Shown: positions 1 to 64,000, counted from the first letter of the stretch. The stretch is 64,000 bases of DNA from Ruminococcus sp. (GCA_045133455.1 JBGUUJ010000035.1:2550-66549); one strand, 5' to 3'. Program-made: numbers and translations. Notes: generated by a model not told the origin, from the sequence alone.

Positions 1-438
1 GAGCAGGAGCCTTTAACTGAATATCAGAGACTGATGAGGGGTGACTGTGAAGTCCTTTATAACCATCTTGGTACTAACCATACACAGATGGTTAAAGATA
101 CCATCGCTCTTGTGCCAGAAGGTGGTAACTATAAGGACCTTCCTCCTGGATGGGGCGAAAGCAGAAAGTTCCATATGGCTTGGACGCGACTGAACGGAAA
201 TGCCCCGGCAAGGACTGTTGATACAGGACACAGAAACCTTTTCCATTATCAGTACAATCGAATTCCTACTGTGCGCGAGAGCGCGAGAATGCAGTCATTC
301 CCTGACAATTTTGTTTTTACAGGTACAAAGACACAGCAAAGCAGACAGGTAGGAAATGCAGTTCCGCCGTTGTTGGGACAGGCACTTGGAGAAGCGATAA
401 TGAGAATTATACAGGAGAATGAAAATGGGCAAAACTAA
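1..438 (+). CDS. DNA (cytosine-5)-methyltransferase, C-terminal fragment (5' end outside window); first MTase of a LlaJI-like operon
   Basis: Frame 1 open from base 1 to TAA 436-438; C5-MTase motifs IX/X TVRESARMQSFPDNFVF and QVGNAVPPLL. Confidence 0.85.
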   Translation, partial: EQEPLTEYQRLMRGDCEVLYNHLGTNHTQMVKDTIALVPEGGNYKDLPPGWGESRKFHMAWTRLNGNAPARTVDTGHRNLFHYQYNRIPTVRESARMQSFPDNFVFTGTKTQQSRQVGNAVPPLLGQALGEAIMRIIQENENGQN

Positions 439-1669
439 AATTCGTTCCATCGATTTGTTTGCCGGATGTGGCGGATTGATGGATGGTTTTGAACAATCCG
501 GAGCCTTCGATACAATTGCAGCTGTTGAGTGGGAAAAAGTTCCCTGTAAAAATCTCGAAAACAGAATGCGTGAGAAGTGGCATTACCCCGATGCAGAAAC
601 ACGAGTTCTCCGCTTTGATATTCAAAGAACGGATGAATTGTTTGTGGGTTGGGAAAATGATAAAGAGTATGGTAACTCAGTTGGTTTAGATAAACTTATT
701 GACACTGTGGGCGGCATCGATGTCGTAATTGGTGGACCTCCCTGTCAGGCTTATTCCATTGCAGGGCGTGTTCGTGATGAGTTTGGCATGAAAAATGACT
801 ACCGAAATTATCTGTTTGAAAGCTACATCAAGGTATTAGACCGATACAGGCCTAAAGCATTTATCTTTGAAAATGTACCCGGGATATTAAGTGCAAAGCC
901 TGGTGATAGACCGATGATTGACATCATCCAGGAGAGTTTTCATGAGGCGGGGTATCTGTTGCTTTCCAATTTGGGTGAGGCAATAATTGACTTTACCGAC
1001 TATGGTGTTCCTCAAAACAGAAAGAGAATAATTATTTTCGGGGTTCGCAAGGATACTTTTGGAGACAGAAGTAGCGAAGCTATAAATTATTTCTATAAAG
1101 TAGCCTTGCCTAAACATAAAACCATGCAGAAAAAAACTGTTTATGAGGCAATCGGCGACTTGCCGAAGTTGTACCCTCTGTCTGAGGACCTAAAGGTAAA
1201 TGGTGCAAGAACAAGGCACTCTCTTCCTGAACGTGATGTTCCAAACCATGTAGCAAGATGGCAGAGTGACAGAGATGTTGGGATTTTTAAACTATTGACT
1301 GAAGATATCGAGTCTGGAAGAAATCAGTATACATCAATCGATGCACTGAAACAGTTATACACTAAGATGACGGGAAAGAACTCCAATGTTCATAAATATC
1401 ATGTTATCCGATGGGATGAGCCGAGTAACCTTATTCCAGCCCATCTTTATAAAGATGGCTTACGCCATATCCATCCAGATTCATCTCAACAGAGAACCAT
1501 AACCGTTAGAGAGGCAGCAAGATTACAAACTTTCGCTGATGATTATGTGTTTGAAGGCAGCAATATGGAATTGTATAAAATGATTGGAAATGCAGTGCCT
1601 CCGCTGTTTGCGAAGTGCTGCGCAGAAGCAGTTGTTGATACAATGTCAACATTTGGCATCATAGAGTAA
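419..1669 (+). CDS. DNA (cytosine-5)-methyltransferase (second MTase)
   Basis: Motif I DLFAGCGG, motif IV GGPPCQAYS, ENVPG, QNRKR, TVREAARLQTF, IGNAVPPLF; ATG 425 is better spaced from AGGAGA 411-416 than ATG 419; overlaps stop of upstream MTase. Confidence 0.93.
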   Translation: MKMGKTKIRSIDLFAGCGGLMDGFEQSGAFDTIAAVEWEKVPCKNLENRMREKWHYPDAETRVLRFDIQRTDELFVGWENDKEYGNSVGLDKLIDTVGGIDVVIGGPPCQAYSIAGRVRDEFGMKNDYRNYLFESYIKVLDRYRPKAFIFENVPGILSAKPGDRPMIDIIQESFHEAGYLLLSNLGEAIIDFTDYGVPQNRKRIIIFGVRKDTFGDRSSEAINYFYKVALPKHKTMQKKTVYEAIGDLPKLYPLSEDLKVNGARTRHSLPERDVPNHVARWQSDRDVGIFKLLTEDIESGRNQYTSIDALKQLYTKMTGKNSNVHKYHVIRWDEPSNLIPAHLYKDGLRHIHPDSSQQRTITVREAARLQTFADDYVFEGSNMELYKMIGNAVPPLFAKCCAEAVVDTMSTFGIIE

Positions 1670-1687
1670 TGAAAGGAGGAATGCATC

Positions 1688-4600
1688 ATGGCATATACAA
1701 CTTCGCAGGCTGTAGAGGCCTTAAATGAATATATGGGCTGTGATGAAGCCTTAAAACAGTACATAGAAGGTACGAAAGAAAGAGGCTTTGTTCTGTCCTT
1801 GAAGACCGGAGAGCAAATCGTGATTTTCGTTTACCCTTTGGTGCATAAACAAGATAATACTAAGAATTACTTTGACACAAGAGATAGTGGTGCGTATGAG
1901 CGTGGAGTAGCATGGAGATATGCGTTAGAACACGGTCTTAAGTACTACTGCTTTGGGTTGAATAGTTCTGTTGATAAGTATGAAAACTATATCTTCAGTC
2001 TTGAGTGCGGTGAGGAAACAATTGAGAAAATTTCCGGAACTAAGAATGGACAGCGAAGTGGTCCGGGTAATCAAATAATTATTCCTAACAATTACACGCC
2101 TGCCCTGCCTTTCGATAGAATCGTTAATAAGTTAGGGATTTATATTGCGGTAATACACAAGGACAAAATCTATGATTATATCTCGATGTATGATAACAGA
2201 CCTTATCTGAAGACAAGCACTGATGAAGTTACACAGCAAAATGATGATGCCAATGAGTACGAAAAGGCTGCCAGATATTTGCAGTCCTATGTCTCTGAAA
2301 CTGGCTTGGACATTCCTACGAAAAAGGATGATCTGGAATCTATACTTACAGAATTTACATCCAAGTTTTCTCCGGAGATTTTGGCAGCGTTATCGGATGA
2401 TGAACTGTTGAATTACCTGTTCTATACTGTTGGCGAGAACCAGGACTCCCTTTGCTGTTGGCTTGAAATGAACAAGGAGTGTCGTCAGCATTTTGGTAGT
2501 ATTTCCGGTGGTTCTGCTTATAAATTCGGTCTGTTCCAGAAACAGAAAACTGGAGAATGGACAACGGGTAGTCCTCAGAAACCACAGGTACTTACGGAAG
2601 ATGAGGCTTTAGAACTGGGGCGTAGCATACGAGATGCGTTGGTCAAGGCTGCAGGTATTGTTCAGAATGCAACTCTCGACACCCTTGCTGATTATGAGCA
2701 GTTGGATACTACTCTTTGGAACGAAGTCGGCGAGCCGTACTGTAATTGGGGTTGGTTCCACAAGTACCTTGCGATGGTTTGCCCAGATAAGCTGAGTTGT
2801 TTCCATTCCTCTGATTGGCAGCGCCACATTCTCTATGCATTGAAAATCAAGCCGAGTGAAAAATACTTTACTCGTAGCGGTCAGTTGGCCATGATTTCCA
2901 ATTATGCAGGATGGTATTATGGTGAGTTCAAGGATGTACTGTTTGAACGCTTTGGTGGAGACATCATTCAGTTTGTAAGAGTCGGCACTTCCGATGATAC
3001 CCAGAATTATGCAGCAGAATGGAATCAGAAATCTGTTATAGGTATCGGTTGGCGAGATATCGGTTCTCTTGAGGATTATGCCGCAGGTGAAGGTCTTGAT
3101 AAGGGTGCAATCACGGAGGCATTGAAAGAAAAATTCGGATATGCCGAGAATGTTGCCTCCCGCAAGGCAGGAGAACTTATTCGTTTTTATAAAATGGACG
3201 CAAGCACTGTTGTCGTTGCAATGGACGGCGAAAGTCTGTTAGCTTTTGTTGATGGTATCGGAAATTACTTCTATGATTTGACATCTGCAATGGCAAATAT
3301 GAAGCCTGGAACATGGCATCGCAATTTTGCATCCGGTGAGCAGCTCCCTGTGAAATCCGAGGGTAAATTGACATCTTGTTATCCTCTCACCGATGAGGCA
3401 AACTTGATGTTCCTGTATGATAGATACTATTACGGTAGCGAAGAAATTATTGATGAAGTCGATGAAATCGAGTTTGACAATCCGGAAGAACGTAATAAGC
3501 GTAACTTCCGTGCTTGGATGGAAACACAGGTTAAGCCGGAGGGTGATTCCGATGCAGGACAGCCTTACACGGCAAATTCCATCAATCAGTATGTAAGCAA
3601 CATTTCCAACACTCCACTCCCTTCTCATGAAGGACACAGTGTATTCTACACGGATGCTGTGATTGAAGTGCAGGATTGCTTGGTTGTGTTAGAAGCATCT
3701 GATAAGAAAAATAATACCCAAAGAAGTGCTGTCAAGAAATACTTGATGTACTTGATGGCGTTACAGGAGGTCAATATGCCGCTGATTTACAATACAGATT
3801 TACCAACTAAATATGAGAGAAATCGCATTGTCTTCGGCGCACCTGGTACTGGTAAGAGTTTCAATTTGAAGAGAGACTGCGAGGCGTGTCTGAAGGACAC
3901 AGAAGGTTCTTATGAGCGTGTGACTTTCCATCCGGATTACACATATTCTCAGTTTGTTGGAACATATAAGCCTGTTTCTGACGGTACCGCTATTCGCTAT
4001 GAATTTGTTCCGGGGCCGTTCATGAGGGTGTATGTTGAGGCATTGAAGAGTGCGCGTTCTTTGAATCCACAGCCTCATATTTTGATAATTGAAGAAATCA
4101 ACAGAGCCAAGGTGGCTGCTGTTTTCGGTGACATATTCCAGTTGCTTGACCGCGACGAGGATGGCGTCAGCGAATACGAAATTCAGACTTCTGAAGATAT
4201 CAGAAAGTATCTGGCAGCAGAACTGAAGTGCGATATTGCTATGTGCAAGAAAATCAAGATTCCGAATAATATGTTCATTTGGGCAACAATGAACAGTGCT
4301 GACCAAGGTGTATTCCCTATGGACACTGCATTCAAGCGCCGTTGGAATTTTGAGTATCTTGGCATTAATGAGAATCAGGATAAAATCAAAGGGCGTGTAC
4401 CAGTTGGAACTGTAAATACCCAAGAGATTGAATGGAATGTTCTGAGACGTGCAATTAACGAGAAAATTGCCAAGGAGTACAAGGTAAACGAAGACAAGCT
4501 GATGGGTCCGTTCTTCATTTCCAAGCGTGTACTGAAAACCGTTAGCGAGGAAAATGACACCCTTGTTGACGCAGCACGTTTTGTAGAAGTATTCAAGAGC

Positions 4601-4774
4601 AAGGTTATCATGTATCTTTACGAAGATGCAGCAAAACAGCATAAGCATAAGCTGTTCTCCGGTTGCGAGGATACCACCAAGTATTCTGCCGTATGCGACA
4701 GCTTTGACGAAATCGGAATCCAGATCTTCGGAGAGGATTTTGAGGAGGTTTATTATAATCCGCAGAAGGGATGA
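1688..4774 (+). CDS. McrB-like GTPase/AAA+ restriction subunit with ~690-aa N-terminal extension (LlaJI R1-like)
   Basis: Walker A FGAPGTGKS (3833-3859), Walker B LIIEEINRA, McrB-type MNSADQG and AFKRRW motifs; RBS GGAGGA; starts 18 nt after MTase stop. Confidence 0.85.
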   Translation: MAYTTSQAVEALNEYMGCDEALKQYIEGTKERGFVLSLKTGEQIVIFVYPLVHKQDNTKNYFDTRDSGAYERGVAWRYALEHGLKYYCFGLNSSVDKYENYIFSLECGEETIEKISGTKNGQRSGPGNQIIIPNNYTPALPFDRIVNKLGIYIAVIHKDKIYDYISMYDNRPYLKTSTDEVTQQNDDANEYEKAARYLQSYVSETGLDIPTKKDDLESILTEFTSKFSPEILAALSDDELLNYLFYTVGENQDSLCCWLEMNKECRQHFGSISGGSAYKFGLFQKQKTGEWTTGSPQKPQVLTEDEALELGRSIRDALVKAAGIVQNATLDTLADYEQLDTTLWNEVGEPYCNWGWFHKYLAMVCPDKLSCFHSSDWQRHILYALKIKPSEKYFTRSGQLAMISNYAGWYYGEFKDVLFERFGGDIIQFVRVGTSDDTQNYAAEWNQKSVIGIGWRDIGSLEDYAAGEGLDKGAITEALKEKFGYAENVASRKAGELIRFYKMDASTVVVAMDGESLLAFVDGIGNYFYDLTSAMANMKPGTWHRNFASGEQLPVKSEGKLTSCYPLTDEANLMFLYDRYYYGSEEIIDEVDEIEFDNPEERNKRNFRAWMETQVKPEGDSDAGQPYTANSINQYVSNISNTPLPSHEGHSVFYTDAVIEVQDCLVVLEASDKKNNTQRSAVKKYLMYLMALQEVNMPLIYNTDLPTKYERNRIVFGAPGTGKSFNLKRDCEACLKDTEGSYERVTFHPDYTYSQFVGTYKPVSDGTAIRYEFVPGPFMRVYVEALKSARSLNPQPHILIIEEINRAKVAAVFGDIFQLLDRDEDGVSEYEIQTSEDIRKYLAAELKCDIAMCKKIKIPNNMFIWATMNSADQGVFPMDTAFKRRWNFEYLGINENQDKIKGRVPVGTVNTQEIEWNVLRRAINEKIAKEYKVNEDKLMGPFFISKRVLKTVSEENDTLVDAARFVEVFKSKVIMYLYEDAAKQHKHKLFSGCEDTTKYSAVCDSFDEIGIQIFGEDFEEVYYNPQKG

Positions 4775-4780
4775 TAGGAT

Positions 4781-6250
4781 ATGGAGATAAAGATTCGTTC
4801 TCGCTATGTCCGAGAACAGCAGCGTTACACTAAGAATCAGCTGCGTACTCTTTTCTCCTACGATGATGTAGGAGTAGAAAAATTCATAAAAAGCCTAAAG
4901 TCCTACGGTATTTTAAAGACCGTTGCAAACACTGCGGAGCAGAAAGAATTGACAGACCTTGTTGATGAAGATGTCCAGATGGTGGATGAAACTGCCGGAA
5001 ACGATGATTGCTATTATGTGTTTACATATGTTGGTGTCATTACTATCGGAAATCGTGTAATCAAGGTTTATCCGAAATATATTCTTTCTGAAAATGAACC
5101 GCTTGCAAGAATGAAGCAGGTTGTGAAAGTTCTTGAACGCTACAGCCATTCGGAGGAGCAAATCATAAATCTGTTTAATGGTGACGGAGATAACCGCAGT
5201 TTTAATATTCTTGCGGTTATCCTGTACCTTTTGAACGACTACTACGAGTACGGCGTTTATAACAACAGCGAGGATATTTTGGAAGTCAACGGCGAAGGCG
5301 ATATTCTTTGGAACAGAACCATCGATGACGGATTTGTTATTATCGAGGAAGGCCGCCCGTATTATACAGAACTGATTACTCGTAGGTCAGTAGAAGATGA
5401 TATGGACTATTTCAAGCGCCTGCATGAGTGCGTTCTTACGGAATGTTCCAAGCAGCTCCAAGATGCTGGACTAAAAGAATTGTTTGAAATCGATTCTGTT
5501 TCCTTAAGTGATGAAGCCTTGGAGGACTTTGGCGAAAAGGAATATATTCTTGAGCGAATCATGAAAGAGTTGAATGTCCAGTTCAACACGCATCGGCAGA
5601 TTTTGCTCAAAACACTGTACACCTACATTTCACAGGACAGAAAAATGCTTGAAGAAAATCAAGGCATTAGTATGTTTGGCACCACCGCATTTCATGCAGT
5701 TTGGGAAAAGGCTTGTGCAGCCGCATTCGGAAACAAACTGGATGTTGCGATTGGTCAGTTGCAAATGAAGGAGCCGTTGGCAGACGGATACAATAAGAAA
5801 ACCAAGCTGATAGATTTGGTTGAGAAGCCAAAATGGTGTGGAGAGGGCTTTGTTCACGAACCCAAGGATACCCTTATCCCCGACCTCATTACCATCAATG
5901 AGTACAGTGGGCAGGATTGGTTCATCATTTTCGATGCCAAGTATTATCTGATTCAGCTTGAAAAAGGTCGCACATTAAGGGGCAACCCTGGCGTTGGCGA
6001 TGTAGTGAAGCAGTATATGTATCAGTTGGCATATAAGAAATTCTTGGCAGACCACCATATTGCGGTTGTTAAGAACTGCTTTTTGATGCCGACCGAAGGA
6101 AACGAAATAATAAACAAAGGGAACGCCAAATTGGATATGCTTTCCGAATTAGGACTGGAGGATATCCAGATACGTTTGATTCCGGCTGATATGCTTTTCG
6201 ATTGTTACTTGAGGCGAAAGACAATAGCTATCGAAAAATTGGAGTTGTAG
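4781..6250 (+). CDS. McrC-like / LlaJI R2-like PD-(D/E)xK nuclease subunit
   Basis: Starts 6 nt after the McrB-like gene; IPDL(x20)FDAKYY resembles PD...(D/E)xK (DAK at 5933-5941); gene order M-M-McrB-like-McrC-like matches LlaJI organisation. Confidence 0.7.
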   Translation: MEIKIRSRYVREQQRYTKNQLRTLFSYDDVGVEKFIKSLKSYGILKTVANTAEQKELTDLVDEDVQMVDETAGNDDCYYVFTYVGVITIGNRVIKVYPKYILSENEPLARMKQVVKVLERYSHSEEQIINLFNGDGDNRSFNILAVILYLLNDYYEYGVYNNSEDILEVNGEGDILWNRTIDDGFVIIEEGRPYYTELITRRSVEDDMDYFKRLHECVLTECSKQLQDAGLKELFEIDSVSLSDEALEDFGEKEYILERIMKELNVQFNTHRQILLKTLYTYISQDRKMLEENQGISMFGTTAFHAVWEKACAAAFGNKLDVAIGQLQMKEPLADGYNKKTKLIDLVEKPKWCGEGFVHEPKDTLIPDLITINEYSGQDWFIIFDAKYYLIQLEKGRTLRGNPGVGDVVKQYMYQLAYKKFLADHHIAVVKNCFLMPTEGNEIINKGNAKLDMLSELGLEDIQIRLIPADMLFDCYLRRKTIAIEKLEL

Positions 6251-6272
6251 CAGACATAAAGGAGGGTAGATT

Positions 6273-8156
6273 ATGGCAGCACATCGTTCATTTGCTGAAT
6301 ATGTAAAAAAGAAATTTGATAATAATTTCTGGGCGGCTGCCGAAAGCTACCTGGAGGCAAACCTTGATTCTCTGGGTATCGAATTAAAGAGAATCCATCG
6401 TGCCGGAGAGACGGAGATTTCAGATGTCAAGGTAGAACACGTGTGGGTTGAAGACAAACCGGGCATGGAGGTGCATTTCGATGTGGCCATTTCTATTTGG
6501 TTTGAAACCCATGATGGAGATTACCATTACGACGATTATGATGAAAATATCGTGTGGATGATGGCTCATTGCCGTGGTGATCTGGATAAGAACCTGGATG
6601 ATTTTGAAATCCTGCGGGTATCAAAATACAACGGCAAAAGCCGTGTGAAAGACCCGATGGACGATTCTCTTGTGCCGATTATCCCATATGAAAAGTTGGA
6701 TGATGTGGCAACAGCATTCTTGCAGGAATATTATCCGGCGGCACTTCGCATTCCAATGCGTGGTCAAGACCCTGTATGGGTTGACCCGACAGAACTTGCA
6801 AAGAACATGGGGTTAACCGTCAAAAATCAGCGTATCCGTGAAGATGGTTCTGTATTTGGACAAATTTATTTTGATGATACCGATACAGTAATGTACGATG
6901 CAAACGAGGATGCAGATGTTCCTACACACATCAAAGGAAAAACAATTGTTTTGGACCCGCAGATTTATCTGCTTCGAAATCTTGGTTCATTTAATAATAC
7001 CATTGTCCACGAGTGTGTTCACTGGGCGAAGCATCGTAAGGCATTCAAACTGGAACAGCTATTCAATACGGATGCTTCTTACATTAGTTGCAAGGTTGTT
7101 GGCGACGCGGATTCTCGCATATCCATAAAATCTACAAAGTATATGGAAAAGCAGGCTAATCAGCTTGCACCGAGAATCCAGATGCCGAAGGAACCTTTTA
7201 CAATAAAGGCTAAAGAATACATAGCCTATTTCATGAGACAGACCGATGCAAGGCATACGGTTGATGTCATGGAAATGGTAATCGGGGCATTGGGGCGGGA
7301 TTATGGTGTTTCACGACAAGCCGTAAAAGTCCGATTGGTAGAGCTTGGCTTTGAAGAAGCCATCGGCACATTTAACTATGTTGATGGACACTATGTAAAG
7401 CCACATGGTTTCCGCAAAGGTGCTATCAAAGTTAATCAGACATTTACTTTGAGCGCCCAAGACGCTGCAGTTCAGCGTTTTATGGATTTGGAACTCCGTG
7501 AAAAGACCGCAAACGGCGATTATCTTTTCGTGGATAACCATTTTGTTTATAACGCTCCCCTATATGTCGGTTATAGCAAAGATGGTAAACTTGAACTGAC
7601 TGATTATGCCCGAGCGCATATGGATGAATGCTGTCTTGCTTTTGATATGGAAATCACAAGCAAGGTAGAATCCACATACCATACTGCCTGTTTCCTTAAT
7701 CGTGAGCCGAGCGATGTAACCTTTGATATTACATATCACAACGGATATCAAAACGCGCCGCAATCGCGCCAGGTAGAGATGAGGAAAAAGCAACAGGCTG
7801 AATGGTTGGAAATTCGCAGGCAGATGACGGATGACCCTGAACAGTGTATGGATTTATTGCTTGATTGGCGTGGAATGAAGTACACGGACCTTGGTGATGC
7901 GATTGACCGTGACCCTAAAACAATCAGCCGAACAGTGAAAGGAACAACAAATCCATCTGTTGAAACAGCGGTTCTTATTTGCTTTGGCATGAACCTTCCT
8001 CCTGTTATCAGTGAAAAGCTGTTGGATGTTTTGAATTGCAAGTTAAAGCCTATGAATCCAGATCATCAGTGGATTAGCGAGGCTTTGCACGTGAAGTATC
8101 CGGAGCCATTGTGGGCAGTCAGAGAGTATCTGGAACAGTACGGTGTAAATATTTAA
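6273..8156 (+). CDS. ImmA/IrrE (peptidase M78)-like metalloprotease fused to a C-terminal XRE-like HTH; N-terminal ~240 aa unassigned
   Basis: HECVH (7008-7022) followed ~45 aa later by EKQANQLAPRIQMP, the M78 pattern; C-terminal YTDLGDAIDRDPKTISRTVKGTTNPSVETAVLICFGMNL looks like an HTH; RBS AAGGAGGG; 22 nt after nuclease stop. Confidence 0.65.
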   Translation: MAAHRSFAEYVKKKFDNNFWAAAESYLEANLDSLGIELKRIHRAGETEISDVKVEHVWVEDKPGMEVHFDVAISIWFETHDGDYHYDDYDENIVWMMAHCRGDLDKNLDDFEILRVSKYNGKSRVKDPMDDSLVPIIPYEKLDDVATAFLQEYYPAALRIPMRGQDPVWVDPTELAKNMGLTVKNQRIREDGSVFGQIYFDDTDTVMYDANEDADVPTHIKGKTIVLDPQIYLLRNLGSFNNTIVHECVHWAKHRKAFKLEQLFNTDASYISCKVVGDADSRISIKSTKYMEKQANQLAPRIQMPKEPFTIKAKEYIAYFMRQTDARHTVDVMEMVIGALGRDYGVSRQAVKVRLVELGFEEAIGTFNYVDGHYVKPHGFRKGAIKVNQTFTLSAQDAAVQRFMDLELREKTANGDYLFVDNHFVYNAPLYVGYSKDGKLELTDYARAHMDECCLAFDMEITSKVESTYHTACFLNREPSDVTFDITYHNGYQNAPQSRQVEMRKKQQAEWLEIRRQMTDDPEQCMDLLLDWRGMKYTDLGDAIDRDPKTISRTVKGTTNPSVETAVLICFGMNLPPVISEKLLDVLNCKLKPMNPDHQWISEALHVKYPEPLWAVREYLEQYGVNI

Positions 8157-8175
8157 AATTTTTTTCATAAAAAAA

Positions 8176-8192
8176 CGGACATGGCGTGTCCG
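8176..8192. repeat. palindromic hairpin CGGACAYGGCGTGTCC, copy 1
   Basis: cggacatggcgtgtccg: 6-bp stem, 5-nt loop, preceded by an A-run; near-identical copy at 9359-9374. Confidence 0.6.
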
Positions 8193-8208
8193 GTGAAATG
8201 GGGGGGAC

Positions 8209-9237
8209 ATGATGGGATTAACCATGCTTGAGATGATAGATAACAGGTTGGCGCACTTTTTTCCGCAGCCGGAATTATACGATGTTTCCCCGTTTAGCAT
8301 TGAGAATCTGCGTGATTGTATCATCATGTTTATTCTTAAAGATGCGTACTATTTGACTGAGCCGAAACAATCGTTAAGAGAAAATCGAGGAACGGATGCT
8401 GACGATGTAAGAATGCGTGACAGCAGAAATATTGCATATGCTCAGCATTATCGAGACCTTCAGTATAATCATGTAAAAAATGACTTAGGTATTGAAATAC
8501 CGGAGTTGCTTTCTGCGGATGTTGAAACCATGCGTGGAAAACTGCAGGGGCATAATATTACCCCGATGCAGTATTTTGAATTAAATACGCTTGCAGACCA
8601 TCCACTGCTTAAAGCTATCGTAAATAAGCGAATCTGTGACGTAAAGAAAATATCCAATGCAACCTTCCTTGAATATATGCAGGATTATGATAAATTGGTA
8701 AGCCTGCTTCTTAAAAAACTGGATGGCTCGGATGAGGATGTTATTTTCGGTACAATCGCCTTGTTTACATTGGAATGGAAATATAATGTAGAACTGTTTT
8801 ATTCCTGTGCAGTCAATGCGGAAGAAGTAGGGGTTCAGGATGTTCCGGTGCATCGCCTGGCGGGATTATGCGCCGAACTTTCAATGCCGTTAGCACCGGA
8901 TTTTACACAGATGCTTCATACAGAAAGTCGATTTGTCCTACACAGGCTGAAACTGGTACCAACCGTATATACCGTATCGGAATCAGATTGGGATGAAGTA
9001 AAAGATAAAATATGCCATTATCAGACGGCCAGATATTATATTGAGAAAGAGATTGTACGCAAATGGGATATGGCAGGTTTCTTTGCCCGATACACCACAA
9101 GAGAACAGTGGGCAAAATTCTTCCGGGAACACTATGATTTAAGACAAATATACGTTCAGAAGGAATGGAATAATAAACGCATTCGCTATATGAGAAGTAT
9201 TTATAGTGCGATGATTAAGAACCAACCTACACCATAA
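8209..9237 (+). CDS. hypothetical protein (342 aa, no motif recognised)
   Basis: Long ORF, same strand as upstream operon, followed by strong terminator 9295-9337; G-rich RBS before ATGATG. Confidence 0.5.
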   Translation: MMGLTMLEMIDNRLAHFFPQPELYDVSPFSIENLRDCIIMFILKDAYYLTEPKQSLRENRGTDADDVRMRDSRNIAYAQHYRDLQYNHVKNDLGIEIPELLSADVETMRGKLQGHNITPMQYFELNTLADHPLLKAIVNKRICDVKKISNATFLEYMQDYDKLVSLLLKKLDGSDEDVIFGTIALFTLEWKYNVELFYSCAVNAEEVGVQDVPVHRLAGLCAELSMPLAPDFTQMLHTESRFVLHRLKLVPTVYTVSESDWDEVKDKICHYQTARYYIEKEIVRKWDMAGFFARYTTREQWAKFFREHYDLRQIYVQKEWNNKRIRYMRSIYSAMIKNQPTP

Positions 9238-9294
9238 TCCCGTTTTTCCGATTTTTCGTTCTTAAAAGCCTTCATAAAATTTAGATAAAATTAA

Positions 9295-9337
9295 GCCAGA
9301 ACATGAGAGTAAATACTCTTCGTGTTCTGGCTTTTTT
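9295..9337 (+). terminator. Rho-independent terminator after the 342-aa ORF
   Basis: gccagaacatgagag...ctcttcgtgttctggc long stem followed by TTTTTT. Confidence 0.8.
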
Positions 9338-9358
9338 GCGTTTTACGGCAATTTTTAG

Positions 9359-9374
9359 CGGACACGGCGTGTCC
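9359..9374. repeat. palindromic hairpin CGGACAYGGCGTGTCC, copy 2
   Basis: cggacacggcgtgtcc, one mismatch to the copy at 8176-8192; the two copies flank the 342-aa ORF. Confidence 0.6.
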
Positions 9375-9512
9375 ATCGCAGAAAAAAATTCCAGTGTAAA
9401 CTATAAATAAAAACGCCTGACATTGAGACGGGTACACAGAAATGCGTATCCATCTGAGTGCCAGACACTCAAATAAAAAATATTCCAATGCCCGAAGTGG
9501 TCGACCTTAAGG

Positions 9513-9681
9513 CGGCGGGATACATCAAGAGTAAAATTCACGGTATAGCCGTGGACTGACCAAAGATGTACCCACCGTACTTTGTCATGCCCATTTTCGG
9601 TATCAGAGTCGGTGTGTAGCATCACATCGGCTCTTTTTGTGTCCCTGCCGCCACCCAGTCGGGCGGAAAAGAAAGGCAGGG
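9513..9681 (+). ncRNA. candidate structured cis-regulatory leader, copy A
   Basis: P1 9513-9526/9565-9577; P2 9539-9543/9549-9553; conserved core 9574-9601; intrinsic terminator 9605-9638 (12-bp stem with 2 G-U, then T5); hairpin 9643-9649/9675-9681 next to an RBS; stems covary with copy B. Confidence 0.6.
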
Positions 9682-10083
9682 ATTTCAAATGAGGAAATTC
9701 AAAACAGCGGAAGACAACCGTACAAATTACATTTACTACTTCAACGATGGTACAAGCTAGCTTGCTTATAAAGTCTTTAAATTGCATTTTATATCCTTCC
9801 CTATACAAGCCTATTCTGCACTAGCCAGTTATACCAATCCGATTTTCTATAATGAAAGCGACCCTAAGGCAAAGGGGGTCAAGCCTTGCAGAGAGGCAAA
9901 GCAGATTGGCAGAGAAATACACAATAGTGCTTTATGGGTGATGCTTAAGTATAGCACAAATTTGTAAATTTTTCTACCAAGTCTGTAAATGTCAATTCTG
10001 CGAACGCAATATTCAAATTCGCAATTTGCGGATTAACTTTCCGATAACCATATCAATCTCAAAGTCCGAGATGGCCATTAGGA

Positions 10084-10261
10084 CGGCGGGATGCATAGAG
10101 AATCCACACACAGCTTCACAGCTGTGCCAGGGATGAAGATGCACCCACCGTACTTCGTCATGCCCATTTTTCGGTCTGTTGGAGTCTGCGGTCATCTTCT
10201 GACCCCAGGCTCCTTCTTTTTGCATTCCGCTGTCCGAACCCCGTCCGGCAGAAAGGAATGC
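10084..10261 (+). ncRNA. candidate structured cis-regulatory leader, copy B (directly upstream of sigma-like gene)
   Basis: P1 10084-10096/10139-10150; P2 10109-10115/10120-10126; conserved core 10147-10175; terminator 10181-10221; hairpin 10222-10228/10255-10261 overlapping RBS GAAAGGA before GTG 10265. Confidence 0.6.
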
Positions 10262-10264
10262 TTA

Positions 10265-10828
10265 GTGAAGATTCAAATTTTGTATGAGGAAAACATCAGA
10301 AACGGACACAAGGTCTACACCACCATTGATATCCCTGACGGAGATTACAGCGTCATGCTGGATATCGACTACGAACAGAGGCTTGCAGAGGCAAAGCCGG
10401 AAAAGAAGGCAGAGGTCAAACGCTGTGAGACTGTGCAGGAGATGTTCGACCTGATGAACAAGAGAGAGTACAACGACTGGCGCAGGGAACACCGATACAT
10501 CGATCCGAACCCGAAGGCAAAGAAGATGGACGGTCACAAGGGCTATATCCAGGGAGATCCGGAAGATGAGTCTTTTGACATCATGGACTATCTGCTTACG
10601 GCATCGGACGATCATACCGACCTCGAGCGTGAGGAAGTCTGCTCCTGGATTCGCTCTGTACTTATTAAAAAACCGCAGTGGGCAGAAGCGTTTATCGCTG
10701 TCCGTATTGACGGCATGCCTATTCGAAAGTATGCAGCCACGGTCGGTGAGTCTGAGAACAGCATTACTCAGAAGCTGAACCGTGCCGCAAAAAAAATAAA
10801 AGAATTTTACGGAAACCGTAAGATTTGA
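10265..10828 (+). CDS. sigma-70 region-4-like transcription regulator (phage/ICE type)
   Basis: C-terminal HTH IDGMPIRKYAATVGESENSITQKLNRAAKKIK; GTG 10265 lies 7 nt after GAAAGGA; the ORF-track start 10091 would read through terminator 10181-10221. Confidence 0.55.
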   Translation: MKIQILYEENIRNGHKVYTTIDIPDGDYSVMLDIDYEQRLAEAKPEKKAEVKRCETVQEMFDLMNKREYNDWRREHRYIDPNPKAKKMDGHKGYIQGDPEDESFDIMDYLLTASDDHTDLEREEVCSWIRSVLIKKPQWAEAFIAVRIDGMPIRKYAATVGESENSITQKLNRAAKKIKEFYGNRKI

Positions 10829-10866
10829 CCGCCTCCCAAGGCTACCACTTGGAGGCGATGACCTCC
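10811..10866 (+). promoter_or_regulatory. boxA/boxB-like RNA motif, copy a
   Basis: GGAAACCGTAAGATTTGA then stem 10830-10840/10848-10857 with loop GCTACCA; alternative hairpin GGAGG/CCTCC 10851-10866; overlaps stop codon of the sigma-like gene. Confidence 0.5.
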
Positions 10867-10891
10867 GAATAAATTCAAGGAGGTAATTCGA

Positions 10892-11671
10892 ATGGAATTA
10901 CAAGTGTTTAACAACGCAGAGTTCGGCTCTGTAAGAACAACCACAGTAAACGGTGAGGTTATGTTTGTTGCTAAGGACATAGCCACGATCCTCGGTTACA
11001 GCAATCCGAGAGATGCTATCAACAAGCACGTTTATGATGAAGACAAGGGAGTAGCAAAATGCGACACCCTTGGCGGTGTTCAAGATTTGACTATCATCAA
11101 TGAATCGGGACTTTACAGTCTTATCCTGTCAAGCAAAATGCCTAACGCGAGGAAGTTCAAGCGCTGGGTAACAGCAGAGGTTCTTCCGGCGATCCGCAGA
11201 CACGGGATGTATGCAACAGAGGAACTTATCGCAAATCCCGACCTCGCTATTGCAGCATTCCAGGCATTGAAGGCCGAGCGTGAAAAGAGACAGGCTCTTG
11301 AGGAAGCGGTCGCAGTACAGGCACAGCAGATCGCAGAGCTTAAGCCGAAGGCAACCTATTACGATGTGGTTCTTAAATGTAAGGATGCCGTAAATATCTC
11401 CGTCATTGCCAAGGATTACGGCTGGAGCGCACAGCGAATGAACGAGTACCTGCATCAGAAGGGCGTGCAGTACAAGCAGGCAGACATCTGGCTTCTCTAC
11501 CAGAAGCATGCCGGATGTGGCTACACCAAGACCAACACACACGTTTACGAAGACACCTGTGGTCGTGAACATACCAAGGTCCATACCAAGTGGACGCAGA
11601 AAGGCAGACTGTTCATCTACGGACTGCTAAAAGCTGACGGTGTGTATCCTCAGATTGAGATGGAGGTTTAG
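10892..11671 (+). CDS. phage antirepressor (BRO-N + KilAC-like domains)
   Basis: N-terminal FGSVRTTTVNGEVMFVAKDIATILGY...ESGLYSLILSSKMPNARKFKRWV (Bro-N); C-terminal YYDVVLKCKDAVNISVIAKDYG; RBS AAGGAGG. Confidence 0.85.
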   Translation: MELQVFNNAEFGSVRTTTVNGEVMFVAKDIATILGYSNPRDAINKHVYDEDKGVAKCDTLGGVQDLTIINESGLYSLILSSKMPNARKFKRWVTAEVLPAIRRHGMYATEELIANPDLAIAAFQALKAEREKRQALEEAVAVQAQQIAELKPKATYYDVVLKCKDAVNISVIAKDYGWSAQRMNEYLHQKGVQYKQADIWLLYQKHAGCGYTKTNTHVYEDTCGREHTKVHTKWTQKGRLFIYGLLKADGVYPQIEMEV

Positions 11672-11674
11672 TAG

Positions 11675-12103
11675 ATGGGAGTAAACATCAGAAATTGCGA
11701 GGGTTACATGGATACCGTTACCTTTCAGGCGATTTCAAGTATTGACCATGAGGCGAAGGCAGCGTCAAAACCTGCCTTCCGTCCTCTGGTCTATATCTGT
11801 GCTCCGTTTTCCGGGGACATTAAAGCAAATAAGAAGAAGGCGGCGGAGTTCGCTGAGTATGCATACCGCAATGGCTGCATCCCTCTGACAGCACACCTGT
11901 TGTTTCCCTTTATGGATGACAGCAACAAGGCGGAGCGTGATACCGCGATCCACATGGACATAGTTTTGATGGGCAAATGCCAGGAGGTTTGGGTTCTGAA
12001 GGAGCACATCACCCACGGCATGCGCATTGAAATCGACAAAGCAAACAGACGCAGACAGAAGGTGCGTTATTTCAACAGCAGATTTGAGGAGGTACAGGAA
12101 TAA
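11675..12103 (+). CDS. DUF4406-like (nucleoside deoxyribosyltransferase-fold) phage protein
   Basis: VYICAPFSGD...AYRNGCIPLTAHLLFPFMDD pattern; family assignment from memory only. Confidence 0.45.
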   Translation: MGVNIRNCEGYMDTVTFQAISSIDHEAKAASKPAFRPLVYICAPFSGDIKANKKKAAEFAEYAYRNGCIPLTAHLLFPFMDDSNKAERDTAIHMDIVLMGKCQEVWVLKEHITHGMRIEIDKANRRRQKVRYFNSRFEEVQE

Positions 12104-12723
12104 TGGAACAGTTCACAGCAATTCAGACCGAATATAACGGTTATCTTTTCAGATCCCGCTTGGAAGCGAGATGGGCGGTGTTCTTTGATGCGATGGGAAT
12201 CGAATATGAGTATGAGCCGGAAAGTATCGTCCTGAGTGACGGTTCACTTTATCTGCCGGATTTCTATCTTCCTGACTTTAAGTGCTACTTCGAGGTGAAG
12301 CGCAAGAGCATTAAGGGTACAGAGGAAGAAAAGACAGTCATGGCTAAGATCAGCAATGGTGCCTATACCGACTCCTGGGCAGGCATTATCTGTTTCGGAG
12401 ATCCGATGGATGATGACCTCTACATCTTTTGCCAAGAAACCGATGACGGCGGTGGCGGCGGATACGAGGACAACGTTACGATTGGATTCCACCCGGACAC
12501 CTATGAGCCGTACCTTTTTGCCTACAACGACAGACGTGATAGAAGCTTCTTCACCCACTTCGGTGAGGACATGGAAGACGAGACGATTCCGATGCTGACT
12601 ACGGAATATGGCACCTATAAATACAAAAATTTTGTGAACGGACGTGTTTTCCGTGCCAGAAAGCAGGCTCGTCAGGCACGTTTTGAACACGGAGAGACTC
12701 CGAGAGCAAGGAGGGTTAGATAA
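12103..12723 (+). CDS. PD-(D/E)xK nuclease-fold phage protein
   Basis: FRSRLEARWAVFFDAMGIEYEYEP...YLPDFYLPDFKCYFEVK matches the D...(D/E)xK layout; RBS GAGGAGG. Confidence 0.5.
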   Translation: MEQFTAIQTEYNGYLFRSRLEARWAVFFDAMGIEYEYEPESIVLSDGSLYLPDFYLPDFKCYFEVKRKSIKGTEEEKTVMAKISNGAYTDSWAGIICFGDPMDDDLYIFCQETDDGGGGGYEDNVTIGFHPDTYEPYLFAYNDRRDRSFFTHFGEDMEDETIPMLTTEYGTYKYKNFVNGRVFRARKQARQARFEHGETPRARRVR

Positions 12724-15071
12724 TGCGTAATCTTGCAATCGCCTACGGCAATAACCGTCAGTCAAAAACCTGGGTCAACAAGACTATCACATTCGATGAA
12801 CTGAAGGAACGACTGAAAGTGACCATTCGCACCCCTGAGTCTGCGGAAGAATATGCCAAGTTCAATAAGGCAAAGAGGGATGCCGTGAAAGACCACGGTG
12901 GCTTCGTTGCCGGTGCCCTGAAGGGTGGCAGACGAAAAGTCGACACCGTGGAGCTTCGTTCCATGGTTGCCCTGGACGGTGACCGCATCGACAAGGCGTT
13001 CCTTGAAAATTATGAAACCAACGCTCCTTATACATCTCTGCTTTATACCACCCACAGCAGCACCGATGACGATCCGAGAGTCCGTCTGGTGTATCCGCTG
13101 ACAAGAGATGTTACCCCGGAAGAGTTCGTGGCAGTCAGTCGCTACCTGGCACAGATGCTGGGCATCGACTATTTTGATGAATGCTCCTACCTTCCGAACC
13201 AGCTGATGTACTGGCCGTCCACGCCATCCAATGGAAGCTTTGTGTTCCTGGATGTGGAGAAGGAGTGGCTTGATCCGGATGATGTGCTTGCTGCCCATCC
13301 GGAATGGACGGACCCTACAAGACTGCCTACCTCTTCAAGGGAAAGCAGGGCAAATACTACTGCATCTGTAAAGGTGCAGGATCCTCTTGATAAGGAAGGT
13401 GCTGTCGGTTTCTTCAACCGTGCATTCTTCCCTATCGGTCGTGCCATCGAAAAATATCTGTCGGATGTGTATGAGCCGACAGACAACGAGAACCGCTGGC
13501 ATTATATCCAGTCCTCCAGTATGGCAGGCGTGGAAATCATCGAGGGTGGCAAGTTCGTATACAGCCACCATGCCAAAGACCCTGCCTATCTCAAGCTGTG
13601 CAACGCCTTTGATCTCGTCCGCATTCACAAGTTCGGTGACGATGATGTGAAGAAATCCTTCAATGCCATGTGTGAACTTGCTATGCAGGACGATGAGGTC
13701 AAGCGTATCGCTATGGAAGAAAAACTGTCACAGGCGGAGACTGACTTCAATGTCTCTAACGGAGACTGGATGACCAGGCTCAAGTATCAGCCGAGGTCTG
13801 GTCAGCTGGAAAACAGCGTTTATAACCTGAACCTGATCCTCGCTAATGATTCGGATTTTAGAAGCTTTGCTTATAACGAAATGGCCAATCGTATCCAGGT
13901 CACTGGTCCGTTGCCTTGGGAGCGCCCAGAGGGAAATCAGTTCTGGCGAGATGCGGATACAGCACAGCTTAAGTCGATCATCGATATTCGCTACCTTCCC
14001 TTCTCAAGCAGGAATCATGATGTAGCTTTTACGAAGATTGCAGATGACAGGCATTTTCACCCGGTCCGTGACTACCTCGACAGTCTGCCGGAGTGGGACG
14101 GTATCGAGCGAGTGGAAGACCTTTTCATCCGTTATCTGCAGGCAGACGATACACCGTATGTCCGTGCAGTCACCAGAAAGACTTTTGCGGCAGCAGTTGC
14201 CCGTGTATATGTTCCGGGCATCAAGTTCGACTGTGTTCCGGTGCTGGATGGTGATCAGGGTATTGGCAAGTCCACCATCGTAAAAGACCTGGTCACTTCT
14301 GAATACTACTCCGAGACCCTATCCCTTACCGATATGGATGACAAGTCTGGTGCAGAAAAGCTGCAGGGCTTCTGGGCGGTGGAGATCGGAGAGCTTGCCG
14401 GTATGAAGAAAGCCGACATTGAGAAGGTCAAGGCCTTCCTTTCTACCTGCGATGACAAGTACCGTCCGTCTTACGGCAAGGTGGTGGAGTCCCATCCGAG
14501 ACAGTGCATCATCATCGCAACTGTTAATGGTGAGCGTGGATATCTTCGTGACATCACAGGTAACCGCCGTTTCTGGATCATCAAGCTGCATCAGAAGAAG
14601 CAGAAAAAGACCTGGGACTTCACACCGGAATACCGTGCGCAGTTCTGGGCAGAGGCAAAGGAAATCTGGAAGTCCGGCGAAAAGCTGTACCTCGAAGGTG
14701 ATCTCTTGGAAGTTGCAGAGGAAGCACAGCAGTCTGCTATGGAGGTGGACGAGCGTCTTGGCATGGTCGAAGAATATCTCAATACCAGACTGCCGGATGA
14801 CTGGGCGGACATGGATCTGTTCCAAAGACGCAACTTCCTCCAGGGCAGTGAGTTCGGTATGCCAGAGCATAAGGGAGCCGTTATGCGTACTGAGGTATCC
14901 AATGCGGAGATCTGGTGCGAGTGCTACGGCAAGCCACTCCAGGAACTGAAGCCAACTGACAGCTACAGCATTGCAGCTCTGATGGCACAGCTTCCGAACT
15001 GGGAGCGAACCACCTCGATCAAGCGTCAGCCGATCTATGGCAGGCAGCGACTCTACAAGAAGACAACATAA
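12723..15071 (+). CDS. primase / VirE-family helicase (replication initiator)
   Basis: Walker A DGDQGIGKST; VirE-like WAVEIGELAGMKKADIEKVKAFLS...YRPSYG...PRQCIIIATVN...NRRFW. Confidence 0.85.
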   Translation: MRNLAIAYGNNRQSKTWVNKTITFDELKERLKVTIRTPESAEEYAKFNKAKRDAVKDHGGFVAGALKGGRRKVDTVELRSMVALDGDRIDKAFLENYETNAPYTSLLYTTHSSTDDDPRVRLVYPLTRDVTPEEFVAVSRYLAQMLGIDYFDECSYLPNQLMYWPSTPSNGSFVFLDVEKEWLDPDDVLAAHPEWTDPTRLPTSSRESRANTTASVKVQDPLDKEGAVGFFNRAFFPIGRAIEKYLSDVYEPTDNENRWHYIQSSSMAGVEIIEGGKFVYSHHAKDPAYLKLCNAFDLVRIHKFGDDDVKKSFNAMCELAMQDDEVKRIAMEEKLSQAETDFNVSNGDWMTRLKYQPRSGQLENSVYNLNLILANDSDFRSFAYNEMANRIQVTGPLPWERPEGNQFWRDADTAQLKSIIDIRYLPFSSRNHDVAFTKIADDRHFHPVRDYLDSLPEWDGIERVEDLFIRYLQADDTPYVRAVTRKTFAAAVARVYVPGIKFDCVPVLDGDQGIGKSTIVKDLVTSEYYSETLSLTDMDDKSGAEKLQGFWAVEIGELAGMKKADIEKVKAFLSTCDDKYRPSYGKVVESHPRQCIIIATVNGERGYLRDITGNRRFWIIKLHQKKQKKTWDFTPEYRAQFWAEAKEIWKSGEKLYLEGDLLEVAEEAQQSAMEVDERLGMVEEYLNTRLPDDWADMDLFQRRNFLQGSEFGMPEHKGAVMRTEVSNAEIWCECYGKPLQELKPTDSYSIAALMAQLPNWERTTSIKRQPIYGRQRLYKKTT

Positions 15072-15228
15072 GCAAGTACACAAGACTGCGACACAGACAC
15101 AACTATTTCCCTTATATTACGAATGCGTTTTTTCAAGATATAGGGGTATGTAATCCGTGATATACGCACGTAGTAAATATAAGGGATTGGTTGTGAATTT
15201 CGTGTTCCTGTGTCACGGAGGAATTGGC

Positions 15229-15516
15229 ATGAACGAGAAATTCATAGAGAAAAAACTCGTGGAGGCAGTGAAGAAGATGGGAGGTCTTGCACCCAAGTTT
15301 GTAAGTCCCGGACTTGATGGTGTGCCTGACCGACTGGTTATGCTCCCGATGGCAAGATTCGCTTTTGTAGAACTGAAAGCACCTGGAAAGAAAATGCGTC
15401 CTCTGCAGGTAAGGCGAAAAAGACAGCTGGAAAGGCTCGGCTTTTCGGTTTACTGCGTGGACAGCTTAGAACAGATAGAAACCGTATTACACGAGATTGG
15501 AGGTGATGCCTTTTGA
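15229..15516 (+). CDS. VRR-NUC domain nuclease
   Basis: GVPDRLVMLP...FVELKAPGKKMRPLQ; ATG 15229 follows GGAGG 15213-15217. Confidence 0.8.
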   Translation: MNEKFIEKKLVEAVKKMGGLAPKFVSPGLDGVPDRLVMLPMARFAFVELKAPGKKMRPLQVRRKRQLERLGFSVYCVDSLEQIETVLHEIGGDAF

Positions 15517-16869
15517 AGTTCATACCACATGATTATCAGCAGTATGCCATCGACTTTATCAAGTCCCATAAAGAAGCTGCGGTCTTCCTTGATATGGGCT
15601 TGGGCTGACAAAACCGTCATTACCCTTACAGCACTGCACGACCTCATCCTGGATTCCTTTGAGGTAAGAAAGGTACTGGTCATAGCCCCTTTGAGAGTGG
15701 CGAGAGATACATGGCCTGCCGAGGTGACCAAATGGGATCACCTTAAGGGACTCACTTACAGCGTGGCGATCGGAACAGAAAAAGAAAGAATCGAAGCACT
15801 GATGAAGCGCACCCACATCCACATCATCAACCGTGAAAATGTGGACTGGCTTATCAATAAGAGCGGTATTCCTTTTGACTACGATATGGTAGTCATCGAT
15901 GAGCTTTCCTCTTTCAAGAGCCATCAGGCAAAACGATTCAAGAGCCTTCTGAAGGTCAGACCTTTTGTCAGACGCATCGTAGGACTGACCGGAACTCCTT
16001 CAAGCAATGGCCTTATGGATCTCTGGGCACAGTTCAGAATCCTGGACTGCGGAAAGAGGCTGGGCAGATACATCACCCATTACCGTGCAGCTTTTTTTCT
16101 CCCGGACAAGCGGAGCGCCGAGCGGGTGTTCACCTACAAGCCTGCAGACGGAGCGGAGCAGATGATCTATGACCGTATTTCGGATATGACCATCAGCATG
16201 CGTTCTGCGGATTACCTGACACTGCCGGAGTGCATCATCAATGAGGTACCGGTATCTATGAGCGAAAAGGAGCGGGATATCTATGATACCTTCCGTGCCG
16301 ATATGGTGGCAAAGGTCAAGGGTGAGGAGATTGATGCCGCCAACGCAGCCGTGCTTTCCGGCAAACTCCTGCAGATGGCAAATGGCTGCATCTACGATGA
16401 GGATAAAAAGGCTCTTCAGATACACGACCGCAAACTGGATGCCCTGGAAGAGCTCATCGAAGGTGCCAACGGAAAGCCTGTCCTTATTGCCTACTGGTTT
16501 CAGCATGACCTTTCCCGTATCAAAGAGCGTTTCACAATTCGTGAGATAAAGTCCTCACAGGATATAGCAGACTGGAACAGCGGAAAGATACCTGTGGCGG
16601 TCATCCACCCGGCTTCGGCGGGACATGGTCTGAACCTTCAGGCTGGCGGTTCTACCATGATATGGTTCGGACTGACCTGGTCATTGGAACTGTACCAGCA
16701 GTGCAATGCAAGACTTCACCGTCAGGGACAGACGGATACGGTGGTCATCCACCACATCATCACCAGGGGCACCATTGACGAAGATGTCATGGCAGCACTG
16801 CAGAGAAAGGAAAAGATACAGTCTGCTCTGATCCGTGCGGTGAAAGCTAATCTGGAGGTGAGCCGATGA
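15513..16869 (+). pseudogene. SNF2-family helicase interrupted by an apparent frameshift inside motif I
   Basis: TTG 15513 (RBS GGAGGTG) gives LKFIPHDYQQYAIDFIKSHKEAAVFLDMGLG then TGA 15606-15608; motif continues as KTVITLTALHDL in the +1 frame from 15610; downstream DELSSFK and helicase C-terminal motifs are intact. Confidence 0.7.
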
Positions 16870-17084
16870 CCGACCCTTATCAGAACCTTGCCAATGCTAT
16901 CATCCTGTCAGCGGTCAAGGACTGGCGGTTAGCAAGGCGAAAACTGAAACGAAAACCAAATAACAAGGATGCAAAGATACTGCTTGAGGAGTGTGAGAAC
17001 TTCTTCCACTCCCAGTGGTATGCATCCCTTACCGATGTGGATGGCGAAATGCTTATCCGCAGACTCTATGAGGAGGATAGATAA
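16866..17084 (+). CDS. small phage protein, unknown function
   Basis: ATGA overlap with helicase stop; RBS GGAGGTG. Confidence 0.5.
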   Translation: MTDPYQNLANAIILSAVKDWRLARRKLKRKPNNKDAKILLEECENFFHSQWYASLTDVDGEMLIRRLYEEDR

Positions 17085-17509
17085 TGACAGCAAAAGAATA
17101 TTTGAAACAGGCATACCGCATTGACCACAGAATCAATTCCGATATCGCAGAGCTTGGAAGGCTTCGTGAGATGTCCACGAGTATTTCTTCACCAAACTTG
17201 GGAGATAAGGTACAGATCAGTCACAGTGGTGATGCTCCCTTCATGAAATGCTTGGAACGCATCTATGACCTGGAAGCGAGGATCAACGATGAGATCGACC
17301 TTTTCGTAGATCTCAAGAATGAGATACGAAGCGTCATTGATACGGTTCCCAACACAGATGAACGCATGGTGCTTCGCTACAGATACATTCACAATTTCAC
17401 CTGGGAGCAGATCGGTGACGAACTGAGTGCTGACTCTCGTACCGTAAGGAGATGGCATGGACAGGCTCTGCAGCATGTGGTGCTTCCGGAAAATCCTATC
17501 AAAATTTAA
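17084..17509 (+). CDS. DUF1492 / RinA-ArpU-like late transcription regulator (sigma region-4-like)
   Basis: ERMVLRYRYIHNFTWEQIGDELSADSRTVRRWHGQAL HTH; sits just upstream of the HNH/TerS packaging genes. Confidence 0.7.
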   Translation: MTAKEYLKQAYRIDHRINSDIAELGRLREMSTSISSPNLGDKVQISHSGDAPFMKCLERIYDLEARINDEIDLFVDLKNEIRSVIDTVPNTDERMVLRYRYIHNFTWEQIGDELSADSRTVRRWHGQALQHVVLPENPIKI

Positions 17510-17657
17510 AAAACGCCCGAAATGTCCGCCTTTGTCCTAAAATGCCCAGGTTGGAAATGTGATATAGTATAATCAGCAAAAAGCAAGATCAAATGAGCCT
17601 CGAAGGACACACCAAGTTCTCCGGGGCTTTTCTTATACCCAAAAGGAGGTGTGGAAC

Positions 17658-18017
17658 TTGCCAAGAAAGCCGAAAAGACCCTGTGCCTTCCCCGGCTGTC
17701 CCAACCTTACCGACAAACAGTATTGTGAACAGCACGAGAAAGAACATAACAAACGCTACAACAAGTATGAGCGCAGTGCTGATGTAAACACCAAGTACGG
17801 CAGAGCGTGGCGAAGGGTTCGTGAGCGTTATGCGTCGGCACACCCTCTTTGTGAGCGTTGCCTTGAGCAAGGACGAATGACACCTGTTGATGAAGTGCAT
17901 CATATTATTCCCGTTTCACAAGGCGGAACAAATGAGGAAAGCAATCTAATGTCACTTTGTAAAAGCTGTCACAATAAAATTCACCTTGAAATCGGTGACA
18001 GACAAATAAGACGGTGA
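17658..18017 (+). CDS. HNH endonuclease
   Basis: CERC...VHHIIPVSQGGTNEESNLMSLCKSCHNKIH; TTG 17658 lies 8 nt after AGGAGG. Confidence 0.9.
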   Translation: MPRKPKRPCAFPGCPNLTDKQYCEQHEKEHNKRYNKYERSADVNTKYGRAWRRVRERYASAHPLCERCLEQGRMTPVDEVHHIIPVSQGGTNEESNLMSLCKSCHNKIHLEIGDRQIRR

Positions 18018-18126
18018 CCGGTAGGGGGGTAAAAATCTCTACAGCTATCAATTGGGACAACGGCCCGGGGTGTCACACGCAAAAAAAGCGAAATCAAACG
18101 GGGTATAACCCCACGGAGGTGATTGT

Positions 18127-18678
18127 ATGGCGAAAGACGGCACTGCAAGAGGCGGTGCAAGAGCCGGGAGCGGCAGAAAATCCAAGGCTTTGAAAGAAAA
18201 ACTTGATAGCGGAAATCCGGGCGGCAGAAAGCTGACGGTTATGGAACTGCCTGCTGATTCTCATTTAAGCGGTGAGGATATGCCCGAGCCTAAAAGCTAT
18301 ATGCTGGACAGGCAGAAAAACGGCGGTGACCTTGATGCAGAAGATGTGTTCAGAGAAATCTGGCTGTGGCTCAAGGAGCGTGGCTGTGAAAAGTTGGTAA
18401 GCACTCAGCTTGTGCGAAACTATGCCATGAGTGTTTCAAGGTGGATTCAATGTGAACACGCAATCTCGGAATACGGCTTTCTTGCAAAGCACCCTACAAC
18501 TGGTCAGGCAATAGCAAGTCCCTATGTCAGTATGAGTCAGAACTATATGAAACAGGTAAATAATCTGTGGTATCAGATTTTCCAGATAGTTAAGGAAAAC
18601 TGCTCCGCAGATTTTTCAGGAGCAACACCGCAGGATGATGTTATGGAGAGATTGTTACGCTCTCGGAGAGGAAACTAA
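18127..18678 (+). CDS. terS: terminase small subunit (P27 family-like)
   Basis: Position after HNH; YGFLAKHPTTGQAIASPYVSMSQNYMKQV resembles P27-family TerS. Confidence 0.75.
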   Translation: MAKDGTARGGARAGSGRKSKALKEKLDSGNPGGRKLTVMELPADSHLSGEDMPEPKSYMLDRQKNGGDLDAEDVFREIWLWLKERGCEKLVSTQLVRNYAMSVSRWIQCEHAISEYGFLAKHPTTGQAIASPYVSMSQNYMKQVNNLWYQIFQIVKENCSADFSGATPQDDVMERLLRSRRGN

Positions 18679-18679
18679 T

Positions 18680-18874
18680 ATGAATTTCAAATTAAAGAGA
18701 TTTATGAAAAAACTTAAAAACAGCAGACCATATCTTTCAAAGCAACAGTACCGCACAATAAAAGGTCAGGCTCTGTCGGGAGATATTGACGGTGCGGAAA
18801 AAGGTCTGAACTCACTTTTGAACAGGAGGTGTGTATATGAAAACTACAACAGAAATGCAGCTTGTTCCCGTTGA
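18680..18874 (+). CDS. small hypothetical protein
   Basis: ATG directly after terS stop; overlaps the next gene by ~38 nt; weak support. Confidence 0.3.
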   Translation: MNFKLKRFMKKLKNSRPYLSKQQYRTIKGQALSGDIDGAEKGLNSLLNRRCVYENYNRNAACSR

Positions 18875-20084
18875 AAAGCTGATACCATATATCAACAATG
18901 CAAGAACTCACAGTGATGAGCAAATAAAGAAATTACGCTCATCACTTCGTGAGTTCGGCTTTGTCAATCCCGTTATCATTGACAGAGATTTCAACGTCAT
19001 AGCCGGACACGGCAGAATATTAGCTGCAAAGGCAGAAAACATATCTGAAGTACCTTGTGTGTTTGTGGACTACTTAAATGATGCACAGAAGAAAGCATAC
19101 ATACTGGCAGATAACCGTATGGCTATGGACGCAGGCTGGGACGAAGAGCTTTTGAGAGTTGAAATTGAGTCCTTGCAGGGTGCTGACTTTGACATCGGTC
19201 TTACAGGATTTGATGAAGATGAAATTGCAGAGCTTTTTGCCGATGAGAACGATGATGTAAAAGATGATGATTTTGATGTTGAGGGCGAGCTTGAAAAACC
19301 ACCTGTTACAAAAAGCGGTGACCTTTGGCTGCTGGGAAATCACAGACTCATCTGCGGTGACAGCACAAAGGAAGAAACCTATGCTCACCTTATGGACGGC
19401 AAGAAAGCAAACCTTGTTGTTACTGACCCACCATACAATGTCAACTACGAGGGCAGTGCAGGAAAAATTAAGAACGATAATCTTGAAAACGATAAGTTCT
19501 ATCAGTTCTTGCTCGATGCCTTTCAGAATACTGAAAAGGCTATGGCAGATGATGCGAGCATCTATGTTTTCCACGCAGATACAGAAGGACTAAATTTCAG
19601 AAAAGCATTCAATGACGCAGGCTTTTATCTTTCGGGAACTTGCATATGGAAAAAGCAAAGCCTTGTGCTTGGCAGAAGTCCGTATCAGTGGCAGCACGAG
19701 CCTGTGCTGTTCGGCTGGAAGAAGAACGGCAAGCACAAGTGGTACTCCGACAGAAAGCAGACCACAATATGGGAGTTCGACAAGCCGAAGAAAAACGGTG
19801 ACCACCCCACAATGAAGCCTGTTCCGCTTATTGCATATCCGATTAAAAATTCAAGTATGACAAACTGCATCGTGCTTGACCCATTTGGCGGCAGCGGAAG
19901 TACACTTATTGCCTGTGAGCAGACAAACAGAATTTGTTATACATCAGAGCTTGACGAAAAATACTGCGATGTAATTGTTAAAAGATACATCGAACAGGTC
20001 GACACAACTGAAAATGTGTATGTGGTGCGTGACGGACTTACATACCGATATGATGATTTGGTAGGTATTGAGGAAACAGAATAG
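18837..20084 (+). CDS. ParB-like nuclease domain fused to DNA N6/N4 methyltransferase
   Basis: ParB-N: VEKLIPYINNARTHSDEQIKKLRSSLREFGFVNPVII...IAGHGR; MTase: VVTDPPYN and DPFGGSGSTLIACE. Confidence 0.9.
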   Translation: MKTTTEMQLVPVEKLIPYINNARTHSDEQIKKLRSSLREFGFVNPVIIDRDFNVIAGHGRILAAKAENISEVPCVFVDYLNDAQKKAYILADNRMAMDAGWDEELLRVEIESLQGADFDIGLTGFDEDEIAELFADENDDVKDDDFDVEGELEKPPVTKSGDLWLLGNHRLICGDSTKEETYAHLMDGKKANLVVTDPPYNVNYEGSAGKIKNDNLENDKFYQFLLDAFQNTEKAMADDASIYVFHADTEGLNFRKAFNDAGFYLSGTCIWKKQSLVLGRSPYQWQHEPVLFGWKKNGKHKWYSDRKQTTIWEFDKPKKNGDHPTMKPVPLIAYPIKNSSMTNCIVLDPFGGSGSTLIACEQTNRICYTSELDEKYCDVIVKRYIEQVDTTENVYVVRDGLTYRYDDLVGIEETE

Positions 20085-20092
20085 TTACCAAA

Positions 20093-20120
20093 AGAAAAAA
20101 AAGAGCGGAATAACCGCCCT
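20093..20120 (-). terminator. terminator of the minus-strand RHH gene (hairpin also ends the plus-strand MTase gene)
   Basis: Minus strand reads gggcggttattccgctc followed by T8. Confidence 0.5.
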
Positions 20121-20127
20121 TAAATTC

Positions 20128-20310
20128 TTAGTCCTTATCCACTTCAATCTCGCCGTGCTTTTCCTCAAAGGCTTTTACCCTCTGCTTAATATACTGCTCA
20201 ATCTCACGGTTGGCTGAACGACCTTCGTAGTCTGCAATATATCTGAACTTCTGAAAAAGTGTTCGGTTTACTCTTAGTGTGTATCTTAAAATGTTATCGT
20301 CCATAATCAA
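20128..20310 (-). CDS. ribbon-helix-helix (Arc/CopG-like) DNA-binding protein
   Basis: RYTLRVNRTLFQKFRYIADYEGRSANREIEQYIKQ is the RHH pattern; the only minus-strand gene in the prophage. Confidence 0.75.
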   Translation of the reverse strand: MIMDDNILRYTLRVNRTLFQKFRYIADYEGRSANREIEQYIKQRVKAFEEKHGEIEVDKD

Positions 20311-20326
20311 ATCTCCTCGATGTTAT

Positions 20327-20399
20327 TATGACATCATTTTAACGCAATTATTGCGCCATAACGAAAATGGTGGTATTATAGTGTCATAGTGGTGTCATA
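20327..20399. promoter_or_regulatory. divergent control region with GTGTCATA repeats and a CGCAAT-T-ATTGCG palindrome
   Basis: TATGACAT 20327-20334 (inverted), palindrome 20343-20355, GTGTCATA 20381-20388 and 20392-20399 (11-nt spacing). Confidence 0.45.
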
Positions 20400-20422
20400 T
20401 TTTTAAAAGGAGATTGAAATTT

Positions 20423-20755
20423 ATGAAGGTAGCAGTAGTAGGTTCAAGAAATCTTACAATCAATAATCTTGGCGACTATCTGCCCAAAGATACAACGGAA
20501 ATAGTCAGCGGCGGTGCAAGAGGAATTGACAGGTGTGCAAGAATGTATGCAAATACCCATAGCATAAAGCTGACGGAATTTCTGCCCCAATATGAAATCT
20601 ATGGACGGTCAGCTCCATTAAAAAGAAATCTGCAAATAATCGGATATGCCGATATGGTTCTCGCCTTTTGGGACGGCAAATCCAACGGAACACGCTTTGT
20701 AATTGAAAACTGCAAAAAGGAGAATATTCCGATTAAGGTATTCACTACTGTTTAA
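20423..20755 (+). CDS. SLOG/DUF2493 (DprA-like Rossmann) protein
   Basis: VAVVGSRN...IVSGGARGIDRCA...VLAFWDGKSNGT. Confidence 0.7.
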   Translation: MKVAVVGSRNLTINNLGDYLPKDTTEIVSGGARGIDRCARMYANTHSIKLTEFLPQYEIYGRSAPLKRNLQIIGYADMVLAFWDGKSNGTRFVIENCKKENIPIKVFTTV

Positions 20756-20767
20756 TACTCACACTTA

Positions 20768-20800
20768 AAACCGCTGGATTTTCGGCGGTTTGTTTATTTG
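20768..20800 (+). terminator. Rho-independent terminator
   Basis: aaaccgc...gcggttt stem followed by a T-rich tract. Confidence 0.6.
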
Positions 20801-20880
20801 GCAGAATTTCAAAATTACACTTGCAATAACAGCCGTTTTGAGTGATATATGTTACTGATAAAATTCAGGAGGTAACTAGA

Positions 20881-21105
20881 ATGAATTTTCCAAATAGAGA
20901 AACAGTCGAACGGGTTCTTAGAGAATACCCAATCGGAACAAGAGTTGAGCTTGTAAAAATGGACGATGTTCAGGCACCACCTGTTGGTACTAAAGGTACC
21001 GTAAAAGGTGTTGACGATACGGCAAGTCTGCTTGTTGATTGGGATAACGGTTGTGGTCTTAATGTGATTTATGGTATCGACAAGGTACGCAAGATACAGT
21101 CTTAA
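20881..21105 (+). CDS. DUF4314-like small protein
   Basis: YPIGTRVELVKMDDVQAPPVGTKGTVKGVDDTASLLVDWDNGCGLNV; RBS AGGAGG. Confidence 0.6.
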   Translation: MNFPNRETVERVLREYPIGTRVELVKMDDVQAPPVGTKGTVKGVDDTASLLVDWDNGCGLNVIYGIDKVRKIQS

Positions 21106-21239
21106 CCACTATAAAATACACAATATATTGTATTAAAGATTGTGCATATTACTTTTCAAAATTGCTTGCTATTATCCTCAAAAAGAGCGAATATGTGTGT
21201 GCCGAAAGGGACAAACACACAATTACGGAGGACAAAAAA

Positions 21240-22187
21240 ATGAGCGAAAAGACATTAAGACAAATCGAGGAAATGAAAAAGCAGACAATCGGTGTTGAGG
21301 TTGAAATGAACAACATCACAAGGAATAAAGCCGCAAAAATCGCAGCCGACTTCTTCGGCACAGGCAGATACGAAAATACAGCCGACAGAAACGGTTACTG
21401 CACTTGGTCAGCGTATGACGAGCAAGGCAGAGAGTGGAAATTCCAAAAGGATGTGAGCATTGCAGGACCTGACAGCGAGAAGTGCGAAATGGTAACACCA
21501 ATCCTTACCTACGCAGACATTGAAACCTTGCAGGAGCTTATAAGACGACTGAGAAAAGCCGGAGCAAAGAGTGATTCAACAAGGGGTTGCGGAGTACACA
21601 TTCACATCGGAGCAAAGGGACACACAGCACAGACCTTGAGAAACCTTGCAAACATTATGGCAAGCCACGAAAGTCTTTTATCCGAGGCTTTAAACCTTGA
21701 TGGTGACAGAATCAGACGCTACTGCAGAACGGTTGACACAAGATTTTTAGAGCAGGTCAACAGAAGAAAGCCGAAAACAATGTCGGAGCTTGCCGATGTA
21801 TGGTACAAGAGCCACGATGAAAACTACGGCAGAAATCACCATTACAACGGAAGCCGATACCATATGCTCAACCTCCACGCAACCTTTACAAAGGGAACGG
21901 TTGAATTCAGGCTTTTCCAATTCGACAAGCCATCAAACGGCAAGCAGAACGGACTTCACGCAGGACAGCTTAAGAGTTACATTCAGCTTTGCTTAGCCCT
22001 TAGCCAAATGGCAAAGGAAGTGAGAACGGCAAGTCCGAAACCACAGCAAAGCGAAAACCCAAAATACGCAATGAGAACTTGGCTTTTAAGACTCGGCTTT
22101 ATCGGTGACGAGTTCAAGACAGCAAGAGAACTTCTTACAAAAAGGCTTTCAGGTGACGGAGCTTTCCGCAACGGAAGAGCCGCTTGA
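21240..22187 (+). CDS. amidoligase (glutamine-synthetase-like Amidoligase_2 family)
   Basis: IGVEVEMN...EWKFQKDVSI...CEMVTPIL...GCGVHIHIG pattern; ATG 21240 follows GGAGG. Confidence 0.75.
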   Translation: MSEKTLRQIEEMKKQTIGVEVEMNNITRNKAAKIAADFFGTGRYENTADRNGYCTWSAYDEQGREWKFQKDVSIAGPDSEKCEMVTPILTYADIETLQELIRRLRKAGAKSDSTRGCGVHIHIGAKGHTAQTLRNLANIMASHESLLSEALNLDGDRIRRYCRTVDTRFLEQVNRRKPKTMSELADVWYKSHDENYGRNHHYNGSRYHMLNLHATFTKGTVEFRLFQFDKPSNGKQNGLHAGQLKSYIQLCLALSQMAKEVRTASPKPQQSENPKYAMRTWLLRLGFIGDEFKTARELLTKRLSGDGAFRNGRAA

Positions 22188-22252
22188 AGAATATAGGTAC
22201 ACACCCCACCGACCGCTTCGGCGGTCTTAAGGCGGTGAAAGGACTGATTAAA

Positions 22253-22729
22253 ATGAAAAAAAGATACTACGTTGCCTATGGCAGTAACCTGAATGTAAGG
22301 CAGATGAAAATACGCTGTCCGAAAGCAAGACTTGTGGGAACAGCAATTTTGGAAAATCACATACTCTATTTCAGAGGAAGTCTTACGGGTTCGTATTTAA
22401 CCATAGAGCCGAAAATCGGAGCAAGCGTTCCTGTTGCCGTTTGGGAAGTAACACCCTCTGACGAAAAAGCACTTGACCGCTACGAGGGTTATCCGAATTT
22501 TTACTACAAGCAGGACTACACCTTGAAAGTGACAAGTATGGACAAAACAAAAGAAACCACGCTTGATTGCTTTGCGTATGTGATGAGGTCGGACAGACCG
22601 ATAGGCATTCCGTCAGATTACTATGTTTACACCTGTCTTGAGGGTTATGAATACTTCGGATTTGAGAAGAGAATTTTGCTTAATACAGTTGACAGAATGA
22701 GGAGGATATTATGCAGACGAATGAAATAA
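22253..22729 (+). CDS. gamma-glutamyl cyclotransferase (AIG2/GGCT-like)
   Basis: YYVAYGSNLNVRQMKIRCP...VAVWEV...LDRYEGYPNFY. Confidence 0.8.
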   Translation: MKKRYYVAYGSNLNVRQMKIRCPKARLVGTAILENHILYFRGSLTGSYLTIEPKIGASVPVAVWEVTPSDEKALDRYEGYPNFYYKQDYTLKVTSMDKTKETTLDCFAYVMRSDRPIGIPSDYYVYTCLEGYEYFGFEKRILLNTVDRMRRILCRRMK

Positions 22730-22914
22730 GGGTTCAGGTATGCCCGAAATGCGGAAAGCTTTTCAGCGAGCGAGGTGCAGTTTCGAGGGTTGATAATGTA
22801 ACGATTGTGTGCTCTGACTGCGGAACACGCGAAGCGCTGGAAAGCATAGGAGTTGATGAAACGGAGCAGGAGAAAATTCTTGATACTATTCACAGTACTG
22901 CGCAGACCTATTGA
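22711..22914 (+). CDS. small zinc-ribbon protein
   Basis: CPKCG...(x17)...CSDCG; RBS GAGGAGG; overlaps the GGCT gene's 3' end. Confidence 0.5.
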   Translation: MQTNEIRVQVCPKCGKLFSERGAVSRVDNVTIVCSDCGTREALESIGVDETEQEKILDTIHSTAQTY

Positions 22915-22938
22915 TTTTTCGGTGAACTCTGATACAAT
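22911..22938 (+). promoter_or_regulatory. sigmaA-type promoter of the AT-rich moron
   Basis: TTGATT, 16-nt spacer, TGaTACAAT (extended -10). Confidence 0.5.
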
Positions 22939-22982
22939 ATATTTAGTATTATGAATTTAGCAATATCAAGGTGGGATCTATT

Positions 22983-23348
22983 ATGGTCACATTTAGACTT
23001 ATAGATGAAAATATAAGATATATCATTTATTGGTATTTCCCAGAGGGTAATGAAGAAAAAGGAAATGGTATAATCACTATTGATAAAGAAAATGATTGTA
23101 TAGATATATCTAAATTAGCACCTGATGATTTTACAAGGATAATAACAATAGAAGAACAAAATGCGATGAGAGATTCGATAAATCAAATGAGAATCGAAGA
23201 AGGAATGGAAGAATTATCTGAAGAAGAATTTCCGAGTGCAACGAAACCATTGACAAAAACATTTTATGCTGATCACGCTATTAGAAAAATTGTAGAATCA
23301 TACAATAATGGTATTGTTCTTAAAGATGGTATGGCTGCATGGTATTAA
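22983..23348 (+). CDS. hypothetical protein (AT-rich moron)
   Basis: Visibly AT-rich ORF with its own promoter and terminator 23372-23405, inserted just before terL. Confidence 0.45.
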   Translation: MVTFRLIDENIRYIIYWYFPEGNEEKGNGIITIDKENDCIDISKLAPDDFTRIITIEEQNAMRDSINQMRIEEGMEELSEEEFPSATKPLTKTFYADHAIRKIVESYNNGIVLKDGMAAWY

Positions 23349-23371
23349 CAATTATAGTAAAAAGTAATTTT

Positions 23372-23405
23372 TAGCATCGGTTAGAAATAATCGGTGCTAT
23401 TTTTA
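23372..23405 (+). terminator. Rho-independent terminator
   Basis: tagcatcgg...tcggtgcta 9-bp stem (2 G-U) followed by TTTTT. Confidence 0.65.
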
Positions 23406-23426
23406 TGCCCTATTGGAGATGAGATT

Positions 23427-25028
23427 TTGAGAAAACTTAAAAATTACAAGCCTACAAAATTCAAAGCAAAGGACAGCTATTACGATAAGGAGTACGCTGA
23501 TTTTGCCGTTGCCTTTATAGAAAGCCTTTGCCACACTAAAGGCACCTGGGCGGGAAAACCCTTTGAGCTTATGGACTGGCAGGAGCAGATTATTCGTGAC
23601 CTGTTCGGCATTTTGAAGCCAAACGGATACAGACAGTTCAACACAGCATACATTGAAATTCCAAAGAAGAACGGTAAATCTGAATTAGCTGCGGCTGTTG
23701 CACTTCTGCTCACCTGTGGTGACGGTGAACAGCGAGCCGAGGTTTACGGTGCAGCTGCCGACAGACAACAGGCGTCAATCGTTTTTGATGTTGCCGCAGA
23801 TATAGTGCGTATGTGTCCGGCTCTGAATAAAAGAGTAAAGATACTTGCCTCACAGAAAAGGCTGATTTACGAACCCACAAACAGCTTTTATCAGGTGCTA
23901 TCTGCCGAGGCATATAGCAAACACGGCTTTAATGTTCACGGTGTTGTGTTTGATGAACTGCACAGTCAACCGAACAGAAAACTCTATGATGTTCTAACTA
24001 AGGGTAGCGGTGATGCACGAATGCAGCCGCTCTTTTTTCTGATCACAACAGCCGGCACAGATACACACTCAATCTGCTATGAGGTTCATCAAAAGGCACA
24101 GGATATTATTGATGGGCGAAAAATCGACCCTACATTCTATCCTGTAATTTACGGCGCTGATGATACCGAGGACTGGACAAGTCCGAAGGTCTGGAAAAAG
24201 TGCAATCCATCTCTGGGTGAAACTATCGGAATGGATAAAGTTAAAACCGCTTGCGAGAGTGCAAAGCAAAATCCCGGCGAAGAAAACTCATTCCGACAGC
24301 TAAGACTTAATCAGTGGGTAAAACAGGCAGTCCGTTGGATGCCAATGGATAAGTGGGATAAGTGCGCCTTTGCCGTAAACGAAGAACAGCTTGAAGGCAG
24401 AGTTTGCTATGGCGGACTTGACCTATCAAGTACAACAGATATTACTGCATTTTTGCTTGTGTTCCCTCCGCTTGATGAAGAAGATAAGTACATCATTCTG
24501 CCATACTTCTGGATACCCGAGGACACACTCGACCTGCGTGTTAAACGTGACCATGTACCGTATGATGTATGGGAGCGAAAGGGATACTTGCAGACCACAG
24601 AGGGAAATGTTGTTCATTACGGCTATATTGAGAAATTCATTGAAGAACTCGGAAAGAAATTCAACATCAGAGAAATTGCATTCGACCGTTGGGGCGCAGT
24701 TCAGATGGTACAGAACCTTGAGGGTATGGGATTTACCGTTGTTCCCTTCGGACAGGGCTTTAAGGATATGTCACCACCCACAAAGGAGCTTATGAAACTA
24801 ACTCTTGAACAGAAAATCGCACACGGCGGTCACCCTGTCTTGCGTTGGAATATGGACAACATCTTCATTCGTACAGACCCTGCCGGAAACATAAAAGCAG
24901 ACAAAGAAAAATCCACAGAGAAAATTGACGGTGCTGTTGCCACGATTATGGCACTGGACAGAGCAATTCGCTGTGGGAATGATATGAGTGAAAGCGTATA
25001 TGACAGTCGTGGTTTGCTTTTTTTATAA
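23427..25028 (+). CDS. terL: terminase large subunit
   Basis: GTWAGKPFELMDWQ..., Walker-like IEIPKKNGKSELAAA; nuclease half with DRWG; ORF-track start 23394 lies inside the terminator, so TTG 23427 after GGAGATGAG is preferred. Confidence 0.88.
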   Translation: MRKLKNYKPTKFKAKDSYYDKEYADFAVAFIESLCHTKGTWAGKPFELMDWQEQIIRDLFGILKPNGYRQFNTAYIEIPKKNGKSELAAAVALLLTCGDGEQRAEVYGAAADRQQASIVFDVAADIVRMCPALNKRVKILASQKRLIYEPTNSFYQVLSAEAYSKHGFNVHGVVFDELHSQPNRKLYDVLTKGSGDARMQPLFFLITTAGTDTHSICYEVHQKAQDIIDGRKIDPTFYPVIYGADDTEDWTSPKVWKKCNPSLGETIGMDKVKTACESAKQNPGEENSFRQLRLNQWVKQAVRWMPMDKWDKCAFAVNEEQLEGRVCYGGLDLSSTTDITAFLLVFPPLDEEDKYIILPYFWIPEDTLDLRVKRDHVPYDVWERKGYLQTTEGNVVHYGYIEKFIEELGKKFNIREIAFDRWGAVQMVQNLEGMGFTVVPFGQGFKDMSPPTKELMKLTLEQKIAHGGHPVLRWNMDNIFIRTDPAGNIKADKEKSTEKIDGAVATIMALDRAIRCGNDMSESVYDSRGLLFL

Positions 25029-25044
25029 AAATGTAAAAAAGGTA

Positions 25045-25075
25045 TTGACTCTTACGCTGCGTAATAGTTTATAAT
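25045..25075 (+). promoter_or_regulatory. MerR-type promoter (19-nt spacer with palindromic operator)
   Basis: TTGACT, 19-nt spacer, TATAAT; spacer contains TTACGC-T-GCGTAA. Confidence 0.65.
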
Positions 25076-25100
25076 ACAATCACACGAGGAGGAATGCCAG

Positions 25101-25829
25101 ATGAAAACAGTACATGAAGTAAGCAAGTTAGCCGGGGTGAGTATACGCACCCTGCAATACTACGACAAGATAGGTCTTTTACACCCTGCAAAATATACCG
25201 AGTCGGGCTACAGGCTGTATGACGATACGGCACTGGAAAAGCTGCAACAGATTTTATTGTTTCGTGAACTGGAATTTTCGCTTAAGGATATAAAGGCGAT
25301 TATGGACAATCCGAATTTTGACCGAAGAAAAGCCTTGGAACAACAGATTGCTCTACTTACATTAAAAAAGGAGCATTTAAAAAACCTTATAGACCTTGCT
25401 CGTGATATAAAAGATATTGGAGTGAATAAAATGGATTTTACGGCATTTGATACAAGTAAGATTGATGAATATGCAGCACAGGCAAAATCATTATGGGGAA
25501 ACACTCCCGAATACCGTGAATTTGAAGAAAAAAGCAAAAACCGAACAGCACAGGAAGAGCAAACTATCAGTACACAGATGATGGGTATATTTGCCGAGTT
25601 CGGAACAATGCTTAAACTTGACCCTAGCGCAGAAAAAGTTCAATCACAGGTAAAAAAACTGCAGGATTTTATTACCGAAAACTTCTATAACTGTTCAGAT
25701 GAAATTTTATACAGTCTTGGCAGTATGTATGTCAGTGGTGGAGATTTCACGGAAAACATTGATATGACCGGTGGAAAAGGCACAGCAGAATTTGTTTTTA
25801 AGGCTATTAAAATTTACTGCAACAAATAA
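25101..25829 (+). CDS. MerR-family regulator with TipAS-like C-terminal domain
   Basis: VSKLAGVSIRTLQYYDKIGLLHPAKYTESGYRLYDD; long helical C-terminus ending in GDFTENID. Confidence 0.8.
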   Translation: MKTVHEVSKLAGVSIRTLQYYDKIGLLHPAKYTESGYRLYDDTALEKLQQILLFRELEFSLKDIKAIMDNPNFDRRKALEQQIALLTLKKEHLKNLIDLARDIKDIGVNKMDFTAFDTSKIDEYAAQAKSLWGNTPEYREFEEKSKNRTAQEEQTISTQMMGIFAEFGTMLKLDPSAEKVQSQVKKLQDFITENFYNCSDEILYSLGSMYVSGGDFTENIDMTGGKGTAEFVFKAIKIYCNK

Positions 25830-25850
25830 TGCGATAATGTAATAGCGGAG

Positions 25851-25885
25851 AGCATCTATCAAAAATGGTAGGTGCTTTTCTTTTG
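25851..25885 (+). terminator. Rho-independent terminator
   Basis: agcatcta...taggtgct stem followed by TTTTCTTTT. Confidence 0.6.
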
Positions 25886-25911
25886 CCCATTATGAAAGGA
25901 TAGTGATATAT

Positions 25912-27264
25912 ATGAGCATATTTTCAGGACTTTTCCGTTCAAGAGATAAGCCTAAAAACAGAACAGCAGGCAGTGCCTACACCTTTTACACAGGCAGGAC
26001 AACAGCCGGGAAAGCTGTGACACAGCGTTCTGCTATGCAAATGACGGCAGTGTACTCCTGTGTTCGTATTCTGTCGGAGGCTATTGCTAGTCTGCCCCTG
26101 CACCTTTACAGATACACAGACAGTGGTGGTAAGGAAAAAGCAACAGACAGTCCTCTGTACTTTTTGCTCCACGATGAGCCGAACCCTGAAATGACATCAT
26201 TTGTTTTCAGAGAAACTCTGATGACTCATCTGCTATTGTGGGGCAACGCTTATGCACAAATCATACGCAACGGCAAGGGAGAAGTAACAGCCTTTTATCC
26301 ACTTATGCCGGACAGAATGACCGTTGACAGAGATGAAAACGGCAGACTGTATTATGAGTACATTGTAAGCACCGATGATGCACCAATCAATAAAAAGTCG
26401 ATTGTAAGGCTACAACCGTTTGATGTTCTGCATATTCCGGGACTGGGTTTTGACGGACTTGTGGGTTATTCACCTATTGCTATGGCTAAAAACTCAATCG
26501 GTATGGCTATTGCCTGCGAGGAGTACGGGTCAAAGTTCTTTGCAAACGGTGCCGCACCCAGCGGTGTGCTTGAACACCCCGGCACAATAAAGGACCCGTC
26601 AAGAGTAAGAGAAAGCTGGACTCAGTCCTTTGGCGGCAGTTCAAACGCACACAAAGTTGCAGTGCTTGAGGAGGGTATGAAATACACGCCTATTTCAATC
26701 TCGCCCGAACAGGCACAATTCCTTGAAACAAGAAAATTTCAAATAAACGAAATTGCTCGAATTTTCAGAGTTCCACCCCATATGGTTGGCGACCTTGAAA
26801 AGTCGAGCTTTTCTAATATTGAGCAACAGTCACTTGAATTTGTGAAGTACACACTTGAGCCTTGGATAATCAGGTGGGAACAGTCGATTTCCCGTTCCTT
26901 GCTTTCAAAAGACGAGAAAGCAAAGTACTTTGTAAAATTCAATGTTGACGGACTGCTCCGAGGTGACTATCAAAGCCGAATGAACGGATATGCAACAGCA
27001 AGGCAGAATGGCTGGATGTCGGCAAATGACATCAGAGAGCTTGAAAACCTCGACCGCATATCAGCAGAGGAAGGCGGAGATTTGTACCTCATAAACGGCA
27101 ATATGCTGCCTCTCAAAAATGCAGGTGCATTTGCTGAAACTAATAACAAGGAGGAAAACAACGAAGATGAAGAAGTTTTGGAAGTGGAAGAATCAGACTC
27201 AGAACAGTCCGACCGAGAGGGTTCTGACTCTCAACGGCACAATCGCCGAAGAAAGCTGGTTTGA
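25912..27264 (+). CDS. portal protein (HK97 family)
   Basis: Size and position after terL; MQMTAVYSCVRILSEAIASLPLHLY and HMVGDLEKSSFSNIEQQSLEF are typical portal stretches. Confidence 0.88.
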   Translation: MSIFSGLFRSRDKPKNRTAGSAYTFYTGRTTAGKAVTQRSAMQMTAVYSCVRILSEAIASLPLHLYRYTDSGGKEKATDSPLYFLLHDEPNPEMTSFVFRETLMTHLLLWGNAYAQIIRNGKGEVTAFYPLMPDRMTVDRDENGRLYYEYIVSTDDAPINKKSIVRLQPFDVLHIPGLGFDGLVGYSPIAMAKNSIGMAIACEEYGSKFFANGAAPSGVLEHPGTIKDPSRVRESWTQSFGGSSNAHKVAVLEEGMKYTPISISPEQAQFLETRKFQINEIARIFRVPPHMVGDLEKSSFSNIEQQSLEFVKYTLEPWIIRWEQSISRSLLSKDEKAKYFVKFNVDGLLRGDYQSRMNGYATARQNGWMSANDIRELENLDRISAEEGGDLYLINGNMLPLKNAGAFAETNNKEENNEDEEVLEVEESDSEQSDREGSDSQRHNRRRKLV

Positions 27265-27925
27265 CGATGATATTACTCCACAGCTTTTTAAGGACGAGTT
27301 GAACAGCGGCAAAGGAAACATCACTGTATGGATTAACTCTCCCGGTGGTGACTGCGTGGCCGCCGCACAGATTTACAATATGCTGATGGACTACAAGGGT
27401 AATGTCACAGTCAAGATTGACGGAATTGCAGCCTCTGCCGCATCGGTAATTGCCATGGCAGGAAATACAGTATTGATGTCACCTGTTTCAACAATGATGA
27501 TACACAACCCTGCAACCATCGCTATGGGCGACCACAACGAAATGCAAAAGGCTATTGAGATGCTTAATGAGGTGAAGGAAAGTATCATCAATGCCTACGA
27601 AATTAAAACAGGCTTATCAAGAGCAAAGCTGTCACACTTAATGGATTCTGAAACCTGGATGAACGCAAACAAGGCTGTCGAGCTTGGCTTTGCAGACGGT
27701 ATTATTTCACGAGATGCTTTTCCCGAAAAGGAAGATGACGAGGACGAAGATGAAGAGGAAAAGGAGAAAAATAACCCCTGTGAGAATTCAGTCCTGTTTT
27801 CACGCAAGGCGGTAAATACGGCTTTGATAAACAAAATTGAAAAGCACTATTCAAAGAATGTTTCAAGGAACACAGGAACAGACATCACAGACCTTGAAAA
27901 AAGACTTAATTTATTAAAACCTTAA
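27167..27925 (+). CDS. ClpP-like (S14) head maturation protease
   Basis: INSPGGDC...IDGIAASAASVIAMAG...MMIHNP. Confidence 0.85.
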   Translation: MKKFWKWKNQTQNSPTERVLTLNGTIAEESWFDDDITPQLFKDELNSGKGNITVWINSPGGDCVAAAQIYNMLMDYKGNVTVKIDGIAASAASVIAMAGNTVLMSPVSTMMIHNPATIAMGDHNEMQKAIEMLNEVKESIINAYEIKTGLSRAKLSHLMDSETWMNANKAVELGFADGIISRDAFPEKEDDEDEDEEEKEKNNPCENSVLFSRKAVNTALINKIEKHYSKNVSRNTGTDITDLEKRLNLLKP

Positions 27926-27939
27926 GGAGGAATTTTACA

Positions 27940-29154
27940 ATGGCAAAAATTAACGAACTTCGTGAGAAACGAGCAAAAATCTGGGAACAGGCAAAAGCAT
28001 TCCTTGATGCCCACAGAAACGAAACCGGTATTCTTTCAGCGGAAGATACCGCAGTTTATGAAAAGATGGAAAAGGATATTGTTGATCTCGGTCACGAAAT
28101 TGAGCGTCAGCAAAGAGCAGACGACCTTGAAAGAGAGTTGAATCTCCCGACAAGCATACCCCTTGTTTCAAAACCCGATAACGCCAATCGTGAGAGTAAA
28201 ACAGGCACTGCTTCTGAAAAGTACAACAAAGCATTCTGGAATCAGATGAGAAACCGCTCTACGCAGGAGGTCAGAAACATTCTCAGTGAGGGTGTTGACA
28301 GCGAGGGCGGTTTTCTTGTGCCGGAAACCTTTGAAAACACACTTGTACAGGCACTTGACGAAGAGCTTGTAATCCGTCAGCTTGCACATACATTTACAAC
28401 TGCGTCAAACGCACACAAAATTCCTGTTGTTGCTACAAGAGGTAAGGCGATGTGGACAGAGGAGAACGCTGCAATTACCGACAGCGATACATCATTCGGT
28501 CAGAAAACAATCGGTGCGCATAAGCTGTGTGCTTTAATCAAGGTGTCTGAAGAGCTTTTAAACGACTCCGCATTCGACCTTGAAAGTTACTTCAATCAGG
28601 AGTTTGCAAGACGAATTGGTGAAGCTGAAGAGGAAGCCTTTGTTATCGGTGACGGCAGTGCAAAGCCTTACGGAATTTTTGATGACAGCGAGGGCGGTGA
28701 AGTCGGTGTGACAGCTGCATCAACGGTAACTATCACTGCCGATGAGCTTATCGACCTTTATTACAGCCTTAAAGCGCCATACCGTAAAAACGGTGTATGG
28801 CTCTTAAATGACAGTACGGTAAACAGTATCAGAAAACTAAAGGACAGCAACGGCCAGTATTTATGGCAGCCGTCAATCAAAGACGGTGAAACCGACACTC
28901 TTCTCGGCAAGCCTGTTTATACATCAGCGCCAATCGCAAATGCAGCGTCCGGCACAAAGCCGATTGCATTCGGCGACCTTTCGTATTACTGGATTGGTGA
29001 CAGACAGGGTGTAACCTTTAAGCGACTTAATGAACTGTACGCAGCAAACGGACAGGTCGGTTTCCTTGCAACAAAGCGACTTGATGCAAGACTGATTTTA
29101 CCGGAAGCTGTAAAGCTCCTCAAGATGAAAGGCACTGTAGCTTCAACAGGCTGA
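27940..29154 (+). CDS. major capsid protein (HK97 family)
   Basis: Position after protease; N-terminal coiled delta-domain, then GGFLVPETF... Confidence 0.88.
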   Translation: MAKINELREKRAKIWEQAKAFLDAHRNETGILSAEDTAVYEKMEKDIVDLGHEIERQQRADDLERELNLPTSIPLVSKPDNANRESKTGTASEKYNKAFWNQMRNRSTQEVRNILSEGVDSEGGFLVPETFENTLVQALDEELVIRQLAHTFTTASNAHKIPVVATRGKAMWTEENAAITDSDTSFGQKTIGAHKLCALIKVSEELLNDSAFDLESYFNQEFARRIGEAEEEAFVIGDGSAKPYGIFDDSEGGEVGVTAASTVTITADELIDLYYSLKAPYRKNGVWLLNDSTVNSIRKLKDSNGQYLWQPSIKDGETDTLLGKPVYTSAPIANAASGTKPIAFGDLSYYWIGDRQGVTFKRLNELYAANGQVGFLATKRLDARLILPEAVKLLKMKGTVASTG

Positions 29155-29168
29155 TAGGAGTGCATTAA

Positions 29169-29483
29169 ATGACTGACGAGCTTTTACAAAAGGTAAAACA
29201 GAACCTTATCCTTGAACACAACGAAGATGATGAGCTGTTGAAAATGTACATAACAGCCGCCGTTTCCTATGCCGAAAGCTATCAGCACATCAGCGAGGGA
29301 TATTATTCCGAAAACCCTATGCCGCCTACAACTGAACAGGCTGTAATTATGCTTGCGAGCCATTTCTACGAAAGCAGAGATGGCTCAACAGGCGGCTTTT
29401 TCGCTGATAATGTTCAAGCAGGACAACAGGTTTTTAACACGGTAAATCTATTGTTGCGACTTGACCGTAATTGGAAGGTGTAG
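29169..29483 (+). CDS. head-tail connector (gp6-like)
   Basis: Size, position, and LKMYITAAVSYAESY pattern. Confidence 0.65.
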   Translation: MTDELLQKVKQNLILEHNEDDELLKMYITAAVSYAESYQHISEGYYSENPMPPTTEQAVIMLASHFYESRDGSTGGFFADNVQAGQQVFNTVNLLLRLDRNWKV

Positions 29484-29485
29484 TT

Positions 29486-29818
29486 ATGAGCTTTGGCAAA
29501 ATGAATTCATTTATTGAAATCGTAAAGAAAAGCATTGATACTGATGATGAGGGTTTCAAAACGGAAAATCTGAAAACCGTTGCAAAGGTAAGAGCATATC
29601 GTGAGGGTCGGCACGGCAGTGAAAAATGGGCAAACAGAGCCACCTTTTCAACTGCTACCGACCTGTTTCGTTTTCGGTGTATTCCAAATGTTGAGGTTAC
29701 AACCGATATGATGATACTATGCGATAACAGAAAGTTTGAAATCATATCGGTTGAAAATGTGAAGGGCAGAAATATGTACATTGAGGTGCTTGCAAAGGAG
29801 GTAAAGCCAAGTGGCTAA
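29486..29818 (+). CDS. head closure / head-tail adaptor
   Basis: Position and size only. Confidence 0.55.
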   Translation: MSFGKMNSFIEIVKKSIDTDDEGFKTENLKTVAKVRAYREGRHGSEKWANRATFSTATDLFRFRCIPNVEVTTDMMILCDNRKFEIISVENVKGRNMYIEVLAKEVKPSG

Positions 29819-30242
29819 GGTTGATGTTAAAATGCCCGAGGACTTTCTTTTAAAGCTATCTCGGCTCGGTGACAAAACAGATGAAATCTGCGAAAAGGCG
29901 CTCAATGCCGGCGGTGAGGTTGTTCTTGCAAAGGTTAAGAGCAATCTTTCCTCTGTTATCGGCAAGGACACAAAAACGGATTCACGCTCTACGGGTGAGC
30001 TTGAAAAATCTCTCGGACTTTCTCCTGTTTTGATTGATGATAACGGAAACGCAAACATCAAGATAGGCTTTAAAGAACCTCGTTCTGACGGTGAAAGCAA
30101 CGCAAAAATTGCAAGCATAATCGAATACGGTAAGCAAGGTCAGCCGCCTAAGCCTTTCTTAAAACCCGCAAGAACATCATCAAAAAAGGCTTGTGTAAAG
30201 GCAATGGTTGATACTCTTGAGCAGGAGGTAAAGAACCTATGA
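29811..30242 (+). CDS. HK97 gp10-family tail-head joining protein
   Basis: IIEYGKQGQPPKPFLKPA motif. Confidence 0.7.
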   Translation: MAKVDVKMPEDFLLKLSRLGDKTDEICEKALNAGGEVVLAKVKSNLSSVIGKDTKTDSRSTGELEKSLGLSPVLIDDNGNANIKIGFKEPRSDGESNAKIASIIEYGKQGQPPKPFLKPARTSSKKACVKAMVDTLEQEVKNL

Positions 30243-30583
30243 GCCTTTTGTCAGAATTAAAAAGCATAGCTGAAAGCCTGAACATCAAGGTTGAAACAGG
30301 TGTGTTTTCGGACGCACCGCCTGATGAATACATTGTGCTGACACCTCTTGCCGACAGCTTTGAAATGCACTGCGACAATCTGCCGGAATACGAAGTTCAA
30401 GAGGTGCGGATTTCGATTTTTTCAAAAGGCAATTACACAGCCTTAAAACGCAAGCTGACTGCATCAATATTAAAAGCCGATATTTCAATTACTGACCGAA
30501 GATACATAGGTCACGAGGACGATACCGGCTATCATCACTATGCCGTTGATACGGCAAAATCATATAGAATGGAGGAATTTTAA
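30239..30583 (+). CDS. tail completion-type protein
   Basis: Position and size only. Confidence 0.45.
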   Translation: MSLLSELKSIAESLNIKVETGVFSDAPPDEYIVLTPLADSFEMHCDNLPEYEVQEVRISIFSKGNYTALKRKLTASILKADISITDRRYIGHEDDTGYHHYAVDTAKSYRMEEF

Positions 30584-31170
30584 TGGCAACAATCGGACTT
30601 GATAAGCTATTTTATTCAAAGATTACAGAAGATGAAAACGGCGAAGAAACCTACGCAACACCTGTACCTCTTGCAAAGGCTATGACCGCAGAGCTTTCAA
30701 TAGAGCTTGCCGAGGCTACTCTCTATGCCGATGACGGTGCATCGGAAATTGTCAAGGAATTTCAAAGCGGAACGCTGACTCTCGGCATTGACGACATCGG
30801 AACTGCTGTTGCAGAGGATTTAACAGGAGCGAAAATCGACAGCAACAAGGTTCTCATTTCCGCAGGCGAGGACGGTGGATGTCCTGTTGCAGTGGGTTTC
30901 AGAGCGAAAAAGTCAAACGGAAAATATCGCTACTTCTGGCTTTACAGAGTTAAATTCGGAATCCCTGCAACGAATCTTACCACCAAGGGCGAAAGCATAG
31001 AATTTTCCACACCGTCAATCGAGGGTACTGTGACAAGGAGAAACAAGCCCGACACGCAGGGCAAGCACCCATGGAAAGCCGAGGTAAATGAGGACGATAC
31101 CGCAGTTAATTCAACCACAATTTCAAACTGGTACAAACAGGTTTACGAGCCTGTTTACTCAGCAGGATAA
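30583..31170 (+). CDS. major tail protein (phi13-like)
   Basis: MATIGLDKLFYSKITED... start; position before the chaperone pair. Confidence 0.75.
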   Translation: MATIGLDKLFYSKITEDENGEETYATPVPLAKAMTAELSIELAEATLYADDGASEIVKEFQSGTLTLGIDDIGTAVAEDLTGAKIDSNKVLISAGEDGGCPVAVGFRAKKSNGKYRYFWLYRVKFGIPATNLTTKGESIEFSTPSIEGTVTRRNKPDTQGKHPWKAEVNEDDTAVNSTTISNWYKQVYEPVYSAG

Positions 31171-31185
31171 TAACGGAGGTAAGCT

Positions 31186-31569
31186 ATGGACAGCGAAAGA
31201 AGTACAAAAATAAAAATCGGTGAAAATGAATATAGCCTTGTCTTAACCACAAAGGCTACAAAAGAGATTGCCGCAAGGTACGGCGGCCTTGAGAACCTTG
31301 GTGACAAGCTGATGAAAAGTGAAAACTTTGAAATGGCTCTCGATGAGGTTATCTGGCTTATTACTCTCCTTGCCAATCAAAGTGTTCTCATTCACAACCT
31401 CAAAAATCCCGATGATAAAAAGCCGTTGCTTAAAGAGGACGAGGTCGAGCTTTTGACATCACCGTTTGATTTGGCAGAGTACAAATCAGCAATTATGGAG
31501 TCGATGTACAAAGGCACAAAGAGAAATATCAAAAGCGAGGACAACCAAAAAAACACAGCAGTCGGGTAA
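31186..31569 (+). CDS. tail assembly chaperone (G-like)
   Basis: Position between major tail and tape measure genes. Confidence 0.7.
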   Translation: MDSERSTKIKIGENEYSLVLTTKATKEIAARYGGLENLGDKLMKSENFEMALDEVIWLITLLANQSVLIHNLKNPDDKKPLLKEDEVELLTSPFDLAEYKSAIMESMYKGTKRNIKSEDNQKNTAVG

Positions 31570-31757
31570 GTGACGATGAGTTCTTTACCCGACTGCTTTA
31601 TTACGGTGTAGTTCAGCTGAACTTATCACTTGACGAAACTATGCTTATGCCCCTCGGACTTCTCCTTGACTTGCTTGAATGTCATAAGCAGTACAACGGC
31701 CTTGCAAAGCCGAAAAGAAATTTGACGATTGATGATATTATTCCGTATGGAATTTGA
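31186..31757 (+). CDS. tail assembly chaperone GT-like product via -1 frameshift
   Basis: A7 slippery run 31547-31553; the -1 frame stays open to TGA 31755-31757. Confidence 0.55.
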
Positions 31758-31772
31758 TTATTCTGAAAAGGA

Positions 31773-31801
31773 TTGAGATTTATTAAGCGGTATGATATAA
31801 T
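31773..31801 (+). promoter_or_regulatory. sigmaA-type promoter of hydrolase moron
   Basis: TTGAGA, 17-nt spacer, TATAAT. Confidence 0.6.
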
Positions 31802-31876
31802 TAGCTCATTGATAAATCGGAATTTGAAAACAGACATTTATATTTTATTTGCAGTTTTAAAAGAAAGAATGGAATT

Positions 31877-32980
31877 ATGAAAAGGAAACTTAAGAAAATC
31901 ATGCTTATTCTATTAATTATTATTACCGCTGTTATTGTGCTTGCGGTACTGTCAGTTTTTGTTTCACGCCTGATAAACAGCAATAAAAACAAAATTGATA
32001 CCCAGAACGGAATTCAGGAATCCACATACATAGACATAGACGGGATGAAACAGTATATTCAGATTCGTGGAGAAAATACCGAAAATCCTGTTATGATTTT
32101 CATTCACGGTGGTCCTGCAAGTCCTATGGGATATGTTTCGGCTTATTATCAGAGAGAACTTGAATCCCAGCTTACTATTATCAACTATGACCAGCGTGGA
32201 TGCGGAAGAACTTACTACGCAAATGACTGCGACACAAATGCCGACATTGATTTGCTTGTTGACGACCTTAATTCAATCGTTGAATATGCAAAAGAACGCT
32301 TTGGCAAGGATAATGTAATTATTGCAGGACATTCTTGGGGGACTGTAATCGGCAGTATCTATGTGCAGGAACATCCTGAAAATGTAAGCTGTTATATCGG
32401 CATCAGTCAGGTTACAAACCTCTATGAAAACAAGCTGAACGCCGCACGAACGGCTCTTGAAAAAGATGAAATCAAAGGAACAGAAGATGAACAAAAGCTT
32501 ACAGAACTTATCAAAAGAATGAGTCAGGTCAAAAAATATGACGATATGTCGATTGACGACCTTAGTCAGCTTGTTTCAATAACTTCAAAGTACATTGCCT
32601 GTGAAGGTGAAATGTCAGGACTTTCTCAGATGATTACGGGCATTACTTCTCCTGATATGAATTTTGATGATGTGAAATGGTTTATGTCACAAATGGATAC
32701 AGAAAAATTCTTTTCTCAGAACAGAGAAATAATGGAGTATGCTTTCTTTGGCTTTGATATTGATACGCTTTCAAAAGCCTATGATGTGCCTGTATATTAT
32801 CTTGCCGGCAAGAGCGATTATGCTGTTTGTCAGAAAGATGTTGAGGCTTATTATGAAAATATAGAAGCACCCGACAAAGACTTTTATTGGCTTGAAAATA
32901 CAGGGCACAGTATGTTTATGGATAATCCGAAACTGTATTGTGATACTATAAAAGTTATTTTATCCAAAATTGATAATTGA
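31877..32980 (+). CDS. membrane-anchored alpha/beta hydrolase (prolyl aminopeptidase-like)
   Basis: N-terminal TM IMLILLIIITAVIVLAVLSVFV; HGGP oxyanion motif; nucleophile elbow GHSWG; visibly AT-rich. Confidence 0.8.
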   Translation: MKRKLKKIMLILLIIITAVIVLAVLSVFVSRLINSNKNKIDTQNGIQESTYIDIDGMKQYIQIRGENTENPVMIFIHGGPASPMGYVSAYYQRELESQLTIINYDQRGCGRTYYANDCDTNADIDLLVDDLNSIVEYAKERFGKDNVIIAGHSWGTVIGSIYVQEHPENVSCYIGISQVTNLYENKLNAARTALEKDEIKGTEDEQKLTELIKRMSQVKKYDDMSIDDLSQLVSITSKYIACEGEMSGLSQMITGITSPDMNFDDVKWFMSQMDTEKFFSQNREIMEYAFFGFDIDTLSKAYDVPVYYLAGKSDYAVCQKDVEAYYENIEAPDKDFYWLENTGHSMFMDNPKLYCDTIKVILSKIDN

Positions 32981-33042
32981 TTTCTTGGAGATTATTTTAG
33001 CTCGCAATATCAAAATTCAATTTATCTATACAATAATTTCAA

Positions 33043-33109
33043 GGAGTAACCTTTTTGGGGTTGCTCCTTTTAATATGCATTTAGCACAGAGCCTTATGGC
33101 TCTTTTTTT
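33043..33109 (+). terminator. two consecutive Rho-independent terminators after the hydrolase gene
   Basis: ggagtaacc/ggttgctcc followed by TTTT (33043-33071); agagcc/ggctct followed by T7 (33088-33109). Confidence 0.7.
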
Positions 33110-33135
33110 ATACCCTAAAATGAGGAGGTGACAGA

Positions 33136-35745
33136 ATGGCAGATAATTTCGGACTGAAAATCGGTGTTGAGGGCGAAAAGGAATTTAAGAAAGCTTTGTC
33201 TGAAATAAATCAGAATTTCAAGATGCTGGGTTCTGAAATGAAGCTTGTTTCCTCGCAGTTTGATAAGAACGATAAATCGGTAGATGCACTCACCGCTCGA
33301 AACAAGGTTCTTAACAAAGAGATTGACGAGCAAAAAAACAAGATTGAACTGTTGAAACAGGCTCTTGATAACGCATCAACTTCCTTTGGTGAGAATGACC
33401 GCAGAACACAGCAGTGGCAGATAAAGCTCAATAACGCACAGGCAGCTCTCAACGACCTTGAAAAGGAGTTAAAGGACAACAACGATACCCTCGACAAAAC
33501 GGCTGACGAGCTTAACGATGCCGAAAAAGAGGCTGACGATTTCGGTGATGAAATTGATGATGCCGGAAAGCAAAGCGACAGTGCAGGCGGCAAATTCAGC
33601 AAGGTAAAAGGAGTTGTTGCAGGCTTTGGTAAGGCACTTGCCGGTGCGACAGCTGCAATAGGTGCCGCCGCAGTTGCTACAGGCAAAAAGCTGAAGGATA
33701 TGGCAGACGTTACTGCCGCCGCTGGAGATGAAATCGACAAGAACTCTCAACGGCTCGGACTTTCCAAAACAGCATATCAGGAGTGGGACTATGTTCTTTC
33801 GCAGTCGGGCGTTGATATAAACAGTGTTCAGACAGGATTTAAGTCAATGACAAATTCCATTGACGATGCGAAAAACGGCTCTGAAACTGCGATTAAAAAG
33901 TTCACAGATTTGGGAGTTTCAATGTCGGATTTAAAGACAATGAGCCGTGAGGATATTTTTGGCAAGGCGGTTGAGGGACTGCAAAACATCACTGACGATA
34001 CAACAAAGGCAGCTCTTGCGAATGACCTCTTCGGAAAAAGCGGTCAGAATATTATGCCCCTTTTAAACTCCACAGCCGACAGCACACAAAACCTAAAGGA
34101 CAAGGCACACGAGCTTGGTATGGTTATGTCCGATGAGGCGGTGCAGGCGGCTGTTGATTACACAGACAATATGGACACTCTGCAGAGAACCTTCAGCGGC
34201 CTGAAAAATTCGATTATGGGTGATATCCTGCCCGGCTTTAATGACATTCTCTTAGGTCTTACCGGACTTATGACAGGTACTGACGGAGCAAAACAACAGC
34301 TCCAGCTCGGCGCACAGGAGATTGTAACATCAATATCAGGAATATTTCCACAGCTGACTGAAATTCTTTTGACACTCGTCACCGCAATCGCAGGAGTAGC
34401 ACCGTCAATCATTCAAGCACTCGTCACAGGAATAGCAGAAAATCTGCCTGTTTTAGTTGAGTCGGCATCAAACATAATTCTTACATTTGTTTCAAGCATA
34501 ATACTTGCCTTACCTCAAATAACCGAGGGTGCGTTGCAGCTTGTAATGACTTTAACAAACGGAATAATTGAAAACTTGCCTTTACTCTTAACAGCCGCAA
34601 TTCAGGTAATCGCAACTCTTGTAACAGGCATAGCAGAAGCACTGCCACAGCTGATTCCGTCAATGGTAGAGTGCATTGTCACAATGGTACAAGGACTGAT
34701 TGATAATCTTCCCTTACTCCTTGATGCCGCACTTCAGTTAATCACGGGACTTGCACAAGGACTTCTTGACGCACTTCCTGTTTTGATAGCCGCACTGCCC
34801 GATATTATCATCGGAATAGTAACCTTTCTGCTTGATTCAATTCCGCAGATTATCGATGCCGGAATAAAACTCCTCACTTCCCTTGTTGACGCTCTGCCGC
34901 AGATTATTACGGCAATCGTGAACGCAATCCCGAAAATCATAAACGGCATAATCAATGCAGTTCTGAACGCAATACCGCAAATTATTCAAGCCGGAATTGA
35001 TTTACTAATAGCCTTAATCAGAGCCTTACCGCAGATTATCACAACGATTGTGAAAGCAATTCCGCAGATAATTTCGGGAATAGTTGATGCGTTAATCGGA
35101 AACATCGACAAGATTATTATGGCCGGTGTTGAGCTGTTCATAGCACTGATTGAAAATCTGCCGACTATCATTGTTGAGATTGTAAAGGCAGTTCCTCAGA
35201 TTATCGCAGGCATTGTCAAGGCTTTCGGCTCGCTTATGGGTAAAATTGTTGAAATTGGCGGCAACATTGTAAAGGGCCTGTGGGACGGCATCTGCGGTCT
35301 TGCATCGTGGCTGTGGGATCAGGTGTCCGGCTGGATTTCAGGCATCTGGGACGGCATTTGCAGCTTTTTCGGTATTCACTCTCCGTCAAAAGAGATGGCG
35401 TGGGTCGGCGAAATGCTTGTAAAAGGTCTTGCCGGCTCGATTGATGATAACGGTGATGAGGCTGTAAAAGCCGCTGAAAATATGAGCAGTGATATTTCAG
35501 ATGTTATGAACACACTTTCTGACGATATGAAAACTGCGTTGCCTACCGATTTTTCGGTTGACGGAAATATAAAGAGTTCGCTTGATTCCGTTAATTCGTC
35601 TATCGGTGAACAAGGCGGTTTATCTCTAATACTAAACATTACAAACTTCAACAACTATTCAAGCGAGGATATAAATCAGCTGACAAACGAAATTATGGAA
35701 ACTGCAGGACAGTTTGCAAAAAGGAAAGGTATGGTGTTTGCGTGA
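33136..35745 (+). CDS. tape measure protein
   Basis: 869 aa; coiled-coil N-terminus; long repetitive LPQII/IPQII hydrophobic repeats. Confidence 0.9.
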   Translation: MADNFGLKIGVEGEKEFKKALSEINQNFKMLGSEMKLVSSQFDKNDKSVDALTARNKVLNKEIDEQKNKIELLKQALDNASTSFGENDRRTQQWQIKLNNAQAALNDLEKELKDNNDTLDKTADELNDAEKEADDFGDEIDDAGKQSDSAGGKFSKVKGVVAGFGKALAGATAAIGAAAVATGKKLKDMADVTAAAGDEIDKNSQRLGLSKTAYQEWDYVLSQSGVDINSVQTGFKSMTNSIDDAKNGSETAIKKFTDLGVSMSDLKTMSREDIFGKAVEGLQNITDDTTKAALANDLFGKSGQNIMPLLNSTADSTQNLKDKAHELGMVMSDEAVQAAVDYTDNMDTLQRTFSGLKNSIMGDILPGFNDILLGLTGLMTGTDGAKQQLQLGAQEIVTSISGIFPQLTEILLTLVTAIAGVAPSIIQALVTGIAENLPVLVESASNIILTFVSSIILALPQITEGALQLVMTLTNGIIENLPLLLTAAIQVIATLVTGIAEALPQLIPSMVECIVTMVQGLIDNLPLLLDAALQLITGLAQGLLDALPVLIAALPDIIIGIVTFLLDSIPQIIDAGIKLLTSLVDALPQIITAIVNAIPKIINGIINAVLNAIPQIIQAGIDLLIALIRALPQIITTIVKAIPQIISGIVDALIGNIDKIIMAGVELFIALIENLPTIIVEIVKAVPQIIAGIVKAFGSLMGKIVEIGGNIVKGLWDGICGLASWLWDQVSGWISGIWDGICSFFGIHSPSKEMAWVGEMLVKGLAGSIDDNGDEAVKAAENMSSDISDVMNTLSDDMKTALPTDFSVDGNIKSSLDSVNSSIGEQGGLSLILNITNFNNYSSEDINQLTNEIMETAGQFAKRKGMVFA

Positions 35746-36797
35746 ATTATTTTGAATACAACGGTGTCAAATCGTCTGATATGGGTCTGCGTATTCAGAG
35801 CAAGAATGTTTATTCTTCTCCGAAATTTGATTCGCAGTTTATTTCAGTGCCGGGCAGAAACGGTGATTTGATTGTTTCAAATAACAGGTTCGAAAACATT
35901 CAGATAAGCTACAATGTTTTTCTGTCGGCAAAGTCCGTTGATGAGCTTGCAGAAAAACTTCTGAAGGTCAAGGCTTGGCTATATTCACAGCCGACAGGAT
36001 ACCACACTCTTACTGACAGCTATGATAAGAAATTCTTCCGCAAGGCAGTGTTTGCATCTTCTCTTGATATTGAGGACGAGTTAAACAAAATCGGTGTGTT
36101 TACAATCAGCTTTAACTGCAAGCCGTTTAAATACAGCTTTGACGGTGATATGCCACACTACATAAAAGGTACGGTGTCTGATTTCAGCTTGATTTTCTGC
36201 CGAATGGACGGTTCAAACAGTGTAAATAACTGGGATAATCGTTGGAATCAGACTGTTGATTTAAAGCTTAGCGGTGAAAACAATATGTATATAATTGCCG
36301 AAAACTCATGGGGTGACGGTAACTGGGGTATATATTCGCCCGCACAGCCAAACACAGTATATCTCAAGGTAAATGAAAACTGGAAAAAGGACAATGCTCG
36401 TTTTGCCGTTTTCATCTTCGGCAGTGGCGGTGAATATTGGTATTCAATGACGAATGTTGGCGGTGACATTTACAGTGCTGTTTTGCCGACACCCTCATAC
36501 ACAACACTCGAAAATCCATATGTTTTTGAGAGCAAGCCGTATATCCGAGTATTTGGTAATGGCGACGGAAGTCTTGCCATTGAAACGCAGAACGGCAGAC
36601 AGCAGTGGAATTTCAGCAGTATTGATGAATACTTTGAAATTGACAGCGAACAGATGAATTTCTACAAGGATACCGTCCTTAAAAATGATACCGTAACAGG
36701 AAGTGGTTTTCCCACACTTGCTCCCGGCGAAAACAAATTCATTCTCGGCGGTGGGGTTACAAATCTTTCTGTATTTCCAAGGTGGTGTACGCTATGA
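35742..36797 (+). CDS. distal tail protein (Dit-like)
   Basis: Position after tape measure; FEYNGVKSSDMGLRI...SVPGRNGDL. Confidence 0.7.
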   Translation: MNYFEYNGVKSSDMGLRIQSKNVYSSPKFDSQFISVPGRNGDLIVSNNRFENIQISYNVFLSAKSVDELAEKLLKVKAWLYSQPTGYHTLTDSYDKKFFRKAVFASSLDIEDELNKIGVFTISFNCKPFKYSFDGDMPHYIKGTVSDFSLIFCRMDGSNSVNNWDNRWNQTVDLKLSGENNMYIIAENSWGDGNWGIYSPAQPNTVYLKVNENWKKDNARFAVFIFGSGGEYWYSMTNVGGDIYSAVLPTPSYTTLENPYVFESKPYIRVFGNGDGSLAIETQNGRQQWNFSSIDEYFEIDSEQMNFYKDTVLKNDTVTGSGFPTLAPGENKFILGGGVTNLSVFPRWCTL

Positions 36798-39331
36798 TTC
36801 CTATTCTTTACAAGGCAGATGCAGTTGATTTTTCAACATTTGGCATAGGTGCTTTATCTGAATGTACCTTATGTGAAGTAACGGAAGAGCGAAACGGTAC
36901 ATTTGAATGTACCTTGAAATATCCTGTTTCGGGCATACTGTTTTCTGAACTTAAAAACGAACGGCTGATAAAGGCAAAACCTAACGATACATCAAAGGAA
37001 CAGCTTTTCAGAATTTATCGTATTACAACGCCCATAAACGGAATCGTAACAATCTACGCTCAGCACATTTCCTATGACCTTTCAAATATAGCCGAGCTTA
37101 TGTGGTCGAGCGCTTTGATTTCTCCCTCGCTTGCGATGAGCAGACTTTTTACAAAAACGACATCAACACACAATTTCAAATGCAGTACGGACTTTTCCTC
37201 TGCAAAGCCTTTTTCGATTTCAAAGCCAATGAGCGTAAGAGCCTGTCTTGGCGGCAGTGAGGGTTCAATGCTTGACCATTGGGGCGGTGAGTATGAATGG
37301 GATAACTTCAATGTGATACTTCATTCAAAGCGTGGCAAGGACAACGGTGTTGTAATCGAGTACGGCAAAAACCTGACGGATATGGAGCAGGACAATGATT
37401 TTACAGATGTATATACAGATATTCTGCCCTATGCAGTTTTTTCTGATGAGAATACGGAAAAGGTTATTACACTTTCCGAGATCACTCTGCCTATTATCGA
37501 CAATCCCAAAAGGCAGAAAACGCTGATAAAGGATTTTACTGAGTTATTTGAGGATAAATCAAGCATAAACGAAAACAGCCTGCGTAATAAAGCAAAGAAT
37601 TTCATAAAAGCAAATCCCCTCGGAGTAGAAACTCCGACATTGACAGTTGCATTTGAGCCACTTTGGAAACAGCCGGAATACTCGGCAATTTTAGAGCGAG
37701 TATCCCTCTGCGATACGGTCACAATCAGACATTCTGCATTAGGCATCACAGCAAAATCAAAGGTCATAAAAACCGTCTATGACTCACTTGCAGAGAAGTA
37801 TGTGTCAATCACTCTCGGCAGTGCAAAGTCCAATTTTGTGAACACAGTTGGTGATATTAAAACAGAGCTTTCGGAGGTAAAGAACAAGACGGAACATTTT
37901 CCGCTCCTCATAAACACCGCAGTGAAAAATGCAACCTCACTCATCACAGGTCAGAACGGCGGCTATGTAGTAATCAACACAAACAGCGTAAGCGGTCAGC
38001 CGTATGAGTTGCTTATTCTTGATGCTCCTACAATTGAAAGCGCCGTCAATGTATGGCGGTGGAATGTTGGTGGCTTAGGCTTTTCAAAGAACGGCTACAA
38101 CGGTCCTTACGAAACTGCAATAACCTCTGACGGACAGATAGTTGCAGACTTCATCACAAGCGGAAGTCTTACTGCAAATATCATAAAAGCCGGAGTTATA
38201 AGCTCCTTTGACAATTCCTCTTGGTGGGATTTAGAAAGCGGAGAGGTTCATCTGAAAGCCTATGCTACTAACGATTCAGTAAATCAGCTCAAGGGAACAG
38301 TTTCGGCTGTTACAAAAAAGACTGCTGAATTGCAAGTCAATACTGAACGCATAAGCAGTGCAATTTCTTCTCTTACTACAACAGTTGAAACGATAGACAA
38401 CACTCTTAAAACTGAACAGGCGCGAGTTGCTACTGTACAAAACAAAATATCAGTTCTTGAGCAGACCTCCGACAAGATAAGCAGTACAGTTTCTTCTCTA
38501 ACTGAAACGGTTGAAACGATTGACAGCACTCTTGAATCGGAGCAGGAGCGAGTAACCAACGCTGAGAACAAAATATCCGTTCTTGAACAGGCCGCAGACA
38601 ACCTTTCCGTAAAAATCGAGGAGCAGTATGTAGGCGGTATGAACTACATACAAAATTCCGCAGGACTTAACGGAATGAGCGATGACTGGGAATATTCGGG
38701 CAGTGTAAGTACCGGCACTTCAACCGACATCAGCAGCAACACAAGCTCCAATTCCTGCTTTATTATGGGCAGCTCATCAACCCTCAGTCAGACGGTAAAT
38801 GAAATCGTTCCCGACAGGTCATATACGGTATCAATCCGAGCAAGAAAACCGTATTCAGCATATACCGCATATTTCTACATTCAATACAACGGCATAAAAA
38901 AGGAATATCTTTTCAACACAACTGATTCCTTTGACTGGACTGATTTTTCCGTTGTACTGCCTGATGTGTCCGACTCGTCAATCACCATATGTGCATACAG
39001 CCGTTATTCACCTTTGTATATCTCCGACATTATGCTCACAGACGGAAGTATAGCACGAAAGTGGACTCCTGCGCCCAATGAGATATACACAAATGAGGTA
39101 AAAATCGACCGCAAGGGTATTGAGGTTTCAAACAGTAAATCAAAGCAGAAAACCGTTATTACAAATACAGAGTTCTCCGGCTACTACAACAATGAGAAGA
39201 TTTTTACACTCAACAAGGACGAAACGCAGACGAAGAAAACAACGGTTGACGGAGAACTCACCATAGGCAAAACAAAGTTTATTCCTATGGCTGATACTTC
39301 ACAGGGACTTAACATTGTAATTCTTGATTAA
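36794..39331 (+). CDS. tail-associated (Tal-like) prophage tail endopeptidase-family protein with coiled-coil repeats
   Basis: MIPILYKADAVDFSTFGIGAL... start typical of this family; position after Dit. Confidence 0.7.
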   Translation: MIPILYKADAVDFSTFGIGALSECTLCEVTEERNGTFECTLKYPVSGILFSELKNERLIKAKPNDTSKEQLFRIYRITTPINGIVTIYAQHISYDLSNIAELMWSSALISPSLAMSRLFTKTTSTHNFKCSTDFSSAKPFSISKPMSVRACLGGSEGSMLDHWGGEYEWDNFNVILHSKRGKDNGVVIEYGKNLTDMEQDNDFTDVYTDILPYAVFSDENTEKVITLSEITLPIIDNPKRQKTLIKDFTELFEDKSSINENSLRNKAKNFIKANPLGVETPTLTVAFEPLWKQPEYSAILERVSLCDTVTIRHSALGITAKSKVIKTVYDSLAEKYVSITLGSAKSNFVNTVGDIKTELSEVKNKTEHFPLLINTAVKNATSLITGQNGGYVVINTNSVSGQPYELLILDAPTIESAVNVWRWNVGGLGFSKNGYNGPYETAITSDGQIVADFITSGSLTANIIKAGVISSFDNSSWWDLESGEVHLKAYATNDSVNQLKGTVSAVTKKTAELQVNTERISSAISSLTTTVETIDNTLKTEQARVATVQNKISVLEQTSDKISSTVSSLTETVETIDSTLESEQERVTNAENKISVLEQAADNLSVKIEEQYVGGMNYIQNSAGLNGMSDDWEYSGSVSTGTSTDISSNTSSNSCFIMGSSSTLSQTVNEIVPDRSYTVSIRARKPYSAYTAYFYIQYNGIKKEYLFNTTDSFDWTDFSVVLPDVSDSSITICAYSRYSPLYISDIMLTDGSIARKWTPAPNEIYTNEVKIDRKGIEVSNSKSKQKTVITNTEFSGYYNNEKIFTLNKDETQTKKTTVDGELTIGKTKFIPMADTSQGLNIVILD
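38351..38602 (+). repeat. 2 x 126-nt in-frame tandem repeat (42-aa coiled-coil unit) inside the Tal-like gene
   Basis: ISSAISSLTTTVETIDNTLKTEQARV...NKISVLEQ vs ISSTVSSLTETVETIDSTLESEQERV...NKISVLEQ. Confidence 0.8.
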
Positions 39332-39341
39332 GGGGGTTAAT

Positions 39342-40694
39342 ATGGCAGACAAAGCGTCTATACTTAACAGAGTGGAAACGGTTTCCATTGACACTGATAC
39401 CGTACAGATTTCTCTCAATGCTACTGTTTACAACTCATCATACAAACATCAGCTGACGATAAATATACGAGGAGTTCCGATTGCAAGCGTGGATAATATA
39501 TCGTGGTCAACAGGTACTTCACAGAGGACAATAACTCTTTCAAACGACACAAAAGAGGCAGTGCAGAAATATATGTTTGAGGACAAGTCGGTAACAGCAA
39601 CCTTTGTTCTTGCAACCAGCAAGGGTTCTACTCTTATCGGCACTTCATCAAAGACTGCGACAATACGGACAAAGGCGGCAAACTCTGCACCGCTGTTTTC
39701 TGCATTCACTTGTGCCGACAGCAACAGCACCACTTCAGCCGTAACAGGTGGCAATCCCTATTACATTCAGGGTTACTCTACCTTAAAGATAACTCTGGGA
39801 ACAGCAGAATCAAGAAACTGGTCGCAAATTACGAAATACACAGCCGTCTGTAACGGAGTGACTGTTTCAAATACTGACGGCGGTGTTTTAAATCTCGGCA
39901 AAATTTCAAAGAGCGGAAATATTACTGTAAAGGTGACGGTCACAGATTCACGAGGATACACAAAAAGCGTTTTCAAAACGATAAATGTTATCCCATATGA
40001 CAGGCCAAATGTATATTCAATTACACTCCGCAGGACTAATGAAATCGAGTCGGAAATGCAGCTTGTTTTCAGCGGTTCAATTTCAGCAATCACCATTGAC
40101 GGTACAGACAAAAACAGCCTGAAATCGGTTCGCTGCCGATACAAGAAAACAAACGCATCATCTTACGGAAACTTCATAGATTTATTAAGCTCGGTCGCAG
40201 TAAGTGGCACGAGCTTTTCTTTTTCCAATTTGGAGCTTTGCGACCTTGATGTAAATTCATCGTACAACTTCCATCTTGAAATTCGTGACGTTTTCGGCTC
40301 TATGACGGTGACGGATATGTATTTTACCGTACCGCAGGGAACTCCGCTTATTGCACTTCGCAAGAAGATGGTGGGAATTAACAACCCAAACCCAAAGGCG
40401 GCTCTTGATGTCACGGGCGAAATATATATGAACGGCTTCAGCGTTATGGGAGTACAGCAAGCTTTTATCGGTGATGATGTAAGCCTTAACGAACTGACCT
40501 CACCCGGCATCTATTTCAGACGAGCAGTACCGCAGGAAAACCTTAATTATCCGGCACTTGTGTTCGGTATGCTTGAGGTGTTTTCCTGCAGCGTAAATCT
40601 TGTAATTCAGCGTTACACCGCAAGGGATTCACCCTTTGATATGTATATTCGTTCAAGGGTGAACTCCTCGTGGAGTGCGTGGGTTAAAAAATAA
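39342..40694 (+). CDS. putative tail fibre / receptor-binding protein (DUF859-like)
   Basis: Position between Tal and holin; family guess from memory. Confidence 0.5.
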   Translation: MADKASILNRVETVSIDTDTVQISLNATVYNSSYKHQLTINIRGVPIASVDNISWSTGTSQRTITLSNDTKEAVQKYMFEDKSVTATFVLATSKGSTLIGTSSKTATIRTKAANSAPLFSAFTCADSNSTTSAVTGGNPYYIQGYSTLKITLGTAESRNWSQITKYTAVCNGVTVSNTDGGVLNLGKISKSGNITVKVTVTDSRGYTKSVFKTINVIPYDRPNVYSITLRRTNEIESEMQLVFSGSISAITIDGTDKNSLKSVRCRYKKTNASSYGNFIDLLSSVAVSGTSFSFSNLELCDLDVNSSYNFHLEIRDVFGSMTVTDMYFTVPQGTPLIALRKKMVGINNPNPKAALDVTGEIYMNGFSVMGVQQAFIGDDVSLNELTSPGIYFRRAVPQENLNYPALVFGMLEVFSCSVNLVIQRYTARDSPFDMYIRSRVNSSWSAWVKK

Positions 40695-40726
40695 AGAAAA
40701 TTTCAAAACAGAATGGAGGAATTTTA

Positions 40727-41131
40727 ATGAAACAAATCTGGAACACAATACAAATTGTTTTCTCCGCTTTTGGCGGCTTTCTCGGCTGGTTTTTAGGCGG
40801 AACAGACGGCTTTTTGTATGCACTTATTGCCTTTGTAGTTACCGACTACATAACAGGCTTGATGTGCGCTTTTACAGACCGCAATCTGTCAAGCGAGATA
40901 GGCTTTAAAGGCATCTGCCGAAAGGTGCTTATTTTCGCACTTGTGGGAATAGCAAATCTTGTTGATGTGTTTATTTTACAAGAAGCAGGAGTTCTGCGAA
41001 CAGCAGTAATCTTCTTCTATCTTTCAAATGAAGGAGTTTCAATTCTTGAAAACTCATCACACTTAGGACTGCCAATACCAGAGAAACTAAAATCTGTACT
41101 TTCACAATTACACAACAGGGAGGGAAAATGA
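40727..41131 (+). CDS. holin (phage holin family 4-like)
   Basis: Three hydrophobic segments; VTDYITGLMCA...FKGICRKVLIF pattern; immediately upstream of endolysin. Confidence 0.8.
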   Translation: MKQIWNTIQIVFSAFGGFLGWFLGGTDGFLYALIAFVVTDYITGLMCAFTDRNLSSEIGFKGICRKVLIFALVGIANLVDVFILQEAGVLRTAVIFFYLSNEGVSILENSSHLGLPIPEKLKSVLSQLHNREGK

Positions 41132-41220
41132 ATGGCTGACGAGAAAGCAATTACAACCGAGCAGGATATTCCTGCAGAAACACTTGAAAATTTATCAAAC
41201 AACAAAGGAGAGGAATAACT

Positions 41221-42144
41221 ATGGCTTACACAAACAGTAAATTAGTAAATTACACAAGAATTTCACCTAACAGAAGCGTCAACAGAAATCATAAAATTGA
41301 TACTATTTCCATTCACTGCGTGGTAGGACAGTGTTCTGTTGAAACCCTCGGCTCAATCTTTGCGTCAACAAGCAAGGAGGCATCTTCAAACTACGGTATC
41401 GGCTATGACGGACGCATCGGTTTGTATGTAGAGGAAAAGGACCGTAGCTGGTGTACCTCATCTTCATCAAACGATAACAGAGCAATTACCATTGAGGTTG
41501 CGTCTGATACATATCACCCATACAGGGTAAACAATGCCGCCTACAAGTCTTTGATTAAGCTGCTCGTTGACATCTGCAAGCGTAACGGTATCAAAAAGCT
41601 TGTGTGGTCAACAAACAAATCGGAGAGAATGAACCACCTTAACGGCTGTAATATGACAGTTCACAGAGATTATGCGAACAAGTCCTGTCCCGGCGATTAT
41701 CTTTACAATCTCCACGGACAGATTGCAAAGGAAGTAAACGCACAGCTTGGCTCAGGCACATCTTCAACGACAAACAAAACACTCTATCGTGTACGCAAAA
41801 CCTGGAAAGATGTAAAATCACAAAAGGGTGCGTTCTATGATTTGTCAAACGCAAAGAAATGTGCTGACAAAAACAAGGGTTACTCCGTATTTGACGAAAG
41901 CGGAAAGGCTGTTTACACACCAAAAGCCACGAACAGCACAAGCTCCTTCAAGGTGCAGATTTCAATTTCCGATTTAAACATCCGCAAAGGCCCCAGCACG
42001 AACTACGCCACAACAGGAAAGTTTACAGGCAAAGGAGTTTTCACCATTGTAGAAACAAAGCAAGGCACAGGCTCCGCCAAAGGCTGGGGCAAGCTGAAAA
42101 GCGGTGCCGGCTGGATTGCGTTGGACTACGCAGCAAGAATTTAA
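41221..42144 (+). CDS. N-acetylmuramoyl-L-alanine amidase endolysin with SH3-like cell-wall-binding domain
   Basis: IDTISIHCVVG...SNYGIGYDGRI...NDNRAITIEV...CPG; C-terminal LNIRKGPSTNY...GWGKLKSGAGWIALDY. Confidence 0.9.
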   Translation: MAYTNSKLVNYTRISPNRSVNRNHKIDTISIHCVVGQCSVETLGSIFASTSKEASSNYGIGYDGRIGLYVEEKDRSWCTSSSSNDNRAITIEVASDTYHPYRVNNAAYKSLIKLLVDICKRNGIKKLVWSTNKSERMNHLNGCNMTVHRDYANKSCPGDYLYNLHGQIAKEVNAQLGSGTSSTTNKTLYRVRKTWKDVKSQKGAFYDLSNAKKCADKNKGYSVFDESGKAVYTPKATNSTSSFKVQISISDLNIRKGPSTNYATTGKFTGKGVFTIVETKQGTGSAKGWGKLKSGAGWIALDYAARI

Positions 42145-42159
42145 CTGAATATCTTTCAT

Positions 42160-42202
42160 AGACCCATGGGTTTCTCTTCGGAGATTCCTGTGGGTCTTTT
42201 TT
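42160..42202 (+). terminator. Rho-independent terminator ending the late operon
   Basis: 11-bp stem agacccatggg/cctgtgggtct followed by T6. Confidence 0.8.
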
Positions 42203-42212
42203 ATCTTTTTGG

Positions 42213-42261
42213 GGAAAAACGTAAGATTTCAGTCTCTCCCGAGGCTACCGGATAGAGGGAC
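42213..42261 (+). promoter_or_regulatory. boxA/boxB-like RNA motif, copy b
   Basis: GGAAAAACGTAAGATTTCA then stem 42232-42238/42255-42261 enclosing GAGGCTACC. Confidence 0.45.
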
Positions 42262-42297
42262 AGAAAATAAGAACCCTCGGAAAGTGAGGTCAAAGCC

Positions 42298-42498
42298 ATG
42301 AAGCACAATTTGAAGATCAGTGTTTCAAAAGAACCGCAGACAGGTGGTGTAGTCACCTGCCGAAGTGTCGGTATCAGAGAGCATTTCCTGCGATTCCTGT
42401 TCGGCAGCAAGCAGCACATCACCATCCTTATCCCCGGTGACAGCGTGGACGAGGTAGCTATCTGCGAGTCTGTGAAAGGAGGTGTGAGCGGTGAATAA
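42298..42498 (+). CDS. small hypothetical phage protein
   Basis: ORF with GTGAGG RBS. Confidence 0.4.
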   Translation: MKHNLKISVSKEPQTGGVVTCRSVGIREHFLRFLFGSKQHITILIPGDSVDEVAICESVKGGVSGE

Positions 42499-42829
42499 GG
42501 TAAAGCTGATTCTTGATGTTGCCCAGCTGATGCTGAAGGTAGTTCAGGATCTGCGTACTTTATCTGACAGTGTCCAGGCGGTATGCGATGCCGTGACGGA
42601 AGGTCTGTCGGAGGAACAGCAGCCGAAGGCTATCGAGGAAAAACCTGCGGTGGAAGAGAAGCCTTCCCTTTCCCTGGAGCAGGTCAGAAGTGTTCTGGCT
42701 GTAAAAAGCCAGGCAGGACACACAGCAGAAGTCAGAGCCATCATCGGCAAGTACGGTGCAAGCCGTCTGAGCGAGATCGATGCGAAAGACTATGCAGCAG
42801 TCCTTAAGGATGCGGAGGAACTGGGCTAA
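42491..42829 (+). CDS. hypothetical phage protein
   Basis: ORF coupled to both neighbours (TAATG overlap at its 3' end). Confidence 0.4.
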   Translation: MNKVKLILDVAQLMLKVVQDLRTLSDSVQAVCDAVTEGLSEEQQPKAIEEKPAVEEKPSLSLEQVRSVLAVKSQAGHTAEVRAIIGKYGASRLSEIDAKDYAAVLKDAEELG

Positions 42830-43956
42830 TGGGAAAACACGCAGTATTATCCGCTTCCGGTTCTCACAGGTGGCTCAACTGTTCCCCGTCGGCAAGACTG
42901 GAACTGGAATTTGAGAACACCTCTTCGGAAGCGGCAAAAGAAGGAACTGCCGCACACGCTCTGTGCGAACACAAGCTGAAGAAGGCTCTGAAAAAGAGAA
43001 GCAGACGTCCTGCATCCGAGTATGACTCCGATGAGATGGAAGAATGCACAGACGGCTATGTTCAGTTTGTCATGGAGCAGTATGAGGCGGCAAAGCAGGT
43101 CTGCACCGACCCGATCATCCTCATCGAACAGCACCTGGATTTCTCCTGCTATGTACCGGATGGCTTCGGTACCGGAGACTGCATCATCGTTTCTGACGAT
43201 ACCCTCCACATCATCGACTTCAAATACGGACTCGGTGTTCTGGTGGATGCAGTGGATAATCCGCAGATGATGCTGTATGCGCTCGGTGCCCTGGAACTCT
43301 ACGATGCCCTCTATGACATCAAAGAAGTCTCCATGAGCATCTTTCAGCCGAGGCGTGAGAATGTCAGCACGTGGACCATCCCGACCTCGCAGCTGAAGGA
43401 GTGGGCAGAAAACGAACTGAAGCCGAAAGCCATCCTGGCATACAACGGTGAGGGGGTCTATGTTCCCGGCGAATGGTGTACCTTCTGCAAAGCCTCTGCA
43501 AGGTGCAGGGCAAGAGCCGAAGAAAAGCTGAAGCTGGCACAGTCCGAATTCAGACTCCCGCCGCTTCTGACCGATGCGGAGATCGAAGAGATCCTCGCAA
43601 TCATCCCGGACCTTACAAAATGGGCAAACGAGATCACAGCATATGCCACTGACGCTGCCGTAAACCACGGCAAGGAGTGGGCCGGATTTAAGGTGGTCGA
43701 AGGGCGCTCCGTCCGTAAGTACCGTGATGAGGAGAAGGTCGCAGAAGCCGCAAAGGAACACGGCTACACAGACATCTACCGTCAGTCCCTCATTCCGATG
43801 ACGGAAATGCAGAAGCTGATGGGCAAGACCAAATTTGAGGAAATTCTCGGTGACCTCATTTACAAACCACCGGGCAAGCCGACACTCGTACCTGCATCGG
43901 ACAAGCGTCCGGCTATGAACATATCAGACGCCAAAAACGACTTTAACGAAATCTAA
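42829..43956 (+). CDS. DUF2800-type PD-(D/E)xK (Cas4/RecB-like) nuclease
   Basis: LSASGSHRWLNCSPS start; GTGDCIIV...IIDFKYG; C-terminal Cys cluster CTFCKASARC. Confidence 0.75.
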   Translation: MGKHAVLSASGSHRWLNCSPSARLELEFENTSSEAAKEGTAAHALCEHKLKKALKKRSRRPASEYDSDEMEECTDGYVQFVMEQYEAAKQVCTDPIILIEQHLDFSCYVPDGFGTGDCIIVSDDTLHIIDFKYGLGVLVDAVDNPQMMLYALGALELYDALYDIKEVSMSIFQPRRENVSTWTIPTSQLKEWAENELKPKAILAYNGEGVYVPGEWCTFCKASARCRARAEEKLKLAQSEFRLPPLLTDAEIEEILAIIPDLTKWANEITAYATDAAVNHGKEWAGFKVVEGRSVRKYRDEEKVAEAAKEHGYTDIYRQSLIPMTEMQKLMGKTKFEEILGDLIYKPPGKPTLVPASDKRPAMNISDAKNDFNEI

Positions 43957-43971
43957 GGAGGATTTTCTATT

Positions 43972-44520
43972 ATGGCTATTTCTAATAAGACCAAGGTTAT
44001 TACCGGTATCAACACTCGTCTCTCTTACTTCCACGGCTGGGAGCCTGTTTCCATCAACGGCGGTGCGGAGAAGTATTCCGTTTCCGTACTTATCCCTAAG
44101 AGCGACACCGAGACTGTGAACGCAGTCAACGCAGCGATCGATGCTGCCATCGAGGAAGGCATCGCCAAGTTCGGCGGCAAGAAGCCTAACAAGGCGGCTA
44201 TCAAGACTCCTCTCCGTGACGGCGATGTGGAGCGTGAGGATGAGGCCTACAAGGGTCATTACTTCATCAACGCCAACAGCACTACTGCACCTCAGATCGT
44301 TGACCGTTCGGTGAAGCCTATTCTGGACAGAGGTGAGGTGTACTCCGGATGTTATGCCCGTGTCAGCCTCAATTTCTACGCTTTCAACTCCAACGGTAAT
44401 AAGGGTATCGCCTGCGGTCTGGGTAACATCCAGAAGATCCGTGACGGTGAACCTCTCGGCGGCAAGACCTCTGCAGCAGATGACTTCAGCACTCTCGCCG
44501 ATGACGATTTCCTGGCATAA
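43972..44520 (+). CDS. DUF2815-type ssDNA-binding-like protein
   Basis: KVITGINTRLSYFHGWEP start typical of this family; partner of DUF2800 and PolA. Confidence 0.7.
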   Translation: MAISNKTKVITGINTRLSYFHGWEPVSINGGAEKYSVSVLIPKSDTETVNAVNAAIDAAIEEGIAKFGGKKPNKAAIKTPLRDGDVEREDEAYKGHYFINANSTTAPQIVDRSVKPILDRGEVYSGCYARVSLNFYAFNSNGNKGIACGLGNIQKIRDGEPLGGKTSAADDFSTLADDDFLA

Positions 44521-44532
44521 GGAGGTGCGAAG

Positions 44533-44724
44533 ATGGATTCTGTTATGGTAAGCACTGTCCTTGTCAACATCCTGCTCGGATGCTTCTGCCTCACCGTTCT
44601 CTCCTGGGTGCTGGTGGGAGTGGAGACCTTCATCCATGACCGCAAGCGTGAGAAGCGTGAAGAGGAATCCGCAAAGCGTGATGCCGACTATCACCTGAAG
44701 CGCATGAAGCAGCTGGACAAGTAA
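44533..44724 (+). CDS. small membrane protein
   Basis: One hydrophobic helix; RBS AAGGAGG. Confidence 0.5.
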   Translation: MDSVMVSTVLVNILLGCFCLTVLSWVLVGVETFIHDRKREKREEESAKRDADYHLKRMKQLDK

Positions 44725-44746
44725 TCCGGTAACTACACACATGAAG

Positions 44747-44786
44747 GAGGCGGTATGGAGAGGGATTTCTGTACCGCCTCTTTTTT
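44747..44786 (+). terminator. Rho-independent terminator-like hairpin before polA
   Basis: gaggcggta/taccgcctc 9-bp stem followed by T6. Confidence 0.6.
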
Positions 44787-44800
44787 CATTGGAGGCGAAT

Positions 44801-46741
44801 ATGAAGAATATAGAAATCGATATTGAGACATTTTCTTCGGTCAACCTTGCCAAGTCCGGTGTGTATCGCTATGTGGAGGCTCCGGATTTTGAGATCCTGC
44901 TGTTCGGATACAGCGTGGACGGAGGTGAGGTGAAAGTGATAGACCTTGCTTCCGGAGAGACACTGCCGAAGGAGATACACGATGCCCTGGGGGATGAATC
45001 CGTCACTAAATGGGCCTTCAACGCACAGTTTGAGCGTATCTGCCTGTCCAGGTTCCTAGGCTATCCCACCGGAGAATACCTTGATCCGGAGGGCTGGAAA
45101 TGCAGTATGGTATGGTCTGCTTACATGGGTCTGCCTTTATCTCTGGAAGGCGTGGGTGCCGTACTGGGACTTGAAAAGCAGAAGCTGACCGAGGGCAAAG
45201 ACCTGATCCGTTATTTCTGTGTGCCCTGCAGTCCAACCAAGACCAACGGCGGCAGAACAAGAAATCTGCCGGAGCATGATATGGAAAAGTGGGATCGCTT
45301 CAAGGCATACAACATCCGTGATGTGGAAGCGGAGATGCAGATACAGGAAAGGCTTGTGAAGTTCCCTGTGCCGGATTCGGTGTGGGAGGAATATCACCTT
45401 GACCAGGAGATCAACGACAGAGGCATTCTGGTAGACATGCCTTTTGTGGAGCAGTGCATTGAGATCGACCGTGTATCCCGTGACAGCCTGACTGCGGCCA
45501 TGCAGGCACTGACGAAACTGGATAATCCGAACTCGGTAGTTCAGATGAAAGGCTGGCTTGCAGACAACGGACTTGAGACTGATACCCTCGGCAAGAAGGC
45601 GGTGGCGGCACTGATGAAAGATGCACCTGACCACCTGGCAGAGGTGCTTGCTCTGCGTCAGCAGCTTGCCAAGTCATCGGTGAAGAAGTATCAGGCAATG
45701 CAGAATTCTGTGTGCGCCGACAACCGTGTCAGAGGGATGTTCCAGTTCTACGGGGCCAACCGAACAGGCCGCTTCGCCGGAAGGCTGGTGCAATTGCAGA
45801 ACCTTCCTCAGAACCATATGTCCGACCTGGCTGAAGCGAGAGATCTGGTGAGGTGCGGCGATTATGATGCTTTGGATTTGCTTTACGATGATATCCCGGA
45901 TACTTTGTCACAGCTGATCCGTACTGCCTTTATCCCTCCTGAGAATAAGAACTTTATCGTGGCGGACTTTTCTGCCATTGAGGCGAGAGTTATTGCATGG
46001 TTCGCAGGAGAAGCATGGCGTTCCGAAGTGTTCAAAAGTGGCGGCGATATCTACTGTGCATCGGCATCGCAGATGTTCGGTGTGCCTGTAGAGAAGCACG
46101 GCATCAACGGTCACCTCAGACAGAAGGGCAAGATTGCAGAGCTGGCACTCGGCTACGGCGGTTCCGTAGGTGCGCTGAAGGCTATGGGTGCCCTTGAGAT
46201 GGGGCTGACCGAAGAGGAACTTCCTGATCTGGTATCTGCCTGGCGGCAGTCCAATCCGAACATCGTCCGCTTCTGGTGGGATGTGGACAGTGCGGTCAAA
46301 AAGGCTATCAAGGAAAAGACCACCCAGTCCATCCACGGCATCAGCTTCTGCTGCAGGAGCGGCATGCTGTTTATACAGCTTCCCTCAGGACGAGTTCTTT
46401 CCTATGTGAAGCCACGTATGGGTGAAAATAAGTTCGGCGGTGAATCCGTGACCTACGAGGGTGTCGGCGGCACAAAGAAATGGGAGAGGCTTGAAAGCTA
46501 CGGTCCCAAGTTTGTGGAGAACATCGTCCAGGCAACAAGCCGTGACATTCTGATGTATGCCATGCGGACACTTCAGTGCTGCAGTATCGTAGCCCATGTG
46601 CATGATGAAGTGATCATCGAGGCAGACCCTCGCATGAGCCTTAGCGCTGTCTGTGAGCAGATGGCAAGGGTGCCTGCCTGGGCAGAGGGACTTCTGCTCC
46701 GTGCTGATGGCTATATCTGTGATTTTTACAAAAAAGATTGA
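44801..46741 (+). CDS. family A DNA polymerase with 3'-5' exonuclease domain
   Basis: Exo I IDIETFS; motif A DFSAIEARV; motif B RQKGKIAELALGYGG; motif C VHDEVI. Confidence 0.9.
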   Translation: MKNIEIDIETFSSVNLAKSGVYRYVEAPDFEILLFGYSVDGGEVKVIDLASGETLPKEIHDALGDESVTKWAFNAQFERICLSRFLGYPTGEYLDPEGWKCSMVWSAYMGLPLSLEGVGAVLGLEKQKLTEGKDLIRYFCVPCSPTKTNGGRTRNLPEHDMEKWDRFKAYNIRDVEAEMQIQERLVKFPVPDSVWEEYHLDQEINDRGILVDMPFVEQCIEIDRVSRDSLTAAMQALTKLDNPNSVVQMKGWLADNGLETDTLGKKAVAALMKDAPDHLAEVLALRQQLAKSSVKKYQAMQNSVCADNRVRGMFQFYGANRTGRFAGRLVQLQNLPQNHMSDLAEARDLVRCGDYDALDLLYDDIPDTLSQLIRTAFIPPENKNFIVADFSAIEARVIAWFAGEAWRSEVFKSGGDIYCASASQMFGVPVEKHGINGHLRQKGKIAELALGYGGSVGALKAMGALEMGLTEEELPDLVSAWRQSNPNIVRFWWDVDSAVKKAIKEKTTQSIHGISFCCRSGMLFIQLPSGRVLSYVKPRMGENKFGGESVTYEGVGGTKKWERLESYGPKFVENIVQATSRDILMYAMRTLQCCSIVAHVHDEVIIEADPRMSLSAVCEQMARVPAWAEGLLLRADGYICDFYKKD

Positions 46742-46790
46742 GAAACCGTAAGATTTCACCTCCTGCCAAGGCTACCCGGTAGGAGGTGTG
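46741..46790 (+). promoter_or_regulatory. boxA/boxB-like RNA motif, copy c (hairpin sequesters the downstream SD)
   Basis: AGAAACCGTAAGATTTCA then 11-bp stem 46757-46767/46778-46788 (one G-U), loop AAGGCTACCC; the 3' arm is the AGGAGGTG RBS of ORF 46796. Confidence 0.55.
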
Positions 46791-46795
46791 ATTTT

Positions 46796-47005
46796 ATGCA
46801 TATTACTACGATAAAAGGCGCTGACGGCGGCAGAGCGGAAGCTTCCCGTCCTACCGATGCAGAACTGCAGAACGAATACAACTACATCCTGGCAGAGAAT
46901 CTCACGAAGAAGCTGCTGGAAAAGGGGCTGATTTCTGTGGATGAATTCGACAAGATCATGGAGAAAAATCGGCGAACTTTCTCCCCGTTATTCTCCCGTA
47001 TCTGA
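46796..47005 (+). CDS. small conserved-looking protein preceding the recombinases
   Basis: ORF with strong RBS; no motif recognised. Confidence 0.5.
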   Translation: MHITTIKGADGGRAEASRPTDAELQNEYNYILAENLTKKLLEKGLISVDEFDKIMEKNRRTFSPLFSRI

Positions 47006-47077
47006 ACAGATATAACTTGCTATTTAGACACTTCAGAGTGATATATAGACTACCCTGAAAGAAAGGAGACCGAGACT

Positions 47078-48619
47078 ATGAAACGGATAACAAAGATTGA
47101 GGCAGCCGATACCGGAGCGGTGCGAAAGCTGCGTGTGGCAGCATACGCCAGAGTTTCCACAGACTCCGAAGAACAGCTTATCAGCCTGGATGCCCAGAAG
47201 AACCATTACGAAGTTCTAATCCGTTCCCGCAGGGACTGGGAATACGCAGGACTGTACTACGATGAAGGCATCAGCGGAACCAAGATGGCGAAGCGAGACG
47301 GTCTGCTTTCCATGTTTGCAGACTGCGAGAGAGGGCTGATCGACTATATCATCGTCAAATCCATCAGCCGATTTTCCCGAAACACGGTGGAGAGCATTGA
47401 GACTGTCCGCAGGCTCTGCAGCATGGGCATTTACATCCTGTTTGAGAAGGAGAATATCGATACCGGAAAGATGGAGGGCGAACTGCTGCTCTCCATTCTG
47501 TCAAGTCTGGCAGAAAGCGAATCCCGCTCCATTTCCGAAAACGAGACCTGGAGCATTCAGAAACGCTTCCGCAACGGCACCTACAAAATCGCCTATCCTC
47601 CCTACGGTTACGATTACACAGATGGAGAGATGGTGGTGAACCAGACGCAGAGCGAAATTGTGAAGTGGATCTTCGCAGAGGTTCTTTCCGGAAGCAGTAC
47701 AACGCAGATTGCCAAGGCACTGAATGCCAGGGGCATATCCACCAAGCGGGGCGGCAGATGGACAGGTCATACCATCAACGGCATGATCAAGAATGAGAAG
47801 TACACCGGGGATGTTATCTTCCAGAAGACCTACTCCGATGATACCTTTACACGCCGCAGGAACAACGGTGAAAGAGACCAGTTCTTCGTACAGGGACACC
47901 ACGAAGCCATCATCAGCCATGAGGATTTTGATGCCGCCAACGACATGATCGCAAGGAATGCTGCCGAGAAAGGCATCTGCGCTGACAGCCGGAAGTACCA
48001 AAACCGATACTGCTTTTCGGGAAAAATCATTTGCGGTAACTGCGGTGCAGTGTGGAAACGCAGGAAGATATCGGGTTATTTCGGCTATGCCTGCACCACG
48101 CACCTTGAAAATAAAGATGTCTGCGGTATGAAATCCATTCGGGAAGACAGCATCATGGCGGCATTTGCCACGATGATGAACAAGCTGATATTCGCAAGAT
48201 ACAAGGTCCTTCTTCCCTTCTCAAACGCACTGAAGACCGCTGAAAAGGCAGAGTGCCTGGATGAGTTTACGGCGTTGGAAGAAGGGCTTGAGAAGAACCT
48301 TCAGAAAAGACAGCAGATCACACAGCTTTTCACGAAGGGCTACCTTGACCCTGCGGTCTACGCACAGCAGAACGATGAGCTTCTGAGTGCGAGTGCAAGG
48401 CTTACCGCTGAGAAGGACGCCATCATCGCAAAGATCAGTGGTGGCAGCAGGCAGAAGGAAGCACTGGAAGACATCCTTCACTACACTTCAGGAGCTTCCA
48501 TGATGACAGAATTTGACGAAGACCTTTTCATAAGATTTGTGAACAGGGTCATCGTTTACAGCAGAACGGAGATTGGATTCGACATGAAATGCGGACCCGT
48601 CTTCCGGGAAAGGATTTGA
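47078..48619 (+). CDS. large serine recombinase
   Basis: [14 protein letters not shown] catalytic Ser region; recombinase domain; Zn ribbon CGNCG...C. Confidence 0.9.
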   Translation: MKRITKIEAADTGAVRKLRVAAYARVSTDSEEQLISLDAQKNHYEVLIRSRRDWEYAGLYYDEGISGTKMAKRDGLLSMFADCERGLIDYIIVKSISRFSRNTVESIETVRRLCSMGIYILFEKENIDTGKMEGELLLSILSSLAESESRSISENETWSIQKRFRNGTYKIAYPPYGYDYTDGEMVVNQTQSEIVKWIFAEVLSGSSTTQIAKALNARGISTKRGGRWTGHTINGMIKNEKYTGDVIFQKTYSDDTFTRRRNNGERDQFFVQGHHEAIISHEDFDAANDMIARNAAEKGICADSRKYQNRYCFSGKIICGNCGAVWKRRKISGYFGYACTTHLENKDVCGMKSIREDSIMAAFATMMNKLIFARYKVLLPFSNALKTAEKAECLDEFTALEEGLEKNLQKRQQITQLFTKGYLDPAVYAQQNDELLSASARLTAEKDAIIAKISGGSRQKEALEDILHYTSGASMMTEFDEDLFIRFVNRVIVYSRTEIGFDMKCGPVFRERI

Positions 48620-48621
48620 TT

Positions 48622-49035
48622 ATGAAGCACACACCATACGGATACGACATTGTGGGCAGTGCGGCAGTCATAAACGAAGAACAGGCTGCCAACCTGCGAA
48701 AGCTGTGTGAGAACTACCTTTCCGGCATGTCTTTTGTACAGGCGGCAAAGGATATAGGACTGGAGATGAAGCACAGCGGTGTCAAGAGACTGATGCAGAA
48801 CCCACGCTATCTTGGTGACGATTTCTATCCGGCAATACTTACTCCAGAGATTGCCCAGGCAGTGGAAGCCGAAAGGCTGAGAAGAGATGCCCTTTACAAG
48901 GGTACAAGATACAAGAAGGAAGCTGTAACCACGGTGATTCCTACAAGGTTTTCCATGAAGCGCACCGCTCTGAAATACCAAGATCCAATCAAGCAGGCAG
49001 AATACGCCTACAGTCAGATAAAGGAGGCGAAGTAA
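48622..49035 (+). CDS. recombinase-domain-only protein (no resolvase catalytic domain)
   Basis: YGYDIVGSAAVINEEQAANLRKLCENYLSGMSF resembles the recombinase domain of large serine recombinases; lacks the N-terminal Ser motif. Confidence 0.55.
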   Translation: MKHTPYGYDIVGSAAVINEEQAANLRKLCENYLSGMSFVQAAKDIGLEMKHSGVKRLMQNPRYLGDDFYPAILTPEIAQAVEAERLRRDALYKGTRYKKEAVTTVIPTRFSMKRTALKYQDPIKQAEYAYSQIKEAK

Positions 49036-50610
49036 ATGCAGGCACTGGCACAGAATGTTACCGTCATTCCGGCACGAAGACGAGTCGGTTCACAGAGAAC
49101 GGCTGCACAGGTTCAGAAAACAAGAGTTGCCGCCTACTGCCGTGTTTCTACTGACTCCGAAGAACAGGAAACCAGCTACGAAGCACAGGTCAGCCACTAC
49201 ACAGAGTACATCCAGCGAAAACCGGAATGGCAGATGGTTGAGGTCTATGCTGATGACGGTATTTCAGGCACCAACACCGCTAAGCGAGAGGAATTTAACC
49301 GCATGATCGCAGACTGCGAAGCCGGAAAGATTGATCTGATACTTACCAAGTCTATCAGCCGATTCTCAAGAAATACGCTGGACTGCCTGAAATACACAAG
49401 AAAGCTGAAAGCACTGAATATCGCCGTTTTCTTTGAAAAAGAGAACATCAACACCCTGGATTCCAAGGGTGAGGTGCTTCTTACCATCATGGCTTCCCTT
49501 GCTCAGCAGGAATCCGAATCCCTGTCCGCCAATGTGCGAATGGGTATCCAGTACCGCAACCAACAGGGCAAGGTACAGATCAACCACAACTGGTTTCTGG
49601 GCTACACCAAAGACGCAGACGGCAATCTGGTTATCGACCCGGAACAGGCAGAGATAGTCCGCCGTATTTATCGGGAGTACCTGGAAGGGGCAAGCTTCCT
49701 GCAGATCAAGAGGAGCCTGGAAGCAGACGGTATTCCCAACGGAGCGGGACACCTCAAATGGCATGAGAGCAACATCCATCAGATTCTGACCAATGAGAAG
49801 TACATCGGCGATGCCCTCCTGCAAAAGACATACACGGTCAGCATCCTGGACAAGAAACGTGCCACCAACAACGGCGAGATGCCGAAATACTATGTGGAAG
49901 GCAGTCATGAGGCAATCATCAGCAAAGATGTTTTTATGAAGGTCAAAGCAGAGATTGCAAGACGTGCCAATCTGAATCCTGGCGGTAAACGCAGAGTTTA
50001 CAGCAGCAAGTACGCTCTTTCCGGTATGGTGTTCTGCGGGCACTGTGGAGACATCTACCGCAGGGTGAAATGGAACAACCGAGGCTGCAAATCCACGGTC
50101 TGGCGATGCGTAAGCAGGGTTCTTAAGAAAGATGTGGATTTTGACTGCCCTGCAAGAACGGTAAAAGAAGAAGTTTTGCAAGGTGCTGTCCTCACAGCGG
50201 TCAACGATGCCTACGCAAGAAGGAACGCCGTCATCTCACTTCTGAAAACAAACATTCAGGAAACGGTCTTTGATGACCTGGAAGCGAAGATTGCGGCGAT
50301 TGATGGACAGCTAGCAGAACTTCAGCGGCAGTTGGTCGACAACTCCGGTAATCATGAATTGGTGGAAGAGCTGGCAGATCAGATTGATGCTCTTCGAGGA
50401 GAACGTCAGGACATCCTTGCAGAGGCAGCAGAGCGAACTGACCTGCAGTCACGAATGAACGACATGATTGCTTTCCTGGAAGAAATGCCCAAAGCTGTTA
50501 CGGAGTACAGCGAAGCCCTCGCAAGAAGGCTGGTCGATAAGATTACCATTTTCGATGAGAAGATTGTGGTGGAACTGAAATCCGGCCTTCAGATGGAAGT
50601 GGAAGGATGA
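49036..50610 (+). CDS. large serine recombinase
   Basis: [14 protein letters not shown]; Zn ribbon CGHCG...C; C-terminal coiled coil. Confidence 0.9.
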
Positions 50611-50633
50611 TTTGTCTTCCTTCTTTGTAGTTA

Positions 50634-50662
50634 TTGACATATTTCGGATAAACGAATATAAT
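50634..50662 (+). promoter_or_regulatory. consensus sigmaA promoter of the HEPN-like cassette
   Basis: TTGACA, 17-nt spacer, TATAAT; spacer shares GATAAACGA with the promoter at 57071-57099. Confidence 0.7.
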
Positions 50663-50714
50663 ATATTTGGGAAACTACTATTTCAGCGGTAGCAACTTAT
50701 CTGGGGGTTTCAGT

Positions 50715-53700
50715 ATGGATACTTTGAACTGGAAATGTATTTTTAAACATAATCAGCAAATCTATTTTACACATAACTCCTTGGCTAAAGGCGATATTTC
50801 CGATGGAGTTAATATCGTTAGGGAATATACCAAGGAAAATGTGACCGGGTGTACATATAATGGCGAATTGATTTGGCTCAGCATTATGGGCAGTAATGAA
50901 CTCATATGTATTGATTCTCAAGAAAATGAAAACTATTTGCCTATTTTATCTTACGATACTGTTCAAATTATGAATATGGTAACAGGTCAAAAGGGAATCA
51001 TGGTATTAAAAGGTGTGTGTGGTGACGAGTCTGATTTCTTCCTGTTTGATGGAATAAAAGGCTGCGTGCTCTGCAAACTCCCAATTCACAAAGAATATCT
51101 TGACTTTGCAATTGAAAGTGATGGTAAAGGATTTCTTTTGTGTGAGGAACCCATTGCTGTCCCTGGGCGTTATAGTGACGAAGTTGATGATACAGAAGTG
51201 TTGTTTTTTGCCGAAGTAACTTGGGGTACCGAAAGTTTGCACGCTAATATTGAAAGATCGATTTCGCTGTATATCGACAATAATTATGACTGCTCTGATA
51301 AACTATCTTACGGTGATAATTTGAGATTTCCGTTGTTTGACCAATACCTTTGGGAGTGGTTAGAACAGAAATCGTTCTCTTCGAGCGGAAAATACGTAAT
51401 TTATTATTCGAAAGATATCAAGGGAATCATTATTGGCAATCCGGTTGGAGGCAAAATACATAGGATTTTTTCTGTGCCTGAGGAAATTGCGGATTGTAAT
51501 AGTTGTTATTACTATAACGATGTTTCCGAGGAATTACTTATTATTACTAAATCCAATGAAATCAGAAGGTATGCGCTTTGTTGCGATTCCGAAGAAGCGA
51601 TTGAGAAATTAAATGTTGCATACGACGATGCTTATAACAAAAAAAGAAGTTTGTCTCCTAAGCATAACCCTGGAGACATGACATTTATAAACATATTGTA
51701 TCGTGCCATTGGCAGTTGTACATTCAAACCACTGGGACTTTCAGCCGCAGAAGTAGCGAATCGGCATGAAAGTATTCATCATATATCACTCACAGTTAAA
51801 ACACCTATATCCGGAAAGGTACTAATTGAAAAGGACCGGCAAGATCTTGGCTACATAGACTGTGATAACGAAGAATTCGAGAAGACCTTTGATTTTGATA
51901 CTGAAGATAGTACATTTGGCATTGTATTTCTTGCAAGTTCTATTGAAAAGGTTGTTCACTTCAATTCTTCTGTTAATGGTGGGAATCTTAAAGTTGATAT
52001 GCAAAACCATTTGCAATCCGAAGAGATTATACAATGTTGCAGCAGAATTGTCGCAAGAAGAAAACTTCAAACATATCCAACTGATATATACGCTATATAT
52101 CAATTAGGTTGGGTCGGAACAGAGGAAGATTTGAACTTCCTGTTAGGAATACTCGAAGATCATTTTCTAGAGTCTACCTTGTCTTATGGAAATGATGGAA
52201 ATCGAGTTTGGACTGCCGCGAGGACGGTAGCAGATTTGTCAACCAAATATAAAAGAAACGATGCTATTCCCCTTTTGAAACGGATTGCAAAAACAGCAAA
52301 AAATGCGGGGATGTTAAAAATAGCTGAACTTGTAGATAATTGCCGGGTAGATTTGGAAACACACAGAGATTTCGTTTCTTATAAATACCGTACCGATATT
52401 CTTATAAGAACACATTTGGTTGTTCAAGTCTACTTCAACACTAAGGACAACTGGGTTGCTGAGATTGATGGATCAGTTGGCTTCGAGAAAATGATAGATT
52501 GGTGTTATGTTAGATCGAACAAAGAACGAAACATTTTGATTGTTGAATCTGTTTATGGGAATCAGACTTTTGATATTGATATCAAGAACAATAATCCTTA
52601 TTATCGTCAGGTAATTGATGTTGATCCGCCGGTGTTTTCCAGAGAGTTAGCTCAAGAAGTGCTTAAATCCCGCGGAGATAGAATTTTGGTTATTCCTGAA
52701 GGAATAGAGACTTTGGCTGATGATTTTGCTTTATTGTTTGATGAAAAGGATGAGAAGTATCATTTTTACGAGATTGATATTCCTTCTTCGGTCAGGGTTA
52801 TTGAACCATTGTTTATAACAAAGGATCCTGGCGATGCTTGGGCATGTGGGAAAGACTTTGACTGTTTTGATGAGATAACCGTTGCAGCTGGCAATGAGTA
52901 TTTTTGCTCTGTAGATGGTGTGTTGTTTACAAAGGATATGAAAAAACTACTTTGCTATCCTTGTGGAAAGCAAGCAGAGACATATATTGTTCCAGAAGGG
53001 GTTGAAGTTATAGGTGCCTTTGCTTTCCAATGCAATCAGTTTTTAGAGAAGGTGAATTTACCGTCTACTATCAAGATTATTGAATGGAAGGCATTCAGCT
53101 TTTGTGAGAAGCTGTGTGAAATTTTTCTCCCAGATGGGCTTGAAACTATAGATGAAGATGCGTTTGAGTTCTGCAATATAAAACATCTAACGCTTCCAAA
53201 GAGTTTGAAGAAGATTCATTGGCTGAATTTGTCATCTATAGGTTCCGGCATATTAAACTTAGAGATTCTCGACAGCAATACTGAGATTGATATGTCGGGG
53301 TATTATGCAAGTGGCGAGGAGCCATATACGCCACCGTTATTCCTAATAAGGGGAAAAAATCCAGTTTTCGAGAAATACGCCAGGAGGCACAAAAGAAATT
53401 TTGCCCACGATTATTATGTTGATGAAACAGGAATTGTATGGGCAGCGGATGGAAACGAAATTATTGAATTTCCTATGCATTGGTCAAGTGATGTATACAA
53501 GATTCCCGAGAATGTAACCAGTATTCATAGGTGGGCATTTAACCAATCAGGCGTAAAACATATTATTATGCAGAGAGAACTGAAAACAGTCGGCAACACA
53601 TCAGGAAATGATTTCAGTCGAATTGCTTCTAAAACTGATTTTAGATATGACCCAGACTTTATTGTTATAGAGGAGAGCGTGAATGAGGATTTAAGACATA

Positions 53701-55055
53701 CGCAAACAGAAATGGACCTTGATACTGTTTATTCCGGAAAGAGTGGAAAAGTATATACGACAATCGAGCTACTAGGGCATGGAAGCGACGGAAGCGTATA
53801 TCGAATTCGGGAAGACTCTCGTTTTGTTGCAATGATTTATTCCGAGCATAGACGAACGGATGCTCAACATAAAACCCTCCTAGCGATGGTTGAAAACCCG
53901 TTGCCTATTGCTAAAATGATCGAACAACAAATCGAGTGGCCTGTTGATATTCTCTATGTTAATGAGGTTTTCTGTGGGTATATTATGCCGTGGATATACA
54001 ATGAAGATGCAGCTGGGGCTTTAAGTTCCTCACAACCGGAGTTGGTTGCCTCTTCCAAATTAGATATTAATCTTACGGATGCTGAACAAATGATACTTGA
54101 TGAACTCCGTACTCTTAAAGAGATGGTAGCGTCAGACCATCAAATCGCAGTGGACACTAATATAACTGTAAAATCGTTAGCCCGTTTTGTTGAAACTGAT
54201 TTACAGACTTGGATTTCAACAAATCGCCCAAGGATCGATGATGAAGCTCTGATTGAGCAATTTGCTCATAGAGCAACGGATTATATAAATGCGCATGTAA
54301 AAGGTTCAAATCAGGAGGTTCAAGAAGAAGAAAAACATCTTCGAAATGTTTTTGGTAATACTTGGAGCAGACTTCTGCCTTCAACGCAGTCTAGCTTGAT
54401 CTCGGCTAGTGTTCTTTGGAATTTATGTGCGAATATTTCGGTAGCAGGTTTTGACTACAGCGGCATTATTATAGCAGCAACATCGGCATTGGAGTCGGAA
54501 TTAAAAAGAGTGTTTTATACAGACTTCCAGACATATATGCTTTCTAAGTATGGTAATCCCCAAACACAGTCTGCGGAAAGAACATATGCTTTTTGGCCTG
54601 AACGATTGCTGTCAAAAACAAAAGCCGAATATGATAACGAAATGAGCAGAGGTTCGGCTTCGTTACCGCAGCTAGCGGATAGTTTTACCATGGGAACACT
54701 GCCGTACATGTTTAAGGATGACAAAAATCCGAATCAGCAAGGTGTTCTCCGAAAAAGAATGAGGGAATATTTGCAAACGATTGTTCTGGAAGATGTCCTA
54801 AAAAAATATACTGATAATTCTTATTCTGATCCGCTCAAAGTATTTAACAATTATTCGGATGATTACAATTTTGTGAGACAATGTGAAAGCATTCGAACTC
54901 TTTATAGAAATCCGGCTGGTCATGTAGATGTGCTGTCACGCGAAAGTGCAGAAGAATGTTATACAAGAGTAGTCGGAGTTGGAAAAGTTGATGCCTTCCG
55001 GTTTGCTCATGAGGTTCAAGGTCTTATTATGACACTTTATGGATATCTGAAATGA
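50715..55055 (+). CDS. 1446-aa multidomain protein: unassigned N-terminus, BspA-type LRRs, truncated kinase-like N-lobe, C-terminal Rx4H (HEPN-like) module
   Basis: LRR_5-like repeats 52686-53575 (YIVPEGVEVIGAFAFQCNQFLEKVNLPSTIKIIEWKAFSFCEKL); LGHGSDGSVY 53772-53801; RNPAGH 54906-54923; ATG 50715 preferred over the ORF-track start. Confidence 0.7.
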   Translation: MDTLNWKCIFKHNQQIYFTHNSLAKGDISDGVNIVREYTKENVTGCTYNGELIWLSIMGSNELICIDSQENENYLPILSYDTVQIMNMVTGQKGIMVLKGVCGDESDFFLFDGIKGCVLCKLPIHKEYLDFAIESDGKGFLLCEEPIAVPGRYSDEVDDTEVLFFAEVTWGTESLHANIERSISLYIDNNYDCSDKLSYGDNLRFPLFDQYLWEWLEQKSFSSSGKYVIYYSKDIKGIIIGNPVGGKIHRIFSVPEEIADCNSCYYYNDVSEELLIITKSNEIRRYALCCDSEEAIEKLNVAYDDAYNKKRSLSPKHNPGDMTFINILYRAIGSCTFKPLGLSAAEVANRHESIHHISLTVKTPISGKVLIEKDRQDLGYIDCDNEEFEKTFDFDTEDSTFGIVFLASSIEKVVHFNSSVNGGNLKVDMQNHLQSEEIIQCCSRIVARRKLQTYPTDIYAIYQLGWVGTEEDLNFLLGILEDHFLESTLSYGNDGNRVWTAARTVADLSTKYKRNDAIPLLKRIAKTAKNAGMLKIAELVDNCRVDLETHRDFVSYKYRTDILIRTHLVVQVYFNTKDNWVAEIDGSVGFEKMIDWCYVRSNKERNILIVESVYGNQTFDIDIKNNNPYYRQVIDVDPPVFSRELAQEVLKSRGDRILVIPEGIETLADDFALLFDEKDEKYHFYEIDIPSSVRVIEPLFITKDPGDAWACGKDFDCFDEITVAAGNEYFCSVDGVLFTKDMKKLLCYPCGKQAETYIVPEGVEVIGAFAFQCNQFLEKVNLPSTIKIIEWKAFSFCEKLCEIFLPDGLETIDEDAFEFCNIKHLTLPKSLKKIHWLNLSSIGSGILNLEILDSNTEIDMSGYYASGEEPYTPPLFLIRGKNPVFEKYARRHKRNFAHDYYVDETGIVWAADGNEIIEFPMHWSSDVYKIPENVTSIHRWAFNQSGVKHIIMQRELKTVGNTSGNDFSRIASKTDFRYDPDFIVIEESVNEDLRHTQTEMDLDTVYSGKSGKVYTTIELLGHGSDGSVYRIREDSRFVAMIYSEHRRTDAQHKTLLAMVENPLPIAKMIEQQIEWPVDILYVNEVFCGYIMPWIYNEDAAGALSSSQPELVASSKLDINLTDAEQMILDELRTLKEMVASDHQIAVDTNITVKSLARFVETDLQTWISTNRPRIDDEALIEQFAHRATDYINAHVKGSNQEVQEEEKHLRNVFGNTWSRLLPSTQSSLISASVLWNLCANISVAGFDYSGIIIAATSALESELKRVFYTDFQTYMLSKYGNPQTQSAERTYAFWPERLLSKTKAEYDNEMSRGSASLPQLADSFTMGTLPYMFKDDKNPNQQGVLRKRMREYLQTIVLEDVLKKYTDNSYSDPLKVFNNYSDDYNFVRQCESIRTLYRNPAGHVDVLSRESAEECYTRVVGVGKVDAFRFAHEVQGLIMTLYGYLK

Positions 55056-55074
55056 TTATTTGGTGGAGGCGATT

Positions 55075-55275
55075 ATGAGAGATTTCATGACGGTGCAAGA
55101 AGCGGCAACTCGATGGGGTGTAACAGAACGTCAAGTTCAAGTGCTGTGTAAGAGCGAAAAAATAGAAGGCGTATCACGCGTGGGAAGAAATTGGATTATT
55201 CCGATTGACGCAGAAAAGCCCAAAGATGGACGAATTAAATCAGGAAGATATCGTAACATAGACCGCGAACGTTGA
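55075..55275 (+). CDS. small excisionase/MerR-superfamily HTH DNA-binding protein
   Basis: MTVQEAATRWGVTERQVQVLCKSEKIEGVSRVGRNWIIPIDAEKP; RBS GGTGGAGG. Confidence 0.7.
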   Translation: MRDFMTVQEAATRWGVTERQVQVLCKSEKIEGVSRVGRNWIIPIDAEKPKDGRIKSGRYRNIDRER

Positions 55276-55445
55276 TCGTAACAGTGCCCTAGCGATAAAT
55301 ACTTGTATTACTGGGGCACTACACAAATTGAGTATAATATTTTTCTTAGCCAGCGAATGCTTCCGAGTGTGAAATGCCGAAGATTAAGTGTAAAAATAAT
55401 CTGATTGAAGTGCTGCTTTGAGCTTGAAATTTGGAGGAAGATAAA

Positions 55446-56996
55446 TTGCTTTATATACTTTATGGCGGACATACATCTATGGGCAAATCCGCAAGAGATT
55501 TTTTTCGATCCAACGGGGTGAAAATTGTAAAAAAATATCACTACTGTGATTCAACACCAGGACTAACAACTCTGTATGAACCTAGAAACTTTGTTGACGA
55601 GATTACCTTTCTTCGTAATACAGATACATTATTTAGGTATTCACTTGGAAATATACAAGTGGGTTTTAGTCAGGATGATATAATCCAAGCGGTAACCGGA
55701 AATGGAGATTATTTACTAACACTTTCAACCGCCAGGACTGATATTATTAGAAATCTTAAAGAAACTTATAGGAAAAAAGTTGTTGTGATTTTTTCTTATA
55801 CAGATGATGCGACCTTAAGAGAGTATTTTGGTTCTATGGAAATAACGCAGGCAGAGATAGAATTGCGTTGTGCTATTGGAAAGACGGTCAAAGAGTGTTT
55901 TCGCCAAAACTCAGATTTATTTGATTATACAATAATGTACGGAGGAGAGAACAGTATCTTTGATGATGAAAATATTGTGAGTCAGTGCAGGGTACTCTAC
56001 GCTAAGTCTCTAGCTCAAAAGGAAGATAATCAGTCTGATTTGTTAAGTTATGTCATTGAAATCCGCAACACAGTTCGAGAAATGGATATTAATCTGAAAC
56101 GTCTTACTCGGTTTGTGGAAGATGATCTTCAAGAGCACTTAAAAAGGAAAAAGCGTGAGTATGAGTCGGCTTATGGGTTAGCTGATAATGAACCCGCCAT
56201 AGCTTCGTTAGCAGACAGCATTACCAGTTATATAGGCAATCATATCCTACGAACAGATTTTAATGATTTGTTAAGAGAAGAAGAATTGAATTTGAACCGC
56301 TTATTTGGAGAAATATGGGATAAACTATTGCCGAGTACAAAAACTTCCTTGATTTCTGCGAATATCCTTTGGAAAAACTGTCCAAATCAAAATGCCATTT
56401 TTGATTATTCGGGTGTCTGCTTAACAGTTACATCAGCATTGGAAAATGAACTTAAATACTGGTTTTTCACTAAATATCAAGAATACTTAATCCAAAAATA
56501 TGGATCTCCTTCATTGTTGGGGAATGTATATGAAGTTTGGCCGGAGGAACTACTCGACACAAAGTACCATATCTATAAAAATGCGGAAGTCAAGCCAATT
56601 GTCAACTGCGGAGACTTATTTACTTTGGGAAAATTGCCTTTCCTATTTTATAATGAAAAGACTAGAGTAACGCGGGAACGGATGAAAGAGTACCTCGACA
56701 CTATTTTCAAAGAAACATATATGCATCAAAGAGGTGGAACCATCGGAGCCATTGATTGGATTGATTTTCAAAGGCAAAATGGAAAAATATCTTCGATAAG
56801 GGATCCTCATAGTTTTATTAGTGAATGTGAAAACATTAGAAATGTTTACCGAAATCCTGCGGCACACTCGGGTATAGTTGGTCGAAATGATGCTGAGGTT
56901 TGCTACCAGAGAGTAATTGGTCGGGTTGATGCCTACCGACATTGTTCCGAAGTTCAGGGGCTGATAATGACTCTATATAATTATTTGAAAGTATGA
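55446..56996 (+). CDS. P-loop (guanylate-kinase-like) N-terminal domain fused to the same Rx4H (HEPN-like) module
   Basis: Walker A GHTSMGKS 55467-55490; FDYTIMYGG; RNPAAH 56850-56867; C-terminal ~300 aa paralogous to 54171-55052; TTG 55446 lies 8 nt after GGAGG (alternative start 55431). Confidence 0.7.
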   Translation: MLYILYGGHTSMGKSARDFFRSNGVKIVKKYHYCDSTPGLTTLYEPRNFVDEITFLRNTDTLFRYSLGNIQVGFSQDDIIQAVTGNGDYLLTLSTARTDIIRNLKETYRKKVVVIFSYTDDATLREYFGSMEITQAEIELRCAIGKTVKECFRQNSDLFDYTIMYGGENSIFDDENIVSQCRVLYAKSLAQKEDNQSDLLSYVIEIRNTVREMDINLKRLTRFVEDDLQEHLKRKKREYESAYGLADNEPAIASLADSITSYIGNHILRTDFNDLLREEELNLNRLFGEIWDKLLPSTKTSLISANILWKNCPNQNAIFDYSGVCLTVTSALENELKYWFFTKYQEYLIQKYGSPSLLGNVYEVWPEELLDTKYHIYKNAEVKPIVNCGDLFTLGKLPFLFYNEKTRVTRERMKEYLDTIFKETYMHQRGGTIGAIDWIDFQRQNGKISSIRDPHSFISECENIRNVYRNPAAHSGIVGRNDAEVCYQRVIGRVDAYRHCSEVQGLIMTLYNYLKV

Positions 56997-57070
56997 TTTG
57001 CGTTTTGGAAAAATGCTGTTACTGAAACTTTCTTTAGCCTAATCATCTTTTCGCTTCATCCACACGCTGA

Positions 57071-57099
57071 TTGACAAAAACCTGATAAACGAGTATAAT
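57071..57099 (+). promoter_or_regulatory. consensus sigmaA promoter upstream of the XRE gene
   Basis: TTGACA, 17-nt spacer, TATAAT; same GATAAACGA spacer block as 50634-50662. Confidence 0.7.
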
Positions 57100-57203
57100 A
57101 ATTAAACTACACTATTGGTTGAAACTCTGATGATATTTGATAGGTGGAATAGACCGAGGGGGGCTTTTTATAGTCTCCAGTCAATATCAAGGAGGAAAGT
57201 GCT

Positions 57204-57629
57204 ATGGCATTTTTTAACATCAATCGTGTAGAAACCGGCAACCGAATTGTCAAGCGCCGCAAGGCGATGGGGCTGTCCAGAGATGGACTAGCTGATCTCC
57301 TGTGGGGTATTGGTGTCGAGGTATCAATCACTTCCATTGGTAAGTGGGAGCGTGGAGAGTGCGACATTTCTGAAGAACATGCGCGAGCATTGTGTCAGAT
57401 TTTCGGTTGTAAACCCTGCGAGCTGATTGTTGCCCGACTGAGTTTCTACGATGACGAGCGCGATCAGCTCGCCCCTTTAAAGATTACATATTTTCATATA
57501 TTGACGAGCATTTGCTTACGCAGGTGCTCGTCTTTTTTGTTAACTGACGGTTTCTGTGATCTGAACATGAAACGGCTATACTGGGATTATACATTTTGGG
57601 CGGAGGATTGCTTCCATGAAAGTATCTGA
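57204..57629 (+). CDS. XRE-family HTH regulator (C-terminal ~60 aa doubtful)
   Basis: IVKRRKAMGLSRDGLADLL...SITSIGKWERGECDISEEHARALCQIFGC; a perfect terminator hairpin lies inside the ORF at 57503-57538. Confidence 0.65.
   Translation: MAFFNINRVETGNRIVKRRKAMGLSRDGLADLLWGIGVEVSITSIGKWERGECDISEEHARALCQIFGCKPCELIVARLSFYDDERDQLAPLKITYFHILTSICLRRCSSFLLTDGFCDLNMKRLYWDYTFWAEDCFHESI
57503..57538 (+). terminator. intrinsic terminator-like hairpin inside the XRE ORF
   Basis: gacgagca/tgctcgtc 8-bp perfect stem, 14-nt loop, T6. Confidence 0.6.
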
Positions 57630-58272
57630 CGAAGTTGTGTTCTTGGAAGAAGCTTTCGATGTTCTCAATCAGAGATTTTTTGAAAGTGCACTTTCAAGAC
57701 CTGCAATTACCATTCAGAGCACTCCCGGTGCTCATGGTCATTTTACTCCTTATGATGCGTGGGACGACAGCGGTCTCAAGCTAAAGGAAATCAATCTTGG
57801 TGCAGAGTCTCTTCATAGACCTGTTCCGAATATTATCGCTACTTTGATGCATGAGATGGTTCACTATTGGTGCCATTCTCAAGGCATCAAGGATACCAGC
57901 CGTGGCAACACTTATCACAACAAGCGCTTCAAGGAAGAGGCCGAGAAGAGAGGCTTGATTATCACGTCCGCTCCCCTTATTGGATACAGTGTTACACATC
58001 CTGCACCTGAGCTTGTGAGCCTTGTTCAGAATATGGGCTGGGATAACAAGCTTAAGCTTTATCGAAGCCCAAAGGGAAAGCTGGCATCTGGCAAGGCAGG
58101 TGGAAACAATGATCCTGGTGGGGATTCAGATACAAATAATGCACCGAAGAAGAAGTCATCTACCCGTAAGTACATCTGCCCTAAATGTGGGCTTTCCATC
58201 CGTGCAACCAAGACAGTCAGAATAGCGTGTATGGATTGCGGCAACATCCAGATGGAAGAGGCTGCTGCCTAA
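57616..58272 (+). CDS. SprT-like zinc metalloprotease with C-terminal zinc ribbon
   Basis: LMHEMVHYW (HExxH); CPKCG...(x16)...CMDCG. Confidence 0.8.
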   Translation: MKVSDEVVFLEEAFDVLNQRFFESALSRPAITIQSTPGAHGHFTPYDAWDDSGLKLKEINLGAESLHRPVPNIIATLMHEMVHYWCHSQGIKDTSRGNTYHNKRFKEEAEKRGLIITSAPLIGYSVTHPAPELVSLVQNMGWDNKLKLYRSPKGKLASGKAGGNNDPGGDSDTNNAPKKKSSTRKYICPKCGLSIRATKTVRIACMDCGNIQMEEAAA

Positions 58273-58410
58273 AATTCAAAAAATCGGAGAAATGTCAACC
58301 GGTGGTTAATCGTAGTAGCCGAGCTGATCTGATATTCTATACTCACAAAGAAACGGAGGTGATACCGAGTGTACACTTCGGGTTTTAAGTGACGATGCAG
58401 TCATTTCCCT

Positions 58411-58502
58411 GGTGTGTTGAAGAGGTCACGTAGTGGCCAATGCGTGTGTGACGAGTGCTCGAACAGTGCACGGTTCCCGCATGAGTCCCTCTTTGACACA
58501 CC
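58411..58502 (+). ncRNA. closed 92-nt structured domain immediately 5' of hammerhead 1
   Basis: 15-bp closing helix 58411-58425/58488-58502 with 2 G-U on the + strand; inner hairpins 58426-58430/58447-58451 and 58455-58458/58468-58471. Confidence 0.45.
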
Positions 58503-58590
58503 GGCAGTCACGGCTTAGCCGTCTGATGAGCGAAGCATTAGCCGCTTCGACATGGTTAAACATGTTCCCTGAAATGGGGCGAAACTGCCG
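58502..58590 (+). ncRNA. hammerhead ribozyme motif, type III, copy 1
   Basis: Stem III CGGCAGU/ACUGCCG; GUC cleavage triplet (C58509); stem I ACGGC-UUA-GCCGU; CUGAUGA 58523-58529; 51-nt stem II domain; GAA 58581-58583. Confidence 0.75.
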
Positions 58591-58692
58591 ACATTGATCT
58601 AAGAGTCGAGTGCCTTCGTTAACCGATGGTTTATCGACCGACGGATTATAATTAAAACAGAAACATCAGTTTTGTACCTTGACAATTTAATA

Positions 58693-58775
58693 ACTGTCGG
58701 CGGTTACCGCCCTGATGAGCGAAGCTAAAACACTTCAGCATGCACAGCATGTTCCCTGAGATGGGGCGAAACAGT
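58693..58775 (+). ncRNA. hammerhead ribozyme motif, type III, copy 2
   Basis: Stem III ACUGU/ACAGU; GUC (C58698); stem I GGCGG-UUA-CCGCC; CUGAUGA 58712-58718; 49-nt stem II domain; GAA 58768-58770; stems I and III covary with copy 1. Confidence 0.75.
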
Positions 58776-58814
58776 ACAGAGTATATTCACTTTCAACATG
58801 AGGAGGACAAATTC

Positions 58815-59189
58815 ATGAAGAAGATTAATACGAATCACGACAACAAAGACCGTATCATTTGTGTATCCGAAACCGGAAAGCATAAGTTCTATTACCAGCC
58901 TGTAGGTACTAAGGAACGCCTTTGGCTGTTCGATACCAAGAGTTTTTCCGGCTCGGTTTTTGCTTTCTTTCGTAAGTATGGCAGAAACCTTGATGGTATT
59001 GGCTTCAGCATGACTGTAAGTGAACTGCATGAAGCTGGTAACGGTCACAATGTAAAGATTAACAAGATTCTGGATCGCATCCCTGCACAGGTTGAATATG
59101 TGCTTCGTGAGCGTGATGAATTTGTTCAGATGCCTTGTATCACTGCAAAGGCTCATATTCACAATTGCGATTTCGATCGTGCCGCTTAA
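58815..59189 (+). CDS. hypothetical protein (124 aa)
   Basis: ATG 58815 follows GAGGAGG; the ORF-track start 58740 lies inside hammerhead 2. Confidence 0.5.
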   Translation: MKKINTNHDNKDRIICVSETGKHKFYYQPVGTKERLWLFDTKSFSGSVFAFFRKYGRNLDGIGFSMTVSELHEAGNGHNVKINKILDRIPAQVEYVLRERDEFVQMPCITAKAHIHNCDFDRAA

Positions 59190-59205
59190 GAAAGGAGAGA
59201 ATACA

Positions 59206-59838
59206 ATGGGCAATAATAAGACTGCGCTTCCTATGAAGGGTATTCGTACCCCTCGCTTCTTTATTTGGTTCTGTGGCTTTTGGCATGGCAAGGTTATTCA
59301 CACCGGGGGCCTTGATCCGGAGACCAACACCATCGCATCTGGCTATGTAACTGGTCAGATCAAACGCTTCCGTAATGCGTGTGTAACCCGCCGTGAAAAA
59401 GCAGAGGAAAAGCTTAGCAGAGTATGGAGTACTGCAGACGAGCTGCTGATTGACTATGCCGCTGTTACTGCTGCACTTACTGAGTCTGGCAAGAGTCAGA
59501 ACTCTCATAGTGAAAGTAATGCTCAGGCACGTTCCAATGAAAGAGCTGCCGGAAAGCGTGCATCTCGCGAAAACGAACGCCAGAGCATTTTGAAGAACCT
59601 GGCACAGCTTGCAAATGACATCAGAGCCGAGTACGGTTCTGCACACGATCAGATGGAAGCAACGGCAGAGATCCTCTCTTCCACCTTTGCTTGCTATGGT
59701 CACGGTCTGCTGATGAAGCCAATTTATGATTACAATCTTCCTGGTATCACTTATGAAGACTGTGCCCAGCAGATTCTGAATAACCATGAAGATACCTGGA
59801 ATGCCGTTATTTCCATTCTGAAGGAGGTAAAAGAATGA
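59206..59838 (+). CDS. hypothetical protein (210 aa)
   Basis: ATG 59206 follows AAAGGAGAG; no motif recognised. Confidence 0.5.
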   Translation: MGNNKTALPMKGIRTPRFFIWFCGFWHGKVIHTGGLDPETNTIASGYVTGQIKRFRNACVTRREKAEEKLSRVWSTADELLIDYAAVTAALTESGKSQNSHSESNAQARSNERAAGKRASRENERQSILKNLAQLANDIRAEYGSAHDQMEATAEILSSTFACYGHGLLMKPIYDYNLPGITYEDCAQQILNNHEDTWNAVISILKEVKE

Positions 59839-61046
59839 GTATCTTTAACAAGAAGAAGTCTGGAGATTACAGCGTCTTAACTGACAATTACGTTCCGGCA
59901 TCCCTGCCTACTTGTGGTCTGGGACTCGAAAACTTTGTCACTGCTGATTATCCCATGAACAAGTCTGAGATTGTTGAAGCTGGATACCATGATGCAGAGG
60001 CATATCTCTACGGAGTAATTTCAACCTGCGATCATCACTCGGCTGGATCCGAGTGTGACCACTATATCGATGCTGAGACTGAGCATTGTCTCGCTTTACA
60101 TGAGGCAGCAGTTGCCAACAACGAAAACCAGATTGTACGTATCCGCTCTGCACGTGAGATGAGAAAGGCAACTCTCGAACGTAAGATTTCTCCGCTTAAG
60201 GAGAAGATTGCAAAGCTTCAGAAGGAGATTGAGCCTCTCGAAAGTCTGCGTTCTCAGTTCCAGTTCCACATCGGACGGTTTGCTGTTTCTATTGGGCTTC
60301 CGATTACGATTGCAGCCATGATCGTCGATGCAGCGGTGAACTACAGTTTCCTTCAGACGGTGCTTCTTTCCAATGCTACCCTTCTGATGATTACAGTCAT
60401 CTGCATGTCTGTGATGTCTGACGGATCTATGTGGGCTTTGGGAACCTTCCTTTCCCACAGAGGTGAAAAATTCACTTCCAAACCTTTGTTCTGGACCATC
60501 TGTGTCGGTCTTGCAAGTATGTTTATCCTGTCCGTTGTGGCATCTGTTATGGTTCGCTGGGGTTCTATGGATGCTACATATGGAACCATCAATGCTGCGG
60601 GTGAGTTCGTGGGGAAGGAATCTTACTCTTTGGCAGAGTATGGCGTAACACTGATCACAGCCTTTGTAACTACTGCAACCGGACTCCTGTCCTTTGCATT
60701 TTCTCTGGACGAAAACGCCTTCCTTGTTTCCATCCGTGAGCGCAAGAAAAAGGAACAGGCAAAGTGCCTTGCAGAGCTTGAGCCTCTTCTGAATGAACTG
60801 GCTCTTCTCGAGAATGCTCCTGATCCTCAGGAATGGGATGAGCGCAAGCGTGCTGCTGCTGAGCATCAGATTGAAGCTAATCGTCTTGGCTTAAAGCTTC
60901 ACTGCCGCAAGCAGATGACAGTTCGTGTTAACGACCCTGATTTCACTGAGCGTATGGCAGAATCCGGAGAAGCACTCTTGAAAGGAGTGTCTCCTGCCGA
61001 CATTTCTGCCATGCCGACTACTATCGCACTGAATAAGGTATCTTGA
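59835..61046 (+). CDS. membrane protein with coiled-coil segments
   Basis: ATGA overlap with upstream gene; several hydrophobic helices (e.g. FAVSIGLPITIAAMIVDAAV). Confidence 0.55.
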   Translation: MSIFNKKKSGDYSVLTDNYVPASLPTCGLGLENFVTADYPMNKSEIVEAGYHDAEAYLYGVISTCDHHSAGSECDHYIDAETEHCLALHEAAVANNENQIVRIRSAREMRKATLERKISPLKEKIAKLQKEIEPLESLRSQFQFHIGRFAVSIGLPITIAAMIVDAAVNYSFLQTVLLSNATLLMITVICMSVMSDGSMWALGTFLSHRGEKFTSKPLFWTICVGLASMFILSVVASVMVRWGSMDATYGTINAAGEFVGKESYSLAEYGVTLITAFVTTATGLLSFAFSLDENAFLVSIRERKKKEQAKCLAELEPLLNELALLENAPDPQEWDERKRAAAEHQIEANRLGLKLHCRKQMTVRVNDPDFTERMAESGEALLKGVSPADISAMPTTIALNKVS

Positions 61047-61060
61047 AAGGAGAACTGAAA

Positions 61061-62311
61061 ATGAAGAAGATCTTTAAGAACATGTCTCTCGTTGTAGTTG
61101 CTCTGTTAATGGTGATCGGTCTTACTGGATGTGGAGGCTCTGAAGACATTCAGACTTCCAATCCGGTGAATATTGCATTTGTTGTTGGTATTGCTGATGG
61201 CGAAACGAAGCTTAATGAGGGCATTGCTGAACTCGCCACTCTGCCCGCTAACCCGGGTACCGATTATGCCTTCATTTCGGTCGAAAGTGAACCTACTACT
61301 ATTGGCGAACCTGGCACCATCCCCGATCTTTCTGACCGTGGCTATACCGATGTCATGATGGAGCGCGTTCGTGATGGAATCAAAGCCGATCTGACCGATC
61401 GTCTTGAATCTTATGAACCTGTATCTCCTGAAATCGATATGGCGGCTGCAACTGAACTTGCCGTAAGAACTCTGAATGCCCACGCAGTTGAAGGACGCGA
61501 GAACGTGCTTGTATTCTACTGTGGAGGCAAGTCAACCGTTGGCCTGATTAACATGCTTGAAACTCCTGTGTATGAGTTGGATGTTGAGGGTTCTGTTGCT
61601 TCAGTGGCTCAGAAGATGAATGCGGACATGTCTGGTATTGATGTTGTCTGGTATTGCTGCGGTGATTTTGGTTCTGCTCAGCCGAAGCTCTCTGCCAACG
61701 AAAAAGCACAGATGAGATTTTTCTATGAACAGCTTTTCATGGCATTGGGTGCTAAGTCTGTTACCTTTAAGGAGGATTTACCGAGTAATGACTGCTATCA
61801 CTTTGCGGAGACTCCGGTTTCCTGTATGGCTGTCGAAGGAACGGTATCCGGTCTGATGGATTTGACCATTCTGGAGCCTGAGATTTTTGAAGATGCTGAT
61901 GAAACGGTCCTTGAGGCACCAATCGTAATTCCTGAGGAACAGGTACGCTATAAACCTGATTCTGCCGAGTTCCTTGATCCTGATTCGGCGTCAGCGGCTA
62001 TCCAGCCGGTTGCTGATTTCCTTTTGGATCATCCCGAAGTGAACATCCTTCTTTATGGTACTTGTGCCGGCGAGTCTGATTCTGAGTACACTCTTTGGCT
62101 CGGAAAGGCACGTGCCGAGAGTGTTAAAACGGCTCTTATGGAGGCAGGTGTCGATGCTAACCGAATCGTTGCTGTAACTGTTAGGGCTGTGGATGATCCC
62201 TATTATCAGTTCGGTCTGGGCACTGGTGCCGAGGCTAGTGTGAACCGTAAGACGGTGATGATTGACATGTCCACCGAACTTGCTCAGCAGATCATGTCCA
62301 ACGCTATCTAA
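61061..62311 (+). CDS. lipoprotein with OmpA-like peptidoglycan-binding C-terminal domain
   Basis: Signal and lipobox VVALLMVIGLTGC; C-terminus LWLGKARAESVKTALMEAGVDANRIVAV...NRKTV. Confidence 0.7.
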   Translation: MKKIFKNMSLVVVALLMVIGLTGCGGSEDIQTSNPVNIAFVVGIADGETKLNEGIAELATLPANPGTDYAFISVESEPTTIGEPGTIPDLSDRGYTDVMMERVRDGIKADLTDRLESYEPVSPEIDMAAATELAVRTLNAHAVEGRENVLVFYCGGKSTVGLINMLETPVYELDVEGSVASVAQKMNADMSGIDVVWYCCGDFGSAQPKLSANEKAQMRFFYEQLFMALGAKSVTFKEDLPSNDCYHFAETPVSCMAVEGTVSGLMDLTILEPEIFEDADETVLEAPIVIPEEQVRYKPDSAEFLDPDSASAAIQPVADFLLDHPEVNILLYGTCAGESDSEYTLWLGKARAESVKTALMEAGVDANRIVAVTVRAVDDPYYQFGLGTGAEASVNRKTVMIDMSTELAQQIMSNAI

Positions 62312-62510
62312 GTTACAAGGAGGAATGACATATGTAGCTTCTTCTTGTTCTGTTTGTAATCAGCTGTGTTTTCCCCAGCATTGGCACTATGCTGGGGAAT
62401 GGGCTGCTGTCTTTAGCTCCCGTTGCCGAAGCATTTCTTCCCTGTTTGATTGTGCTTGCAGGATTGCATTTACTTATTAAAAGTGTTTTGAAATGAGGAG
62501 GTAGTCAGTT

Positions 62511-63227
62511 ATGTATTCCAATCATCATAGTTCCGTAGATCCTAACAACGGTAATGTATCCTGGGAAGGAGACCTTTCTATCGAAAAAGGCGATCATTCC
62601 CACATGCCTGGCCGTACAGACGCATATCTGCCTGGAGATGAGAGAGGTCATGTCAATGCTTCTTCTTTGGGTGGAACTAACACCACTGATAACATAGTTG
62701 CTCAGCACTATGATGTTAATCACGGAGCTTATTACTCCATGGAGCAGGGCGAACGCACGGCGCTTCAGAATGGGGCTGCTATTGATTCGTCCAAAACAGC
62801 TATCGTGAACGCGAATCCCGGTGATAGGCCGGAAGCGTTTATGGTTTCTGATAACGTGACTTATTCGGATGGTCATACAGAATCCGTTCATCATTCCTTT
62901 ACTAATGCCAGTTATGCAGAACAGCAGGCATGGAATGACCAGTCCGTTGCGTTACCGGATACTTTTGATGCCCCTAATCCAGGAGATACTCTCAGCAGCT
63001 CCATGAGCAGCGGTGAATATGCTGATCTTATGGAAAATACGGACGCTGAATTGCCTGGTATTGCTGAAGATTATGCGGCTGCTGACTTCAGCGGTACGCC
63101 AAATACTGATTCGGTTGCCTTTGTTTCCGAGAGCAATGCTTCAGACGGAGAAACCTCAGATACGGCTTCAGACGCAACAGTGTCTGAAGATGAGGGCAGC
63201 GGTGCTGATTGTAGCTTAGACGATTAG
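62511..63227 (+). CDS. DNA/RNA non-specific endonuclease-like (beta-beta-alpha-Me) domain protein with acidic C-terminal tail
   Basis: GDERGHVNASSLGG...DNIVAQHYDVNHGAYYSMEQ resembles the DRGH...N...N...E nuclease pattern; last ~90 aa rich in D/E/S. Confidence 0.45.
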   Translation: MYSNHHSSVDPNNGNVSWEGDLSIEKGDHSHMPGRTDAYLPGDERGHVNASSLGGTNTTDNIVAQHYDVNHGAYYSMEQGERTALQNGAAIDSSKTAIVNANPGDRPEAFMVSDNVTYSDGHTESVHHSFTNASYAEQQAWNDQSVALPDTFDAPNPGDTLSSSMSSGEYADLMENTDAELPGIAEDYAAADFSGTPNTDSVAFVSESNASDGETSDTASDATVSEDEGSGADCSLDD

Positions 63228-63240
63228 AGGGAGGGCAAGT

Positions 63241-64000
63241 ATGATATATGATTTTCCGTGTATGAATCGGGGTAAAACAGTTCCTCAGTGGCCTGTGGGT
63301 GTCGGAGGCATACCAGCAGTCCTTCCTGATGGCACTTTGGTTAACCTTCCTGTTCTGAAAGGCGTCAATGTGATTACATACGGCGTAGTTGGCACTGGCA
63401 AAACACGTTCTTATACAACGAATGCCGCTGAAATCCTTCTGTCATCCGTACCAGACATGAGGGGGGTGTTCTTTGAAATCAAGAACTCATTCATCAAACA
63501 CTTCCTGGGGGATGATGATAAAGTCATTACTCACAATCCCAGAGTCGTACCGGGCAAAAATCTGTTTATCCCCAATATCATCAAGGAAATTCGACAAGCA
63601 TCTGATTCTGAAGCAGAGATGAGAGAAATAGCTGACTTTCTGTTTGCAGAGCTTCTCTCCGGAGCCAATCAGAACCGAGCATGGATCGAAGCCGCACGTA
63701 ATACATTTATTGGCGTGTTACGTACAATTGTTGATTGTTATCCTAACGCAGATACAGGTAATTGGACTTTGGTAAATGCTCTGCGTCGAATGACGACAAA
63801 GGAGCTTCTTGCATATTTGGCACGACACCCTCGTAACCACTCCATGCTTCGTAAGGATTGGGGCTTTGATCCTATGTGTAAGGATGACTATGAGACAACT
63901 CGCCGTTCTGCAGATATTCAGTTCTTTTTGAATGCAGTGTTGGAGATGTTTTCTGGCAGCTTTGAAATGGACGGAGAGGATACGATTCGTGACTGGCTGA
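63241..64000 (+). CDS. type IV coupling protein-like P-loop ATPase (VirD4/TraG-like), 3' end outside window
   Basis: Walker A YGVVGTGKTRS; NQNRAWIEAARNTFIGVL resembles T4CP all-alpha region; ORF open to the window end. Confidence 0.55.
   Translation, partial: MIYDFPCMNRGKTVPQWPVGVGGIPAVLPDGTLVNLPVLKGVNVITYGVVGTGKTRSYTTNAAEILLSSVPDMRGVFFEIKNSFIKHFLGDDDKVITHNPRVVPGKNLFIPNIIKEIRQASDSEAEMREIADFLFAELLSGANQNRAWIEAARNTFIGVLRTIVDCYPNADTGNWTLVNALRRMTTKELLAYLARHPRNHSMLRKDWGFDPMCKDDYETTRRSADIQFFLNAVLEMFSGSFEMDGEDTIRDWL

Follow-up and report, generated by a model that had tools for sequence, protein, structure and literature searches.

A C-terminal module shared by two neighbouring proteins of a Ruminococcus mobile element is probably a divergent HEPN-superfamily effector

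Two neighbouring genes in a 64,000-nucleotide stretch of DNA from Ruminococcus sp. (the window) encode proteins, here ORF A and ORF B, which a sequence-only reading had described as ending in the same module and beginning with unrelated domains. The locus therefore raises the questions of whether the shared module is real, what kind of domain it is and what it might do in two such different proteins. The features discussed below are collected in Table 1.

Table 1 Positions of the features in the window
Feature	Position (nt)	Strand	Basis or remark
Large serine recombinase genes	47078-48619, 49036-50610	+	directly upstream of cassette
Small ORF between the recombinase genes	48589-49035	+	within recombinase block 47078-50610
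Perfect sigma-70 consensus, TTGACA-17-TATAAT, upstream of ORF A	50634-50662	+	consensus match only
ORF A, large LRR-HEPN protein	50667/50715-55055	+	ORF call: 1462 aa from TTG 50667
ORF A N-terminal sensor unit, aa 17-1005	50715-53681	+	conserved, contains BspA-type LRR_5 repeats
ORF A 135-aa insert, aa 1006-1140	53682-54086	+	sits where close homologues have guanylate-kinase domain
Module copy A (aa 1135-1462), helical stalk then HEPN-like core	54069-55052	+	HMM E = 1.4e-138
E-x3-K motif copy A, ESELK, aa 1276-1280	54492-54506	+	DYSG before it, 54453-54464
Rx4H motif copy A, RNPAGH, aa 1414-1419	54906-54923	+	R, N, H invariant
Helix-turn-helix gene, 66 aa (MRDFMTVQEAATRWGV...), between A and B	55075-55275	+	orthologue HTH matches
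ORF B	55431/55446-56996	+	ORF call: 521 aa from 55431
ORF B N-terminal domain, ~200 aa, no family match	55431-56027	+	GxxxxGK-like motif, non-conserved
Module copy B (aa 200-521), helical stalk then HEPN-like core	56028-56993	+	HMM E = 1.8e-126
E-x3-K motif copy B, ENELK, aa 338-342	56442-56456	+	DYSG before it, 56403-56414
Rx4H motif copy B, RNPAAH, aa 474-479	56850-56867	+	alignments
Second perfect sigma-70 consensus, just past ORF B	57071-57099		consensus match only

The two proteins were compared by BLASTP, which aligned residues 1135-1462 of A with 200-520 of B with 130 identities in 344 columns (38%; 54% positives) at E = 4e-63. By Smith-Waterman the module pair scored 550, far above the shuffled-sequence background that had been set beforehand as a check (300 shuffles gave 36.0 ± 5.7 with a maximum of 64; z = 90), while the N-terminal parts scored 44 against 39.3 ± 5.2 for shuffles (z = 0.9). 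This confirms that the C-terminal modules are paralogous and that nothing before them can be aligned. Every block quoted as shared, EVQGLIMTLY included, was found in both proteins, with SLARFVETDLQ at nt 54174-54206 and RLTRFVEDDLQ at 56100-56132, and the codon positions given for the two Rx4H motifs were exact. Only the extent of the module needed correction: its start had been put at 54171 and the similarity opens about 100 nt earlier, near 54069.

The idea of a single module placed behind different input domains also stood, but of the three domain calls made for the window two were not supported. The leucine-rich repeats of ORF A were recovered by Pfam as LRR_5 (aa 772-851, nt 52980-53219, E = 6.3e-20), and the first ~770 residues matched no known family. 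A pseudokinase had been placed at about residues 1020-1130 of ORF A; no Pkinase-type Pfam match was obtained there at E ≤ 1, and kinases were absent from the phmmer matches to all PDB chains at E ≤ 10. The segment is just 135 aa long, has no Pfam or PDB match, is seen elsewhere only in P0022, P0023, P0027 and P0029, and substitutes for a guanylate kinase (GK) domain in homologues that are 91-94% identical (229 aa in P0025). The P-loop kinase proposed for ORF B fared no better. Its N-terminus gave no PF00625 or P-loop match in Pfam, NCBIfam or PDB and an hhalign probability of 0.07-0.2% against the true GK domains (PF00625) of paralogous module proteins (P0011-16, P0024-36), and its orthologues read GKS, GNA, GYA, GAE or GKI at the Walker-like site, so that neither the lysine nor the S/T after it is constant.

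The start of ORF A is likely to be ATG 50715 (residue 17), giving 1446 aa, because homologues P0022 and P0025 begin at that residue and because the perfect -35/-10 promoter match ends only 5 nt before TTG 50667. For ORF B the likely start is TTG 55446, which has GGAGG 9 nt upstream and gives 516 aa, a length equal to that of P0001.

The identity of the module was then sought in its conserved residues. According to excerpts of the published HEPN census (Anantharaman et al. 2013, PMC3710099), the hallmarks of this superfamily are Rx4-6H, with a typically polar N, D or H after the arginine, and, further upstream, a second conserved residue that is acidic and usually part of Ex3[KR] in helix 2. 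Measured against those excerpts, both copies carry both: RNPAGH and ESELK in A, RNPAAH and ENELK in B. The R, N and H of RNxxxH are invariant in alignments A1-A4, at identities down to 24%; across the same range, A1-A3 included, the glutamate of E-x3-K is invariant and its lysine near-invariant (90% or more). Among 144 representatives that are mutually less than 50% identical, 137 have [YF]RNxxxH, with differing residues between R-N and H, and the signature of the family can be written DYSG...ALE.ELK ... FT[LM]G ... YRNPA[AG]H. The conservation of the R and H residues in homologues, set beforehand as a check, is borne out: they belong to a HEPN-type RNxxxH with an upstream E-x3-K.

No model in Pfam, NCBIfam, PADLOC or PHROG covers the shared module, and the two window copies gave no direct match to HEPN Pfam models at E ≤ 1. 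Membership signals came from relatives. Among close ones, Cas_Csm6_HEPN matched two members at 0.0064 and Hypoth_Ymh was matched at 0.08. In 66 short divergent relatives the commonest Pfam families were Hypoth_Ymh (13), DUF4145 (10; best E 1.9e-6) and HEPN_Swt1 (9; best E 6e-6), all of them HEPN families in the excerpted census (PMC3710099). These matches are mostly under the gathering score; those to HEPN_Swt1 and Hypoth_Ymh fall on the RNxxxH segment, and at least some of those to DUF4145 lie in a separate N-terminal domain, outside the module. RnlA-toxin_DBD appeared once, at E = 0.3.

The module consists of a stalk of long helices (~90-120 aa), which match coiled-coil Pfam families, and a ~240-aa core with an insert of ~100 aa. 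AlphaFold models were obtained for the core of copy A (m392e2a3388b0; pLDDT 87.4, pTM 0.85) and for copy B (m95f5692c2ef3; pLDDT 82.2, pTM 0.82), the motif loop having low confidence in both (pLDDT about 47-66). In the core model a long helix (H47-77) bearing E-x3-K is followed by the variable insert, a helix at 184-194, Y195-RNPAGH in a loop and, last, a C-terminal helix with a kink. HEPN domains, as described in the excerpts, are built on a four-helix up-down core; a variable insert separates helices 2 and 3, and the motif closes helix 3 or opens the loop that follows (PMC3710099). The helix order predicted in both models is compatible with this. Three fold searches gave RnlA, LsoA and RNase LS HEPN toxins as the matches of highest probability, none of them significant: 6y2q_A (probability 0.75, rmsd 1.9 Å over 63 columns), 4i8o_A (probability 0.44) and BFVD A0A8S5Q396 (probability 0.66, TMq 0.46), all with E above 1. 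The best Foldseek E-values, 0.24-0.8, were also non-significant and most matches were generic helical bundles.

The module is carried by 1343 representative clusters, always at the C-terminus, behind Sel1 (30/60), LRR_5, TPR, LRR_8, GK, NB-ARC/AAA_16/nSTAND6 or receiver domains. The sensor unit of ORF A (residues 17-1005) is 94% identical to residues 1-989 of P0025 and 50% identical to residues 1-988 of the TIR-bearing P0037, and in both cases the similarity stops at one common junction. After residue ~1005 the same unit is joined to TIR_2 in P0037-42 and P0044-49, to GK plus module in P0024-36 or to insert plus module. As these alternatives share a single junction, the module behaves as an effector unit, in agreement with the earlier suggestion.

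Compared with known HEPN families (Swt1/Abi2-like, Ymh PF09509 and DUF4145-like), as far as the census excerpts describe them (PMC3710099), the module is alike in Rx4H, in E-x3-K, in the N after R, in its predicted all-alpha core, in the predicted variable insert before the motif helix and in following, at the C-terminus, a variety of sensor or enzymatic domains of conflict systems. It differs in the size of its core and insert and in the ~90-aa stalk that always precedes it, and the matches of its relatives to the Swt1, Ymh and DUF4145 models are weak to moderate. Firmicutes proteins that join Sel1 to a DUF4145-like HEPN domain are already recorded in the excerpts, in which fusions to LRR_5 or guanylate kinase were not found (PMC3710099).

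The surroundings place the genes on a mobile element. Homologues of the recombinases in L009 and L014 match Resolvase, Recombinase and Zn_ribbon_recom, phage genes lie upstream within the window, and the GC content of the cassette (0.38-0.41) is below that of its flanks (0.46-0.53). The cassette is accessory cargo of a phage-like mobile element. Other loci of the family adjoin serine or tyrosine recombinases on phage-like or conjugative elements, and the TIR variant adjoins a Wadjet-like cluster. Searches of 50,697 phage records, 72,556 plasmids and IMG/VR gave no relative, and neither protein matched any family among the 5027 models of PADLOC-DB v2 at E ≤ 1. A 66-aa HTH gene stands directly 3' of every LRR-HEPN gene sampled, ~20 nt past its stop; it is the only conserved small neighbour and accompanies LRR-type genes alone, and its orthologues at other loci match HTH_59 or HTH_17, mostly with matches marked weak. 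The two sigma-70 consensus matches flank A, HTH and B as one unit, as matches of sequence only.

The reading that best accommodates these results is that the shared module probably joins a stalk to a divergent RNase effector of the HEPN superfamily, within a candidate immune or conflict cassette. It is unlikely that A and B instead form an obligate paired receptor, in which the modules would hetero-dimerise into one composite active site of two HEPN domains (cf. Cas13), with the LRR protein as the sensor and the other as a helper or regulator, as in paired plant NLRs. Such pairing is favoured by the adjacency of module genes from distinct deep clades in five layouts (window/L014, L009-11, L001/2, L004-6 and L012), well above chance for so rare a family, by the complete set of catalytic-type residues in both copies, by two HEPN-type motifs in one chain in some relatives (P0200) and by the promoter matches that flank the genes as a single unit. 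Against this, 26 of 28 species-level loci have a single module gene, LRR-GK-HEPN with HTH occurs without a second one in L044/45 and L046, B-type and GK-type genes are solitary in L007 and L003, and the partner is interchangeable (B-type, GK-type or Sel1-type), which suggests stacking rather than a co-evolved pair. Paired module genes recur in the ORF A/B subfamily and are facultative; an obligate A/B heterodimer is therefore unlikely and is not required by the data, and co-assembly of ORF A with ORF B may occur. Less probable still is a toxin-antitoxin or addiction role, in which the cassette would stabilise the element instead of acting against phage and its HEPN toxins would be restrained by the HTH protein or by their N-terminal domains. 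HEPN domains are common among such toxins (HepT/MntA and RnlA/RnlB in the census excerpts, PMC3710099), and both the constant HTH neighbour and the position beside recombinases would suit it. However, a nucleotidyltransferase (MNT) or RnlB-type gene was present in none of the neighbourhood tables examined, B-type, GK-type and Sel1-type module genes have no HTH neighbour, and large sensors made of repeats, like STAND NTPases and TIR swapping, typify triggered immune effectors and not toxin-antitoxin pairs.

That the module is instead a non-enzymatic helical oligomerisation or scaffold domain, with R, N, H, E and K in structural or ligand-binding roles, seems very improbable. Its stalk of long helices makes up about a third of the module, the fold searches returned mostly generic bundles at non-significant E-values, and inactive HEPN domains are on record in the census excerpts, where, however, loss of activity goes with loss of the motif (PMC3710099). 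Here R, N, H and E-x3-K are the most conserved residues family-wide while their surroundings drift to ~24% identity, and at one and the same junction the module's place can be taken by TIR, which is an enzymatic effector. It is scarcely credible that ORF A belongs among the BspA-type LRR adhesins, at the surface or secreted, with the module serving for envelope anchoring or secretion. The LRR_5 repeats do match adhesin-type models (NCBIfam HupY/LrrG at 5.9e-11, and Gli349) and more distant LRR_5 homologues (P0064-P0073) have surface-protein domains, but the NCBIfam matches, which span no more than ~80 aa of the repeats, score far under the cut-offs. Inspection by eye showed no hydrophobic, signal-peptide-like stretch at the N-terminus of ORF A or ORF B, and the module is also fused to cytoplasmic GK, receiver and STAND NTPase domains as well as being swapped with TIR.

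Three known systems resemble the module proteins in part. RnlA and LsoA are multi-domain proteins that take part in phage conflict and end in a HEPN domain. As the best matches by probability in PDB and BFVD (not significant, E above 1) they are the nearest structural comparison, and the module proteins differ from them in lacking NTD and NRD domains and a neighbouring RnlB-like antitoxin and in having other N-terminal partners. In RNase L and Ire1 a repeat or sensor domain and a (pseudo)kinase precede a KEN/HEPN RNase that is activated by self-association. The order in P0024-36 of repeats that would bind a ligand, GK as a nucleotide-binding kinase-type domain and the HEPN-like module shares this design logic by analogy only, with common descent of the architecture unsupported: the module proteins have no protein-kinase fold, and GK, as a P-loop kinase, has no relationship to protein kinases. 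In the census excerpts KEN is described as a circularly permuted HEPN (PMC3710099), whereas the order predicted for the module is the canonical, unpermuted one. With Avs and NLR-related STAND proteins and TIR-domain defence proteins the family shares one sensor scaffold with alternative TIR or nuclease-type effectors and a location on mobile elements (the TIR variant near its Wadjet-like cluster), and some members carry NB-ARC, AAA_16 or nSTAND6. The window proteins differ in having neither a STAND NTPase nor a PADLOC match.

The homology of the copies, the conservation of the motifs, the HEPN membership signals, the C-terminal position, the exchange with TIR and the mobile-element context are established here. 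From them, and by analogy with RNase L/Ire1, RnlA and Csm6, we infer an RNase activity, a trigger, oligomerisation and a defence role for the module proteins. ORF A and ORF B would each comprise a sensor or regulatory N-terminus, a stalk and a HEPN domain, encoded beside a small HTH gene, and the cassette is carried, next to recombinases, by the phage-like mobile element, whose host is a gut member of the Bacillota. The HEPN domain would be kept inactive by the repeat or N-terminal region until that region bound a trigger, probably a component of a phage or other invader. Self-association of the stalks would then juxtapose two HEPN domains to give the active RNase; HEPN RNases usually work as dimers, which makes dimerisation of the module plausible. 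RNxxxH with the upstream E-x3-K is predicted to cleave RNA independently of metal, and the resulting degradation of RNA would abort the infection or arrest the cell.

Most likely each of the two paralogues works as a sensor-effector protein in its own right. The module family is uncatalogued and most likely new, the principle of a HEPN effector being already known, and from its architecture and context the cassette is a candidate for a role in defence.

ORF A, a large LRR protein, and its smaller neighbour ORF B were compared by BLASTP, and residues 1135–1462 of ORF A aligned with residues 200–520 of ORF B at 38% identity (130/344, E = 4e-63). The Smith–Waterman score of this pair was 550, against 36.0 ± 5.7 over 300 shuffles (z = 90), and the N-terminal parts of the two proteins gave z = 0.9. 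This confirms the proposal, made in a sequence-only reading of the window, that the two proteins have a C-terminal module in common. All the conserved blocks quoted in that reading were found in both proteins, and the Rx4H codons are exactly where it had placed them, at 54906–54923 and 56850–56867. Similarity begins about 100 nt earlier than that reading had it, near 54069.

Two perfect matches to the sigma-70 consensus (TTGACA-17-TATAAT), putative promoters by sequence, bracket ORF A, a 66-aa HTH gene and ORF B, at 50634–50662 and 57071–57099. As the former ends 5 nt before TTG 50667, translation of ORF A probably does not begin at that codon; homologues begin at the residue encoded by ATG 50715, which is therefore the likely start. 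For ORF B the likely start is TTG 55446, because GGAGG is found 9 nt upstream and an identical database protein, P0001, has 516 aa.

Features of the window, and architectural classes among homologues of the N-terminal 1134 aa of ORF A (positions in nucleotides of the window unless residues are stated)
Feature	Position	Strand	Description
VapE-like	12723–15071	+	
SNF2	15529–16869	+	
TerL	23394–25028	+	
Prophage_tail	36782–39331	+	
DUF859	39324–40694	+	
DUF2800/PD-(D/E)XK	42829–43956	+	
PolA	44741–46741	+	
ORF A	50667–55055	same as ORF B	1462 aa
ORF A middle segment	53682–54086		aa 1006–1140, 135-aa insert; unrelated counterpart in homologue P0025 is aa 990–1218, a 229-aa guanylate-kinase domain
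ORF B	55431–56996	same as ORF A	521 aa
Window-type class	after residue ~1005		135-aa insert, then stalk and HEPN
GK class (P0024–P0036)	after residue ~1005		guanylate kinase (PF00625) fused ahead of stalk and HEPN
TIR class (P0037–P0042)	after residue ~1005		TIR_2 domain

The window is a phage-like element with VapE-like and SNF2 helicases, TerL, tail proteins, DUF2800 and PolA, and these phage-type genes are followed by large serine recombinase genes downstream. The gene set on the + strand between 1 and 47000 is siphovirus-like, and a 1028-aa AAA_5 protein is encoded at 1688–4774 with large ORFs beside it. In the cassette itself the order is ORF A, the 66-aa HTH gene (55075–55275) and ORF B, followed by HTH_3 and SprT-like genes. 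This layout recurs in four homologous loci (L009–11 and L014), and in L044–46 it is accompanied by other recombinases and conjugation genes. The GC content of the cassette (window 50000–58000) is 0.384–0.406, against 0.49–0.53 upstream (42–50 kb) and 0.46–0.48 downstream, suggesting that the element took up this cargo independently of its backbone. The HTH gene follows every LRR-HEPN gene sampled (L009–12, L014, L044–46) and does not follow the TIR variants (L013, L047); its product could act in regulation, or as a partner of the antitoxin kind. It begins about 20 nt past the ORF A stop, and its orthologues have HTH_59/HTH_17 matches, mostly weak.

The module had no match in Pfam, NCBIfam, PADLOC, PHROGs or PDB chains (phmmer), and none was found when the profile of A2, one of the alignments of the module, was searched against the PDB. 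A word-indexed search gave 21 relatives only; an exhaustive profile search gave 1343 representative clusters, defined at 50% identity, with E ≤ 1e-3, of which 318 have E ≤ 1e-30, and the module was C-terminal in essentially all of the 150 matches listed. The motifs D-Y-S-G, A-L-E-x-E-L-K, F-T-x-G and Y-R-N-x-x-x-H are invariant or nearly so in the alignments down to 24% identity, so the R and H singled out in the sequence-only reading are indeed kept; [YF]RNxxxH is present in 137 of 144 representatives, with its three middle residues variable. The species-level genomes carrying the module are nearly all Bacillota, chiefly Lachnospiraceae and other gut and rumen Clostridia, and deposited phage and plasmid records and IMG/VR yielded no relatives. 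The public names of ten relatives were in every case "hypothetical protein". The sole archaeal match is on a 2-kb contig binned as Methanobrevibacter (L041, 212–1636) and could be bin contamination or horizontal transfer. Some module genes are split by apparent frameshifts, one in a Faecousia MAG (L003/L015, 7713–9218, GK 91 aa + 409 aa) and one, as two overlapping ORFs, in a Carnobacteriaceae MAG (L032, 2311–4862); these may be pseudogenes or assembly errors.

The HEPN census (PMC3710099) characterises HEPN domains by an Rx4-6H motif in which R is followed by a polar residue (N, D or H), and by an upstream acidic residue, usually within Ex3[KR], on helix 2; the core has four helices, of which the second and third are separated by a variable insert and the third ends in the motif. 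Both sequence features are found exactly in the module, as RNPA[AG]H and as ESELK/ENELK. AlphaFold models were obtained for the module of ORF B (pLDDT 82.2) and for a trimmed core of that of ORF A (pLDDT 87.4), and in both the order of elements fits that of a HEPN domain, with a long ExxxK helix, an insert of about 100 aa, a motif-ending helix and C-terminal helices, the RNxxxH motif itself falling in a lower-confidence loop. Foldseek searches with the full module and the trimmed core against the PDB and BFVD gave no significant match; the highest-probability matches in all three non-significant searches were RnlA, LsoA or RNase LS-like HEPN toxins, and this recurrent ranking is the one part of the fold results that was counted in favour of HEPN.

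Cas_Csm6_HEPN (0.0064) and Hypoth_Ymh were matched weakly by close relatives of the module. In a set of 66 short divergent relatives the top three Pfam families by member count were Hypoth_Ymh (13), DUF4145 (10, best E-value 1.9e-6) and HEPN_Swt1 (9, best E-value 6e-6), all classed as HEPN families in PMC3710099. Per-protein coordinates showed that the Swt1 and Ymh matches map onto the RNxxxH segment of the module. The DUF4145 matches were dropped as direct evidence on the module, as at least one is in a separate N-terminal domain (P0200, 139–176). This 540-aa relative combines two HEPN-type motifs in its chain, GRNMAAH in the N-terminal DUF4145-type region, which is above the Pfam gathering score, and YRNKAAH in the module. 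Nine further short relatives also match DUF4145, and two HEPN-type domains per chain are possibly present in other relatives of about 500 aa, such as the P0138–P0218 group. The profiles point indirectly but consistently to HEPN membership. The module is best described as a helical stalk followed by a divergent HEPN-superfamily domain, on motifs that agree with that superfamily and on fold and profile evidence that is suggestive but not conclusive.

The N-terminal parts had been read as LRR/pseudokinase in ORF A and as a P-loop kinase in ORF B. The LRR is real, by Pfam. No kinase match was found for ORF A in Pfam or among PDB chains, and the reading of its 135-aa insert as a pseudokinase was rejected on these results. 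The N-terminus of ORF B had no match in Pfam, NCBIfam or the PDB, its Walker-like lysine varies among its own orthologues, and hhalign against the true GK domains of paralogues gave a probability of ≤0.2% with two alignment sets; the kinase assignment was not borne out. MAFFT places GGHTSMGKS under GPSGAGR and LTT under TTR, and this N-terminus may be a degenerate GK derivative. Despite that placement the reading was not adopted, given the hhalign values and the failure of jackhmmer to connect ORF B N-termini with GK domains.

The N-terminal homologues of ORF A share residues 17 to ~1005, after which the architectural classes diverge. P0025 and ORF A are 94% identical up to this junction and 91% identical in the module, with unrelated middle segments, and the break coincides with the junction that joins TIR to the sensor in P0037. 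The pattern points to a clean, apparently recent cassette exchange between ORF A-type and P0025-type middles. In P0044–49 the same TIR as in P0037–42 is attached after residue ~687. P0037 adjoins a DUF2397, DUF2398, SbcC_Walker_B and DUF3323/DUF2399 cluster (L013, 1–7048 and 8001–11477) that looks like Wadjet, a defence-island context. The C-terminus of P0051, a more distant homologue of the ORF A sensor, is by eye a different TIR-like sequence (aa ~890–1062, MIFISHSTKDKEY...), which hints at further effector types on this scaffold. Across the family the upstream partners of the module are Sel1 repeats (30 of 60 sampled), LRR_5, TPR, LRR_8, GK, NB-ARC/AAA_16/nSTAND6 and a receiver domain. This range is the pattern of a putative death or arrest effector carried on interchangeable sensors. 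In the stand-alone GK-module proteins P0011–P0016 the Walker lysine is replaced by arginine (GPSGAGR); most of the fused LRR-GK-module proteins (P0024–P0036) keep GPSAAGK, though not P0036 (GPSAARK). The role of the GK domain may be that of a switch that binds nucleotides, and not that of a kinase.

A mechanism can be proposed with RNase L/Ire1, RnlA and Csm6 as analogues: the HEPN domain would be kept inactive by the N-terminal region until a trigger is bound. The stalks would next self-associate and so place two HEPN domains side by side, which would cut RNA via RNxxxH and ExxxK, and cell arrest or aborted infection would follow. A GK-type middle cassette, where present, could serve as a nucleotide-dependent switch.

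Whether ORF A and ORF B act as one unit or two was considered. Two module genes are adjacent in five distinct layouts of the window subfamily, the partners coming from different deep clades (LRR-type, B-type, GK-type and Sel1-type). This is too frequent for chance, and it keeps a hetero-oligomer alive. That the two proteins form an obligate heterodimer is nevertheless unlikely, and the idea was downgraded: a lone module gene is present at 26 of the 28 species-level loci, LRR-GK-HEPN occurs with the HTH gene and no second module gene in L044/45 and L046, and solitary B-type and GK-type genes exist. The conserved unit of the LRR clade is the large protein with the small HTH gene. This, together with the single-gene loci, favours the reading of module proteins as independent sensor-effectors, often stacked, which may co-assemble.

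A more far-reaching scheme would make the locus a bacterial equivalent of paired immune receptors on an RNase-L-like plan, in which an LRR sensor-HEPN and a helper paralogue form a hetero-oligomeric RNase through their stalks, under GK-derived nucleotide-dependent switches that some members retain whole and that in the window have degenerated or been replaced. On this scheme the prophages and ICEs of gut Bacillota would carry a large class of abortive-infection systems that has escaped recognition, and its sensors, switches and effectors would be traded as cassettes at fixed junctions. Taken as a whole this scheme is distinctly improbable.

It is well established that mobile elements carry HEPN effectors attached to repeat sensors, and no new principle is involved here. 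Literature searches found no description of the module family or of an LRR/GK-HEPN architecture, nor of an LRR_5/GK/stalk/HEPN architecture in which TIR is exchanged at a fixed junction and paralogues pair facultatively. The sole partial precedent found is a remark, in the census (PMC3710099), on DUF4145-like HEPN domains fused to Sel1 in Firmicutes.

If the HEPN reading is true, the module is the effector of a family of 1343 clusters, mostly from gut and rumen Bacillota in the genomes sampled, that Pfam, NCBIfam, PADLOC and PHROGs do not recognise, and with a module profile many Sel1, LRR and TPR proteins now called "hypothetical" could be annotated as candidate immune RNases. The exchange of TIR, GK and HEPN, or insert and HEPN on one scaffold at a sharp junction is a natural experiment on the rewiring of bacterial immune proteins, and on what a guanylate-kinase-like domain contributes to the control of a HEPN RNase. 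Pairing of paralogues, which recurs but is facultative, offers a tractable test of paired cooperation among bacterial sensor-effector proteins.
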